From a virus (taxonomy: Duplodnaviria > Caudoviricetes): a stretch of DNA of 41,945 nucleotides. The translations under genes and the position numbers were made by a program. This document shows, piece by piece, positions 1-41,945 of this stretch. A model generated the notes under the pieces. The model had not been told where the DNA came from. It saw only the letters and a list, made by a program, of their open reading frames with translations, and ran no database searches. The stretch lies in IMG/VR virus record IMGVR_UViG_3300033067_000427, positions 1 through 41,945 of that record; one strand, written 5' to 3'. The number at the start of each line of letters is the position of its first letter. The stretch's first letter is position 1.

Positions 1-857
1 GCATCTCCGCCTTTACCACCAGCTAATGTAGAGGTGTTACTACCTCCCCCTGCACCACCTTCCGACATGGCCATATAGGTGGCCTTAGAGATAGCGGAGA
101 TGAAATTCCGTCCACTAGTACCTGCCCCGCCACCGGCAGCTCCACCTAATACGTTAGGGAGCAAAGACCCGGAAGGATGTGTAATTGCTCCACCAGCGGT
201 AGTTGTAGTACCAGCGTTGATACCTCCCCCACCTGCTCCCCCTGAGATAGGTAAGCCAGCTGTGGCGAAACTGACTGCACCACCGGCCACAGCGTTACCT
301 CCAATGATCCCAGCTTGTCCAGCGATAGCTACCCAAACTCCCCAGTTGGCCCCTGACATATTCGCAATAGTTGCAATAGCGGCAGCTGCACCAGCCGCAC
401 CACCTGCACCTGTAGCGCCAGCACCGCCAGCGCCTGAGTTATTCGTTGTTACTAGGGTATGCTCTACACTAGCTGTTGGACTGGTCCTAACTAAGCTAAT
501 ACCGCCAGCTACACCGGCTGCTGCAGCGGCACCACCTTGGGTACCACCAACACCACCCGTACCCCCTGAACCAACTTGTACGTACAGAGTAGAGGGTAGG
601 ATCATGGTAGGAATGACTAGGCGTGTTATACTGCCTGAGCCTCCTCCACCGCCACCACCCCCAGCGGTTGCAGCTGCAGCGGCGAATCCACCCCCGCCTC
701 CACCTCCCCCTGAGCAAGCTACGATAGAACACATGGTAGCATCTGTTGGTACAGTGCAATTGAATAATTGGGTATTAGACGCAACAGAGGATACTGCACC
801 TAAGTATAGGTATTCCCATGATCTCGCACCTGTTGGTAGTCCTACTGGATTATGCAT
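1..857 (-). CDS. Glycine-rich tail-associated protein (3' end runs off the window); paralog of 861..1823
   Basis: Not in the ORF track. Manual translation from ATG at 857 gives MHNPVGLPTGARSWEYLYLGAVSSVASNTQLFNCTVPTDATMCSIVACSGGGGGGGG..., collinear with the adjacent 320-aa protein (shared SLVRTSPTASVEHT and THPxGSL). Confidence 0.8.
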   Translation of the reverse strand, partial: MHNPVGLPTGARSWEYLYLGAVSSVASNTQLFNCTVPTDATMCSIVACSGGGGGGGGFAAAAATAGGGGGGGGSGSITRLVIPTMILPSTLYVQVGSGGTGGVGGTQGGAAAAAGVAGGISLVRTSPTASVEHTLVTTNNSGAGGAGATGAGGAAGAAAAIATIANMSGANWGVWVAIAGQAGIIGGNAVAGGAVSFATAGLPISGGAGGGGINAGTTTTAGGAITHPSGSLLPNVLGGAAGGGAGTSGRNFISAISKATYMAMSEGGAGGGSNTSTLAGGKGGD

Positions 858-860
858 TTT

Positions 861-1823
861 CTATCCCCACGTACATATGTAAACGAAACCTGGTCCACCT
901 GAACCACCTGATCCTGCTGTTCCTGTGGCGCCTTGGGTTCCCCCGCCTCCGCCACCACCACAGCCTGGAGACCCATCTCCCCCTCTTCCACCAGCAGCTG
1001 TGGCTACATTAGCTCCCCCGCCACTGCCACTCTCGACATTAGCCAAATAAGGTCCATTGATCAATCTATCTGAACCTGGATTTCCTAAACCACCAGCATT
1101 CGCACCGGCTAAGACATTGGGGAATAAGGAACCTGTTGGATGTGTGCACGCCCCTGCTGCACCATAAGTGGCTGCAGTACTCACGGCTCCACCACCACCT
1201 CCTCCGCAGGTGATAGTTCCTGCACCCATAGTGATACCACTAGCTGCTACTGGCCCTGTACCATGCGCGCCCACGTTGGCACCAGCACCAGCAATAACGT
1301 TCCACATACCTAAATTAGCACCAGCCATATTGGCTATAGCACCAACTGTACCGGCTGCGCCAAAAGTACCTGGGTTAGCGGCTACAGCAGCAGCTCCGCC
1401 ACCTCCCCCACCACTTTGCATGATTGTGTGTTCAACGCTAGCAGTAGGACTTGTTCTCACGAGACTTGTACCACCCGCCTTACCTGCACCGGCTGCGCCA
1501 GCATTAACTGAACCAGCTCCGCCTGTCCCTCCAGATCCTACTTGGATCCACAGGTTAGCGGGTAACCATGCGGTAGATAGAAGAATAGCCCCATAGGCTC
1601 CAGCTCCCCCACCACCACCTCCACAACCGATAGCGGCTGCGGTATTAGCAAAGCCACCGCCTCCTCCTCCACCGCCACCCATAACCATGATGAACATCAT
1701 ACGGGCATCAGCAGGTACAGGCCAGCTAAACCCTTGGGTATTGGATGCTACAGACGAGACAGTGCCTTTCCAGAGAAATTCCCTGGTAGGCTTGCCTGAA
1801 GGTAGTCCAACAGGGTTATGCAT
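861..1823 (-). CDS. Glycine-rich domain virion/tail fibre-associated protein
   Basis: Fx-W-VP start, GGGGGGG runs, VGSGGTGG and C-terminal GGxGGPGFVYI are typical of phage Gly-rich tail domains; lies downstream of the tail fibre gene. Confidence 0.75.
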   Translation of the reverse strand: MHNPVGLPSGKPTREFLWKGTVSSVASNTQGFSWPVPADARMMFIMVMGGGGGGGGGFANTAAAIGCGGGGGGAGAYGAILLSTAWLPANLWIQVGSGGTGGAGSVNAGAAGAGKAGGTSLVRTSPTASVEHTIMQSGGGGGGAAAVAANPGTFGAAGTVGAIANMAGANLGMWNVIAGAGANVGAHGTGPVAASGITMGAGTITCGGGGGGAVSTAATYGAAGACTHPTGSLFPNVLAGANAGGLGNPGSDRLINGPYLANVESGSGGGANVATAAGGRGGDGSPGCGGGGGGGTQGATGTAGSGGSGGPGFVYICTWG

Positions 1824-1824
1824 T

Positions 1825-2262
1825 CTAGTAGTCTCCGCCTACAGCAGTAACCATCCAGTAAGCATTCGCAGTGAAAGCAGTGATACCAACGTAGATACGG
1901 TAGCTAGGAGGTAAAGCGATATTCAGAGGAATCTCGAAGCTAGGTACAGCGGCTGTGGCCGTTACACCTGTTACAGTAGCTGGTAACCCTAATTCGCGAA
2001 TAAGGACGTTATTAGTAGCGGTACCTGGTGTAGACCCATTGTTCAGGTAGATCCTAGCAGCTGCGACGGCTGTAGTAGGAGCCCCTGAGTTTGAGCGAGG
2101 GGTGAAGATAAGCTTTTGAAGGAAGCTACCATCTGTAGCGTCCGCTGTAAAGACCAATACGTCATTAGCACTGGTACCGTCAGATACAGCATCAGCAGTT
2201 GTAACCTGACCCCACGATACGACAGGTACTAGGGTGAAGATAGGTGAAGTATTCTGTGCCAT
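1825..2262 (-). CDS. Putative virion structural (tail-associated) protein
   Basis: 145-aa beta-rich ORF (PIF N-terminus, GGDY C-terminus) tightly packed in the tail module. Confidence 0.6.
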   Translation of the reverse strand: MAQNTSPIFTLVPVVSWGQVTTADAVSDGTSANDVLVFTADATDGSFLQKLIFTPRSNSGAPTTAVAAARIYLNNGSTPGTATNNVLIRELGLPATVTGVTATAAVPSFEIPLNIALPPSYRIYVGITAFTANAYWMVTAVGGDY

Positions 2263-2279
2263 GTTTTATGACTCCATTA

Positions 2280-4436
2280 TTAAGATAAGAATAGATTATG
2301 ACTTACACAGTAGATCAAACCCGTTGGGGTAGTGCCACCACCGCCTGTAGCGGCAATGGTAATTGTATCAGTGCCGGCATTAGTAGTAATAGTTACATTA
2401 GACCCAGCTACTAGCGTTAGGGTATCGGAGGTACTGTCTGCAACAACATCGGATTGACCAGAGACAGAGATAGTGCCGAACACATTAGGTAGTGTTTGGT
2501 CACCCGTATTGGTGCCTGAGCTAGTTCCTGTGTGCGTACCACTGATACTTGCATTACCTGTGGCTGTCAACGTGAAGCCATCTTGGATTGTTAATGTAGA
2601 CCCAGTTGCAGGTTGCGTCACTGTGACTTTATTTAGTGAGGTAGCTGTTGCCACACCTAATACGGGTGTGACCAATGTTGGGCTTGTGTCCATCACAAAC
2701 TTACTACCTGTACCTGTCTGCGAAGCTACGGCAGTCGCATTACCAGTAGAAGTGATAGGGCCCGTAAGGTTTGCATTGGTGGTAACAGTGGCTGCATTTC
2801 CTGTAGTAGATCCAGAAGAGCCAGACACATTTCCGGTAACATTTCCTACTAGAGCGCCAGTAAAGGTCGTGCTACCTAAGTTACCTGTATTTGAGTTATA
2901 GGTGAGGGCTGCATTAGACTTAGGGGGTAGATCTCCAGTAGCTGCTGTAGTAAACAGCGGAAAACAAGTGGTGTCTGTGCCTTCGTTGGAAATTGTAATA
3001 TTAGCAGGAGTGATTGCTGCAGTACCATCAAAGTTTACACCACCAATTGCCCTAGGTGTAGCTAATGCTGTCGCAGTAGAAGCGTTCCCTGTCAGGGCCC
3101 CGACAAAAGTTGTGGTAGCTAGGCTATTGGCTGATGCGTCATAAGTTAGTCCAGGGTCAGTAGAGACAACTTGGTTAGCCCCTGTAACATTGCGAGATAG
3201 CATGGGCCAGGTAGTAGTATCAGCTGCCGCATCTGCAACTGTAACTGAATCTACTGTCATTACTGTGCCCGCACCAGAGACTGTTACATCGCCATAGTCA
3301 GCATCAGATAGCCCGCCTCCCCCACCAGCGGCATTGATCGTTATAGAGTCTGTTGTTGCATTGGTCGTTATGGTTACATTGGTACCGGCGACTAAAGTGA
3401 GCGTATCTGCAGTTGTGTCGGCAACAACGTCGCTCTGCCCTGAGACTGAAATTGTTTTAAAAACTAGCTGATCGCCAGTATTAGTGCCACTATGGGTGCC
3501 GTTGGTGATAGTGGCTGAGCCATTTACCGTCAGAGTTTGTGCATCTGCAATTGTCAGTGTTGACCCAGTAGCTGGGGCTGTTAGCGCGACTTTATTGATT
3601 GAGGTTGCAGTAGCAACACCAAGAACCGGAGTAACTAATGTAGGACTAGTATCTACAACGAATTTTGATCCCGTGCCTGTTTGACTGGCTATACTAGTGG
3701 TGTTACCTACGGACGTTATTGGCCCAGTCAGATTGGCATTAGTGGTTACCGTAGACGCGTTACCACTGACATTGCCCGTTAAGGGCCCTGAGAAGCCCGT
3801 AGCGGCGAGTACGCCTGTGTTAGAGTTAAACGTTAGGCCAGCGTTAGTTTTAGGCCCTAGATCCCCTGTAGCGGCCGTAAAGAAGGCAGGAAAGCATGTA
3901 GTGTCGGTCGCCTCATTTGCAACCGTAATAATGGTCTGTGTAGGAACAGAAGTCAGGTAGCCAGCGTTATTGGTCCATTGAGAGATGTTACCACTTTTAT
4001 TGCTGAAAGTAACAGTGGACGTGGCCAGATCAGTAATATCGGCTGAAACATGGGTATGACCAACGGCCGAGATACCAGCAGCTGCTAGAGTTCTATTGAC
4101 CCACGCCGAACCATTATATTGTAGCAGATTGTTTGAGGCAAGACCAGACAGGGTAACATCGGTGAGTGTAGCAATAGACCCACCGCCGCCTCCGCCAGTG
4201 CCCCACGACAAAGTACCGGCACCATCAGTCTTTAAGACTTGGTTAGCTGTACCATAGTCCGTTGGCCATATGGAACCATTAAGACTTATGTTGACACTTG
4301 ATAATTTAAGTGGGCTATTGGTACCTTCCCCATCACTCACTGTTCGAAGATTAGAATCGATTCCAGTATTGGAATTACTAACTTGAAGGAGATCTCGGTA
4401 AGTGTCTTTGACCTTTTGGCCCTGCAGACTGGACAT
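2280..4436 (-). CDS. Tail fibre protein with internal duplication
   Basis: Thr/Gly/Ser-rich 718 aa; GTANQVLKTDGAGTLSW, LATLTDV..LLQYNGSAWVN and HTH fibre motifs; a ~200-aa block occurs twice. Confidence 0.8.
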   Translation of the reverse strand: MSSLQGQKVKDTYRDLLQVSNSNTGIDSNLRTVSDGEGTNSPLKLSSVNISLNGSIWPTDYGTANQVLKTDGAGTLSWGTGGGGGGSIATLTDVTLSGLASNNLLQYNGSAWVNRTLAAAGISAVGHTHVSADITDLATSTVTFSNKSGNISQWTNNAGYLTSVPTQTIITVANEATDTTCFPAFFTAATGDLGPKTNAGLTFNSNTGVLAATGFSGPLTGNVSGNASTVTTNANLTGPITSVGNTTSIASQTGTGSKFVVDTSPTLVTPVLGVATATSINKVALTAPATGSTLTIADAQTLTVNGSATITNGTHSGTNTGDQLVFKTISVSGQSDVVADTTADTLTLVAGTNVTITTNATTDSITINAAGGGGGLSDADYGDVTVSGAGTVMTVDSVTVADAAADTTTWPMLSRNVTGANQVVSTDPGLTYDASANSLATTTFVGALTGNASTATALATPRAIGGVNFDGTAAITPANITISNEGTDTTCFPLFTTAATGDLPPKSNAALTYNSNTGNLGSTTFTGALVGNVTGNVSGSSGSTTGNAATVTTNANLTGPITSTGNATAVASQTGTGSKFVMDTSPTLVTPVLGVATATSLNKVTVTQPATGSTLTIQDGFTLTATGNASISGTHTGTSSGTNTGDQTLPNVFGTISVSGQSDVVADSTSDTLTLVAGSNVTITTNAGTDTITIAATGGGGTTPTGLIYCVSHNLFLS

Positions 4437-4448
4437 TATTAGTCCTTT

Positions 4449-4841
4449 TTATTCTTGACGCACATATAGGAAAATGGAAACTTCCGAACCCGCTGCAAGC
4501 CCTGTCGTAGTCAGAACGATGTTACCAGTAGCTCCTGTACCATTGGGGTTCTTTACTCCACCAAAATCTCTAAGATCCGCTTCGGAATCTCCACCAGCTG
4601 GATTAATTGATATGATAGGGCTTTTAGTAGTCTGGTCCCACTCTAATCTGAGTACACATTGAGAACCATAGGCTCTAACGCGCTCGACACAGCCTTTAGA
4701 AACGTTGTTAACGAAGGAGGCATTATTGAAGATAACAGTAGCTGCTTCCTGTGTGCCATCTGAAATGATACGGATATGGCGAACTATGTTTCGCTCAGAG
4801 CCAGCTCCGCAGAGAGTTGTTTGTACTAGGGTATTAGCCAT
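4449..4841 (-). CDS. Putative virion structural protein
   Basis: 130 aa; DLRDFGG..N..GTG.TGNI.LTT motif seen in phage structural-module proteins; synteny. Confidence 0.55.
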   Translation of the reverse strand: MANTLVQTTLCGAGSERNIVRHIRIISDGTQEAATVIFNNASFVNNVSKGCVERVRAYGSQCVLRLEWDQTTKSPIISINPAGGDSEADLRDFGGVKNPNGTGATGNIVLTTTGLAAGSEVSIFLYVRQE

Positions 4842-4862
4842 GGTTGTGTTTCCTTACTTGTG

Positions 4863-5444
4863 TTATACGGTAGCGCTGGTATTGTTGGCTTCAGCCCCAG
4901 TACCAGAGAGTATTTCTCTAACATACCACAGGTTTGCGGCAATGTCAACTAATTCTATCATATCTCCCTTAATTCCTCCACTGGTAGAACCATTGAAGGT
5001 AAGAGTGTCGTTTGTTCCCCCGATCTCAAAGTGGAGGGCTGTGTCACCTCCATCCTGGAAGATTGTACCAAAGCCCACCATTGTATCAGAGGCGTTGGCC
5101 ACCTTAATGGTTGTAGCGCTTGAGGTAATGGTCGTTCCAATGAAGACCCTGAACCAAGACCCAGAGCCAGTGGCGGCGGGAAGGGTTAGAGCACAGCCAT
5201 TGGCTTTGTTGACTACAAGGATTTTGCTATCATGAACTGCGGCTGACATAGTGACGGTCGCAGCCGTAGTCGTTACGATTCTTGAGCTTACACTAGCTAC
5301 GCGATTAATCTCTGCAGCAGTGGCGGTAACTAAGACCCCTCCCAACTTTAGGCCCTTGGTTAGGCCATCGTGAACTGAGATATCAGTCGAAGCGGTGGCA
5401 TCTACAATGAGATTGTCTGCACCTGTGTAAATATGATAAGCCAT
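4863..5444 (-). CDS. Virion head/fibre-like protein, paralog 3
   Basis: Shares HDG.T.GLKL.G.LVTATAA and TLPAATGSG..F.F motifs with the two adjacent genes. Confidence 0.65.
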   Translation of the reverse strand: MAYHIYTGADNLIVDATASTDISVHDGLTKGLKLGGVLVTATAAEINRVASVSSRIVTTTAATVTMSAAVHDSKILVVNKANGCALTLPAATGSGSWFRVFIGTTITSSATTIKVANASDTMVGFGTIFQDGGDTALHFEIGGTNDTLTFNGSTSGGIKGDMIELVDIAANLWYVREILSGTGAEANNTSATV

Positions 5445-5462
5445 ATCTGTTTCCTTTGTTTG

Positions 5463-6275
5463 TTAAACTGTATTTGACCAGGGCGACGTGCCTGTGCCGT
5501 TATCCACACTCATGATTTGAGCAGACCATTTATTTGTGGCGAAATCAATCAGCGTCACAAAAGTACCCACCTTACCACCTTTAGCGCCACCATTTAGGGT
5601 GATTGTGTCATCATTGGCAGCAGCTTCCTTCATTACTGGCGAAACACCGCCCTGACCCTGTAAAGCGTATCCAAACATAGAATCACTGGAATTCGCTACT
5701 TTAATAATTCGATCATTTGTTCCGACAGCAGAGATTAGAAATCTAAAGAAGTTCCCACTTCCTGTGGCAGCTGGAAGAGTGATAGTGCAGGTACCAGCCG
5801 TATAAGATACGGTAATTAAAGCTCCGCCATGAGTAGCCGCAGTCACTGTCAGGGAGGCAGCATTGAGATCGATCACTGTGAGCGCGGTAGCTCCTAAGGC
5901 ATTAATCTCTGCAGCAGTCTTAGTGATAGCATGCAACTTCACCAAGTCCGCATTGGACACACCGCTAGCTGTTAGGGTGTTTACTTCCGCTGCACTCGCT
6001 GTAACCGCATGTAGCTTGACTAGGTCAGCATTGGTTACCCCAGATGATGCCAACGTATTCAACTCTGCCGTTGTAGAGGTTAACCCTGCTAGCTTATTAA
6101 TTTCAGAGGTTGAGGCTGTTACCCCATCCAGTTTGTTTAGCTCTGCAGCTGAGGCTGTAACAAGAGTACCACCAAGCTTTAAGCCTTTGGTGGCTGTATC
6201 GTGCTGTGTGATATCAACAGTACTAGCAGTGGGATTCACTGTAATATTGTTGTTGTATGTCTTGTTTATTGCCAT
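5463..6275 (-). CDS. Virion head/fibre-like protein, paralog 2, with T-x-x-x-x-E-x-N-x-L repeats
   Basis: Likely start is MAINK (ATG at 6275, AAGGA SD) rather than 6305; same motifs as its paralogs plus five helical repeats. Confidence 0.65.
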   Translation of the reverse strand: MAINKTYNNNITVNPTASTVDITQHDTATKGLKLGGTLVTASAAELNKLDGVTASTSEINKLAGLTSTTAELNTLASSGVTNADLVKLHAVTASAAEVNTLTASGVSNADLVKLHAITKTAAEINALGATALTVIDLNAASLTVTAATHGGALITVSYTAGTCTITLPAATGSGNFFRFLISAVGTNDRIIKVANSSDSMFGYALQGQGGVSPVMKEAAANDDTITLNGGAKGGKVGTFVTLIDFATNKWSAQIMSVDNGTGTSPWSNTV

Positions 6276-6297
6276 TGTATTCCTTGGAAGATAAACC

Positions 6298-6335
6298 CAT
6301 TGCAAGGAAGCATCTTGCGATGCCTCAATGCAATA
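6298..6335 (-). terminator. Intergenic stem-loop (terminator/attenuator or mRNA stabiliser)
   Basis: Minus strand ATTGCA..GCATC-GCAA-GATGC..TGCAAT with a GNRA loop; short U tail. Confidence 0.45.
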
Positions 6336-6345
6336 GACTTAACCA

Positions 6346-6915
6346 TTAGCTGATTGGAGTTGCAACAACACCAGTAGCTTGTTGGATAATTTCCAATGAG
6401 TACAGCCCAGCAGCAACATCAACGATTCGAATGATATCACCGATGATGCCTCCGCGGGTTGACCCATCCATCGTAATAGTGCGATGTGATGTACCATTAG
6501 CCGCATACCCAAGTACTGACGTACCTACTTTAGCTTGAACCACAGTACCAGCAAGAAAGTTACTTGCAGGAGATGTGATTGTGGTAGAGGACGAAGTGAC
6601 CGTCGTGCCAATTACAAAGTTATACCGAGTACCAGCTCCAGTAGCAGCGGGCAATGTCAGGGCAATACCTGCAGCTGAATTGATGGTTACAGTTCTACCA
6701 CCATGCGCAGCCACTGTGATAGCACCAGCAGCAGTCACATTAACGGGAGCGCCAGCGACCCCATTAGATACGAGACTGTTCAATTGTGCAGCAGTAGCCG
6801 TTACCAGCGTACCTGCTAACTTCAGTCCTTGTGTAGATCCATCATGCTTAGCAATATCAACTGTGTTCGCAACTTGATCACAATTAAGATTACCATTATA
6901 CATTTTACTAGCCAT
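6346..6915 (-). CDS. Virion head/fibre-like protein, paralog 1
   Basis: Directly downstream of the capsid gene; AAGGAG SD; shared paralog motifs. Confidence 0.65.
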   Translation of the reverse strand: MASKMYNGNLNCDQVANTVDIAKHDGSTQGLKLAGTLVTATAAQLNSLVSNGVAGAPVNVTAAGAITVAAHGGRTVTINSAAGIALTLPAATGAGTRYNFVIGTTVTSSSTTITSPASNFLAGTVVQAKVGTSVLGYAANGTSHRTITMDGSTRGGIIGDIIRIVDVAAGLYSLEIIQQATGVVATPIS

Positions 6916-6930
6916 TTATTATTCTCCTTA

Positions 6931-6985
6931 TAAAATTAGGGGCCCAGCCAGGGAAGGCCAGGGTGGCTAAACCCCAGGCCCCTAA
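6931..6985 (-). terminator. Stem-loop after the major capsid gene (probable leaky terminator)
   Basis: 9-bp inverted repeat TTAGGGGCC/GGCCCCTAA followed by TTTT on the minus strand. Confidence 0.6.
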
Positions 6986-7000
6986 AGTGTTTAATTAGCC

Positions 7001-7918
7001 TTACGCGCCTTGATTTAAGTACGCAGCACGCCAGTCTAAGTGACCCAATGAGTAACGCATTACGGTCTTAACCTTAGCGTTATCATTGTCGAACACGTTA
7101 TCCATGCTCATTGTCGGTGCCATACGGTTCAGGAAGATTAATCCTTCACCAGGGGCAGCGTCAGTCAAAAAGTGATAGGCAGTAGTGTTAGTCAAATGCG
7201 GACTAACAATTACTTCTGGAATCACGCCCATGTCTTTGATAGCATTTAAGGTGTTATCAGGAGTATAGACTTGTCCAGCACTACCAAGGATTCGGCGAAT
7301 TTCAAACTCTTTACCTAAAGGTACGATGATTGATTTTGGACGAACATTGATAATGTGGCCTGCTTCATTCAGAAACTGACCAATTGCAATTACTGCATTT
7401 TCAATTCCTAACTCAGACAATGCTACAGATGAGCTAGCTAAGTTAGATTGGTTACCAGCAGCGGTAGGATGTGAAGCGCTATAAAGAGCTACGCCATCGC
7501 CACCAGGAGCGCTTGCATTAACAGTACCACCATCTAAGTAAGCAGCAGCTGCTAACTCTTTATGTAGACGCATAACACGACCCATTTCTTGACCCTTTAA
7601 GGCAGCTAGAGGGCTGTCTTTGCAGTCATCCATGGCAAACTTGGTAATTTGCATACCAAGGCCGTAGGCTGCGTGGGTGAAGATTTGAGGCCAGAGTTCT
7701 GACATCGTATGATACTTAACGCTAGAACCTTCTGACATTTGATCTGGCAGATCGAGAGCCCCTACTTTATAGAAGCGTTCGAAAGCACGATCAGACGAAC
7801 GAACTTCGAAAATTCGAGAAAAGATCTCGGGTTTTTCAGCATACCCTACGCCGAAGGCCTTAGCTAACTCTGGTTGTAAAGAGGTACTAAAGGATGCGGT
7901 TGTAATTATTCCACTCAT
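7001..7918 (-). CDS. Major capsid protein (HK97 fold, Mu gpT-like family)
   Basis: 305 aa; S.RAFE, EG..V.Y, YGLG.QIT, DGVAL.S.SHP, P..IIVP and RYS.G..DWR motifs; position after scaffold and decoration genes. Confidence 0.85.
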   Translation of the reverse strand: MSGIITTASFSTSLQPELAKAFGVGYAEKPEIFSRIFEVRSSDRAFERFYKVGALDLPDQMSEGSSVKYHTMSELWPQIFTHAAYGLGMQITKFAMDDCKDSPLAALKGQEMGRVMRLHKELAAAAYLDGGTVNASAPGGDGVALYSASHPTAAGNQSNLASSSVALSELGIENAVIAIGQFLNEAGHIINVRPKSIIVPLGKEFEIRRILGSAGQVYTPDNTLNAIKDMGVIPEVIVSPHLTNTTAYHFLTDAAPGEGLIFLNRMAPTMSMDNVFDNDNAKVKTVMRYSLGHLDWRAAYLNQGA

Positions 7919-7928
7919 ATACTACTCC

Positions 7929-8573
7929 TTATACACCAGCTACGATATTAGCTTGGCGATTTTGGTTGATACTTACTTCCCAAACACAAGCAACAGCGCC
8001 AGTGTCATTATTAGGAATATCAGCAACTCCCAAAATTTTCAATTGGAAGGCCGCGGTGGTTGCAGGTGCGGTAGTTGTACCAGCATCAAGCTTCACACCA
8101 GAGACACCAGTTACTGTGTCACCAGAGCCATCAATCAAGACCGCATTCAGTCCAACAGTAGTAGCAGCAAGAACAGCACCACCATCATCGCGAACGTGGA
8201 AAAGAACGTCTGGGCCTAGAACAACAAGAGCAACGCGCTCTGTAGAGGCTTTACCATAGATCTGTTTACCAGCAATGGTTGTAGCCAAAACAGATGCTGG
8301 AGTAGGGTCAAACCCAACTACAACGCCATCGATGATGTTACCAGTACCAAAAGCGGCACGATTAACTTCGGCTAAAGAGCCGATTTTGTACTTAGAACTG
8401 CAAGTAGCTACTGCAGCAGTATTGGAAGTACCTGTCTTAACGACTGGATCTCCAATAAACACGTCTGTAGCATAGGATGCAGGAATATACATACGCACTA
8501 CATTGCCGTCGAATGAACGACCGTCAACAAAGCGCACAGGTTTTAAGCCCATCTTAAAAGTGGGATTAGCCAT
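7929..8573 (-). CDS. Putative capsid decoration/cement protein
   Basis: MAN..GLKPV, F.GDPV and GVVVG pattern; immediately upstream of the capsid gene. Confidence 0.6.
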   Translation of the reverse strand: MANPTFKMGLKPVRFVDGRSFDGNVVRMYIPASYATDVFIGDPVVKTGTSNTAAVATCSSKYKIGSLAEVNRAAFGTGNIIDGVVVGFDPTPASVLATTIAGKQIYGKASTERVALVVLGPDVLFHVRDDGGAVLAATTVGLNAVLIDGSGDTVTGVSGVKLDAGTTTAPATTAAFQLKILGVADIPNNDTGAVACVWEVSINQNRQANIVAGV

Positions 8574-8589
8574 GTCTTATTTCCTTAAT

Positions 8590-9081
8590 TTAAATTTTTT
8601 CTTCTCGGTAACCAATACCGGAGGCAAAATCACTTTGTGAAGAGATTTCACCTTTTAGAGATCCTTGACCGTGGAGGCGGGCTTTGCTTCTAGCAGCTTC
8701 TTCTGCTTGATCGGCTTCGTACCAGTCCTTCCTTTTGATCATCATAACAAAACGATGGGCATCAGCGTCCTTATCCCGGTTGGCGGTCACTAAGATCCGT
8801 CCACCTTGTTCGTCTTTTGCATATTCCCAATCTTGGTCATATAGAAATTCGCATTGATCCATCCGAGGATCTTCAAAGCGAGCTACATAGCCTTCCGGGA
8901 TATACTTATTATATCTAGCCAATAAATCTCTAGTAGCTCCCAGACCCATCTTCTTGCGTCGTCGTTCTACTTTAGTTACCTGTGAGCCTTCAGTCGTATC
9001 CACAACTTCAATGGCTCGGTCCTCTGCGGACTTCGTTAAGCGTCTACGCTCAATTTTTGTTTCTTGTACGTCACTTGACAT
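8590..9081 (-). CDS. Conserved head-module hypothetical protein
   Basis: 163 aa; IPEGY..R, WEY and MMIK.KDWYE.D pattern; lies between scaffold and capsid genes. Confidence 0.55.
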   Translation of the reverse strand: MSSDVQETKIERRRLTKSAEDRAIEVVDTTEGSQVTKVERRRKKMGLGATRDLLARYNKYIPEGYVARFEDPRMDQCEFLYDQDWEYAKDEQGGRILVTANRDKDADAHRFVMMIKRKDWYEADQAEEAARSKARLHGQGSLKGEISSQSDFASGIGYREEKI

Positions 9082-9095
9082 AATTTAACTCCTTG

Positions 9096-9995
9096 TTACT
9101 CAAAGACTGCAGGACTAGCTGCATTCTTAAGTAGTTTAATATATTCGGCTTTAGTTGCACCAGGGTTTTGTTTGACAAATCTATCACATGCTGCCTGTTG
9201 GAAAGCATTCAGATCGTCATATGTTACCTTAGGCTCTGAAGGTTTTACCCTTGGAGAGTCTGCAGCCTCTACGGCTACTGGCTTGGCTTGGGCCGGATTT
9301 TGAAATCGATGAGGAAACTCTGCCTTCGCATAGTCTTCCAAATAGATTCCTAACGCCTTTGGCGACAATGTGGGTTTCCCCTCATTAAAGCGCCGCTCTA
9401 GTAACCGCTGTTCATAGGCTGTTACTTTGTCTCTAATTCTTTCATCTTCAGGAGTTTCACCGGTCAGCCAGTGATTGTTTCGTTCAAAGAACTCTTCCGC
9501 TCCTTCAGGAATGGTCCTAACTGATGCTACTTGTGCCGGAGCAGCAGTAGCTACTTGTTGGAGTTCCCTATATTGTTTGTCGTATGCTTCGAATGATTCC
9601 TCATCACCGAATTTCACCGCCTCCCTTCTCTTGACCTCCAGTTCGGCCAATGCTCTTTGGTAACCTCTTTTCTCGCTCTCAGACAGTTTAGCATTCATGT
9701 CGTCCATCTGTTTTTTAAGGCGAGCTAACTCTTTGGTAGTCTCTTTGATTTTTGTAAAAAGAGGACTTGAGCGATTGAACTCCCCTGGGCTTTTCTTTCC
9801 GTTTGGATCGAATGTTGCATGCGGGTCATTCTTGGCTTTCTCCAGTTCTTCAGCAGACCAGTCTGGATCACCTTCGTGAGCCTTCAATAGTGCTGAAATT
9901 TCATCTACTGCTTCAACTTCCTGTGCTACTTCATCGACTGCGATGCTTACCGAGTCCTGCACTAGTACGGCCTCTACGGCCTTTTCATCTGACAT
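9096..9995 (-). CDS. Putative head scaffolding protein
   Basis: Acidic, coiled-coil-rich 299 aa; F..RN.W motif and C-terminal EY.K helix; synteny. Confidence 0.65.
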   Translation of the reverse strand: MSDEKAVEAVLVQDSVSIAVDEVAQEVEAVDEISALLKAHEGDPDWSAEELEKAKNDPHATFDPNGKKSPGEFNRSSPLFTKIKETTKELARLKKQMDDMNAKLSESEKRGYQRALAELEVKRREAVKFGDEESFEAYDKQYRELQQVATAAPAQVASVRTIPEGAEEFFERNNHWLTGETPEDERIRDKVTAYEQRLLERRFNEGKPTLSPKALGIYLEDYAKAEFPHRFQNPAQAKPVAVEAADSPRVKPSEPKVTYDDLNAFQQAACDRFVKQNPGATKAEYIKLLKNAASPAVFE

Positions 9996-10000
9996 TTGTA

Positions 10001-10351
10001 TTACCTCTTGGTTTCTTTGACAATCATACTATAGATCTCTTTCTCTGGAAAGCAGATCAGTACGCGCCCATCATGCGTAAGGTAGGGTTGGCCTTCATAG
10101 GCTTCAAAACATACCTTATTCCCGACAACTGCACCCCAATTTTCTGGGCAGTCTCCAGGATCTTTACCAGCCAGTGGACCCACTGCAAGGACGGTGCCTA
10201 TATTGCCTGCACGTCTCGCATTTCTATCCTTTTCCGGGATAATGATTCCACCTTCTGTAACTTTTTCTTCCTTTTCAATTTCCACTAAGACTTGGAAACC
10301 CAAAGGGATTAAAGTTTCCCCTTGCTCCAATTGACATGCGATTTTAGCCAT
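10001..10351 (-). CDS. groES: GroES-like co-chaperonin (Cpn10)
   Basis: PLGFQVLVE, mobile loop TEGGIIIPE, GTVLAVGP, VGNKV.F..Y.G and final EKEI. Confidence 0.88.
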   Translation of the reverse strand: MAKIACQLEQGETLIPLGFQVLVEIEKEEKVTEGGIIIPEKDRNARRAGNIGTVLAVGPLAGKDPGDCPENWGAVVGNKVCFEAYEGQPYLTHDGRVLICFPEKEIYSMIVKETKR

Positions 10352-10352
10352 T

Positions 10353-10580
10353 CTATTCTCCTTCGTGTCGCACTAGAAACTCTTCTAGTTGTGCTTTATC
10401 AGTTAGTAATTTGAATGTCAGAATCTGTCCTCTGATCTCATTGTATCCAGCCAATCCTTCGGTAGTTGCCCTCGTTAAAATTAATCTTTCCGAGAGCTCT
10501 GCCGCATTTTGTGACAGCCTAACAAGAAACTCCTTGGTACTTGGGGCATTCACCCACAGATCAAAATCTTCTTTTGTCAT
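10353..10580 (-). CDS. Hypothetical protein (portal-adjacent)
   Basis: 75 aa, F..W...P.T motif; packed between portal and groES. Confidence 0.55.
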   Translation of the reverse strand: MTKEDFDLWVNAPSTKEFLVRLSQNAAELSERLILTRATTEGLAGYNEIRGQILTFKLLTDKAQLEEFLVRHEGE

Positions 10581-10582
10581 AC

Positions 10583-12556
10583 CTAGACTCCTGGGTTAGT
10601 TTTAGCTTTTGCTTCTGCCTTTATTTGCTCTTTCTGGATATCCGCTGCAACAGAGTGGGCACCCATGATTACGCCCATATCTGCTTTATGTGTTTCAATG
10701 TTGGGTTTGGCATTCGCATAGCCAGCGTTGGCATGTGCTAATACTGCTTCCCCATTATATTTGTTAATTTCCGCTTCAGCCAAGTGAGCCTTAATGATAA
10801 GCTCTTGCTGTTTGAGGGCTAAATGCTGTTGATCTAGTTTCTCTTGTGCGGACTTAGCCTGAATATCCGATTGCAATTTAATGATCTCAGGAGGTGGTGG
10901 CGCATTAGGATCTGGCGGAATGATCATACGATCAATGTTGCTGAATCGAAGATCTGTCAATAGATGCGTAAGGGCTTCATGTTTATTAATGAGGCCTCCC
11001 CAAACTGGGTCACTTCCTAGTTCCATAATGCGTTGATCTCTGGCTAATCGTTGCGCATCACTAGACATGCTTGGATCAGCGACTGGAGTCACATCAAAAG
11101 ACTCTTCATCAAAGTCAGAATTCGAAATTGCTAATTCATCATCTAACACTTTAAAGTACTTTTGTGGGTCTAAGAAGATTCTGTTAAGACGATACAACTT
11201 TTCAAATTCTTTCTTGAGACCTCTGAACAGGCGACGCTGAATACCAGAAAAGACTTTGGTGCCCTGGTCGATCTGAGATGCCATAACACTCTGTGCAACG
11301 TTTTGTACTTGCGCTGAACCTGTGTTGGTGTCGTTGATTGAGGCCAGCTGTTGTGCCCCCTCAATTAGCAAATTAAGTAACTGGAATAGTACTGGGCTTG
11401 GGTCTTTAAAATCAAACATGTGAATTTCATCTTTGATAGGCCCGTTGAGCGCGGTATCTAACTTTAGTAAGAGACCCGGTTTTAGTTTTAGCTCTCCGCC
11501 TTTAATTCGAAGACCCCGTCCGATGATCCCTGTAGGCATATTACCAAATCTACCAGCGTCAACAAGCTGATTGAATAGGGTATTAATAGCATCATTTGCT
11601 CCAAATAATAAGTGACCAATGCCAATCCCATAGTACGACCCATCAGGGTTAGGGATATACATGAAGTCGGTAAAGTATTGGATAGGATGAATGCACTGAA
11701 TTTCTCCCTTGGCATTCAATTCTACCTGGTCAGGATCAAACCTGGCAACAATCCTTAAGATGTCTTGAGTCTTTTCAAGGACCGTAACGATGTAAGGTTC
11801 TTCGTAGCCATCACCATCTAGATCTAGGAAACAATGCTGCTCTAAGATGACGTGGAGCTCTTCTCCTTCTCCCAGGTTTCCAACATTTTCTAACTTCTCT
11901 TCATCAATCTCGCTATAGTGACCATAACGGATTTTTTCCAGAATATAATTGCGGTGCTTCTCTAGTTTATGGGTTACCGCTCTCGCATCTTCTAGAGACT
12001 TGACATTATTGTTAATGAAGATCTCATCATACGGGCACAATTCACTAACGTTGCGCTTTTTGATTGGATCGTAGTAAGTCTTTTTAAAGGCTACGCCAAC
12101 TAAAGGCAAGGTATGTAAAAGCTTATCAAGGCTTTCTTCAAACTCGGAACTTTCTGTCAGGAGTTGCCAGTTCATAAAATCTTCTGCTCTACTGGCCCTG
12201 GCTTCTTTATTACCTTCAGGATCTTTACCAATAGTAGCAATACCTATAACTTTGCCATTTCTGACTAGCTCTGGATACGCTCTAGCTGCGAATTGAAGTA
12301 CCGCAACACTAGTAAGAGGATACTTAATATTTGCACAATTTTCGTATGGGGTATTCTTGGTGTTATGGTCTAGGCGAGCTAGCTCTATGACCATGCGTGT
12401 CTCATGTTCCCATTTCTTTCGGCTGTCACGATCTCTGTGATACTTGTTGACAACTTCTGCCGCGATCTTTCTAAGATCAGGCTCTTTCAGTTTGTCTGCT
12501 ATGTTGGGTAACAATACTACCTTAGAGAGATCTAGCTTAGCTTTTAATTCTAACAT
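10583..12556 (-). CDS. Portal protein (podovirus type)
   Basis: 657 aa directly after TerL; P....AVLQF.ARAYPEL, G.AFKK.YYD, YG.GIGHLL and NQL.DAG motifs; C-terminal coiled coil. Confidence 0.85.
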   Translation of the reverse strand: MLELKAKLDLSKVVLLPNIADKLKEPDLRKIAAEVVNKYHRDRDSRKKWEHETRMVIELARLDHNTKNTPYENCANIKYPLTSVAVLQFAARAYPELVRNGKVIGIATIGKDPEGNKEARASRAEDFMNWQLLTESSEFEESLDKLLHTLPLVGVAFKKTYYDPIKKRNVSELCPYDEIFINNNVKSLEDARAVTHKLEKHRNYILEKIRYGHYSEIDEEKLENVGNLGEGEELHVILEQHCFLDLDGDGYEEPYIVTVLEKTQDILRIVARFDPDQVELNAKGEIQCIHPIQYFTDFMYIPNPDGSYYGIGIGHLLFGANDAINTLFNQLVDAGRFGNMPTGIIGRGLRIKGGELKLKPGLLLKLDTALNGPIKDEIHMFDFKDPSPVLFQLLNLLIEGAQQLASINDTNTGSAQVQNVAQSVMASQIDQGTKVFSGIQRRLFRGLKKEFEKLYRLNRIFLDPQKYFKVLDDELAISNSDFDEESFDVTPVADPSMSSDAQRLARDQRIMELGSDPVWGGLINKHEALTHLLTDLRFSNIDRMIIPPDPNAPPPPEIIKLQSDIQAKSAQEKLDQQHLALKQQELIIKAHLAEAEINKYNGEAVLAHANAGYANAKPNIETHKADMGVIMGAHSVAADIQKEQIKAEAKAKTNPGV

Positions 12557-12559
12557 TGT

Positions 12560-14050
12560 CTAATACCCTGTTGTTCGTGATGCACCCAGCGCTTGCGGGT
12601 CCGGGGTATAGCCATACCCATCTTCTTCATCATACATCGGATTAACTCTTGCTCTATCCAAACCTGAGATCACACAGTAACGCATAGCATCCATCAAGTG
12701 ATCATCCTGCCCATCTGGGATCTTGCCCTTATCGTCTTTATGATAGGTGCGAAATTCATTGAACCAATTCTGACACGTTGCGAAAACTTTAAGTTGTCCG
12801 CACGTTAACATTGTCCAAACCGCTGAAAGCCCTGTCTCAATGGCATTAGAGGCCATAGTTAGGTCTAAACCCAAATCCATGTATTGGTGCAATAAACGTG
12901 TACCATCATCCCTAGATCGGTTAGAAGCTGGATCAATTACACCAGGGATCCATGCTCCCCGCGACTTAATCGCCTGCGCGTGAATAGGAGGTTCATCCCT
13001 TCCAGCGTAGTGTTCCGAGTAAATGTACCATACATTCGAGGATGGATCTTGAGCCATCCATACAGCTGCTGACTTATGCCAGCCAACGTCAAACCCATAG
13101 ACTTTTGGCCAATGGTTTGGAATAGTAAAGGGCTGGACTGTGATATCATTTTCAGATACAGCGAAAATCGCGCCAGCGCCAATCTGTGGGATCCCGCGTG
13201 TTCGAGCATCCCGCATCCAAGGTGGAATAGCTTGTAGCATCTCCGCCTTTTCTTGCTCAGATAGATGCGGTACATCATCCCAAGTAATTTGTGTTACCCA
13301 TTTGTTGTTCAATGGGTTAACATCCCCCATTGGAAACCTGCCGCCTGGCAAGAACTCCAATACAATCTTTGACAGACCGAACAAAGGTGTGAAAGTACAC
13401 ATAACGCGACCTGCACACTTTTGGCAGACGCGACACTTCATAGTACGCATCAAGCATTCTTGATAGATCTCAGGATCTTTAGGTTCTTCATCGAGACAGA
13501 CCAAATTAATGGCTGTACCCTGCAAAGCTTCGCGGCCTTGCTCATAGGACTTAAACACACCCTCGCTGAACCCATCCTCAATGCCATTAGTAAAATGACG
13601 TACTCGAACGACTAGAATCGCTTCAGGCACACCAGGGCGGTTCGTTGTGCTGATTATCATGTCTTTAGGAATAAGGCCCGAGCCCTTGTCCATAACAGAC
13701 CCAATCAACTCTTCCTGCAAAATACCTTTCGTCGACTCATTACTCTTACCGATAAACCATGCGCTAATCGGGTGCTTGTAGCGATGCCCTGTCCACCAAT
13801 CTGGGTATAGACCAGTAAGGTGCAATGTAGCCTCATACATAGCTGCAAAGGTCTTACCACTACGGTTAGCAGCCACTAGGGCTCTTTCTCGAAAGTCTTT
13901 TCCTGCCGCAAAGAAAGCCATTTGCTTAGTGTACTTGTCTCTACTGAACTCACCTGTAGCTGGGAAAGCCGTGTCGATCTTGTTGTAGCGCTTTCTGCGC
14001 TCGATCTCGGCTAATAGGCTATCTAGTTCTAGTAGCTCCTTATCACTCAT
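12560..14050 (-). CDS. terL: Terminase large subunit
   Basis: Walker A AANRSGKT, Walker B VCLDEEP, TFTP coupling motif, nuclease GFDVG and DDHLMDAMRY. Likely start MSDKEL at 14050 overlaps the TerS stop. Confidence 0.92.
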   Translation of the reverse strand: MSDKELLELDSLLAEIERRKRYNKIDTAFPATGEFSRDKYTKQMAFFAAGKDFRERALVAANRSGKTFAAMYEATLHLTGLYPDWWTGHRYKHPISAWFIGKSNESTKGILQEELIGSVMDKGSGLIPKDMIISTTNRPGVPEAILVVRVRHFTNGIEDGFSEGVFKSYEQGREALQGTAINLVCLDEEPKDPEIYQECLMRTMKCRVCQKCAGRVMCTFTPLFGLSKIVLEFLPGGRFPMGDVNPLNNKWVTQITWDDVPHLSEQEKAEMLQAIPPWMRDARTRGIPQIGAGAIFAVSENDITVQPFTIPNHWPKVYGFDVGWHKSAAVWMAQDPSSNVWYIYSEHYAGRDEPPIHAQAIKSRGAWIPGVIDPASNRSRDDGTRLLHQYMDLGLDLTMASNAIETGLSAVWTMLTCGQLKVFATCQNWFNEFRTYHKDDKGKIPDGQDDHLMDAMRYCVISGLDRARVNPMYDEEDGYGYTPDPQALGASRTTGY

Positions 14051-14507
14051 TTTCGTATGTCGTTCCTGATGATATGCCCAACGCTTTGAGCTTTTCAGCA
14101 ATCTTATGCTGCAATTCTTCCGTACTCAATTGTTGGAGTACATTCATGTTACCGATATTGATCTCGGTCTTAGACGCGTCCGCTACCTTAACTGAACCGA
14201 ATTGACGATCCATCATACTGTTATACAGCTGGGCTTGAATCTCTCGATTCTTTAACATCCCATCTTTGCCTACCTCTTCCCACCAAGACAATGAGAGATC
14301 TTCAGCTAACTCACAGGCATGCTTGAAGTCCGGGTAAGTCTTAATCCACTCGTAATACGTGCTACGGGCAATGCCTATAATAGCACAAGCCCGAGGAATG
14401 GATTCACCATTACACCGGGCGATTTTAATCTTTTCGCAGTAGTCTTCCGTGTATTTGGCAGGCCGACCTATCTTAGTGTCGGTTGCCTTTGGGATTTCTG
14501 TTGACAT
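14043..14507 (-). CDS. terS: Terminase small subunit
   Basis: GRPAKY plus HTH (IGIARSTYYEW...PDF) and WWE; immediately upstream of TerL. Confidence 0.8.
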   Translation of the reverse strand: MSTEIPKATDTKIGRPAKYTEDYCEKIKIARCNGESIPRACAIIGIARSTYYEWIKTYPDFKHACELAEDLSLSWWEEVGKDGMLKNREIQAQLYNSMMDRQFGSVKVADASKTEINIGNMNVLQQLSTEELQHKIAEKLKALGISSGTTYENE

Positions 14508-14781
14508 GTGGCTTTTCCATGAGGTTGAATAGTAATTCTTCTATCCGTTTAATGCTATCATAGACCATCCGTAATTGGACATCCTGTGCTTCCGCATTGT
14601 CATTGATCATCTGTCTTATCTCTGCTTCCGTTTTAATCTCGCTGATCTTGCCCAAGATATGTTTCACTCCGTACATTATCACGCCTCCAAAGGCTGCGAC
14701 AAGGGCACCTATTAGTTTTATTAGTATAGCCTCGCCCATTCCTTGTTCCTCAAATAAGTCCACCAACTTTGAGCAATCCAT
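14473..14781 (-). CDS. Single-TM membrane protein with coiled coil (start may be the internal MGEAIL)
   Basis: Hydrophobic segment ILIKLIGALVAAFGGVIMYGV followed by a charged helix; overlaps terS start. Confidence 0.5.
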   Translation of the reverse strand: MDCSKLVDLFEEQGMGEAILIKLIGALVAAFGGVIMYGVKHILGKISEIKTEAEIRQMINDNAEAQDVQLRMVYDSIKRIEELLFNLMEKPHVNRNPKGNRH

Positions 14782-14830
14782 GCCCGGGTGTCGGTGGCAA
14801 CCTTTCTGTTGATTAGCTCCTAAGGCATCC

Positions 14831-15293
14831 TACATAGTGCCGGAGTTCATCCGGTTTCGGCCCTCAGTGCTATGCTGTTGTGGGTAAAGTAGAGCTGTTT
14901 ATTAAAGTGGCCGCTGACTACATGTGCCACTATCTGTCAACCCATAAAACCACCCCGCAGGGGGCTGGGCGGAATGACGCTTTCGCATTAAGGCATAGTG
15001 CCATCAGTCGCTGCAGATTCTTAAAATTAGGCCTGGACTTTATTTCACCTCGCTCCAGGCGCGAGGACACGCCACTGCGACTCGAAAGTCCGTGGCCCAC
15101 TCTAGCACGGCCCCTACTATGAGGCTCGGTGAGCAGAAAGTATTCAATGGGCTTTTTTAAGGTTGAGCCCAAACAACCTTTACCTTGTCTCTGGGTGTTC
15201 CTTCCGCACGAAGGCGTCTAGTACTTCGGGGAAACAGCGGCAACATACAGATCCTAGGGTAGCGACCGTACAAAGCATAGTAATCTACCTATG
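14831..15293 (-). ncRNA. Candidate large structured ncRNA (pseudoknot-rich)
   Basis: Own sigma70-type promoter; long-range end pairing (15270-15280 with 14870-14881); at least two clear H-type pseudoknots; no credible ORF. Confidence 0.6.
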
Positions 15294-15298
15294 TACTT

Positions 15299-15327
15299 AA
15301 AGTAGCATAGGTTTCTTACTATGTCAA
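15299..15327 (-). promoter_or_regulatory. sigma70-type promoter
   Basis: TTGACA-17 bp-TACTTT with extended -10 TG. Confidence 0.7.
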
Positions 15328-15373
15328 GCTTTATTTACATTTTCAGTAAATAAAAATTTAGCCAATTGTTTTA

Positions 15374-15496
15374 TTAGTGCAGAACGACTAACAACACAAC
15401 TACAGCGACTACAGCTGCGACGATTGGGTGTGCTGCAGCTACTGCTACTACACGGTCCACCACATCTTTAACTACTGCGATTACTTTAGCGATCAT
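15374..15496 (-). CDS. Small hydrophobic protein in the lysis cassette (40 aa)
   Basis: MIAKVIAVVKDVVDRVVAVAAAHPIVAAVVAVVVLLVVLH; starts 1 nt after the amidase stop; GGTGAGG SD. Confidence 0.6.
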   Translation of the reverse strand: MIAKVIAVVKDVVDRVVAVAAAHPIVAAVVAVVVLLVVLH

Positions 15497-15497
15497 A

Positions 15498-15995
15498 TTA
15501 AACCTCACCATGTCCAAGAAACTCTAGACCGACTGCTTTCGCAATACGATCCATATAGACCTTATCGATCGACAGACTAAAACCATTACTGGGCTCACCT
15601 GGCCATCGAGGGTCAACTTTACCAGCGTGACTCGCATGTTTGTGGCAAGTTATCTGGATAATATCAGGCCCTAAGGGCTTAATTCGTGTATTAACTAACT
15701 CAATCAGTGCCTGCACTTGCACTTCACTTACTGGGGGTGCATCTCCACCACCAACGAAGGAGACTCCTACGGTATCGCGATTGTAGTCCTTTGCATGCCA
15801 CATCATAGTTGTAGGCTTAGCGTACTCATGGCAATCACCATTACGATCGATCATGTAGTGATAACCTAAGCCCCTTTGCTTGAGCGTAGCCTCGGCCCCG
15901 CCTAAATTCGGTCCGGCGGTGTCGTGGAGGATGATCAGATAGGGCTCTTGAGGCCCGTGTGAGGGGAGGACCCCTAGTTTGTTGACTAATTTCAT
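15498..15995 (-). CDS. Endolysin, N-acetylmuramoyl-L-alanine amidase (Amidase_2)
   Basis: IILHDTAG, GYHYMID..G, WHA..YN...GV, H and K.DP zinc-amidase motifs. Confidence 0.9.
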   Translation of the reverse strand: MKLVNKLGVLPSHGPQEPYLIILHDTAGPNLGGAEATLKQRGLGYHYMIDRNGDCHEYAKPTTMMWHAKDYNRDTVGVSFVGGGDAPPVSEVQVQALIELVNTRIKPLGPDIIQITCHKHASHAGKVDPRWPGEPSNGFSLSIDKVYMDRIAKAVGLEFLGHGEV

Positions 15996-15996
15996 G

Positions 15997-16413
15997 TTAG
16001 AGTATCTTTTTGTCGATGATTGTTTTGATTATGCCGGAGTTCGTAATGGCTGCGACGACCTTATCGATAGTGCGCATAGCAGGGAAGTAACCCATGTAAA
16101 GCAGAGTCACTGTATTCACCATCTCAGAATCTTCTGGAGACATACTGGAAGACTCAAAACCAAAGAACCTAGCTACGACGAGACTAGCGAACACCAAGAA
16201 AACCAAGGGGCGAGCGTTGTTAGCGAGCCAGCCTTGGTTGTTAGCAGTCAACATGGCTGCTGTGGCGACGTCTCGTTGTGCAGAAGTAGAAGTCACATCA
16301 CCCAAAATAGCAATAGACTGCTTGACAATGTCTGTTTGAGAGGATTTAAACTGGAAAAGGCCGCCTAAAGCTGAGCCTATAAGAGAAAATGCGGAAGTAA
16401 TCAATGGGATCAT
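15997..16413 (-). CDS. Holin (3TM, GTA-type holin family)
   Basis: Three hydrophobic segments, WL..N.RP motif and GY...RT.DK; adjacent to the amidase. Confidence 0.7.
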   Translation of the reverse strand: MIPLITSAFSLIGSALGGLFQFKSSQTDIVKQSIAILGDVTSTSAQRDVATAAMLTANNQGWLANNARPLVFLVFASLVVARFFGFESSSMSPEDSEMVNTVTLLYMGYFPAMRTIDKVVAAITNSGIIKTIIDKKIL

Positions 16414-16418
16414 GTGTG

Positions 16419-16634
16419 TTATACCTTAGCTGGGAGAATTTCGTTGTCTTGGCGGTAGTTTGAACCGGGGGTCCCTGCATTGGCGTAAACTAATGCCGTT
16501 GCGGAGGGAACTCGGACTACCAGGTCGTTGGTTTGGCAGGTTGGGCAGAGCTTATGCTCTTTGGTGTCCTCCTCTTCTAGTCCATCGAAGAGGGTGTAGC
16601 AATGGCCACACTCTAAATCGTACATGCGTCGCAT
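16419..16634 (-). CDS. FmdB-family zinc-ribbon protein
   Basis: Y.L.CxxC...F...CPxC..V.RV.S pattern. Confidence 0.75.
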   Translation of the reverse strand: MRRMYDLECGHCYTLFDGLEEEDTKEHKLCPTCQTNDLVVRVPSATALVYANAGTPGSNYRQDNEILPAKV

Positions 16635-16651
16635 CTTGCGTTTCTCCGTAA

Positions 16652-16855
16652 TTAGAAAGAGGTTGAGTACTGGATGTGAAGACTCCGTCGTGAGACTCCG
16701 GAATCCTCGGCAGTGAGCTTCGGCTGAACGCTTTTGTCGCTACCACCCTCTATAGTTGGCCACGGGGGGTGGGCTAGGCTTTGTCCAGGATATAAAACCT
16801 GGGAACCGATCTTTTGCGTACCTTTTGCACTACATGTACCCAGTACTCGAACCAT
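16652..16855 (-). CDS. Hypothetical protein (possibly leaderless)
   Basis: 67-aa ORF starting about 6 nt after the -10 box at 16862; no recognisable motif. Confidence 0.3.
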   Translation of the reverse strand: MVRVLGTCSAKGTQKIGSQVLYPGQSLAHPPWPTIEGGSDKSVQPKLTAEDSGVSRRSLHIQYSTSF

Positions 16856-16861
16856 TTAATG

Positions 16862-16890
16862 ACTATACCACCCTTTTTTTAGTTTGTCAA
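16862..16890 (-). promoter_or_regulatory. sigma70-type promoter for the leftward (lysis/structural) arm
   Basis: TTGACA-17 bp-TATAGT with extended TG. Confidence 0.75.
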
Positions 16891-17401
16891 GTGTTTTTTC
16901 TCGCTAACGCTGCAAAAGCTTTTTCTTCACTATCCCTTACAGCGGTTAGGATCCCTTTTATCCCCTACAGAGGGTACCCACTTTCGGCCAAGTTTCGGCC
17001 ATTTTCTAGCTGTCCATTAACTCTGAAAAACTGGGGCATTCCGCGCCATTTACGGACACCCGAATCCCGCTGAGGGCGCGACTTCCGCGTGCGCTACGCT
17101 CACTTGGCGGACACCCCTATTCCCAGTCCGTTTATGGTACCTAATTCCTGCTTGGTGTATAAGCAAAACTAATGCTACCGTACACGGTCTGTTTCTTGGT
17201 TAAAACACACACTAACTGCTTGGAATGATCCCGAACGGTACTATAGCGGTAAAACAGAGACCTATGGGACCCAGTACCAGCACTTTTTACCATCGAGTTT
17301 TGGGATCGCAAGCAGGGGGGAGAGATGGGACCCAAATTTTCAAAAATCGAGCGCGCAGGCGTGGTGATTGTCTCGTGGCTCCCCTCTACCACTATGATTA
17401 C

Positions 17402-17430
17402 AGTATAGCACATTCTATTCCATTTGTCAA
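17402..17430 (-). promoter_or_regulatory. sigma70-type promoter (phage early consensus)
   Basis: TTGACA-17 bp-TATACT followed by GTAATCA, as in the plus-strand early promoters. Confidence 0.75.
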
Positions 17431-17703
17431 GTACTTAGGGGTAACTATGTATTCAGTAGAATCAAGCACTTACAGCACCCCCACTAAAAAGCATATATTT
17501 GCCCATAGTAAGCAGGCACATTGAGACATACATATAATAAACCTTACGTAACCACACCTATGTTTAAACCTAATTGGAGGGCCGTGGTTGAAAGAAAGAA
17601 CCCATAGGCCTAACTATAGTTAAGGGGGTGGAGGATTTATTCAATCATATTGACCTAGTAGCCCCACAGTTATGTTGTGGCGGGGCACATTGATTTTATC
17701 TCG

Positions 17704-17799
17704 AAATGGGGGTGAAATATTAACAAAATCTTAAGTGTTTCTTAAGAATTTAAGATTTCCTTAAGAATTCTCTGAATTTTAACCCATAAATGGGGGTGA
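17704..17799. repeat. 12-bp direct repeat AAATGGGGGTGA flanking an AT-rich tract with four TTAAG units
   Basis: Copies at 17704-17715 and 17788-17799; (C)TTAAG units lie between them. Confidence 0.6.
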
Positions 17800-18472
17800 G
17801 TGGGTACCTTTTAGCACATTAATAGGGCCATAGCTATACTGGGTACATGCGTGTATGTATGATAAGACATAATGTATGGTTATGTACCTATATGTATGTG
17901 TGATAGTAGTTAGTGTTGTATGCATCATAGGCATTTATGCTGCAATACAGGTAGAGTGCTATGCACTATATGCCTTTAAACTGAATTGAATGCCCGCACA
18001 GGCCGAAGGCCGAGCATCGCCCCCATGAATGGGCTTTAAACCGATTCTGAGGGGGCTGTGGGGCGTTTAGACACCTGGGTAGTAGGGTAGCCAGGGGTAA
18101 GGGCGTTTCACGCCTTAGACACGCTCAGATTAAGGAAAATAGGAACACAATAATTAAGACTAAGAACTATAATACCTGCGCAGTGTACCAGCAGGTTATA
18201 ACGACGAACCGATGGATATTCCTCGATGTTCGCTCTGCGGATATCGATCTTCGGATCGGTGAGTCATACGCTGGAATCTTCCTCACCGTTGGTTACAATA
18301 CAATTTCTCTGTGTTTAATCCCTATATAACTTGATCAGTAAGATTCTAGGTTAAAACGACGATATACGTATATTACCTGATATGTGTCTCCATAGCGTAT
18401 GTTTACTGTGTTCTAGCCTAGTGTTACGTTACAAAACATTACAGATTGATACGTATACACATTTCTGTTGCC

Positions 18473-18501
18473 TTGACATTACGTCATTCATATACTATAC
18501 T
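18473..18501 (+). promoter_or_regulatory. sigma70-type early promoter
   Basis: TTGACA-17 bp-TATACT. Confidence 0.75.
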
Positions 18502-18602
18502 GTATACATGGTTAAGGCATAAGCACATGCTCTTAGTCGACAGCTACGCGAGTAGCAATAGGTACAGCTGTTACTGTACGACAACAAGCGGGGAAAGTCA
18601 AT

Positions 18603-18830
18603 ATGGCAAATAAGTTAGGTATACCAGATAATGAGTATAGGGCATTGATAGGGCGTTCTATACGTAATATGGAGATTAATGTGGCTATAGGCCTAAGAGA
18701 ACAGGCTGAAGAGGGTGTTAGGAGGGCCTCAGGCACTACTAAGGGTATGTGGGGTGCAGCTATGGGCATTCTAGCGGATGCTAAGCGCCATGAGGAAGAG
18801 GTATTGGCTAAATGGAGGGGTTACAAATGA
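18603..18830 (+). CDS. Early hypothetical protein
   Basis: First ORF after the 18473 promoter; GGGGA SD. Confidence 0.6.
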   Translation: MANKLGIPDNEYRALIGRSIRNMEINVAIGLREQAEEGVRRASGTTKGMWGAAMGILADAKRHEEEVLAKWRGYK

Positions 18831-19186
18831 GTGATAATACTGATTTAGATGTAAGACAAGATGATGAAGAGCGTAAACGTAGATATCGCAATAGGGTCAA
18901 CAATTGGCGTAAAGCTAACCCTGAGAAAGCTAAAGAGCACGCTCATAGGCAATACCTCAAGCGTAAAGAGCAAGGTAAGCTTAAGAAAGTGTCCAAGGCT
19001 AAGGCAGCTGAATACGCTAGAACTAATAGGGCTAATGCTAAGGCACGTAGGGCGGAAGAGCTACAGCGTCTTAAGGATGCCATTGAGGAATACCATTATA
19101 TTCTTAGGCGTACTATGGATGAAAGGGCTATTGAGGTGGCTAGGCAAGATGCCCGTGATCACATTAATGAAAATAAATGCAAATAG
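18827..19186 (+). CDS. Basic helical early protein, possibly nucleic-acid binding
   Basis: K/R-rich, WRKANPEKAKE; ATGA overlap with the previous gene and GGAGG SD. Confidence 0.55.
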   Translation: MSDNTDLDVRQDDEERKRRYRNRVNNWRKANPEKAKEHAHRQYLKRKEQGKLKKVSKAKAAEYARTNRANAKARRAEELQRLKDAIEEYHYILRRTMDERAIEVARQDARDHINENKCK

Positions 19187-19189
19187 GGG

Positions 19190-19218
19190 TTGACAATTAC
19201 AGTAATGTGTGTTATACT
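19190..19218 (+). promoter_or_regulatory. sigma70-type early promoter
   Basis: TTGACA-17 bp-TATACT followed by GTAATCA. Confidence 0.8.
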
Positions 19219-19340
19219 GTAATCAAGAGTTGAGGAAAGGAAGCCGAGTGAGGCGATTGCAAGGGGTAGGTTGGCAAAGACGGCTCACACAACTCGAAGG
19301 TTTTAATGAGGTAACAAGGGGGATTTGAAAATGAGTAACG
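19219..19340 (+). repeat. Duplicated structured leader, copy 1
   Basis: Shares a 25-nt identical core and a hairpin with 21478..21600. Confidence 0.8.
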
Positions 19341-19621
19341 AAGTTAAAAAAGTGATTTATGAACCTTTTCGTAAAGACAGTGGAATGGTGGTACATTGCC
19401 AAAAGCTGTTAGGAGAGGCCTTTAGAAACGTTGGTTTAGATATGGAAGAGGAATGTGAGGATAAGTTTGTAAGTATGAGCACCAAAGATCCTAGGGCCAT
19501 TGAGTTTTATACTATCATAATGCAAAGAGAGCGTGTTAGGGCTAATAGGGTTTATAATGGCTTAGATTCAGATATCCGTAGTGTCCATGTCCGTATCGAA
19601 GAATACTTGAATAGGGGGTAA
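19331..19621 (+). CDS. Early hypothetical protein
   Basis: GGGGGA SD, ATG at 19331. Confidence 0.6.
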   Translation: MSNEVKKVIYEPFRKDSGMVVHCQKLLGEAFRNVGLDMEEECEDKFVSMSTKDPRAIEFYTIIMQRERVRANRVYNGLDSDIRSVHVRIEEYLNRG

Positions 19622-19626
19622 TAGGT

Positions 19627-19953
19627 ATGAGTGCGCAATATGACGAATTCAGGTCACATACATCGGTGTGTGACGAAGAGCTGATAGTGGATCAAGATCG
19701 CCTTAGGGCAGCATACCATGCGGTAGCAGATGAACTGGTTAGGCATGCACATGCAATCTATAAAGACGATGGCAAACATTTCGCTAAGCATGTGACCGAG
19801 GAAGAGAAATTGGCTGGATTAACCAAGGCGTTAGCCGAGGCAGAAAAAGTACGCAGTGGTGAGACTACAGCCAATTATGAATTCGGGTTATGGCAGATGG
19901 TGAATCTAGAATTGACAGGTCAATGTATACCATATTTCCACTGTGAGGATTGA
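19627..19953 (+). CDS. Early hypothetical protein
   Basis: 108-aa ORF in tandem with the previous gene. Confidence 0.6.
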   Translation: MSAQYDEFRSHTSVCDEELIVDQDRLRAAYHAVADELVRHAHAIYKDDGKHFAKHVTEEEKLAGLTKALAEAEKVRSGETTANYEFGLWQMVNLELTGQCIPYFHCED

Positions 19954-19965
19954 GATAAATAGGTG

Positions 19966-19994
19966 TTGACATTATCGGACACATGTGCTATAAT
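19966..19994 (+). promoter_or_regulatory. Perfect-consensus sigma70 promoter
   Basis: TTGACA-17 bp-TATAAT with extended TG, followed by GTAATCA. Confidence 0.85.
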
Positions 19995-20133
19995 GTAATC
20001 AACAGTTGGGGAATGGAGGTTAAGTAATTAGGAAAGCCCCGGGTGGGGTCGGCTAGATAGGTCATACAGCACCTGAACCGAACACCACCAAAAGAGGGCT
20101 CTCTTAAATGCTTATTAACGGGGGGAATGTAAG

Positions 20134-20346
20134 ATGAAGACAAATCGCAAACATTATAGTGACAGCCAGCTAGGCAAAGTAAGACATGATAGTGGTATAG
20201 CTTTCATGAGGGCAAAGTTAACAGCTGAGGAGAAAGAGGCTAAAAGAGTCGAAGATGCTCAATTTAGCAGGGATAATCGTCGAGTATTAACTGGTCTGTT
20301 TATCCTAGTTTCAGTGGTTACGATAGTTAGTTGGGTAATAGGATAA
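20134..20346 (+). CDS. Small protein with C-terminal TM helix
   Basis: VLTGLFILVSVVTIVSWVIG; G-rich SD. Confidence 0.6.
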   Translation: MKTNRKHYSDSQLGKVRHDSGIAFMRAKLTAEEKEAKRVEDAQFSRDNRRVLTGLFILVSVVTIVSWVIG

Positions 20347-20441
20347 GGGGGATATATGACAATCATTACATTTATAGCGTTCAATATGTTGTTTCCAGTG
20401 GTGCTGGGGTATTACATCAATGAAATAAAGGAGCTGTACCA

Positions 20442-20681
20442 ATGGCTGACCAACGAGGAATAGAGCAGGAACTAGACAGCTTACACATGGATCTCATGCG
20501 TCTAGCGTACCATGTACGCATAGTCCAGACGCAGCTAGATACAGCTAAGGATGTCTTGGATACAGCTAAGGTGTCATATGCTGCCATACTGAATCACGTA
20601 CTTGGCACGGATGTGCCAGTGGACAGACCTAAAGCAGTAGCGTCAAATACTAAGCCCATGCGGCAAGGGGATGTGTATTAG
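20442..20681 (+). CDS. Small coiled-coil hypothetical protein
   Basis: AAGGAG SD; LDTAK tandem repeat. Confidence 0.55.
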   Translation: MADQRGIEQELDSLHMDLMRLAYHVRIVQTQLDTAKDVLDTAKVSYAAILNHVLGTDVPVDRPKAVASNTKPMRQGDVY

Positions 20682-21240
20682 TATGCTAGATCAAAGTGTC
20701 AAATATTACCACAACTACCTCGCCAAAGTCGCCCGACAAATGGGCGGGGGATTTAGACGTGAGGATTTGATACAGGCTGGCTGGGTGGGTCTGCTGGAAG
20801 CTAAGGCCAGATACAAGCCTGAGTATGGTGTGCCACTCACAGCCTATGCAGCCAAAGATATACGTGGTAGGATGTTAGAGACCATCGCTAAGGTGTCAGG
20901 GGCCGTATCAGTGCCCGTCAAAGTGTACCGTACCAATGACACAGCTAGGACCAACAGCAGGGCTGTACCACTCATAGACGAGGTACATTGGGCCCATAGA
21001 CCAGGCACAGCCAATCCGCTGTTTGAAATCATGGAGCAGGATGAAGAGTTGTCCCAAAGACTCAAATTGCGTAGTATGTTGTCCCAATTAGAGTATCGGG
21101 ACAGAAAGATCATATCCGATAGATGGCTAGGTGAAGAGACTAAGACACTAGAAACCTTAGGCTATGAACTAGGTGTGTCAGCAGAGCGTGTGAGACAGTT
21201 AGAATTACGTGTGCTCGGTAATATGAGGGAGACTGTATGA
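20671..21240 (+). CDS. Phage sigma70-family sigma factor, RpoH (sigma32)-like
   Basis: Region 2 EDLIQAGWVGLLEAKARYKPEYGVPLTAYA; region 4 L..RDR.II..RWL.E..KTL..LG.ELGVSAERVRQLE, where GVSAERVRQLE matches enterobacterial RpoH. Confidence 0.85.
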   Translation: MCISMLDQSVKYYHNYLAKVARQMGGGFRREDLIQAGWVGLLEAKARYKPEYGVPLTAYAAKDIRGRMLETIAKVSGAVSVPVKVYRTNDTARTNSRAVPLIDEVHWAHRPGTANPLFEIMEQDEELSQRLKLRSMLSQLEYRDRKIISDRWLGEETKTLETLGYELGVSAERVRQLELRVLGNMRETV

Positions 21241-21448
21241 GTAGTGTAATCTTAGTTATTGCCGTAATGGGCATGGCGTTGAGTTTAGTGACCATGGTAC
21301 TGCTAGCAATAGAACACGTTAGGGAATACAGGAGCTACCGAAATGAGTAGAAATAAACCTAAAGAGCGTTCAGCTAGAAAGAATGGTGAGATCTCACATG
21401 AGGTTGCAGCCCTACTAGAATCGAGGTTTCAGGAGTTGTCTGATAAGC

Positions 21449-21477
21449 TTGACATTTTGGCGGAGTTGTGCTATACT
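21449..21477 (+). promoter_or_regulatory. sigma70-type early promoter
   Basis: TTGACA-17 bp-TATACT followed by GTAATCA. Confidence 0.8.
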
Positions 21478-21600
21478 GTAATCAAGAGTGAAGGAAAGGA
21501 CAACGATTAGTACGAGTGCAAGGGGTAGGTTGGCAAAGACGCACTAAATCACTCTTAAAGGCATTATTGGTTACACAGGGGGAATTTGAAATGAGTAATG
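21478..21600 (+). repeat. Duplicated structured leader, copy 2
   Basis: See 19219..19340. Confidence 0.8.
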
Positions 21601-21830
21601 AAAGTAAACGGTCGATCCATCAACGTCTTAACGACGCATATTTCGCAGGTGCTATCACCCACGAACAAAAGGTTGCTAAGTTAAAGGCTGCTGGGATCAC
21701 AGGTGCGGAGAATATAGACTTTGACAACGACTATATGGAAATTCGCGATGCTAACATAAGTCTTGATTCGCTTGATCCTGATTTCACAGATGATGTAGAG
21801 TTCTACTCTACGGGGAGCAAAGATGAGTAA
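21591..21830 (+). CDS. Early hypothetical protein with acidic C-terminus
   Basis: GGGGGA SD, ATG at 21591 (the ORF-track start lies inside the leader). Confidence 0.6.
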   Translation: MSNESKRSIHQRLNDAYFAGAITHEQKVAKLKAAGITGAENIDFDNDYMEIRDANISLDSLDPDFTDDVEFYSTGSKDE

Positions 21831-21979
21831 TGATGAACTCGTATATGCGACCATGAATGATGTGCAGAAACTCACCGAGTCGTACATCGAACAGAATGAA
21901 GCAACAGTGAAAAAGATATTCGATAAGCTTAGAGAATTGGAGCATCGTTTATCTTATTTAGAAGTGGGGAGAAATTAAT

Positions 21980-22168
21980 ATGTGGAATCTTACAGTTGAC
22001 TTTTATCCTCATGTGCCGACCCAGATGGATGCAGTAGTTGACTTTAGCTTGCAAGTGTTGCTAACCGTACTAATATGGGTACCAACGCTAACCCTATCGG
22101 GGCTATTCTTAGCTGGGGCATATATTGTGATTGATGCGGTAGTATCAAAGATAAGGGGAAAGAAATGA
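21980..22168 (+). CDS. Small membrane protein
   Basis: Long hydrophobic stretch; GGGGAG SD. Confidence 0.55.
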   Translation: MWNLTVDFYPHVPTQMDAVVDFSLQVLLTVLIWVPTLTLSGLFLAGAYIVIDAVVSKIRGKK

Positions 22169-22314
22169 CTACATATGCAGAAATTATCTTGCAATTGGTC
22201 GGAACACTTGGTAGAATTGAAATGTTAGACAAGATCATGAATGCCAAGATGCTGGAATATCAGTTGGCGCAACGAATGGAAGCACCTAAGAACGTACAAT
22301 AGAGGACGCGACAG

Positions 22315-22521
22315 ATGAGAAGAATTGTTAGGCCAGAGATAGCTGAAGATAATGAAACGAAACTGCATAGGATTGCAGAGCTGGCCGAAAAGAAGTTCGA
22401 TATGGTGGTGAGATCTACAATCGCCGCTGAGAAACGCCTAACACTGGCATTCTGGCAGGTAGGCATAGCGTTAATAACACTAGTAATAGTGTCGGTGCAT
22501 CTAGTTATAACGGTATTTTAG
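22315..22521 (+). CDS. Small protein with C-terminal TM helix
   Basis: Hydrophobic C-terminus; GAGGA SD. Confidence 0.55.
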   Translation: MRRIVRPEIAEDNETKLHRIAELAEKKFDMVVRSTIAAEKRLTLAFWQVGIALITLVIVSVHLVITVF

Positions 22522-22529
22522 GGGGAATT

Positions 22530-22760
22530 ATGAGAACTTTGTTAATTACTTTAGCTGTAATTGTGGTGGTATTGTTTGCTGTGAAGAGTTTCGCGGCTGA
22601 CACTGTGACAACAACTGTAGGCACGTCTGTGGTATCTGAAGCACCACAAACTAATCCGTGTCCAGTGAACTATGTTCCGGTGTTCAGCCCGATCAATGGG
22701 AAGACTATGTTCTGTGCGCCTGTTCCTAAAGATTTGCGTACACCTGTAACCAAGGAGTAA
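22530..22760 (+). CDS. Small secreted protein with signal peptide
   Basis: MRTLLITLAVIVVVLFAVKSFA signal-like N-terminus; two Cys. Confidence 0.6.
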   Translation: MRTLLITLAVIVVVLFAVKSFAADTVTTTVGTSVVSEAPQTNPCPVNYVPVFSPINGKTMFCAPVPKDLRTPVTKE

Positions 22761-23705
22761 TTGCCTATGAGTATGCTTGAGTTCCTACGGGAGCATGGTG
22801 AGAAACCACGAAATAAATTTAGCAGAGATGACGCTGTCAAACTCTTCGATGATGTGTTCGGTAAGCACATTGTAGAGCCTAAGGTAGTTCCAGTAGGAAC
22901 GAACGCAGTTAATTCTCTGCTCGGATTATATACTAAGAAATATTTAAAAGTCGCGGTGATTGACAACAAAGCAGATTTCACTATCGCACTCGTAGGTAAA
23001 GGCATATGTTTCGACAGTGGTGGTATGAATATCAAGACTGGCGGATACATGAGTGAAATGAAATTCGACAAGCTCGGTGCACTTAATGTTATGGCTGTCG
23101 GTAGAGAGCTATTGAAGGTGAAGAAAGCGAAAGCTAATTTCATTATCATCGCACCATTCGCAGAGAATATGGTCAGTGAGAAGTCTCTGTGCCCTGATGA
23201 CGTTCTTGAGTACACTGTGGGTAAGAAAACTCTTCGCGTTGAGATTGAGAACACTGATGCTGAGGGTAGACTTGTACTGGCTGATGGATTGCTAGAGGCT
23301 CAAGCACGTGGTGCAGATTTAATTATTGATGTTGCTACACTCACAGGTGCAGTAGTATATGCGTTGGGTGATCTCGTCACAGGTATTCTTGGTGATCAGG
23401 AATTAGCGCAAGTGATGCTAGAGCACTTCGATAAAAAGAAAGAAAAGGCCTGGATTTTACCTATATTTAAGCAACATCGTGATGCACTTGAACATCAGAA
23501 CAAAGACGTCGCAGATGTCTTGAACTCAGCGAAAGCAGGTAAAGCCGGTGCGAGTACAGCTGCTGCATTTTTAGAAAAATTCATCCACGTCAAAGGTGTT
23601 CAATGGTTGCATTTAGATATCGCAGGCTCAGCGGATACGAAAGGTAAAGCGCGTGATGGTATTGCGAAAGTACTGCTGAGTTTTGTAAAGGAAATGGCTT
23701 CATGA
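22761..23705 (+). CDS. M17 leucyl aminopeptidase (catalytic domain, N-domain largely absent)
   Basis: LVGKGICFDSGG, MKFD, NTDAEGRLVLAD, DVATLTGA and WLHLDIAG. Confidence 0.92.
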   Translation: MPMSMLEFLREHGEKPRNKFSRDDAVKLFDDVFGKHIVEPKVVPVGTNAVNSLLGLYTKKYLKVAVIDNKADFTIALVGKGICFDSGGMNIKTGGYMSEMKFDKLGALNVMAVGRELLKVKKAKANFIIIAPFAENMVSEKSLCPDDVLEYTVGKKTLRVEIENTDAEGRLVLADGLLEAQARGADLIIDVATLTGAVVYALGDLVTGILGDQELAQVMLEHFDKKKEKAWILPIFKQHRDALEHQNKDVADVLNSAKAGKAGASTAAAFLEKFIHVKGVQWLHLDIAGSADTKGKARDGIAKVLLSFVKEMAS

Positions 23706-23983
23706 GTAGCGACTACGATACCACGAACGTCAAACGAGCGGATCCCCTCACAGTAGAACAACGTGTCGGGATTCTTGAGGAGTCAGTGAAGAGACTGCAG
23801 TGGTATGCCGCTAAGAATGGGCTTGCGTTGAAACATGATTACGACCACGCCATGTGGAAGGAGTTAAATGTGAAAAAACCGGAACGAACACCGGAAGATG
23901 TTGCAGTAACTGTTTTAGCGGGCCTATTAGTAGCGTGGGTTTTAATCGCTACGGCAGGTTATTTCTTTATTGGTGGGGGATAA
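23702..23983 (+). CDS. Hypothetical protein with C-terminal TM helix
   Basis: ATGA overlap with the peptidase gene; hydrophobic C-terminus. Confidence 0.55.
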   Translation: MSSDYDTTNVKRADPLTVEQRVGILEESVKRLQWYAAKNGLALKHDYDHAMWKELNVKKPERTPEDVAVTVLAGLLVAWVLIATAGYFFIGGG

Positions 23984-23984
23984 T

Positions 23985-24218
23985 ATGACAGATAAGAAAT
24001 TTACACCACGTGAGGCTTTGGTGCGCTTTAATAGACAACTACTCACAATGCAATCAGAATTAGCACAAGACTATGGTGAATTGCACGATGTGCTAATTAA
24101 GTATAAACGTGATAATGCCGAGCTAGGGGATGCAACTACACAGTATTTTTATTTTCTGATGCGGTATACTGAAACATATCAAAATTTTATTAAAGACCTA
24201 ATCGTGAAGGAGCAGTAG
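23985..24218 (+). CDS. Hypothetical protein
   Basis: Likely start MTDKK after a GGGGGA SD. Confidence 0.5.
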   Translation: MTDKKFTPREALVRFNRQLLTMQSELAQDYGELHDVLIKYKRDNAELGDATTQYFYFLMRYTETYQNFIKDLIVKEQ

Positions 24219-24222
24219 CACT

Positions 24223-24429
24223 ATGTTGAATATTTTACCTACTTTGTTAGCATTACGTACTAGAACAGAAATGATTCAGCAAGAATTGAATTCGCTGATT
24301 GTTCAGTTAGAACAAGAAACCAAGGAAAAAGAGGAGAGAGGTGTTTATCTGGCAGGTTCTTATCTGGGGAAATGCTGGAAGAAGAAACCTAACAGCTGGC
24401 CACCTGAAGGCGAGGGTGACACGTACTAG
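24223..24429 (+). CDS. Hypothetical coiled-coil protein
   Basis: AAGGAG SD; in tandem with neighbours. Confidence 0.5.
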   Translation: MLNILPTLLALRTRTEMIQQELNSLIVQLEQETKEKEERGVYLAGSYLGKCWKKKPNSWPPEGEGDTY

Positions 24430-24430
24430 C

Positions 24431-24459
24431 TTGACAATTCCCAATGCTTGTGCTATACT
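24431..24459 (+). promoter_or_regulatory. sigma70-type promoter
   Basis: TTGACA-17 bp-TATACT with extended TG, followed by GTAATT. Confidence 0.8.
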
Positions 24460-24493
24460 GTAATTAACAGTAGCAGAAAGGGGGAATTTAGAT

Positions 24494-24652
24494 ATGTGGT
24501 TCTTATTAGGTTTGGTTTCAGTATGGGCCTTTGGGCCGTGGGTAGGGTTTCCAGTCTTATTTGTTGCCTTTCTTATTGAGGCAGAGAAAGAACGCACTGC
24601 CCAAGCCAGGTACGAAGCTTTGATAGACGACAGAGGGGAAGAAGACGAATGA
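24494..24652 (+). CDS. Small TM protein (52 aa)
   Basis: MWFLLGLVSVWAFGPWVGFPVLFVAFLIEAE...; below the ORF-track cut-off. Confidence 0.55.
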   Translation: MWFLLGLVSVWAFGPWVGFPVLFVAFLIEAEKERTAQARYEALIDDRGEEDE

Positions 24653-24789
24653 AAATAGAAGACATATTAGACGTGGTATTCGTGGGGGGCTTGATGCTGA
24701 TCTCAGTGGTTATAGCCCTGCACATAGGCAAGGTAGTGTATGACAACAAGCACACTATCGTAATTGATGGGGGACATACGCATGAATAA
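24649..24789 (+). CDS. Small TM protein (46 aa)
   Basis: MKIEDILDVVFVGGLMLISVVIALHIG...; ATGA overlap. Confidence 0.55.
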   Translation: MKIEDILDVVFVGGLMLISVVIALHIGKVVYDNKHTIVIDGGHTHE

Positions 24790-24910
24790 ACAGTTTTGGG
24801 TAACGGTAGTGATTGTGGTCACTATCACGGCAATATACGCAGGCATACTGGCTGCAGTATTACCAATTGATACTAGAGCGGTAGCGGCCTTAACGCTGCC
24901 AGGTAAATAG
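24782..24910 (+). CDS. Small TM protein (42 aa)
   Basis: MNKQFWVTVVIVVTITAIYAGILAAVL...; GGGGGA SD. Confidence 0.55.
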   Translation: MNKQFWVTVVIVVTITAIYAGILAAVLPIDTRAVAALTLPGK

Positions 24911-24933
24911 AACAACTCGGGGGAGTATGTATC

Positions 24934-25059
24934 ATGGGTGTTTTAGAATCGTTGATTTTAGGTCTGATGGCGATGGGGTGGGTAGGTCTGACGGCAGTCT
25001 TTGCACTTGAAGTTCGTCGGCAGCAGCAAGAAGAGCGCGACTCCAGGAAGAAAAAATGA
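24934..25059 (+). CDS. Small TM protein (41 aa)
   Basis: MGVLESLILGLMAMGWVGLTAVFALEVRRQQQ...; overlaps the next start (ATGA). Confidence 0.55.
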   Translation: MGVLESLILGLMAMGWVGLTAVFALEVRRQQQEERDSRKKK

Positions 25060-25895
25060 GCCATCGTGCCTGGGTAGGCGGGCTGACAGTAATAATAGTT
25101 GCAGAGGCGCTGTTGACTGGAGTAATTCCACTAACACGCAGCGAACTATATGGTGAGTTAGCTAAGGGTTCGAGCCTTATCTATCTTATGGCTGCGTGGG
25201 CTTTCGCTAACATCTTTATCCTTGAAGCTATTCAGGCGGTGAAAGGATATGTAGTCCTTAGGGCCTCTTTGAAGGCCAGGGAAGCACGTACGCATGAGAT
25301 TTGTACACATCTCACCAATCTCACCAGTGAGGCTGAAATCGCACCAAATGCACCACAGAGGGTACAAGAGGATATTAAGCTTAGCTATATCAATAGGTAT
25401 ACCGCATGGTCAGAGTACCTTATCAGCGGTATCATCCTAGTGTACTTGATTGTGATGAACTGGGATCACACATCCTTGATCCTAGCCTCGTTAATCTACT
25501 CTGTCATTAGTATAGCCATAGCGTACTTATTCAGCCCTAGGCTGACCGAGGCTGAGAAACACGTACAGCGCACAGAGGCTGAGTTTAGGGATAGCCTGGT
25601 AACCTCTTTGACCCCCATAGGCCTAAATCCTGCCCAGGACGCCAACATTAAGGCTGGCAAGATAGGCCTACACTTTAACTTATTCACGAAGCTACAGGGC
25701 TCTGTATTGCAGATTCTGCCCTTCGTCTTGTTAACGCCAGCCTTGCTGGCCCACACCATAACCTTCCAAGAGATTATGGAACACGCTAATACATTCAGCA
25801 TTATTGTGGTCAATGCTGCCATTCTAATCAGTATCTTCCCTGTTTTGATCAGAGGCAAAGCCAGCGAAGAACGGGTAAAGGAGCTACATAAGTGA
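25056..25895 (+). CDS. SbmA/BacA-like (ABC-membrane-type) peptide transporter domain
   Basis: Multiple TM helices; NAPQRVQEDI resembles SbmA QRVQED, and QRTEAEFRDSLV resembles QRVEAAYRKELV. Confidence 0.7.
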   Translation: MSHRAWVGGLTVIIVAEALLTGVIPLTRSELYGELAKGSSLIYLMAAWAFANIFILEAIQAVKGYVVLRASLKAREARTHEICTHLTNLTSEAEIAPNAPQRVQEDIKLSYINRYTAWSEYLISGIILVYLIVMNWDHTSLILASLIYSVISIAIAYLFSPRLTEAEKHVQRTEAEFRDSLVTSLTPIGLNPAQDANIKAGKIGLHFNLFTKLQGSVLQILPFVLLTPALLAHTITFQEIMEHANTFSIIVVNAAILISIFPVLIRGKASEERVKELHK

Positions 25896-25935
25896 TCAAT
25901 TTGATATTATATTTGTCAGGAACTGCAATTTTGAC

Positions 25936-25964
25936 TTGCATTATTCTAAAAGTTATGCTATACT
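25936..25964 (+). promoter_or_regulatory. sigma70-type promoter
   Basis: TTGCAT-17 bp-TATACT with extended TG. Confidence 0.6.
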
Positions 25965-26013
25965 TATTCCCAGATGACAGTAGTTCCTGTTGTAAACGTG
26001 GGGGTAAGAAGAA

Positions 26014-26247
26014 ATGTCAGAAGTAGTAGTAGCCTTTGTAAAGTATAAGGAAATGCGCGGTAAGATTGACGCACTGACCGACGAGCAACTGTTCCAAATG
26101 CGGTTGCTGTTATTAGAAAATGAGAACATAGACCTCAAGTCACCTGAATGGGGCACATGGATAGATACGAACCGAGTAGAACAAGAGCCAGTCAGGCCGG
26201 GTGCAGAGATCTTTAACATTAAAAACTATGTGAGGAAGGTAAAATGA
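26014..26247 (+). CDS. Hypothetical protein
   Basis: 77 aa; first ORF after the 25936 promoter. Confidence 0.55.
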   Translation: MSEVVVAFVKYKEMRGKIDALTDEQLFQMRLLLLENENIDLKSPEWGTWIDTNRVEQEPVRPGAEIFNIKNYVRKVK

Positions 26248-27017
26248 TCAGCGAAAACACATTAGCGTACTTGCGACATAAACTGGCTGTAGTGGTGTTT
26301 GGTGTAGCGATACCTGTGGTCTTATTCTTTAACGCATACCCAGGTGGTGTGCATGAAATGGTGGAGAGGGTTAAGTTCAGCTATCGGATGGGCGGGATAC
26401 ACAAGACCGTGAGAGTTGTGTTGCACGAAGAATTCGGTGGATTACAAACAGATGATTATGTCAATGCTGTTCGTACCATTGAAAATGCCCCAGCTGATAC
26501 ACGGGTATTGGTGGTAGTGAAGGAGAACTTTGGTGGTGATGTATCACTGTTGTTACCAATCATGGAAGCTGCTCAAAAGAGTACAGCTGTGGTAGTTTTA
26601 ACAGTGCAACGCTTCGGATTCAGCTGTGGTGGAGATATCATTCTGAGTGGTGACTATGCTATCATCCCAAACGACAGCTTGTTAATGTACCACACTGGCC
26701 AATTTAATGGTACCACAGTAAAAGAGCCAACTCTGTTTACACCTGCGTACATGAAGTGGGCATATCAAGTAGTTAACTTATTGACGTCTCCATATAAAGC
26801 TTGGATGACCAGTGAGGAACGTGAAAAGTTCAAGACTGGTGCATCAATCTGGATTACGGGTGGTGAGCTGTGCAGTAAGCGTGATGGTAGAGATGTAGAT
26901 GTATTGTTCCAATATGACGGCGGTTGCGTCATTAAAGGTAACAAGCCAGGGTACTTAGAGGTCTTAGAGCGAGTTGAGGCTATGATCAACGCAGAAGTTG
27001 CTTCAAAACATAACTAG
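26244..27017 (+). CDS. Membrane-anchored ClpP/crotonase-fold serine peptidase
   Basis: N-terminal TM; NFGGDV oxyanion loop, GFSCGGDIILSGD (catalytic Ser) and SLLMYH (His). Confidence 0.7.
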   Translation: MISENTLAYLRHKLAVVVFGVAIPVVLFFNAYPGGVHEMVERVKFSYRMGGIHKTVRVVLHEEFGGLQTDDYVNAVRTIENAPADTRVLVVVKENFGGDVSLLLPIMEAAQKSTAVVVLTVQRFGFSCGGDIILSGDYAIIPNDSLLMYHTGQFNGTTVKEPTLFTPAYMKWAYQVVNLLTSPYKAWMTSEEREKFKTGASIWITGGELCSKRDGRDVDVLFQYDGGCVIKGNKPGYLEVLERVEAMINAEVASKHN

Positions 27018-27030
27018 GGGAGTATTAGCT

Positions 27031-27420
27031 ATGAGTAAAGTTCCTAAAGACGAGATCGAATTTATGTCACTTGATGACAAGATCGAGTGGGCTGAATGGA
27101 AAGTGAAAATGGAGCAGGATAATCTGGATGAGTTGCGCAGGGAAAAGTCTGCTGCATTTCGCCAAGTCAGTCTGGCCCAGGCAGAGCTCAGTGGTGTGGA
27201 AATGGAACAATTTCGACTGGGAGCCGCGGAGTCCCAGGCTAGGAGAGAGCTAGATGATGCGTTAGCTCGATTGGATAAACTAACCGAAGAGGAGGCTTTA
27301 TTTTCATCAAGACAACGACATCAACAGCGAGTGTTGGACGAGGTATTCCACACTAGCGGCGTCACCAGTACCCCCGATTCCGGGCCAGAGTTACAGGGGT
27401 ATGATGATAAGCACGGCTAA
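27031..27420 (+). CDS. Coiled-coil hypothetical protein
   Basis: Likely start MSKVP after a GGGGAG SD; heptad-rich. Confidence 0.55.
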   Translation: MSKVPKDEIEFMSLDDKIEWAEWKVKMEQDNLDELRREKSAAFRQVSLAQAELSGVEMEQFRLGAAESQARRELDDALARLDKLTEEEALFSSRQRHQQRVLDEVFHTSGVTSTPDSGPELQGYDDKHG

Positions 27421-27527
27421 CCTTGGGAGGTGATCCAGTCACTCTAGCGCTTACCCCGTAGGCCAGGCGAAAGGCTCATAGTCTGGGAAGATCCCGACGG
27501 GGAGTGGCGCGATTAAGGAGAGTATGT

Positions 27528-27950
27528 ATGGAAGTATATGATTTTTTAGAGTATAGATTAGAAATTGGTGAGGATATAGTATTACGTCGACTGGTAGGTA
27601 AGTACCCGATGTCGGAAGTAGCGCAGGTAGAAGTGGGGGGATATTCGATGGTGCATGTTGCTGGAAAACTGAGAACTCTTCATGGGCTGGTAGCGGAGCT
27701 AGCCCTAGGGCCACGCCCAGAGGGACATGTGATTAACCATATTGATGGGCATAAAGGCAACAATCATCCAAGTAATCTCGAATACGTGACCATGGCTAGA
27801 AACATGGAACATGCGCATGAGTTAGGCCTAAGCGCTGTCGGCTGTACTGGTGAGGGCAACTTAAACTACCGACATGGGCAAAGTGCTACTCAGGCATATA
27901 AGAATGCGGTAAATAGAAAGTGGCGTGCTAGCCGTAAGCACAAAGAGTAG
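27528..27950 (+). CDS. HNH homing endonuclease (HNH_3 type)
   Basis: LH.LVA..LGPRPEGHVINHIDG.K.NN..SNLEYVT..N..HA; start MEVYDF after an AAGGAG SD. Confidence 0.88.
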   Translation: MEVYDFLEYRLEIGEDIVLRRLVGKYPMSEVAQVEVGGYSMVHVAGKLRTLHGLVAELALGPRPEGHVINHIDGHKGNNHPSNLEYVTMARNMEHAHELGLSAVGCTGEGNLNYRHGQSATQAYKNAVNRKWRASRKHKE

Positions 27951-27953
27951 GTG

Positions 27954-28015
27954 AAGGGCTGGGGGTAGTAGGTGATGGCTCCACTCTACTACGGATTTGT
28001 CCCCAGCCTTTTGTT
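27954..28015 (+). terminator. Long stem-loop with U tail (terminator)
   Basis: AAGGGCTGGGG...CCCCAGCCTT followed by TTGTT; inner GTAGTAG/CTACTAC. Confidence 0.65.
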
Positions 28016-28219
28016 GATTAACTAATTTAAGGGGGAATGTAGGATGCAAGAGAAACGAGAGTATGTAAGACCGGAGCTGTATTCGATTGGGTATAACCCA
28101 GTCACACAGCAGTTCGACAAGTTCAGTAGTTACGACTACATTGAAAAAGCACCGTACGATGGGGTGTGGACTGAGACTAGGGGGAAGACTAAGACATACT
28201 GGCAGTGGGAGGATTAATT

Positions 28220-28501
28220 ATGAGTATTAAAGATCAAATATCAGCAAATGTCCTAGTAGCGTCAGTACTGAGGGTGCATGCTAACGCCCATGCGGAGACT
28301 GCTATGAAGGGTTATAGTGGTGCAGAGTATATACGCTTGACGGCAGAAATCTATAATGAGCTTCTGGGAGAGAGGCTAGAGACGCTGGCCGCTTTGGCTA
28401 CTAAACTGAGAACGGAGGATGAGGAAGAATCATTAGCCTCTAAAGTTGCTAGACTTAGAGAGGCGGAAAGACGACGGTGCCGAGGGGGGGAGAGCCAATG
28501 A
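28220..28501 (+). CDS. Hypothetical protein
   Basis: GGAGG SD before MSIKDQ. Confidence 0.5.
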   Translation: MSIKDQISANVLVASVLRVHANAHAETAMKGYSGAEYIRLTAEIYNELLGERLETLAALATKLRTEDEEESLASKVARLREAERRRCRGGESQ

Positions 28502-28689
28502 AAGAAGCGATCAAAAGATCTGGCTGGGGTGTAGTGTTGTATCAATCAGGCAAAGGTAAGTTCATCATTCACTCGGATGCTATAGCATACCCGATACTGG
28601 CAGAAAGCCCTGAGTCGGCTAACGCCTGTTTCACAGCACAAGTTAACCTATTGAAGGCACTAAGTGAAAGCACACCTACCTTGCAATGA
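28498..28689 (+). CDS. Hypothetical protein
   Basis: ATGA overlap, MKEAIK start. Confidence 0.45.
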   Translation: MKEAIKRSGWGVVLYQSGKGKFIIHSDAIAYPILAESPESANACFTAQVNLLKALSESTPTLQ

Positions 28690-29434
28690 TTGTGGAAGTA
28701 AGGATGCGCTAGCAGACTACGACACACATACCTATTGTTTCTCCTGTCACAAGCGTAGGAAGAATGATAAGATGCGCCATGATCTGGCGCAGTATCTAGG
28801 GACGACCACAACAGTTCCATCGCAGGAGCTACCAGGGTTACCACGCTCGATGACGTATCAGTTTTCGCAGCGGGCTAAGAACTGGTTATTGCGGTACAAC
28901 TTATCAACAGATACGCTGGCTAAGTATAAGATAGGTCACGTGGACTGTGAGATAGTGAACCTGCCTGGTACAGGGATCAAGGTGCTATTAGAAGACCGGA
29001 TAATCTTGCCAGTGTTAGACGGGGCAGATCTCAAGTGCTATCAAGCAAGAGCGCTGGATCCCAAAGAGAGCGTGAAGTATTTGACGGTAGGACCTAAGAC
29101 CCCGTACTTCGTGGTTAAGGAAGGAAGTAAGGCTGTAGTACTGGTGGAGGACATCATAAGTGCCCTAAAAATCGCACAAGTACAGCAAGGTGTAGATGTG
29201 GTATCGCTGTTAGGTACGTCTATCACCGCTGAGTTTATGTTGACTTTGGTAAAAAGTTACCATACAATTGGAATATGGCTGGATCCAGACGGACCTGGTC
29301 TAAAGGCTGCAAATGTAATTAGGAAGAAACTAAAATTGTATGCGCAGAATGTAATAGTGTTAAAAAGTAAGGAAGATCCCAAATGTCTGTTTTCAGCCGA
29401 CATCAAGTCGATTCTTCAACCACTGTTGGAATAG
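28664..29434 (+). CDS. DNA primase (T7-like zinc-binding domain plus TOPRIM)
   Basis: HLPCNDCGSKDA...YCFSC zinc ribbon; VLVEDIISA, SLLGT, WLDPD..G and DPK TOPRIM motifs. Confidence 0.88.
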   Translation: MKAHLPCNDCGSKDALADYDTHTYCFSCHKRRKNDKMRHDLAQYLGTTTTVPSQELPGLPRSMTYQFSQRAKNWLLRYNLSTDTLAKYKIGHVDCEIVNLPGTGIKVLLEDRIILPVLDGADLKCYQARALDPKESVKYLTVGPKTPYFVVKEGSKAVVLVEDIISALKIAQVQQGVDVVSLLGTSITAEFMLTLVKSYHTIGIWLDPDGPGLKAANVIRKKLKLYAQNVIVLKSKEDPKCLFSADIKSILQPLLE

Positions 29435-29605
29435 TGGCAAAGAATGGAAAGATAGCAACCAAGACTATCGGTGAGTTGCGAGATTTGTTAGATAAGCATG
29501 GGTACTTGTACTCATGGAAACCGAATGAATTAGTAGTGTTTTTAGAAGGTACAAGCGTAGAGTTCGATATAGTTCGACTACACTGATCTGTTCTAGGGGG
29601 ATAGA

Positions 29606-30880
29606 ATGATTTCAGATTTAACTTTAATAAAGTTGTTTTTCTCTGGTATTGACGTATACCAGAATTACAGCCCCTTTATTCGCACGGAAGCATTGTCGCG
29701 TGAGGCACAGATGATTCTTAAGGATATTGGGGCTTTTTATGGTCAGTTCGCAGACCAGACAAAGATTGACCCGGATCGTTTCGTTACTTGGTTTAACCAG
29801 GTACAGCACCCTGAGCTCACAGAGACCCAGAGTCAGTTATACGCAGAGCTGTTTCGCCGTGTGTCAGAGCAGGAACTAGAACAGAGCGACGAGTACATAC
29901 AGGGCATTCTCACTCACTTTAAGACTGAGGACTTTAAGGCTCGGATCACCTCGTATCTAGAAAAGAAAGACTGGGATCCTGAGCACCTGAAAGAACTAGT
30001 GGAGCAATACCAGAAAGAAGTACAGATCGATGCGATGGGCGAGTTCGAAGAGAACAGCTTGGGAATGATGCTAGCCAAAGAGACACGACATGAGGGCCTA
30101 CAATGGCGCCTTAACTCACTGCGCAAGTCTATTGGTCCAATCATCGCGGGTGACTTCGGAGTAGTCGCAGCCTACGTTGAGACAGGTAAGAGCTCATGGT
30201 TAGCCAGCGAGGTAGCACACTTCGCACACCAGGTTACCGAGGGCGATGTACTGTGGTTCAATAATGAGCAGACGAATGACCGTGTCCAAAAGCGTATATG
30301 GTGTGCAGCCTTAGGTGTCAGCGAAGCTACCCTAGCCAGTGATCCAAATTTGTACACACAATTGTACACACAATATATGAATGGTGACATCAACCGAGTG
30401 AAGGTGTTCGATTGTTACGATATGAGTGTGAATGACATTCGCAAGAAGATGGATAAGTACAACCCCAAGCTGGTGGTGATTGACATGATCGACCACTTGA
30501 AGGGAGGTGGGGACGACAAGAACGCTGACTGGCGTCGCCTCCAAAAGCTGTACTACGAGACACGCCGACTAGCTAGGGTTTGCCCTGTACTTGGCGCATC
30601 ACAGTGTAACTCTTCTGTTACCTGGATGGACTACGAGACTCAGACAACTAAGTTTCAGCACTACATTAGTATGAAACAGTTAGCTGGGTCAGGGCAAGGG
30701 AAGCAAGAGGCAATGGACTTTATGATCACGATTGGGAAAGACGAGGCGTATCCTAAGACTAGGTATCTACACGTGTGTAAAAATAAATTACCGGGTGATG
30801 GTAATAGTCAGCATCGCTACATTAAATCAGAGTGTGTCTTTGACGAGCAGACCGCTAGATACACAGACGACGCACACTAG
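29606..30880 (+). CDS. Replicative SF4 (DnaB/T7 gp4-like) helicase
   Basis: Walker A AYVETGKS, WFNNE, Walker B VVIDMIDH, GASQ, D..I.IG and KNKL. Confidence 0.88.
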   Translation: MISDLTLIKLFFSGIDVYQNYSPFIRTEALSREAQMILKDIGAFYGQFADQTKIDPDRFVTWFNQVQHPELTETQSQLYAELFRRVSEQELEQSDEYIQGILTHFKTEDFKARITSYLEKKDWDPEHLKELVEQYQKEVQIDAMGEFEENSLGMMLAKETRHEGLQWRLNSLRKSIGPIIAGDFGVVAAYVETGKSSWLASEVAHFAHQVTEGDVLWFNNEQTNDRVQKRIWCAALGVSEATLASDPNLYTQLYTQYMNGDINRVKVFDCYDMSVNDIRKKMDKYNPKLVVIDMIDHLKGGGDDKNADWRRLQKLYYETRRLARVCPVLGASQCNSSVTWMDYETQTTKFQHYISMKQLAGSGQGKQEAMDFMITIGKDEAYPKTRYLHVCKNKLPGDGNSQHRYIKSECVFDEQTARYTDDAH

Positions 30881-30888
30881 GAGGAACT

Positions 30889-31488
30889 ATGGCAACACCA
30901 ACAGAAAATGAAACTGGCTTGAATGATGCACTGGAGAATGAGAGCTTCTCAATAAGCATCCGAAGGGATGAAATCATTGCGGTAGATATCACGTTATCCA
31001 CTGAGGTGAACCTGTCGTTCCAGTATGAGAAATTATTCGCGACTCTGCGATCCCTACCACAGAACTGCACGACAGTGAACTTGTTCTTGGCTAGCTTTGG
31101 CGGTTATATGCAGGGTCTAGTGCCACTGTTCAACGCCTTCAAGTATTGCCAGGTACCAGTAGATGTGTATGTCACTGGTGAGTGCTACAGCGCAGGGGCT
31201 ATGCTGGCATTGTCAGGGCGGTCTTTGACCATGATGCCTAACACTATGCTGATGTTCCATAATTCCAGCGGTGGTGAGTTCGGCAAGGGCAATGAACTGT
31301 ATGACGCAGTAATGCACGGCACCAAGCACACACGCGGTGTATTCAAGAACATGGTGACTCCGTTCCTGTCTAACGCGGAGCTAGAAGGGTTGATGCACGA
31401 CAAGGATACGTATATCCACTGGGACCAACCTGACTTGCAGAAGAGAATCAGACGACACTTTAACCCAAAGAAGGAGGTAAAGAAATGA
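30889..31488 (+). CDS. ClpP-like serine protease
   Basis: LASFGG, GECYSAGAMLALSG (Ser), MLMFH (His) and G.DTY-like Asp region. Confidence 0.82.
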   Translation: MATPTENETGLNDALENESFSISIRRDEIIAVDITLSTEVNLSFQYEKLFATLRSLPQNCTTVNLFLASFGGYMQGLVPLFNAFKYCQVPVDVYVTGECYSAGAMLALSGRSLTMMPNTMLMFHNSSGGEFGKGNELYDAVMHGTKHTRGVFKNMVTPFLSNAELEGLMHDKDTYIHWDQPDLQKRIRRHFNPKKEVKK

Positions 31489-31718
31489 GTAAGCTACTAG
31501 GTGATTTTAATCAGTTGTATTTTCTCTCATATAAATTATTGGATAGGCTCCGAGAGATTGATGATGAAGAGGGAGACCACGCTTTTGTGACCTCCAGTCA
31601 GCTCAAGGAATTGCGCAGTATGGGATGGCAGCTGGTGCATAAACTTCAAGATCTGAAGTCTGTTGAGTTTGAGAAAGAAGTTGCTAGACATGAAGGTATA
31701 GACCTGGGAGGTTCTTAG
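31485..31718 (+). CDS. Hypothetical protein
   Basis: AAGGAGG SD; ATGA overlap. Confidence 0.55.
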   Translation: MSKLLGDFNQLYFLSYKLLDRLREIDDEEGDHAFVTSSQLKELRSMGWQLVHKLQDLKSVEFEKEVARHEGIDLGGS

Positions 31719-31719
31719 C

Positions 31720-31902
31720 ATGACAGGCCTAGAAGAAGGTACATATATTATCGTGGCTATAGCAGGGCTTGTGTACCTTGCCCCCTTGATTTTCCTTTTT
31801 TTGACAGCTACTATGGGCATCTTGCTGGTAGTCTCAATGGCTATTGTGGACACCATAGAACATGCCATCAAGATTTTATTCAGGCCATTTAAGGGGAAGT
31901 AG
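31720..31902 (+). CDS. Small membrane protein
   Basis: Hydrophobic 60 aa; abuts the polymerase start. Confidence 0.5.
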   Translation: MTGLEEGTYIIVAIAGLVYLAPLIFLFLTATMGILLVVSMAIVDTIEHAIKILFRPFKGK

Positions 31903-34011
31903 ATGACCATAGCAGTAGTGTTTGACTTAGAGACTCAGACGGCAACGTCTTATAAGCGCAAGGCCAATAGCCTGGATAAGCGTAATAAGATCATTGTGTC
32001 TGCGTATCAAGTCATAGACATGACTACTGGAGAAACGCACCCTGTGAGGATTGAGTACAGTCGTACCGGTATCCCGCAGGTCAGCCTACCCTACGAGCAC
32101 ATGGATGTATTGGTGGGCCAGAACATCAAGTTCGACTTGCTGTACATATGGGATGATCCTCACTTTAGAGAGTGGCTACGCTGCGGTGGCAAGATCTTTG
32201 ATACCATGGTAGGGGAGTACCTACTCACTGCCCAAGCCCACACCTACGCCTCTCTAAATGAGCTGTCGTTAAAGTATGGTGGCTCCATCAAGGATGATAA
32301 GGTTAAAGAGTTTTGGGATGCTGGGATTGATACCGCTGATATAGATCCAGATATCCTCCTACCATACGCAGAGTATGATATCCTCAATACCACGAATGCC
32401 TATATAAGCCAAATGGGTGCGATTAGAAGCGAGAACATGAGACCCCTAGTAGAGGGGTATATGGACCACCTCTTAGCCCTCACTGAGATGGAATTTAACG
32501 GCTTATACTTCGATCTAGAAGAGGCCCAGAAGCTACGTACTGTGCTTGAGGAAGAGAGAGCGGGCTATCGTACCATCCTGCAGGGGATCACCGACACTAT
32601 TGCAGAGCGTTCAGGTGCCCCACAGTTCGAGCTTAACTTCGAATCCAAGGACCAGTTGAGTGCTATTATCTTCAGCACCCCCATAAAGATCATTACCCGC
32701 ACTATAGACGGAGTGTACGGCCCTAAGACCAAAAAGGCAGGCCAGCCCAAGGTTAAGCTGATCACTACTGAAACCCTGCTCAAAGGCTTTGACATCGACC
32801 CTAAGCTTAGCCGCCCCTGCGCTAAGAAGGGCCTGTACTCTACCGACGAGAAGTCGCTGGTGTCGATCCAAGAGGGTATCCCTGCCGACCACGAAGCCCA
32901 GCTGTTCGTAGCAACTCTCCTGAAGTACCGGACTGTTCAGAAGAAGATCGCGACTTACTTATATGGCCAATCCTCTACTGGTGCTGAGACTGGTATGATC
33001 CCTCTAGTCTATAAGACTGACGGTTGTATCCACCACACCCTAGACATGGTACAGACTAAGACCGGGCGGGTCAATGGGCGTAACCCCAACATGCAGAACG
33101 TACCTAGGGAACTTCGCCATCTGTTCAGCAGTCGCTATGGTAAAGATGGCTTGATTTTAGAATTTGACTATTCTTCGATGGAAATCGGTGTATCAGCGTA
33201 CCTGACTCAGTCAGAGCGCTTGATGGAAGACTTACGCAATGGTGTTGACTTTCACTTAAAGAGGGCAAGTTATGTGGCAGAGATCTCCTATGAACAGGCA
33301 GTGGCGAACTACGCACGAAATCCAGATGTATGGAAGGAAAAGAGAAGAGAGGCCAAAGCGATCTCATTTGCGAAGGCGTATGGCGCGCACCCTGAGAAGA
33401 TTTCTGAAGACACGGGTCTACCCCTTGCTGTCGTCGAGAAAGTGTTCAAAGCCGAAGACACCGAGTACCCCGAAATCGCAGAGTTCAATACCCAAGTGGA
33501 GGCTCAGGCTAAACTCAATCGCATCCCATCTCAGAAACTATTGCAGATACGTGACAAACAGACGCGGGCTTACTCGACAGTTCCAGGTGAACAGGAAGGA
33601 ATCGGTTACTATCGTAGTGCGACGGGGAAGAAATATCATTTTATCGAGAGGGGTAGCGACTCGGAGAAATTAAGGGCTTCGGGCAAGGGCATCTTCCGCT
33701 ACTTCAAATCAACAGAGGTGGCTAACTATCCCGTGCAGGGAACCGCTGCCGATATTATGGCATTCACCGTGTCAAAAGTATTCAGATACCTATTGACTTT
33801 GGATAGTCCAGACATTAAGATGATAAATGAAGTACATGACTCTTTGGTACTTGACGTTAAGGACCAGGCTACTGCCGACTTACATGGACCTAAGATTAAA
33901 GAGATCTTAGAGGGTGTAAAAGATGCAACAAAATCGATCGTGGGGCTTGACTTTAATGTTTTCATTCCTGTAGACTTTAAGTATGGGCAGGTATGGGGAG
34001 GGGGAGAATAG
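31903..34011 (+). CDS. DNA polymerase family A (3'-5' exonuclease plus polymerase)
   Basis: ExoI FDLET, ExoII QNIKFD, ExoIII YAEYD; TKTGR..GRNPNMQN; motif A DYSSME; motif B RREAKAISFAKAYG; NYPVQGTAAD; motif C VHDS. Confidence 0.93.
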   Translation: MTIAVVFDLETQTATSYKRKANSLDKRNKIIVSAYQVIDMTTGETHPVRIEYSRTGIPQVSLPYEHMDVLVGQNIKFDLLYIWDDPHFREWLRCGGKIFDTMVGEYLLTAQAHTYASLNELSLKYGGSIKDDKVKEFWDAGIDTADIDPDILLPYAEYDILNTTNAYISQMGAIRSENMRPLVEGYMDHLLALTEMEFNGLYFDLEEAQKLRTVLEEERAGYRTILQGITDTIAERSGAPQFELNFESKDQLSAIIFSTPIKIITRTIDGVYGPKTKKAGQPKVKLITTETLLKGFDIDPKLSRPCAKKGLYSTDEKSLVSIQEGIPADHEAQLFVATLLKYRTVQKKIATYLYGQSSTGAETGMIPLVYKTDGCIHHTLDMVQTKTGRVNGRNPNMQNVPRELRHLFSSRYGKDGLILEFDYSSMEIGVSAYLTQSERLMEDLRNGVDFHLKRASYVAEISYEQAVANYARNPDVWKEKRREAKAISFAKAYGAHPEKISEDTGLPLAVVEKVFKAEDTEYPEIAEFNTQVEAQAKLNRIPSQKLLQIRDKQTRAYSTVPGEQEGIGYYRSATGKKYHFIERGSDSEKLRASGKGIFRYFKSTEVANYPVQGTAADIMAFTVSKVFRYLLTLDSPDIKMINEVHDSLVLDVKDQATADLHGPKIKEILEGVKDATKSIVGLDFNVFIPVDFKYGQVWGGGE

Positions 34012-34715
34012 TGTCATACGTATATTTAGCGAGTCCGTATTCAGATCCTAGCGAAGCAGTTCGCTTAGATCGCGAACGCGTTATATCACGAATAGGGTTT
34101 AAACTAATCGCAGACGGCTGGAATGTGTTCTGCCCTATAACTATGTCACATCGTCTCCAAGATCTCCATGATACCGAGGCTCACTTTAGGGCTGACCGCC
34201 GAGAGATTACCCACGAAGAGTGGATGAGGGTTGACTACAGTATGCTGGAGCATGCTAGCAAACTGTTAGTCGCGAAGTTAGATGGATGGGATACTAGTCG
34301 CGGTGTGCTCTTAGAGATCGAGTATGCGCGCAAGCACGGTAAACCAATACTGTACTTAGATACTAAGGGGGAAGTAGTGAGCATCGAGCAAGTGCCTACA
34401 GTTGAGGCAGGTATTAAAGATTCGGTAGGGAAAGCTCCCCTATCATTGATTCCATATGAAGCACTAGAGGCCATTGCCCGAGTGCGTGAGTATGGGAATC
34501 AAAAATATAAAAGTCCATCTATATGGAGAGGGCATCCAGAAAAGCACGGAGAATTCGTAGAGGCGGCCATGCGTCACATCGCTAAGTACAACGATGCGAG
34601 GCTATATGGCTTAAGATCTACTAATGATGAGGAATCGGGAATAGATCACTTGGACCACGCAATCACATCACTGGCATTGGCTATAGCCTTAAGGGGAGAT
34701 ACAACGCATGAGTAA
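34011..34715 (+). CDS. Fusion of a DUF1937/nucleoside deoxyribosyltransferase-like domain and a DUF5664 dATP/dGTP diphosphohydrolase-like domain
   Basis: N-terminal YLASPYS..FCPI..SH..W...D..GWDTSRGV..EIEYA; C-terminal KD..GK..LSLIP..GNQKY..W..AAMRH..DEESG..HL.HA. Likely GTG start at 34011. Confidence 0.75.
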   Translation: MSYVYLASPYSDPSEAVRLDRERVISRIGFKLIADGWNVFCPITMSHRLQDLHDTEAHFRADRREITHEEWMRVDYSMLEHASKLLVAKLDGWDTSRGVLLEIEYARKHGKPILYLDTKGEVVSIEQVPTVEAGIKDSVGKAPLSLIPYEALEAIARVREYGNQKYKSPSIWRGHPEKHGEFVEAAMRHIAKYNDARLYGLRSTNDEESGIDHLDHAITSLALAIALRGDTTHE

Positions 34716-36621
34716 AGCAGTTAATAAGTTCAAGGACAAGTTCGCCTCGAAGAAGCGAGAGGTGTTGACTATGTCTGAGTACTTGGAGAAAATCAAGACA
34801 GACCCGTCACTGTACGCTACGCCAGCAGAGCGTCTGCTGAAAGCTATTGGTGAACCCACGGTCTTAGATACTGCTAAGGATGAACGCCTTGGGCGAATCC
34901 ATGGCAATCGTCTTATCCGTACGTACAAACCATTTGAAGAAATCTATGGTATTGAGCGTGTTGTAGAAGAGATCGTATCTTTCCTACGCCATAGTGCTCA
35001 GAACCTAGAAGAATCAAAGCAGATCCTATACTTCCTTGGGCCGGTCGGTTCAGCAAAGTCTACGATTGCTGTCATATTAAAAGAGCTGATGGAACAAGAA
35101 CCCATCTATGTCCTTCAGGGTGCCCCCATGCAAGAGTCGCCCTTGGACTTCTTCCGCCCTAGTGACGCGAAGGATCTTGGAATACCAGCCCGCTATTTAG
35201 GTAAGACGACCTCTTCATGGGCGTTAAAGCGTCTTGAGGAATTCGAGGGTGACATCACTAAGTTTAAGGTCGAGAAGATCTTCCCTAGTGAGGCTCGTCA
35301 GATTGCATTGGGTGTAGTGGTAGCAGGTGATGAAGCTACCCAGGATATCTCTACCATCGTAGGTAAAGTAAACATTCGCGCCTTGGAACATTTCCCAGCG
35401 GATGATCCTGATGCATACAGCTACTCCGGTGGTCTGTGCCGTGGTAACCAAGGTATGATGGAATTCATTGAGATGTTCAAGGCTGACCCTAAGATCTTGC
35501 ATCCCCTGTTGACTGCTACCCAAGAAAAGAACTTTAAAGGTACCGAGGCTCTGTCGTCTATGCCGTTCCATGGTATCATCATGGCGCACAGTAATGAGAC
35601 AGAGTGGGCTCAGTTCCGCTCTAACAAAGCTAATGAAGCGTTCTTAGATCGAGTCTACTTGGTTAAGGTTCCCTACTGCTTACGTATCAACGAAGAGGTA
35701 GAGATCTACAAGAAGATGCTGCGTGGCAGTGAGTTGAGTGAAGCTCCGGTAGCACCTGGTACCTTAGAAATGCTTGCGTCATTCTCAGTGTTAAGCCGTA
35801 TCGAGAATCCTGAGAACTCAAGCTTGATCACTAAGGCGCACGTGTACAATGGTGAAGCATACAAAGATAAAGACGTAGAAGCTAAGTCTCTGTTAGAGTA
35901 CCGGGAAGAGGCCAGTCAGCAAGAGGGTTTCAGCGGACTGTCTACACGTGAAGCGTTCAAGTTACTGTCGAGGGTATTCAACTTCGATTACACCGAGATT
36001 GGTGCTAATGCTGTGCACTTGATGACAGTACTGGATCAAAGCATCGTCGATTTGTTCCAAGGTGAAGATGATCAGACTGTGGCTCGATCTATCTTGAACG
36101 AAGTGTTGAAAGAGGACTACTACCAACTGATCTCTAAAGACATTCAGACAGCGTACTTAGACAGCTATCATGCATATGGTCAAAGCTTGTTTGATCGGTA
36201 CTTGCTGAATGCTGACAACTGGATCCAACAACGTGGGTACAGAGATGTTGAAACTGGGCAAATGCTCGATCTTAAGACACTGGATACTGAGTGCTCTAAG
36301 CTAGAAAAACCAGCTGGCATTACTAACCCTAAAGACTTCCGTAATGAAGTCGTTACCTTCTGCTTGCGCTACAGAGGTAAGCATGGTGGGCAGAATCCAG
36401 ATTGGACCGACCATGAGCAAATCAAGAACGTGATCGAGAAGACCATGTTCGAGAAGACTGAGGATCTTATCCCAGTGATCTCTTTCGGTAAGAAGGGTTC
36501 ACCTGAAGAGGAAGAGAACCATAAGAAGTTTGTTCAGCGGATGAAAGACAGGGGCTATACCGAGAAGCAGATTCGTCTGCTGGTACAATGGCAAATGCAG
36601 TATCAGAAGTCTAAAGAGTAA
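34708..36621 (+). CDS. yeaG: PrkA/YeaG family AAA+ serine kinase/ATPase
   Basis: LEESKQILYFLGPVGSAKS, DISTIVGKV, DDPDAYSYSGGLCRGNQG..EFIEMFKA, AHSNE, NEAFLDR, VPYCL and PKDFRNEVV; full-length 637 aa. Confidence 0.93.
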   Translation: MSKAVNKFKDKFASKKREVLTMSEYLEKIKTDPSLYATPAERLLKAIGEPTVLDTAKDERLGRIHGNRLIRTYKPFEEIYGIERVVEEIVSFLRHSAQNLEESKQILYFLGPVGSAKSTIAVILKELMEQEPIYVLQGAPMQESPLDFFRPSDAKDLGIPARYLGKTTSSWALKRLEEFEGDITKFKVEKIFPSEARQIALGVVVAGDEATQDISTIVGKVNIRALEHFPADDPDAYSYSGGLCRGNQGMMEFIEMFKADPKILHPLLTATQEKNFKGTEALSSMPFHGIIMAHSNETEWAQFRSNKANEAFLDRVYLVKVPYCLRINEEVEIYKKMLRGSELSEAPVAPGTLEMLASFSVLSRIENPENSSLITKAHVYNGEAYKDKDVEAKSLLEYREEASQQEGFSGLSTREAFKLLSRVFNFDYTEIGANAVHLMTVLDQSIVDLFQGEDDQTVARSILNEVLKEDYYQLISKDIQTAYLDSYHAYGQSLFDRYLLNADNWIQQRGYRDVETGQMLDLKTLDTECSKLEKPAGITNPKDFRNEVVTFCLRYRGKHGGQNPDWTDHEQIKNVIEKTMFEKTEDLIPVISFGKKGSPEEEENHKKFVQRMKDRGYTEKQIRLLVQWQMQYQKSKE

Positions 36622-36636
36622 GTAAGAACGGGAGTT

Positions 36637-36684
36637 TGCTGGTTTCCTCCTCTCCCCCTAAAAACCAGCACTTACATGGGGAGG
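36637..36684 (+). promoter_or_regulatory. Hairpin whose loop is complementary to the yeaH SD (possible pseudoknot)
   Basis: Stem TGCTGGTTT/AAACCAGCA; loop TCTCCCC can pair with GGGGAGG at 36678-36684. Confidence 0.5.
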
Positions 36685-36690
36685 CTGTTG

Positions 36691-37863
36691 ATGACTATCA
36701 TTGTAGATAAACGTAAAGGCATGAAGAATGCCGATGCAGGTAACCGGAAGCGATTCATTGATCGCTGCAAGGATGGCTTGCGTAAAGTCGTAGAGAAAGA
36801 ACTTAAAGATAAGAGCATCAAAGACATTGGTAAAAAGGACATCAAGGTCCGTGATACTACCGGTGTTCTAGATGAGCCCTCCTTCCATAATGATTCCACT
36901 ACCGGCAACGCTCCAGTTGTTCGTGGAAATAATCGTCGCTACCACAAGGGCGACAAGATCCAGTCCTCTTCGGGGGGTCAAGGCCAAGGTTCTAAGGCCA
37001 GCGACGCCATGAAAGAATTCTCGTATACCCTATCCAAGAAAGAGTTTCTCGACATCCTATTCGAAGATATGGCCCTGCCTAATTACGTCAAAGAGTCATT
37101 GACCTCAGATAAGAAGTTCCGTTGGAAGAGAGCCGGTGTGGGCCCTGATGGTCCTATCGTGCGTCTCAACCTGCTGAAGACTATGCTTACCTCCATTGGT
37201 AGAAAGTTCGCCGCTAAGGGTGCTGCCGAAGAAGGCGAGGAAAAGAAAGTTCCCTTCATCACTGAGGAAGATTTACGGTTTAACATTTACACTAAACGAC
37301 CAATCTTCATCCGGCATGCTGTAATATTCGCAGTCATGGATATTTCCGGATCTATGGGCGATGGTGAGAAAGCCCTAGCCAAGCGGTTCTTCCTTCTACT
37401 ATACTTGTTCCTAGAGCGCCAGTACGAATCTGTTGACATTGTCTGGATAATGCACGATACTGAGGCACATGAGGTAACTGAGCAAGTGTTTTTCTCAGAG
37501 ACTTCTGGTGGTGGTACCATTGTGTCGTCTGCGTACGAGATGGTTAACAAGATCCTAAACGAACGCTACGATGTCACTAAGACCAACGTGTACATGGCAC
37601 AGTGTAGTGATGGCGACAACTTTGAGGACGAGACTGGATTGATCGAGTACTTGGAAAAGAACATCATTCCTAAGGTGCAGTACCTAGCTTATTTGCAGGT
37701 GCAAGAGCAGGCCAATAGCTGGCGCATGCCTAATATAGGCTTACTAAGGATGTTTGACACGGCTTTTCGTGGCACGCTTAAGGTAGGTTATGGGTTTGCC
37801 TCAACACTAGATGAAGTGTTCCCAGTGCTCAAGCATTTGTTTCGTAAGGGGAGGGAAGAGTAG
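36691..37863 (+). CDS. yeaH: YeaH/YhbH (DUF444) vWA-domain protein
   Basis: IIVD.R...N.KRFI, EP.F, LFEDM.LP, PFI...DLRF, MIDAS-like MDISGSM, AKRFF.LLYLFL, ETSGGGT.VSSA and SDGDN; start MTIIVD after GGGGAGG. Confidence 0.92.
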   Translation: MTIIVDKRKGMKNADAGNRKRFIDRCKDGLRKVVEKELKDKSIKDIGKKDIKVRDTTGVLDEPSFHNDSTTGNAPVVRGNNRRYHKGDKIQSSSGGQGQGSKASDAMKEFSYTLSKKEFLDILFEDMALPNYVKESLTSDKKFRWKRAGVGPDGPIVRLNLLKTMLTSIGRKFAAKGAAEEGEEKKVPFITEEDLRFNIYTKRPIFIRHAVIFAVMDISGSMGDGEKALAKRFFLLLYLFLERQYESVDIVWIMHDTEAHEVTEQVFFSETSGGGTIVSSAYEMVNKILNERYDVTKTNVYMAQCSDGDNFEDETGLIEYLEKNIIPKVQYLAYLQVQEQANSWRMPNIGLLRMFDTAFRGTLKVGYGFASTLDEVFPVLKHLFRKGREE

Positions 37864-39414
37864 ATGTGTAAAGAATTACTATTTTCTGGGCAACATTGGG
37901 ATTTGGAACTTATCGATAAGATCTGGAATCGTATCGAGGAGATCAACAAAGAGAAATACCAGTTGGATTACTTCCCACCCCAAATTGAGGTGGTTACTGC
38001 AAACCAGATGATCCATTACTCGTCTATGCATGGCTTACCTTTTATGTACGATCACTGGTCGTTTGGTAAGGGATATGTAGAGAACCACAAGGCCTACAAC
38101 GCTGGGCAGACTGGCTTAGCCTATGAGATGATCATCAATACTAATCCATCTGTGTGCTACATCATGGAGAACAACGATGCCACTATGCAGGCGTTGGTTC
38201 TAGCCCATGCTGCGATTGGACACAGTTCATTCTTCAAGAACAACTATGGGTTCAAGACCTGGACATCCCCTGACACTGTGTTGACATATGCGAAATTCGC
38301 GAAGGAGTATGTAGCTGAATGCGAGAAGCTATATGGTCCTGAGGCTGTAGAAAAGATCCTAGATGCAGCTCACTCACTACAGTTCAATGGTATTGATCGG
38401 TATGTTCGCACCAGGGAACTACGCGATACTAAGATGGATGAAATGAAGGAAGAGCTAGCCAGGTACCAAGCCATGCTAGATGATCCCGTCTGGAGAACTA
38501 TCCCTGCGAAAGCCCATAGAAAGGAAGATAAGACCTCATTGTTTCCTTGGCCATTCCCAGAAGAAAACTTACTGTACTTCATTGAGAAGAACAGCCCAGG
38601 CCTAGAGAAGTGGCAGCGTGAACTCGTTCGCATCGTGCGTTACTTTGCACAGTACTTCTACCCACAGATTCAGACTAAACTGATGAATGAAGGGTGGGCC
38701 AGTTTCTGGCATTACACTCTAATGACTGACCTCCATGAGGAAGGGTCCATCTCTGATGCGAGTATGCTGTCATTCTTACAAAGTCACACCTCTGTCTGCA
38801 ATCAGCCGCAGCCGAAGACTCGTACGATGGATGGCAAGGTAGTTGACGTACTGACGTCCTCTATAAACCCCTATGCCTTAGGGTATAAGATGTTCAAGCG
38901 CTTGCGACAGGCGTGTGAGAATCCTACAGAAGCGGACTACAAAGAGTTGCCGACGATATGCAATACGAATTGGATAGAGACCTTGAAAGGTATAGCTGAG
39001 GATTACAATGACTCAACATTCATAGGGCAGTTCCTCACCTCTGACCTGGTAGAAGAGTTCGGGTTCTTGATTCTTAAGCCGGCTGTGCCGGATAGGATCG
39101 AAGCTAAGTTCAAGATAAAGAAAGTTCAGGTAACTGAAGTACAAGATAAAGATAAACTGAGCGCAATTCGTAAGCAACTAGCCGAACAGTACGCATTCGG
39201 ATCTAAGTTTCCTACGATAGAAGTAGTGGACTATGATGTTAAAGGGGATAGGTCATTGACTTTGCTCCATAGACCCTATAACATGCAAGTATTGGAGGAA
39301 GAGACTGCCATGGCATGTATGAAGAGTTTGACCAAGCTATGGGGGTATCCAGTTCGGTTACGGACAATCGATGAAGATGGTGAAGAGATCACCAGATCAC
39401 GACGACATTTTTAA
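37864..39414 (+). CDS. ycgB: SpoVR/YcgB family protein
   Basis: HWSFGK, GLAYEMIINTNP, QALVLAHAAIGHSSFFKNN, PEENLLYFIEK, YFYPQ.QTKLMNEGWASFWH and INPYALG. Confidence 0.93.
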   Translation: MCKELLFSGQHWDLELIDKIWNRIEEINKEKYQLDYFPPQIEVVTANQMIHYSSMHGLPFMYDHWSFGKGYVENHKAYNAGQTGLAYEMIINTNPSVCYIMENNDATMQALVLAHAAIGHSSFFKNNYGFKTWTSPDTVLTYAKFAKEYVAECEKLYGPEAVEKILDAAHSLQFNGIDRYVRTRELRDTKMDEMKEELARYQAMLDDPVWRTIPAKAHRKEDKTSLFPWPFPEENLLYFIEKNSPGLEKWQRELVRIVRYFAQYFYPQIQTKLMNEGWASFWHYTLMTDLHEEGSISDASMLSFLQSHTSVCNQPQPKTRTMDGKVVDVLTSSINPYALGYKMFKRLRQACENPTEADYKELPTICNTNWIETLKGIAEDYNDSTFIGQFLTSDLVEEFGFLILKPAVPDRIEAKFKIKKVQVTEVQDKDKLSAIRKQLAEQYAFGSKFPTIEVVDYDVKGDRSLTLLHRPYNMQVLEEETAMACMKSLTKLWGYPVRLRTIDEDGEEITRSRRHF

Positions 39415-39429
39415 CTTTAGGAGAGTAGT

Positions 39430-39972
39430 ATGAGTACAAGTGTAGTAACAGTAAAGATGATTGAGAACAGCGTATCAATCGCCAAGAACGGTGGCGGTAG
39501 TTATGTCGGCACACGGATCACGTATGATGAAGGTGGTCAGATTCGCGTTAAGGGTTTGCATCCTGTAGCCTTATCGAAGAATCCTACCTTGCTATCAAAC
39601 CTAGAAGCGCTATCATCTGGTGGACTCCCTAAGACTGTTGTCTTAACCACAGAAAAGGTAGATGGGTTTGTGAACTTTATTAGCTTGGTTCCAACGGATG
39701 GTGATGTCGATATGACCAGCACATCAACAACCGACACAGGTACAGCACAAGCTACGACGTCAACGACTACGCCCACACGTACATTTGCACCTCGCAATAA
39801 TGTTGGTACAGGTGGGCACAGTAGTAACGGACGTGACGAGGCCATCTCTAAGGCTGTCGCTTTGAAAGCAGCGGTGGAGTTCGGATCTGCCACAGGCGTT
39901 ACCGATGTAGATGCTGTGATCGCTATGTCAGAGAAATTCAACACTTACCTATCCGGTAAGACTGGAGAGTAA
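39430..39972 (+). CDS. Putative ssDNA-binding/replication protein
   Basis: OB-like beta N-terminus, low-complexity Thr linker and C-terminal helix; position before the exonuclease. Function inferred from context. Confidence 0.45.
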   Translation: MSTSVVTVKMIENSVSIAKNGGGSYVGTRITYDEGGQIRVKGLHPVALSKNPTLLSNLEALSSGGLPKTVVLTTEKVDGFVNFISLVPTDGDVDMTSTSTTDTGTAQATTSTTTPTRTFAPRNNVGTGGHSSNGRDEAISKAVALKAAVEFGSATGVTDVDAVIAMSEKFNTYLSGKTGE

Positions 39973-39973
39973 T

Positions 39974-40291
39974 ATGGCTATTGCAACTCTTACATTTGAT
40001 CTATCAGTACCGGAGGATGCAGCTCGCTTTGAGTTGCATTCTCAAGCTGAAAAGCTGTATTGGGCTGTATGGGAACTAACCAATCAGGATCTGCGCCAGA
40101 TTGACAAGTATGATTCGTTGGAAAGTGTACCTCATACAGCATTAGAGTTCCTAACCGATGTCGATGGGAACCCTATCACACTGAAGACTACCACAGATAA
40201 AATTGATGGTGGTGCGATGGTGAGCATTATTCGTGATGTGATCCATGAGAAGTTGAATGAGGCCAAGGTATCATTAGAGTTGTTTAGCTAA
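39974..40291 (+). CDS. Hypothetical protein
   Basis: M..ATL.FDL..PED motif; GGAG SD. Confidence 0.55.
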   Translation: MAIATLTFDLSVPEDAARFELHSQAEKLYWAVWELTNQDLRQIDKYDSLESVPHTALEFLTDVDGNPITLKTTTDKIDGGAMVSIIRDVIHEKLNEAKVSLELFS

Positions 40292-41109
40292 TGTTGGTCT
40301 GCATCGACTCCGACATAATTGTCTATAGGGCAGCCTGTGCCGCACAGAAGACGTACTATGTGGTGTACAATGACGAAGGGGATGTCACTAGCACATTCCC
40401 TGTCGGCATGACTGCAACTGAGATCCTAGCTGTTAAGCCGGAGCTCAAGGGCCATCTGACTGCAGAGGTAGAAGCTGAACCGGTATCGCATGTGTTACGT
40501 GTTACTCGGCAGATGATCAAAGCCATTATGCGTGAAGTCTCAAATCAGTACGGTGGTGATCATTTATTTCGTCTGTACTTAACTGCAGATGATCATACCA
40601 ACTTTAGGTATGACGTAGCTAAGACTAAGCCCTACAAGGGCAATCGTAGTACTCCTAAGCCAGTGCACTACCATAGCGTACGTACTTATCTTAGAGAGCA
40701 ATGGAAGGCCGTAATGGTCAGTGGGATGGAAGCTGATGATGCTATAGGGATCGATGCTACCACAGCTCACAAGGCCCTTATCGTGACGATAGATAAGGAT
40801 CTAGACATGATACCAGGATATCACTACAACTTTGTAAAGAAAGAGTTCTACAAGGTCAGTGAGTTCGATGCGTACAAGAACTTCTACCGACAGATGCTGA
40901 GTGGTGATACGATCGACAACATACCTGGGTTACCAGGGCTAGGTAAAGTTAAAGCAGAGAAAAGACTAGAGGGTGCCAAGACACGTGAGGAACTTGAGGC
41001 CCTAGTCCGAGCAGAATACAAGAAAGCTGGCTTCAACGAAAATTACTACAACGAGATGCGTGATCTGTTGTGGATAAGGAGAGAGAATGTCGATGAATTT
41101 AGTGCTTAA
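40291..41109 (+). CDS. 5'-3' exonuclease (T7 gp6/FEN-like)
   Basis: IDSDIIVY, NFR, YKGNR, EADD, IDKDL and GD.IDNIPGLPGLGKVKA. Confidence 0.92.
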   Translation: MLVCIDSDIIVYRAACAAQKTYYVVYNDEGDVTSTFPVGMTATEILAVKPELKGHLTAEVEAEPVSHVLRVTRQMIKAIMREVSNQYGGDHLFRLYLTADDHTNFRYDVAKTKPYKGNRSTPKPVHYHSVRTYLREQWKAVMVSGMEADDAIGIDATTAHKALIVTIDKDLDMIPGYHYNFVKKEFYKVSEFDAYKNFYRQMLSGDTIDNIPGLPGLGKVKAEKRLEGAKTREELEALVRAEYKKAGFNENYYNEMRDLLWIRRENVDEFSA

Positions 41110-41794
41110 GTGTAGTCGCTGTAAGTTACATAAGAGCCAAGATGAGTTTGGTAGTAATGCTGCTCGCCCCAATGGCAAGAATAATGAATGCGCGGTCTGC
41201 AAACGAATTAGCAGCGCAGAGTATAAAGCTCGAAATCCAGATAAGATTCGAGCAGCACACAAGTTGTATTACCAAAAGAACAAAGCGGTGGTCGATGCAA
41301 AGCATGCCGAGTGGCGGAAGGAGAATCCGTGGTATTTTACTGACTACCAGACATTAGAGCAGTACGGTGAGGTGATCAGGGATCCCCTAGCTAAGACAAA
41401 GGACAGGTTTAGGAGAGCGCGAGCGGTGGGGTACCGGAGCGGTCTAGAGGTTCAGATTGCTAGGCAGCTGGAAGAGGCTGGGATCATGTTTGCGTACGAG
41501 GCCATCAAGATCTCCTACGTAATTCCTGAGTCCTCTCATGTGTATACCCCCGACCATCTCATAGTAAGGGAGGATGGGTCAATTCTGATAATTGAGACTA
41601 AAGGTATTTTTGAATTGGCGGATCGTAAGAAGCATCTATGGATTAAAGAGCAGCATCCAGAGCTAGACCTCCGTTTCGTGTTTCAAAATGCTAATGCTAA
41701 GTTACGCAAAGGTGCAAAGAGCACATACGGTGAATGGTGCGAAAAAAATGGTTTCCTTTATGCCCATAAGACAATACCTGAGGAGTGGTTATGA
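41087..41794 (+). CDS. T7 endonuclease I-like resolvase with N-terminal zinc-finger extension
   Basis: YRSGLE, YTPD, IETKG, DRKKH...QHPELDLRFVF and W.EK.GF; N-terminal CSRC...CAVC. Confidence 0.88.
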   Translation: MSMNLVLKCSRCKLHKSQDEFGSNAARPNGKNNECAVCKRISSAEYKARNPDKIRAAHKLYYQKNKAVVDAKHAEWRKENPWYFTDYQTLEQYGEVIRDPLAKTKDRFRRARAVGYRSGLEVQIARQLEEAGIMFAYEAIKISYVIPESSHVYTPDHLIVREDGSILIIETKGIFELADRKKHLWIKEQHPELDLRFVFQNANAKLRKGAKSTYGEWCEKNGFLYAHKTIPEEWL

Positions 41795-41945
41795 TCTCGT
41801 TACACAATCTAGATGCGTTGCTAACGCTAGAAGAGAATTCTCAGTTGTCACCTGAAGAGGTCGATAGACTGGTCAAGGTGCGAGGGTTAGACCTAGCACA
41901 GCTTAAAGTAATCTGGGGGGAGGCATTCGAAGTATTGAAGAAAGG
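41791..41945 (+). CDS. Hypothetical protein (partial, runs off window)
   Basis: ATGA overlap with the endonuclease stop; GAGGAG SD; open to the window end. Confidence 0.5.
   Translation, partial: MISLHNLDALLTLEENSQLSPEEVDRLVKVRGLDLAQLKVIWGEAFEVLKK

Follow-up and report, generated by a model that had tools for sequence, protein, structure and literature searches.

The window analysed here, the whole 41,945-base record of an uncultured freshwater phage, carries on its minus strand, between the lysis cassette and the terminase genes, an element (15295-14831) that is very probably a real structured non-coding RNA element. The tentatively preferred explanation is a stand-alone RNA from a new small family of structured phage RNAs, which would be released from the late transcript by cleavage and would serve in trans as scaffold or decoy. 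An earlier note on this DNA had proposed a new promoter-driven, pseudoknotted phage ncRNA at this place. Its non-coding nature, its conservation, the compensating changes and the lack of an Rfam match bear out that proposal, while the likeness to tmRNA suggested with it was not upheld. The sequencing runs used for comparison were river, freshwater sediment and wastewater metagenomes. Despite a CheckV completeness figure of 26%, the window is probably most of the phage genome, since G001, the closest complete relative, measures 47.2 kb.

On the minus strand, the holin and amidase genes and a 40-aa hydrophobic ORF are followed by the element, an 88-aa ORF, terS, terL, the portal gene and the major capsid gene (Table 1). 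The ribosome-binding site of the 88-aa ORF is situated about 80 nt past the end-closing stem P1, and about 130 nt past it in G001. Elsewhere in the window, three large genes are located at 34708-39414 (+), a block that is unusual for a phage of about 45 kb. The first encodes a YeaG/PrkA-type kinase (55% to YeaG), while its two neighbours belong to PHROG families 19072 and 35217, one of them with a sporulation-protein match; the third gene has relatives in G001-G003. The block presumably resembles the yeaG-yeaH-ycgB cluster. A phage sigma-70 family factor and two ClpP-like proteases are encoded at 20671-21240, 26244-27017 and 30889-31488 (+).

Table 1. Features of the RNA element and its surroundings in the window
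Feature	Position	Strand	Basis
Structured ncRNA of about 465 nt, with putative ends at the closing stem	14831..15295	-	Conservation, compensating changes, no Rfam match
P1 end-closing stem, 5' strand (partner 14837-14831)	15289..15295	-	Pair probability 0.95
UCGCUAC motif, common to G001; likely partner GUAG-R-G at 15117-15112	15259..15265	-	Motif order test
Domain closed by helix 15207-15200/15140-15133, contains pseudoknot A	15133..15207	-	Pairs kept in L002
Pseudoknot A (H-type): loop 1 rich in U, loop 3 rich in A	15148..15180	-	Strict H-type scan
Hairpin GCCAC/GUGGC with UUCG-capped inner stem	15071..15096	-	2 two-sided changes in L002
Pseudoknot B (H-type): loop 1 of 1 nt, loop 3 rich in A	15031..15066	-	Strict H-type scan
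Variable domain closed by helix 15018-15014/14936-14932, replaces third pseudoknot	14932..15018	-	2 two-sided changes (L002)
3' strands of candidate long-range helices	14883..14910	-	L002: one one-sided, one two-sided change
3' signature: GAAA, CCGG-loop-CCGG hairpin, CAC, UAUGUA	14831..14858	-	22 identical bases in G001
Sigma70-type promoter: TTGACA, 17 nt, TG-N-TACTTT	15299..15327	-	Boxes kept in L002
A+T-rich tract 5' of -35 box, UP-element-like (inferred)	15328..15375	-	19% G+C vs 46% genome
40-aa hydrophobic ORF, end of lysis cassette, upstream neighbour	15374..15496	-	Translation; kept in L002
Amidase endolysin, upstream neighbour	15498..15995	-	PHROGs amidase/endolysin match
Holin	16413-15997	-	PHROGs match
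88-aa small hydrophobic ORF, first gene downstream	14473..14739	-	Homolog in G001
terS 14507-14043 and terL 14101-12560, packaging/head operon start	12560..14507	-	PHROGs

Two 80-aa ORFs lie on the element, one of which the earlier note had weighed as a possible product. No PHROG match was obtained for either, and gaps and stops break both in L002, a contig from a close relative (TerL 92%) in which no frame of the element stays open for more than 71 aa; the element is therefore non-coding, as the note had preferred. In L002 it keeps 382 of 465 bases (82%), with several indels. Within the core (15175-15031) 137 of 145 bases are identical, an identity above that of third codon positions in the neighbouring genes (114/166, 76/89 and 104/123, or 69-85%), and in the block 15030-14970 just 31 of 61 are.

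Long-range pairing of the ends had also been proposed, and both helices are present. The outer one, P1, is longer than claimed: UACAUAG (15295-89) pairs with CUAUGUA (14837-31) over 7 bp with a mean pair probability of 0.95, and six of the seven pairs are kept in L002. The helix 15280/14870 is poorly kept there, with three of seven pairs unchanged, three changed in a wobble-type manner and one broken. The nested folding energy of the element is ordinary (z = -1.18; 17/100 shuffles fold as well), that of the G001 form gives z = -1.32, and nested single-sequence folding assigns a probability close to zero to most of the long-range helices proposed.

A strict scan for H-type pseudoknots in the 475-nt region returned two, A and B, exactly those drawn in the earlier note (15180-15148 and 15066-15031). 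After dinucleotide shuffling of the region, two pseudoknots occurred in none of 300 sequences and one in seven, and the same scan found three in the remaining 41 kb or so of the window, both strands included. Pseudoknot B is identical in L002 and thus conserved without covariation; in stem 1 of pseudoknot A, a G-C pair becomes A-U in L002 and in X6, a partial third variant, in a register set by eye. The weaker third pseudoknot of the note (UGAC/GUCA with AGUGGC/GCCACU) was rejected because two of its four UGAC/GUCA pairs break in L002, where these bases keep another helix. The description of the terminal hairpin as T-arm-like failed as well, because its loop is a UUUA tetraloop in L002 and G001.

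Of the 54 pairs of the earlier model, 42 are unchanged in L002 under automatic alignment, four show one-sided and none two-sided changes, and eight are broken; two of these eight belong to stem 1 of pseudoknot A, for which the register set by eye gives the A-U replacement instead. A revised model of 16 helices (93 pairs) shows six two-sided and six one-sided changes in L002, with two pairs broken and two at alignment gaps. Sliding controls gave no two-sided change, and X6 supplies a further one; the model was built after the differences had been seen, and most of its helices were picked that way. When all possible helices of at least 5 bp were enumerated, 14 of 565 had at least one two-sided change and at most one break.

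The firmer cases among the compensated helices are the hairpin 15096-15071 and the helices 15207/15133 and 15018/14932. In X6 the hairpin has G-C for A-U at 15093/15074 and keeps its inner stem. All eight pairs of 15207/15133 are kept in L002, with one two-sided and one one-sided change; X6 repeats the two-sided change and keeps the outer four pairs, while two inner pairs are broken. Candidate long-range pairings join 14910-03 with 15104-097, 14894-90 with 15116-12 and 14889-83 with 15184-78. Single-sequence folding does not predict them, and for the helices 15184/14883 and 15104/14903 the comparison sequence is L002. Together, these changes point to selection acting on RNA structure, and their tolerance of G-U pairs indicates the minus strand. 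Covariation in homologues upstream of terS, a check named in the earlier note, was seen to a limited extent, as two-sided changes in L002 and X6, within a set of only three close sequences (two full and a partial third) and with helices mostly picked post hoc.

The proposed promoter TTGACA-17-TACTTT is present at 15327-15299, with TTGACA at 15327-15322, a 17-nt spacer and TACTTT at 15304-15299. L002 keeps TTGACA, the spacing and TG-N-TAnnnT, and differs at 5 of the 17 spacer bases; the A+T-rich tract upstream is mostly deleted there. A consensus scanner missed this promoter because its -10 box matches only three of six consensus bases. It fits a genome-wide TTGACA-17-TA..T set, of which five members carry tgtg[c/t] before and gtaat after a TATA[C/A]T box. 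Copies of the TTGACA-17-TATA[C/A]T class recur on both strands at 17430, 18473, 19190, 19966, 21449 and 24431, and surround an ORF-poor, A+T-rich stretch of 1.1 kb (17420-18530) in which the genome terminus or origin may lie. A second promoter, at 16890-16640 (-), matches 11 of 12 consensus bases; between it and a 71-aa CxxC ORF and the holin lies a G+C-rich leader of about 220 nt, which may be structured. No intrinsic terminator follows P1 in any of three homologs (longest T run 2-3), so that a discrete RNA would need 3' processing behind the closing stem. Two metatranscriptome contig sets (X14, X15) contain a relative and cover the RNA partly, at a depth of 2.7-6.7 like the flanking genes; these are assembled contigs, from which expression cannot be ranked nor strand, ends and transcription read.

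The novelty of the family with respect to Rfam, another proposal of the earlier note, was confirmed in a cmscan-type check. The whole window gave no match at E<=1, and over the element only noise was seen (E>=1.7; the region scan gave two matches, E 7.5 and 9.8), with none for the models of group I/II introns, RNase P, phage pRNA or type III antitoxins. Except for the tRNA-like RNA of G001 described below, the matches in the corresponding slots of G001 and of contig L309 were likewise at noise level. Searched by blastn against 50,697 phage records, the RNAs of the window and G001 yielded only matches of 20-51 nt (E 2-8). Among the pattern scans of viral contigs, one returned no match and one returned six, of which one was real (the contig of L002); in 14 of the 64 parts of a viral contig collection none of the 120 matches listed was convincing; and a further scan gave 30 matches with one real, using a pattern gap one base too long for G001-type loops. 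Scanning metagenome and genome contigs with proteins as guides added no homolog; intermediate relatives were represented by their proteins (TerS P0049-P0053 at 39-63%, capsid P0002-P0006 at 61-85%). A 3'-signature model, R1, matched 2 of 104 related records, many of them fragments, both matches being training sequences; among virus records rated at least 90% complete it matched one of 11. The RNA family is thus narrow as far as the searched collections reach. The published literature searched yielded no paper on this RNA. In six supplementary files of PMC10690425, which exclude files 1, 2 and 4, two motifs and two contig names gave no match. The viral RNA catalogue of that study comprises 10,006 candidates, none longer than 151 nt; those in files 1, 2 and 4 could include a fragment of this RNA.

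The distant relative G001 (TerL 51%, portal 46%) shows the gene order holin, amidase, small ORFs, tRNA-Met, an 89-nt tRNA-like RNA, a 285-nt non-coding unit, the homolog of the 88-aa ORF, terS and terL. As in the 465-nt form, the unit is closed by a UACAU/AUGUA stem, and since the ends pair in both forms, the RNA is regarded as one unit and not as loose pieces. Around its loop, the 3' signature reaches a local score of 37, attained by none of 2000 shuffles (mean 20.7). The order UACAU..UCGCUAC..GUAG[AG]G, in motifs chosen by eye from both sequences, was reproduced when the G001 slot was shuffled in 7 of 20000 cases. Neither H-type pseudoknot was found in the unit by the strict scan, and the TTGACA promoter is absent between the two upstream RNA genes and the homolog. 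As the G001 form does without both pseudoknots, the conserved core (closing stem, UCGCUAC, GUAG and GAAA-hairpin-CAC) is small and the pseudoknots are peripheral additions; this core carries 180 nt more in the window than in G001.

The 89-nt RNA of G001 (L150:4189-4277) has the topology of the tRNA-like domain of tmRNA, with the messenger part absent. Its acceptor carries G3.U70 and A73, the D stem is missing, and the anticodon arm is replaced by a 7-bp helix with a capped inner helix; a linker of 3 nt and a T-arm are also present. It folds at -35.9 kcal/mol, scores 21.3 bits with the tRNA model and is not matched by the tmRNA model; it is a candidate decoy of SmpB or AlaRS. A tRNA-Met occupies the same slot in G002 (L157:14948-15181), followed by an atypical tRNA-like sequence and more non-coding sequence up to the contig end. 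In the window and L140 no tRNA was found (ARAGORN: 0 in the window).

Contigs L309 (G047) and L154 (G004) fill the slot with other promoter-led non-coding stretches of about 480-570 nt without similarity to the window RNA. At L309:2551-3060, a TTGACA-17-TATTAT promoter precedes a non-coding stretch of some 480 nt that contains long blocks of complementarity and pairings resembling pseudoknots, upstream of a holin-like ORF, a small ORF and terS; no Rfam family matches this stretch, possibly a second uncatalogued RNA. At L154:997-1600, a TTGACA-17-TATAAT promoter is followed by about 570 non-coding nt (z -1.94 for 1030-1400), and a second gap (1920-2310) lies ahead of a small ORF and terS. In G003, a manA-like RNA with its own TTGACA promoter was detected at L153:2140-2357 (43.5 bits, cut-off 55.2, E 5.6e-8).

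The element resembles the ornate phage RNAs in kind, matching none of their families. Their traits, i.e. large size, non-coding nature, and helices and pseudoknots kept by covariation, are found here, as judged from no more than two full and one partial close sequence plus a single distant one; a location beside tRNAs is seen in G001, and no tRNA was detected in the window or L140. With GOLLD (RF02032) and ROOL (RF03087), as portrayed in PMC12286853, it shares a phage origin, a length of several hundred nt, pseudoknots, proximity to tRNA genes (in the G001 form) and a conserved 3' end with a variable interior. In contrast to them, it is smaller (285-465 nt) and so far limited to one narrow clade. 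According to that study, GOLLD and ROOL are found near tRNA islands and form RNA-only cages, and GOLLD env-38, placed 3' of a Met-tRNA and composed of a conserved 3' and a variable 5' region, bound ribosomes in pull-downs. The GOLLD model, including its conserved 3' domain, matched none of five records at E<=10; nor did the ROOL model, which matched no positive control genome, and the full Rfam scans gave no match to it either. In the study on Kayvirus vB_SauM-515A1 (PMC7698491), lncRNA1 and lncRNA2 (525-570 nt) lie beside tRNA genes and rise late in infection; the 570-bp lncRNA, directly after tRNA-Met, accounts for 2.2% of normalised counts. These lncRNAs differ from the RNAs of the window, L002 and G001 in showing no similarity to them (29 to 200 of 200 shuffles reached the same score), and the 3'-motif model did not match them.

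According to the tentatively favoured explanation, the promoter at 15327 would start the late (packaging/head) transcript with the element at its front, and host processing nucleases would cut the RNA free behind the end-closing stem; in the G001 form, the 5' end would be produced by tRNA maturation. The freed RNA could then act in trans, either as a nuclease-resistant scaffold or as a decoy for host RNA-binding machinery, with ribosome-associated or anti-phage RNases as possible targets, and would occupy the genomic slot where related phages keep their tRNAs. A trans-acting scaffold or decoy fits best with the closed ends, the variable peripheral domains, the distance to the ribosome-binding site and the tRNA neighbourhood.

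The main rival, unlikely on balance but deserving attention, is a cis-acting 5' leader of the late operon. Its closed, pseudoknotted fold would shield an mRNA of more than 14 kb encoding packaging, head and tail proteins from 5' attack, or would signal processive antitermination; in G001, the leader would cap the mRNA once the upstream tRNAs have been cut out. The element is always located in sense orientation directly ahead of the small ORF-terS-terL, no terminator stands behind it, and its promoter belongs to the genome-wide class. In addition, a contig of X14 (record 5, 14582-14969) joins the RNA interior to the next gene and would agree with a leader, if it does not stem from DNA. However, the element does not overlap the ribosome-binding site, and its size ranges from 285 to 465 nt around a small core. 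The distant relatives with unrelated non-coding sequences or tRNAs in the slot (G047/L309 and G004/L154) fit a cargo slot instead, and adjacency to tRNAs is typical of trans-acting RNAs (PMC12286853).

It is rather improbable that the element is a patchwork of exchangeable RNA cassettes, in which the terminal module alone would be common to G001 and the pseudoknots would be passengers, possibly RNase decoys. The lack of pseudoknots A and B in G001 and the very variable internal block agree with such a patchwork, and the repeats of ToxI, the RNA of type III antitoxins, are about the size of the two pseudoknots (33-36 nt). Both forms nevertheless share the end stem and the 5', middle and 3' motifs in the same order, and the candidate long-range helices cross modules. 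Moreover, neither pseudoknot repeats the other, and no Rfam family of any kind was matched.

The closed ends around pseudoknots had suggested a likeness to tmRNA (RF00023; permuted RF04321) or a tmRNA/tRNA decoy, and after pseudoknot A there is indeed a short frame whose tandem stops lie within the loop of a hairpin. If the element belonged to a tmRNA-like system that is degenerate or split, pseudoknot A, this six-codon frame with tandem UAG, and pseudoknot B would form the messenger half and would work with a tRNA-like domain on a separate RNA; this reading appears very improbable. The order of pseudoknot, about 11 nt, short frame, stop hairpin and pseudoknot is visible in the sequence, the 89-nt RNA with tRNA-like-domain topology and G3.U70 lies directly upstream of the unit in G001, and the element has a 12-nt identity to E. 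coli tmRNA. This identity occurred in 2/300 shuffles against E. coli alone and is insignificant across 30 tmRNAs (11/100). The tmRNA covariance model matched none of five records at E<=10, and its controls were detected in 14/14 genomes; a profile of the 30 tmRNAs gave no match, and 11/100 shuffles reached the best pairwise score. The acceptor stem (5' GGGG, G3.U70, A73, CCA) is absent from the RNAs of the window, L002 and G001, and the 7-nt T-loop is not kept, UUUA standing in its place in L002 and G001. The frame ends in RAS, not in the LAA or MAA of most real tags compared. The earlier note had itself listed a GGGG 5' end, G3:U70, CCA and an obvious tag as missing. X6 alters the A at -4 of the short frame, the equivalent of A86, which is critical in E. 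coli tmRNA (PMC2481249). Together with the lack of both pseudoknots in the G001 homolog, and of an acceptor-domain RNA in the window and L140, these results leave the tmRNA/tRNA-decoy likeness of this RNA unsupported.

An equally slim chance is given to a two-part attack on ribosome rescue, in which the messenger-less acceptor RNA of G001 would titrate SmpB or alanyl-tRNA synthetase and the ornate RNA would be a separate trans partner, one that may dock on ribosomes or assemble into an RNA-only cage. Such a system, if real, would make up a phage RNA machine of a new class.

Least probable of all is a packaging or virion-associated, pRNA-like RNA, which the earlier note had also offered: the element adjoins terS/terL and would be co-expressed with the head genes, but the phage encodes both TerS and TerL, while pRNA is known from phi29-like motors without a small terminase, no Rfam match was obtained, and most relatives that share the portal type lack the RNA (2/104 with the 3'-motif model, many being fragments). 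Candidate ribozymes were also rejected. The conserved GAAA beside a helix recalls the hammerhead; CUGAnGA is missing in 3/3 homologs, which excludes even the non-circular hammerhead permutations set out in PMC10085705. In the window alone, a GUA-N-AUUAC stretch resembles loop B of the hairpin ribozyme; it is not kept in L002 or G001, the conserved loop A and loop B sequences of this ribozyme are absent, and no Rfam match was obtained. A group II D5 motif was rejected too.

To our knowledge, only a handful of large ornate phage RNAs have been described, none with an assigned function. The present RNA is a new small family within this known kind, and nature provides it in two versions, one of 465 nt and one of 285 nt, both built around a tiny core that is conserved. 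The functional core is therefore directly testable by structure probing, cryo-EM and pull-down. In this group of phages, the slot between lysis and terminase genes holds tRNAs, a mini-RNA resembling the acceptor of tmRNA, and several long non-coding sequences unrelated to one another, contents which point to the use of RNA to manipulate translation or defence of the host at a late stage of infection.

Follow-up and report, generated by a model that had tools for sequence, protein, structure and literature searches.

A phage-encoded PrkA-YeaH-SpoVR module in small freshwater phages and its possible role in protein breakdown

The window analyzed here, i.e., the whole 41,945-nt stretch IMGVR_UViG_3300033067_000427:1-41945, is the genome of a podovirus-like phage in which portal, terminase, capsid, holin and amidase genes are present. 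Three stop-free ORFs, all on the + strand, encode a PrkA/YeaG (SpdA) AAA+ ATPase (34708..36621, 637 aa; PF08298, PF06798 and NF011999), a YeaH/DUF444 vWA protein with a MIDAS (36691..37863; PF04285) and a SpoVR/YcgB protein (37864..39414, 516 aa; PF04293 and PF24755). As the preliminary description had proposed, the trio lies in a phage replication module: PolA, a family A DNA polymerase (31903..34011, +), and a fused nucleoside-deoxyribosyltransferase-like/dATP-dGTP diphosphohydrolase gene (33993..34715, +) are found upstream, and a block on the + strand (39430..41794), composed of an unannotated 180-aa gene, a 105-aa gene, a 5'-3' exonuclease (40291-41109) and an endonuclease I (41087-41794), is found downstream. 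The tight packing noted earlier was also recovered, since prkA and the upstream phage gene share 8 nt and the first base of spoVR directly follows the yeaH stop. In contrast, the 'SSB-like' label given to the 180-aa product (39430-39972) is putative at best, as no match was found in Pfam, PHROG or NCBIfam and its homologues are positional only. Note that the longest yeaH ORF begins at 36676 (395 aa), and the start is probably the second ATG, at 36691, because contigs from two other runs (X3 and X12) carry single-base deletions in 36682-36690 and homologues begin there. Local control elements were considered and set aside: a hairpin or anti-Shine-Dalgarno control in the prkA/yeaH gap (folding worse than 200 of 200 shuffles, z +2.1), a dedicated trio promoter (sigma-70 matches weak, 9-10 of 12) and a dedicated trio terminator (the one + strand terminator-like site lies downstream, at 41314). 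Strong promoter repeats are located at 17.4-24.5 kb.

The Pfam profiles of PrkA, DUF444 and SpoVR all matched above cut-off and the signature motifs occur in the translations; the three genes are intact, as first described. PrkA matched PF08298 (E 2.9e-148, 494 bits) and PF06798 (E 2.4e-51, 175 bits for a cut-off of 25) and also exceeded the cut-off of NCBIfam PRK15455 (NF011999; 904 vs 576 bits). The Walker A motif GPVGSAKS occupies residues 111-118, and 169 of 189 near-invariant positions are kept, including K117, S118, E255, N296, R315 and R414, among which we take E255 to be the Walker B residue, N296 sensor 1, R315 the arginine finger and R414 sensor 2. The window subclade is altered at 20 positions that are otherwise near-invariant, including loop 203-211, where KTEPGDENNQD becomes VVVAGDEATQD in this subclade only, the loop being intact in the related phage loci L003, L004 and L053 and in most of the clade; therefore, the specificity of the window PrkA may differ. 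The idea that this loop change deletes the B. subtilis phosphosites T217/S219 was discarded, since the peptide in PMC9512850 maps them to V218/K220, which are the same as in proteobacterial homologues. In the model of the C-terminal part (residues 421-637) all of the structure is helical, and the structural matches listed (best Z 5.5) include no kinase, protease or peptidase fold. PDB entries 9xip, 9xiq and 9xir ('Serine protein kinase', PrkA family) hold a full-length homologue (E 1.5e-46), and their chain counts (30 chains in 3 entries) indicate oligomers. Published accounts of the activity of PrkA itself disagree: the pure, monomeric protein of B. anthracis left test substrates uncut (PMC13001217), B. 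subtilis PrkA alone slowly digested casein (PMC9512850), and kinase activity was not found for either protein (PMC9512850, PMC13001217), whereas E. coli YeaG has been reported to be a kinase (PMC9512850). The helical C-terminus without a peptidase match and the test substrates left uncut by the B. anthracis protein suggest that a partner protein is the blade, while the casein digestion by B. subtilis PrkA would make such a partner unnecessary.

YeaH is by Pfam a divergent DUF444 member (PF04285, E 2.3e-98, 330 bits) outside the cellular equivalog (PRK05325 and TIGR02877; best score 346 for a cut-off of 396), with DISGS at 222-226 and an intact MIDAS (D222, S224, S226, T281 and D312). SpoVR likewise passed its Pfam cut-offs (PF04293, E 2e-130, 436 bits; PF24755, E 1.9e-18, 67 bits) and remained below that of NCBIfam PRK11767 (569 vs 679); sequence search found no PDB relative for either protein. 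In complex prediction, YeaH and SpoVR with Zn scored 0.74, whereas the best of 3 controls scored 0.00, on a measure whose mark is reached by 116 of 157 solved pairs and 2 of 215 mismatched pairs, with a contact agreement between runs of at least 83% and a partner pLDDT of at least 67. The N-terminal arm of YeaH (6-30 and 65-97), which includes the invariant D11, R13, R30, E67, P68, G77, N86 and G92, is thus predicted to bind SpoVR.

The SpoVR motifs HAAIGH (115-120) and NEGWA (275-279) fall on helices in the model (pLDDT 82), with H115 and H120 on helix 106-126 and E276 on helix 272-292. H115, H120, E276, E88 and Y337 are invariant in 244 of 244 sequences from cells and phages, whereas position 116, the catalytic Glu slot of HExxH/HExxGH, is Ala in 243 of 244. 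All 50 matches listed in the VIA comparison of the model were zincin/gluzincin-fold entries, spanning M1, M2, M3, M4, M32, M49, M61, DUF885 and the inactive TAF2. The best listed match (3o0y, Z 12.9, rmsd 4.2, 203 aligned) should be read with care, as a Z of ~13 is borderline when the protein is helical and the matches include the inactive homologue TAF2. Foldseek gave no gluzincin match at E<=0.001, its one match at this threshold against PDB and BFVD being an unnamed 617-aa viral protein, and no peptidase signal was found at the sequence level in Pfam (E<=5, 47 members), PDB sequences or Atlas features. The model predicts a gluzincin-like zinc-peptidase fold without the usual catalytic Glu, similar to DUF885 (3o0y, 3u24, 3iuk), M1 (3cia, 1z1w) and M49 (5zum) proteins and sharing with them the two His and a distal Glu (NEG[W/F]A in SpoVR, where the metal ligands are putative). 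Dipeptidyl-peptidase III of M49 has the motif HExxGH. SpoVR, a putative peptidase, differs by its Glu-less HAxxGH and by identities of 5-15%; it is not classed as a clan MA(E) gluzincin metallopeptidase because the catalytic Glu is missing.

That the stretch is a chimeric assembly or a recently captured host operon is a reading practically without remaining probability and already refuted. It could appeal to the fact that no single listed contig covers the entire stretch and none crosses the yeaH/spoVR junction, and to phage LAU1, whose record-end, host-like yeaGH (without spoVR, and excluded from our phage trio count) indicates that such captures happen. However, contigs from other runs bridge the remaining junctions: those of the independent assembly X2, which belongs to the study of the window's probable source, span 33852-35893 and 39076-39796 with 0 differences, and those of X3, from another study, span 34609-35630, 36128-37621 and 39263-39575; in the last of these, spoVR is followed by a 169-nt insert. 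The yeaH/spoVR junction is supported by the identical gene order in three divergent phages (L003, L004 and L053). Moreover, identity to the named cellular homologues is just 57-58% for PrkA and at most 46% for SpoVR, and the trees give a phage-only clade. The RNA run X12 contains pieces of a related phage, and its contigs carry no transcription information.

Seven complete relatives of 44-49 kb carry the trio, which amounts to ~10% of their genomes because these are so small (about 45 kb); the carriers here are freshwater phages of one lineage. In three trees, built without P0013 and without P0124 and P0125, whose records have an odd length, the small-phage sequences form one clade with no cellular members, the virus-only clade sought as a check on domestication; the window lineage has a branch of 1.28 vs 0.21-0.63 for its sisters. 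In every pair tested, pS was at or near saturation and pN was 0.08-0.41, which estimates purifying selection from distant pairs, and the identity of the trio proteins was at least that of PolA and helicase in the same pairs. With a GC similar to that of neighboring genes, these results argue for the long-term domestication initially suggested. Non-sporulating Pseudomonadota provide the nearest cellular homologues and are also the hosts of most of the related phages in culture. The trio as the core of a wider phage family was rejected, as only 3 of the 38 terminase/portal relatives, or 1 of 17 when complete ones are counted, and 3 of 80 helicase loci have it. More broadly, all three genes are found in 75 of 80 viral SpoVR loci (the 'viral' L011-L013 and L015 look cellular, with GC 0.61-0.62, and L011 and L012, which group with cells, were treated as such) and in 9 of 50,697 GenBank phage records. 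The trio is therefore already on record in large phages, where it is unstudied, and the caveat on novelty applies; the small-phage carrier is new. These large phages (69-642 kb) include Ralstonia phage RsoM2USA (344 kb, ORF28-30), LR745206, LR756502, LR756504, LR756511 and the Thermus phages phiLo and Lalka, with PHROGs 22605, 19072 and 35217. The Thermus copies are ~28% identical to the window trio, and RsoM2USA has the same gene order, yet falls outside the window clade in both single-gene trees; the available part of its paper names PrkA and SpoVR separately, with no module treatment.

Peptidase genes accompany the trio. Among genomes at least 90% complete, a ClpP-like, M17 or M48 peptidase was found in all 7 of the small phages with the trio vs 0 of 30 trio-less relatives, although this co-occurrence amounts to about two sub-lineages, one with ClpP and one with M17/M48, and no single peptidase is common to all. 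In the window, a ClpP-like serine peptidase (30889..31488, +; S101 and H124 kept) lies between helicase and PolA and is conserved in L003, L004 and L053; a second copy (26244..27017, +) has a hydrophobic N-terminus and also keeps Ser and His. ClpP-like genes that retain both residues are present in G002, G011, G031, G087, G120 and the window; in the alignment, Ser and His are invariant (7 of 7) and Asp is variable, and PF00574 reaches 43.6 bits in one copy, far under the ClpP equivalog cut-offs. The M17 leucyl-aminopeptidase catalytic domain (22761..23705, +; PF00883, 232 bits) is without the N-terminal domain and keeps K80, D85, K92, D103, D166, E168 and R170 (invariant in 5 of 5 aligned), presumably the metal and catalytic residues. 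An aminopeptidase gene adjoins the trio in L006-L008, L010 and L327, whereas large trio-phage records are mostly without M17 (10 of 50 positive overall, many being fragments).

The bacterial yeaG(spdA)-yeaH-ycgB or prkA-yhbH-spoVR modules (E. coli, Shewanella, Pseudomonas, B. subtilis) hold the same three families, mostly in the same order in proteobacterial operons, and the window keeps the ATPase, MIDAS and SpoVR motifs; it differs by being phage-encoded within a replication module, by its separate clade, by YeaH and SpoVR scores under the equivalog cut-offs and by the PrkA loop altered in its subclade. MoxR/RavA-type AAA+ and vWA pairs (RavA-ViaA, CbbQ-CbbO), which remodel specific clients, also have an AAA+ gene adjoining a MIDAS vWA gene, but the PrkA-RavA sequence match is weak and the phage module has a third partner with a predicted peptidase fold. 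In six bacteria, yeaG, yeaH and ycgB are cofit (10.1101/072470). According to the available part of a recent study (PMC13684143, PNAS 2026), E. coli YeaG/SpdA is needed for broad, non-specific starvation proteolysis that yields amino acids and ATP, at the cost of biosynthetic enzymes and delayed regrowth; that part of the main text does not name the underlying molecular machine and has no mention of yeaH, ycgB or phage.

The remodeling machine offered in the preliminary description is thus the branch that gained support, sharpened to protein breakdown because of the SpoVR fold, the predicted YeaH-SpoVR complex, the accompanying peptidases and the SpdA paper. We consider it an even chance that the module is one ATP-driven machine, made up of unfoldase, adaptor and peptidase, through which host protein is recycled for phage growth in starved cells. 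The PrkA ring would grip and unfold the substrate, the YeaH vWA domain would connect ring, substrate and SpoVR, and cutting would be done by SpoVR or, if SpoVR is catalytically dead, by a ClpP-like or host peptidase, M17 and host peptidases completing the digestion. Placement on the replication transcript would free the module from host RpoS control, and host cytoplasmic proteins are predicted to feed phage replication as peptides and amino acids. Against recycling, bulk proteolysis would remove biosynthetic enzymes that the phage might need.

The same machine could instead be aimed at a few specific host targets, such as defense proteins, regulators or stalled complexes, for takeover or counter-defense. 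We hold this to be rather unlikely: the trio lies outside any metabolic cluster, the window branch is long, the PrkA loop change is subclade-specific and MoxR-type pairs, as generally known, act on specific clients, but the loop is unaltered in most of the clade, a trio-adjoining aminopeptidase suits complete digestion better than single-target removal, and the cellular counterpart is described as non-specific in the available part of PMC13684143. The counter-defense role suggested earlier found no support in this analysis, and PADLOC profiles of anti-phage defense matched 0 of 5 proteins. With a smaller probability, SpoVR is a pseudo-peptidase acting as scaffold or peptide sensor, and the trio only an unfoldase and adaptor, cutting being left to phage ClpP-like or host proteases. 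The missing Glu at position 116 fits this, as does the presence of ClpP-like genes, with Ser/His kept, in 2 of 3 SpoVR-positive vs 0 of 35 SpoVR-negative members of the 38 terminase/portal relatives; however, the complete trio carriers G004, G006 and G007 have no ClpP, and E88 and the putative metal ligands are invariant in cells and phages.

Improbable in our view is a signaling relay, based on a kinase, by which the physiology of starvation, dormancy or nitrogen would be reprogrammed. Reportedly, YeaG autophosphorylates and has AceA as a phosphorylation target; a signaling pathway was put forward by Price et al. (10.1101/072470), and spoVR in a marine virome was interpreted as an auxiliary gene for sporulation (PMC8940887). 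On the other hand, the Bacillus PrkA proteins showed no kinase activity (PMC9512850, PMC13001217), the PrkA C-terminal model is all-helical, the closest cellular homologues and the hosts of most related cultured phages do not sporulate, and the peptidase neighbors would be left unexplained; the dormancy and sporulation roles put forward before are without support here. Least expected among the functional alternatives, with only a very small chance, is a phage copy that poisons or competes with the host SpdA machine and spares biosynthetic enzymes during infection. The enzyme loss and delayed regrowth may be something that a lytic phage would seek to avoid, yet purifying selection has kept the three genes and every catalytic motif, and 4.7 kb is more than an inhibitor needs.

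Returning to the recycling machine, a bolder version is conceivable, although we regard it as doubtful: PrkA-YeaH-SpoVR would be an unrecognized class of ATP-dependent protease and the blade that bacterial starvation proteolysis has so far lacked; a clade of 45-kb phages would carry it, together with downstream peptidases, as a compact 'autophagy' kit that the phage sets off in order to grow in starved hosts, SpoVR being a zinc peptidase with a non-canonical general base, e.g., E88 or a residue lent by YeaH. Should the recycling reading hold, it would bring a new ATP-dependent protease architecture and a route by which lytic phages multiply in bacteria that do not grow. The small-phage operon, which keeps just these three genes and comes with peptidases, offers a minimal parts list for the starvation proteolysis machine. 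The residues singled out are K117 and E255 (PrkA), D222/S224 and D11/R13 (YeaH) and H115/H120/E276/E88 (SpoVR). Elsewhere in the window, two further genes have a conjectural link to the module: a short sigma-70-family factor (20671..21240, +), whose best match, RpoH/sigma-32, is far under cut-off, and an SbmA/BacA-like membrane protein of a peptide-transporter family (25056..25895, +), which has a homologue in G011.

The trio of prkA/yeaG (spdA; 34708-36621), yeaH (probably 36691-37863) and spoVR/ycgB (37864-39414), all on the plus strand, is a real, old and phage-domesticated version of a known module. ORF calls and profile searches agreed with the preliminary description on the three ORFs, their signature motifs, the overlap and the neighboring genes; near-invariant positions were kept at 169/189 in PrkA, 44/47 in YeaH and 79/85 in SpoVR, with a few of the missed ones falling in indel regions. 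The upstream, prkA/yeaH and downstream junctions are spanned, at ~93–95% identity, by contigs assembled in a different study. Related DNA came from freshwater-sediment, river and wastewater sequencing runs (X3, X4 and X12), and strains related to the window in two of these, X3 and X12, have 169 nt inserted immediately 3′ of spoVR (39415-39418).

The minus strand holds the structural and lysis genes (1–17 kb); from 18 kb onward, the plus strand holds those for early functions and replication. The portal displays 27–39% identity to portals of Alcaligenes, Pelagibacter and Roseobacter phages. Despite a CheckV completeness of 26%, the virus record, all of which the window covers, is probably nearly complete, because complete relatives sharing TerS, TerL, portal, scaffold and capsid measure 44–49 kb. 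Note that a promoter-like repeat family close to the sigma-70 consensus (TTGACA-17-TATACT followed by GTAATCAA) runs across the early region, pointing leftward on the minus strand at 17395-17431 and lying on the plus strand at 18472, 19181, 19957, 21440 and 24422.

The presence of the trio in phages as such is of low novelty, as the preliminary description had allowed for if the trio proved to be known there. Among 50,697 GenBank phage records, PrkA matched 17, YeaH 29 and SpoVR 9, and all nine SpoVR-positive records (69–642 kb) carry the whole trio; PHROG families exist for the three proteins. In IMG/VR, a SpoVR relative is encoded in 352 of 411 pattern matches, and the whole trio in 75 of the 80 best loci. 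PrkA and SpoVR were listed as separate annotations in the RsoM2USA paper (PMC8504454), and spoVR was tallied as a sporulation gene in a marine virome survey (PMC8940887). Our search of the open literature found only passing annotation and no dedicated study of the phage trio as a module, nor any paper joining SpoVR with ‘zincin’. What is new is the small-genome carrier. The interest lies in a small-genome clade, its peptidase companions and a concrete, testable model for the bacterial SpdA-type machine.

Three relatives (loci L003, L004 and L053; 35–58% identity) share the gene order of the window, i.e., primase-helicase-ClpP-PolA-dNTPase-prkA-yeaH-spoVR-exonuclease-endonuclease. The record search, which took in 50 of 82 viral trio loci, yielded six complete trio genomes of 44–49 kb (G002, G004, G006, G007, G011 and G031), and an independent terminase search added a seventh (G120; 45.6 kb, 99%). 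The trio as a family-wide trait was rejected, being present in only 3/80 helicase loci and 3/38 terminase/portal records.

Long-term domestication, as previously proposed, was upheld by clades without labelled cellular rows, by saturated pS with preserved protein identity and by a GC content like that of the neighbors. In the SpoVR tree (FastTree, 115 rows), a 40-row clade with support 99 and no row labelled cellular comprised the window, 14 loci that are short or belong to small phages, and 25 leading database hits (taken without genomic context); the PrkA tree (IQ-TREE quick, LG+G4, 92 rows) gave a 38-row clade with support 100, and the concatenated tree (42 rows, mixture model) placed 11/11 small-phage rows on the same side of a 100-support branch, these supports being SH-like or SH-aLRT only, with a weak root, cellular rows from Pseudomonadota only and G120 left out. 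Against L003, L004 and L053, pS reached saturation (0.78–0.84), while amino-acid identity was 57–59% for PrkA, 43–45% for YeaH and 47–50% for SpoVR vs 41–47% for PolA and helicase; the trio has therefore been conserved no less strictly than the replication core. Its GC (0.45–0.47) and GC3 (0.52–0.54) match those of helicase and PolA. In all three trees, alphaproteobacterial cellular trios were placed among large-phage sequences, apart from the other cellular group, hinting at a possible phage-cell exchange under an insecure root.

Two ClpP-like proteins of the window (26244-27017 and 30889-31488) retain Ser and His, and an M17 aminopeptidase encoded at 22761-23705 retains the catalytic residues. 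Since ClpP-like genes occur in four of the complete small trio phages (two or three each; G002, G011, G031 and G120), M17 in two (G004 and G007) and M48 in three (G004, G006 and G007), all seven carry at least one peptidase, vs 0/30 complete trio-less relatives (14 found by helicase, 16 by terminase/portal), although about two sub-lineages stand behind this contrast, no peptidase is universal and M48 joined the comparison only after its sighting in trio genomes. Fragments G085, G087 and G096 likewise hold at least one of the three. In the full set of 50 trio records, which includes many large-phage fragments, ClpP was found in 25 and M17 in 10. G004 and G007, which are trio phages with M17 but no ClpP, each encode a lone Clp/Cdc48-like AAA domain (~285 aa; L355:12010-12882 and L361:6430-7269).

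In E. coli, broad cytoplasmic protein turnover under carbon starvation requires YeaG, renamed SpdA, and this turnover supplies amino acids and ATP at the cost of slower regrowth; the main text of that paper mentions neither yeaH, ycgB nor phage (PMC13684143). All three show cofitness in six bacteria (10.1101/072470); in evolved P. putida, a mutation in yeaG can take the place of one in ycgB and vice versa (10.64898/2026.07.20.739708). The likeliest mechanism, to which we give about an even chance, is that the trio would act as an ATP-driven unfoldase-adaptor-peptidase recycling host protein. The SpoVR model (pLDDT 82) had no Foldseek match at E ≤ 0.001; a wide VIA search returned zincin/gluzincin-fold entries throughout the matches listed (best Z 12.9). 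Across 244 sequences, H115, H120, E276, E88 and Y337 do not vary, and position 116 is Ala in 243. A metal site (H115/H120/E276) lacking the standard base is therefore predicted, and SpoVR would be a peptidase of non-canonical type or else a pseudo-peptidase. The predicted YeaH-SpoVR complex scored 0.74 vs 0.00 for the best control (contact agreement at least 83%, partner pLDDT at least 67); the mark was attained by 116/157 solved and 2/215 mismatched pairs, counts that are rough given the alignments and zinc used. The predicted interface is the conserved N-terminal arm of YeaH, which may leave its uninvolved vWA domain free for ATPase or substrate engagement.

Other readings of the same machine carry less weight. 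Targeted degradation by the trio is unlikely, and an unfoldase feeding another peptidase is rather doubtful. Kinase signalling seems improbable: on its own, B. subtilis PrkA displayed no kinase activity and degraded casein slowly (PMC9512850), pure B. anthracis PrkA displayed neither protease nor kinase activity (PMC13001217), and a structure search with PrkA 421-637 (helices; pLDDT 84, pTM 0.59) gave no kinase or protease among the matches listed. We attach very little credence to inhibition of the host machine by the phage trio. As a separate observation, PrkA loop 203-211 (about 35314-35340) changes from the near-invariant KTEPGDENNQD to VVVAGDEATQD or similar in a seven-member subclade (the window and sequences P0122, P0123, P0126, P0127, P0129 and P0133).

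Trio phages carry further accessory genes. An SbmA/BacA-like peptide-transporter gene occurs in two small ones (window 25056-25895; L352:12571-13401). The short sigma factor of the window (20671-21240), best matching RpoH/sigma-32 and with no BLAST homologue in six complete relatives, might activate chaperones and proteases of the host, or else the middle genes of the phage. Chaperonins are unusual in 45-kb phages; in the window and in G002, G006 and G011, GroES adjoins portal/scaffold, and G002 also has a full GroEL (window 10001-10351; L344:9145-9465; L345:11867-13489; L357:6869-7216), and L004:15098-16714 looks similar by eye. The 47-kb phage G031 encodes a DsbD/CcdA-type membrane protein and a thioredoxin-like gene (L349:840-1496 and 2954-3442), and G004 a stand-alone GGDEF diguanylate cyclase and a SAM lyase (L353:1365-1787 and 749-1195). 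DUF7220 is found in three trio phages (L355:6101-6373; L361:12136-12402; L348:13741-14049), adjoining the dNTP-diphosphohydrolase gene at least in G004 and G007. Finally, upstream of a trio in a jumbo-phage fragment, L001:4006-5787 encodes a protein that by eye resembles TROVE/Ro60.
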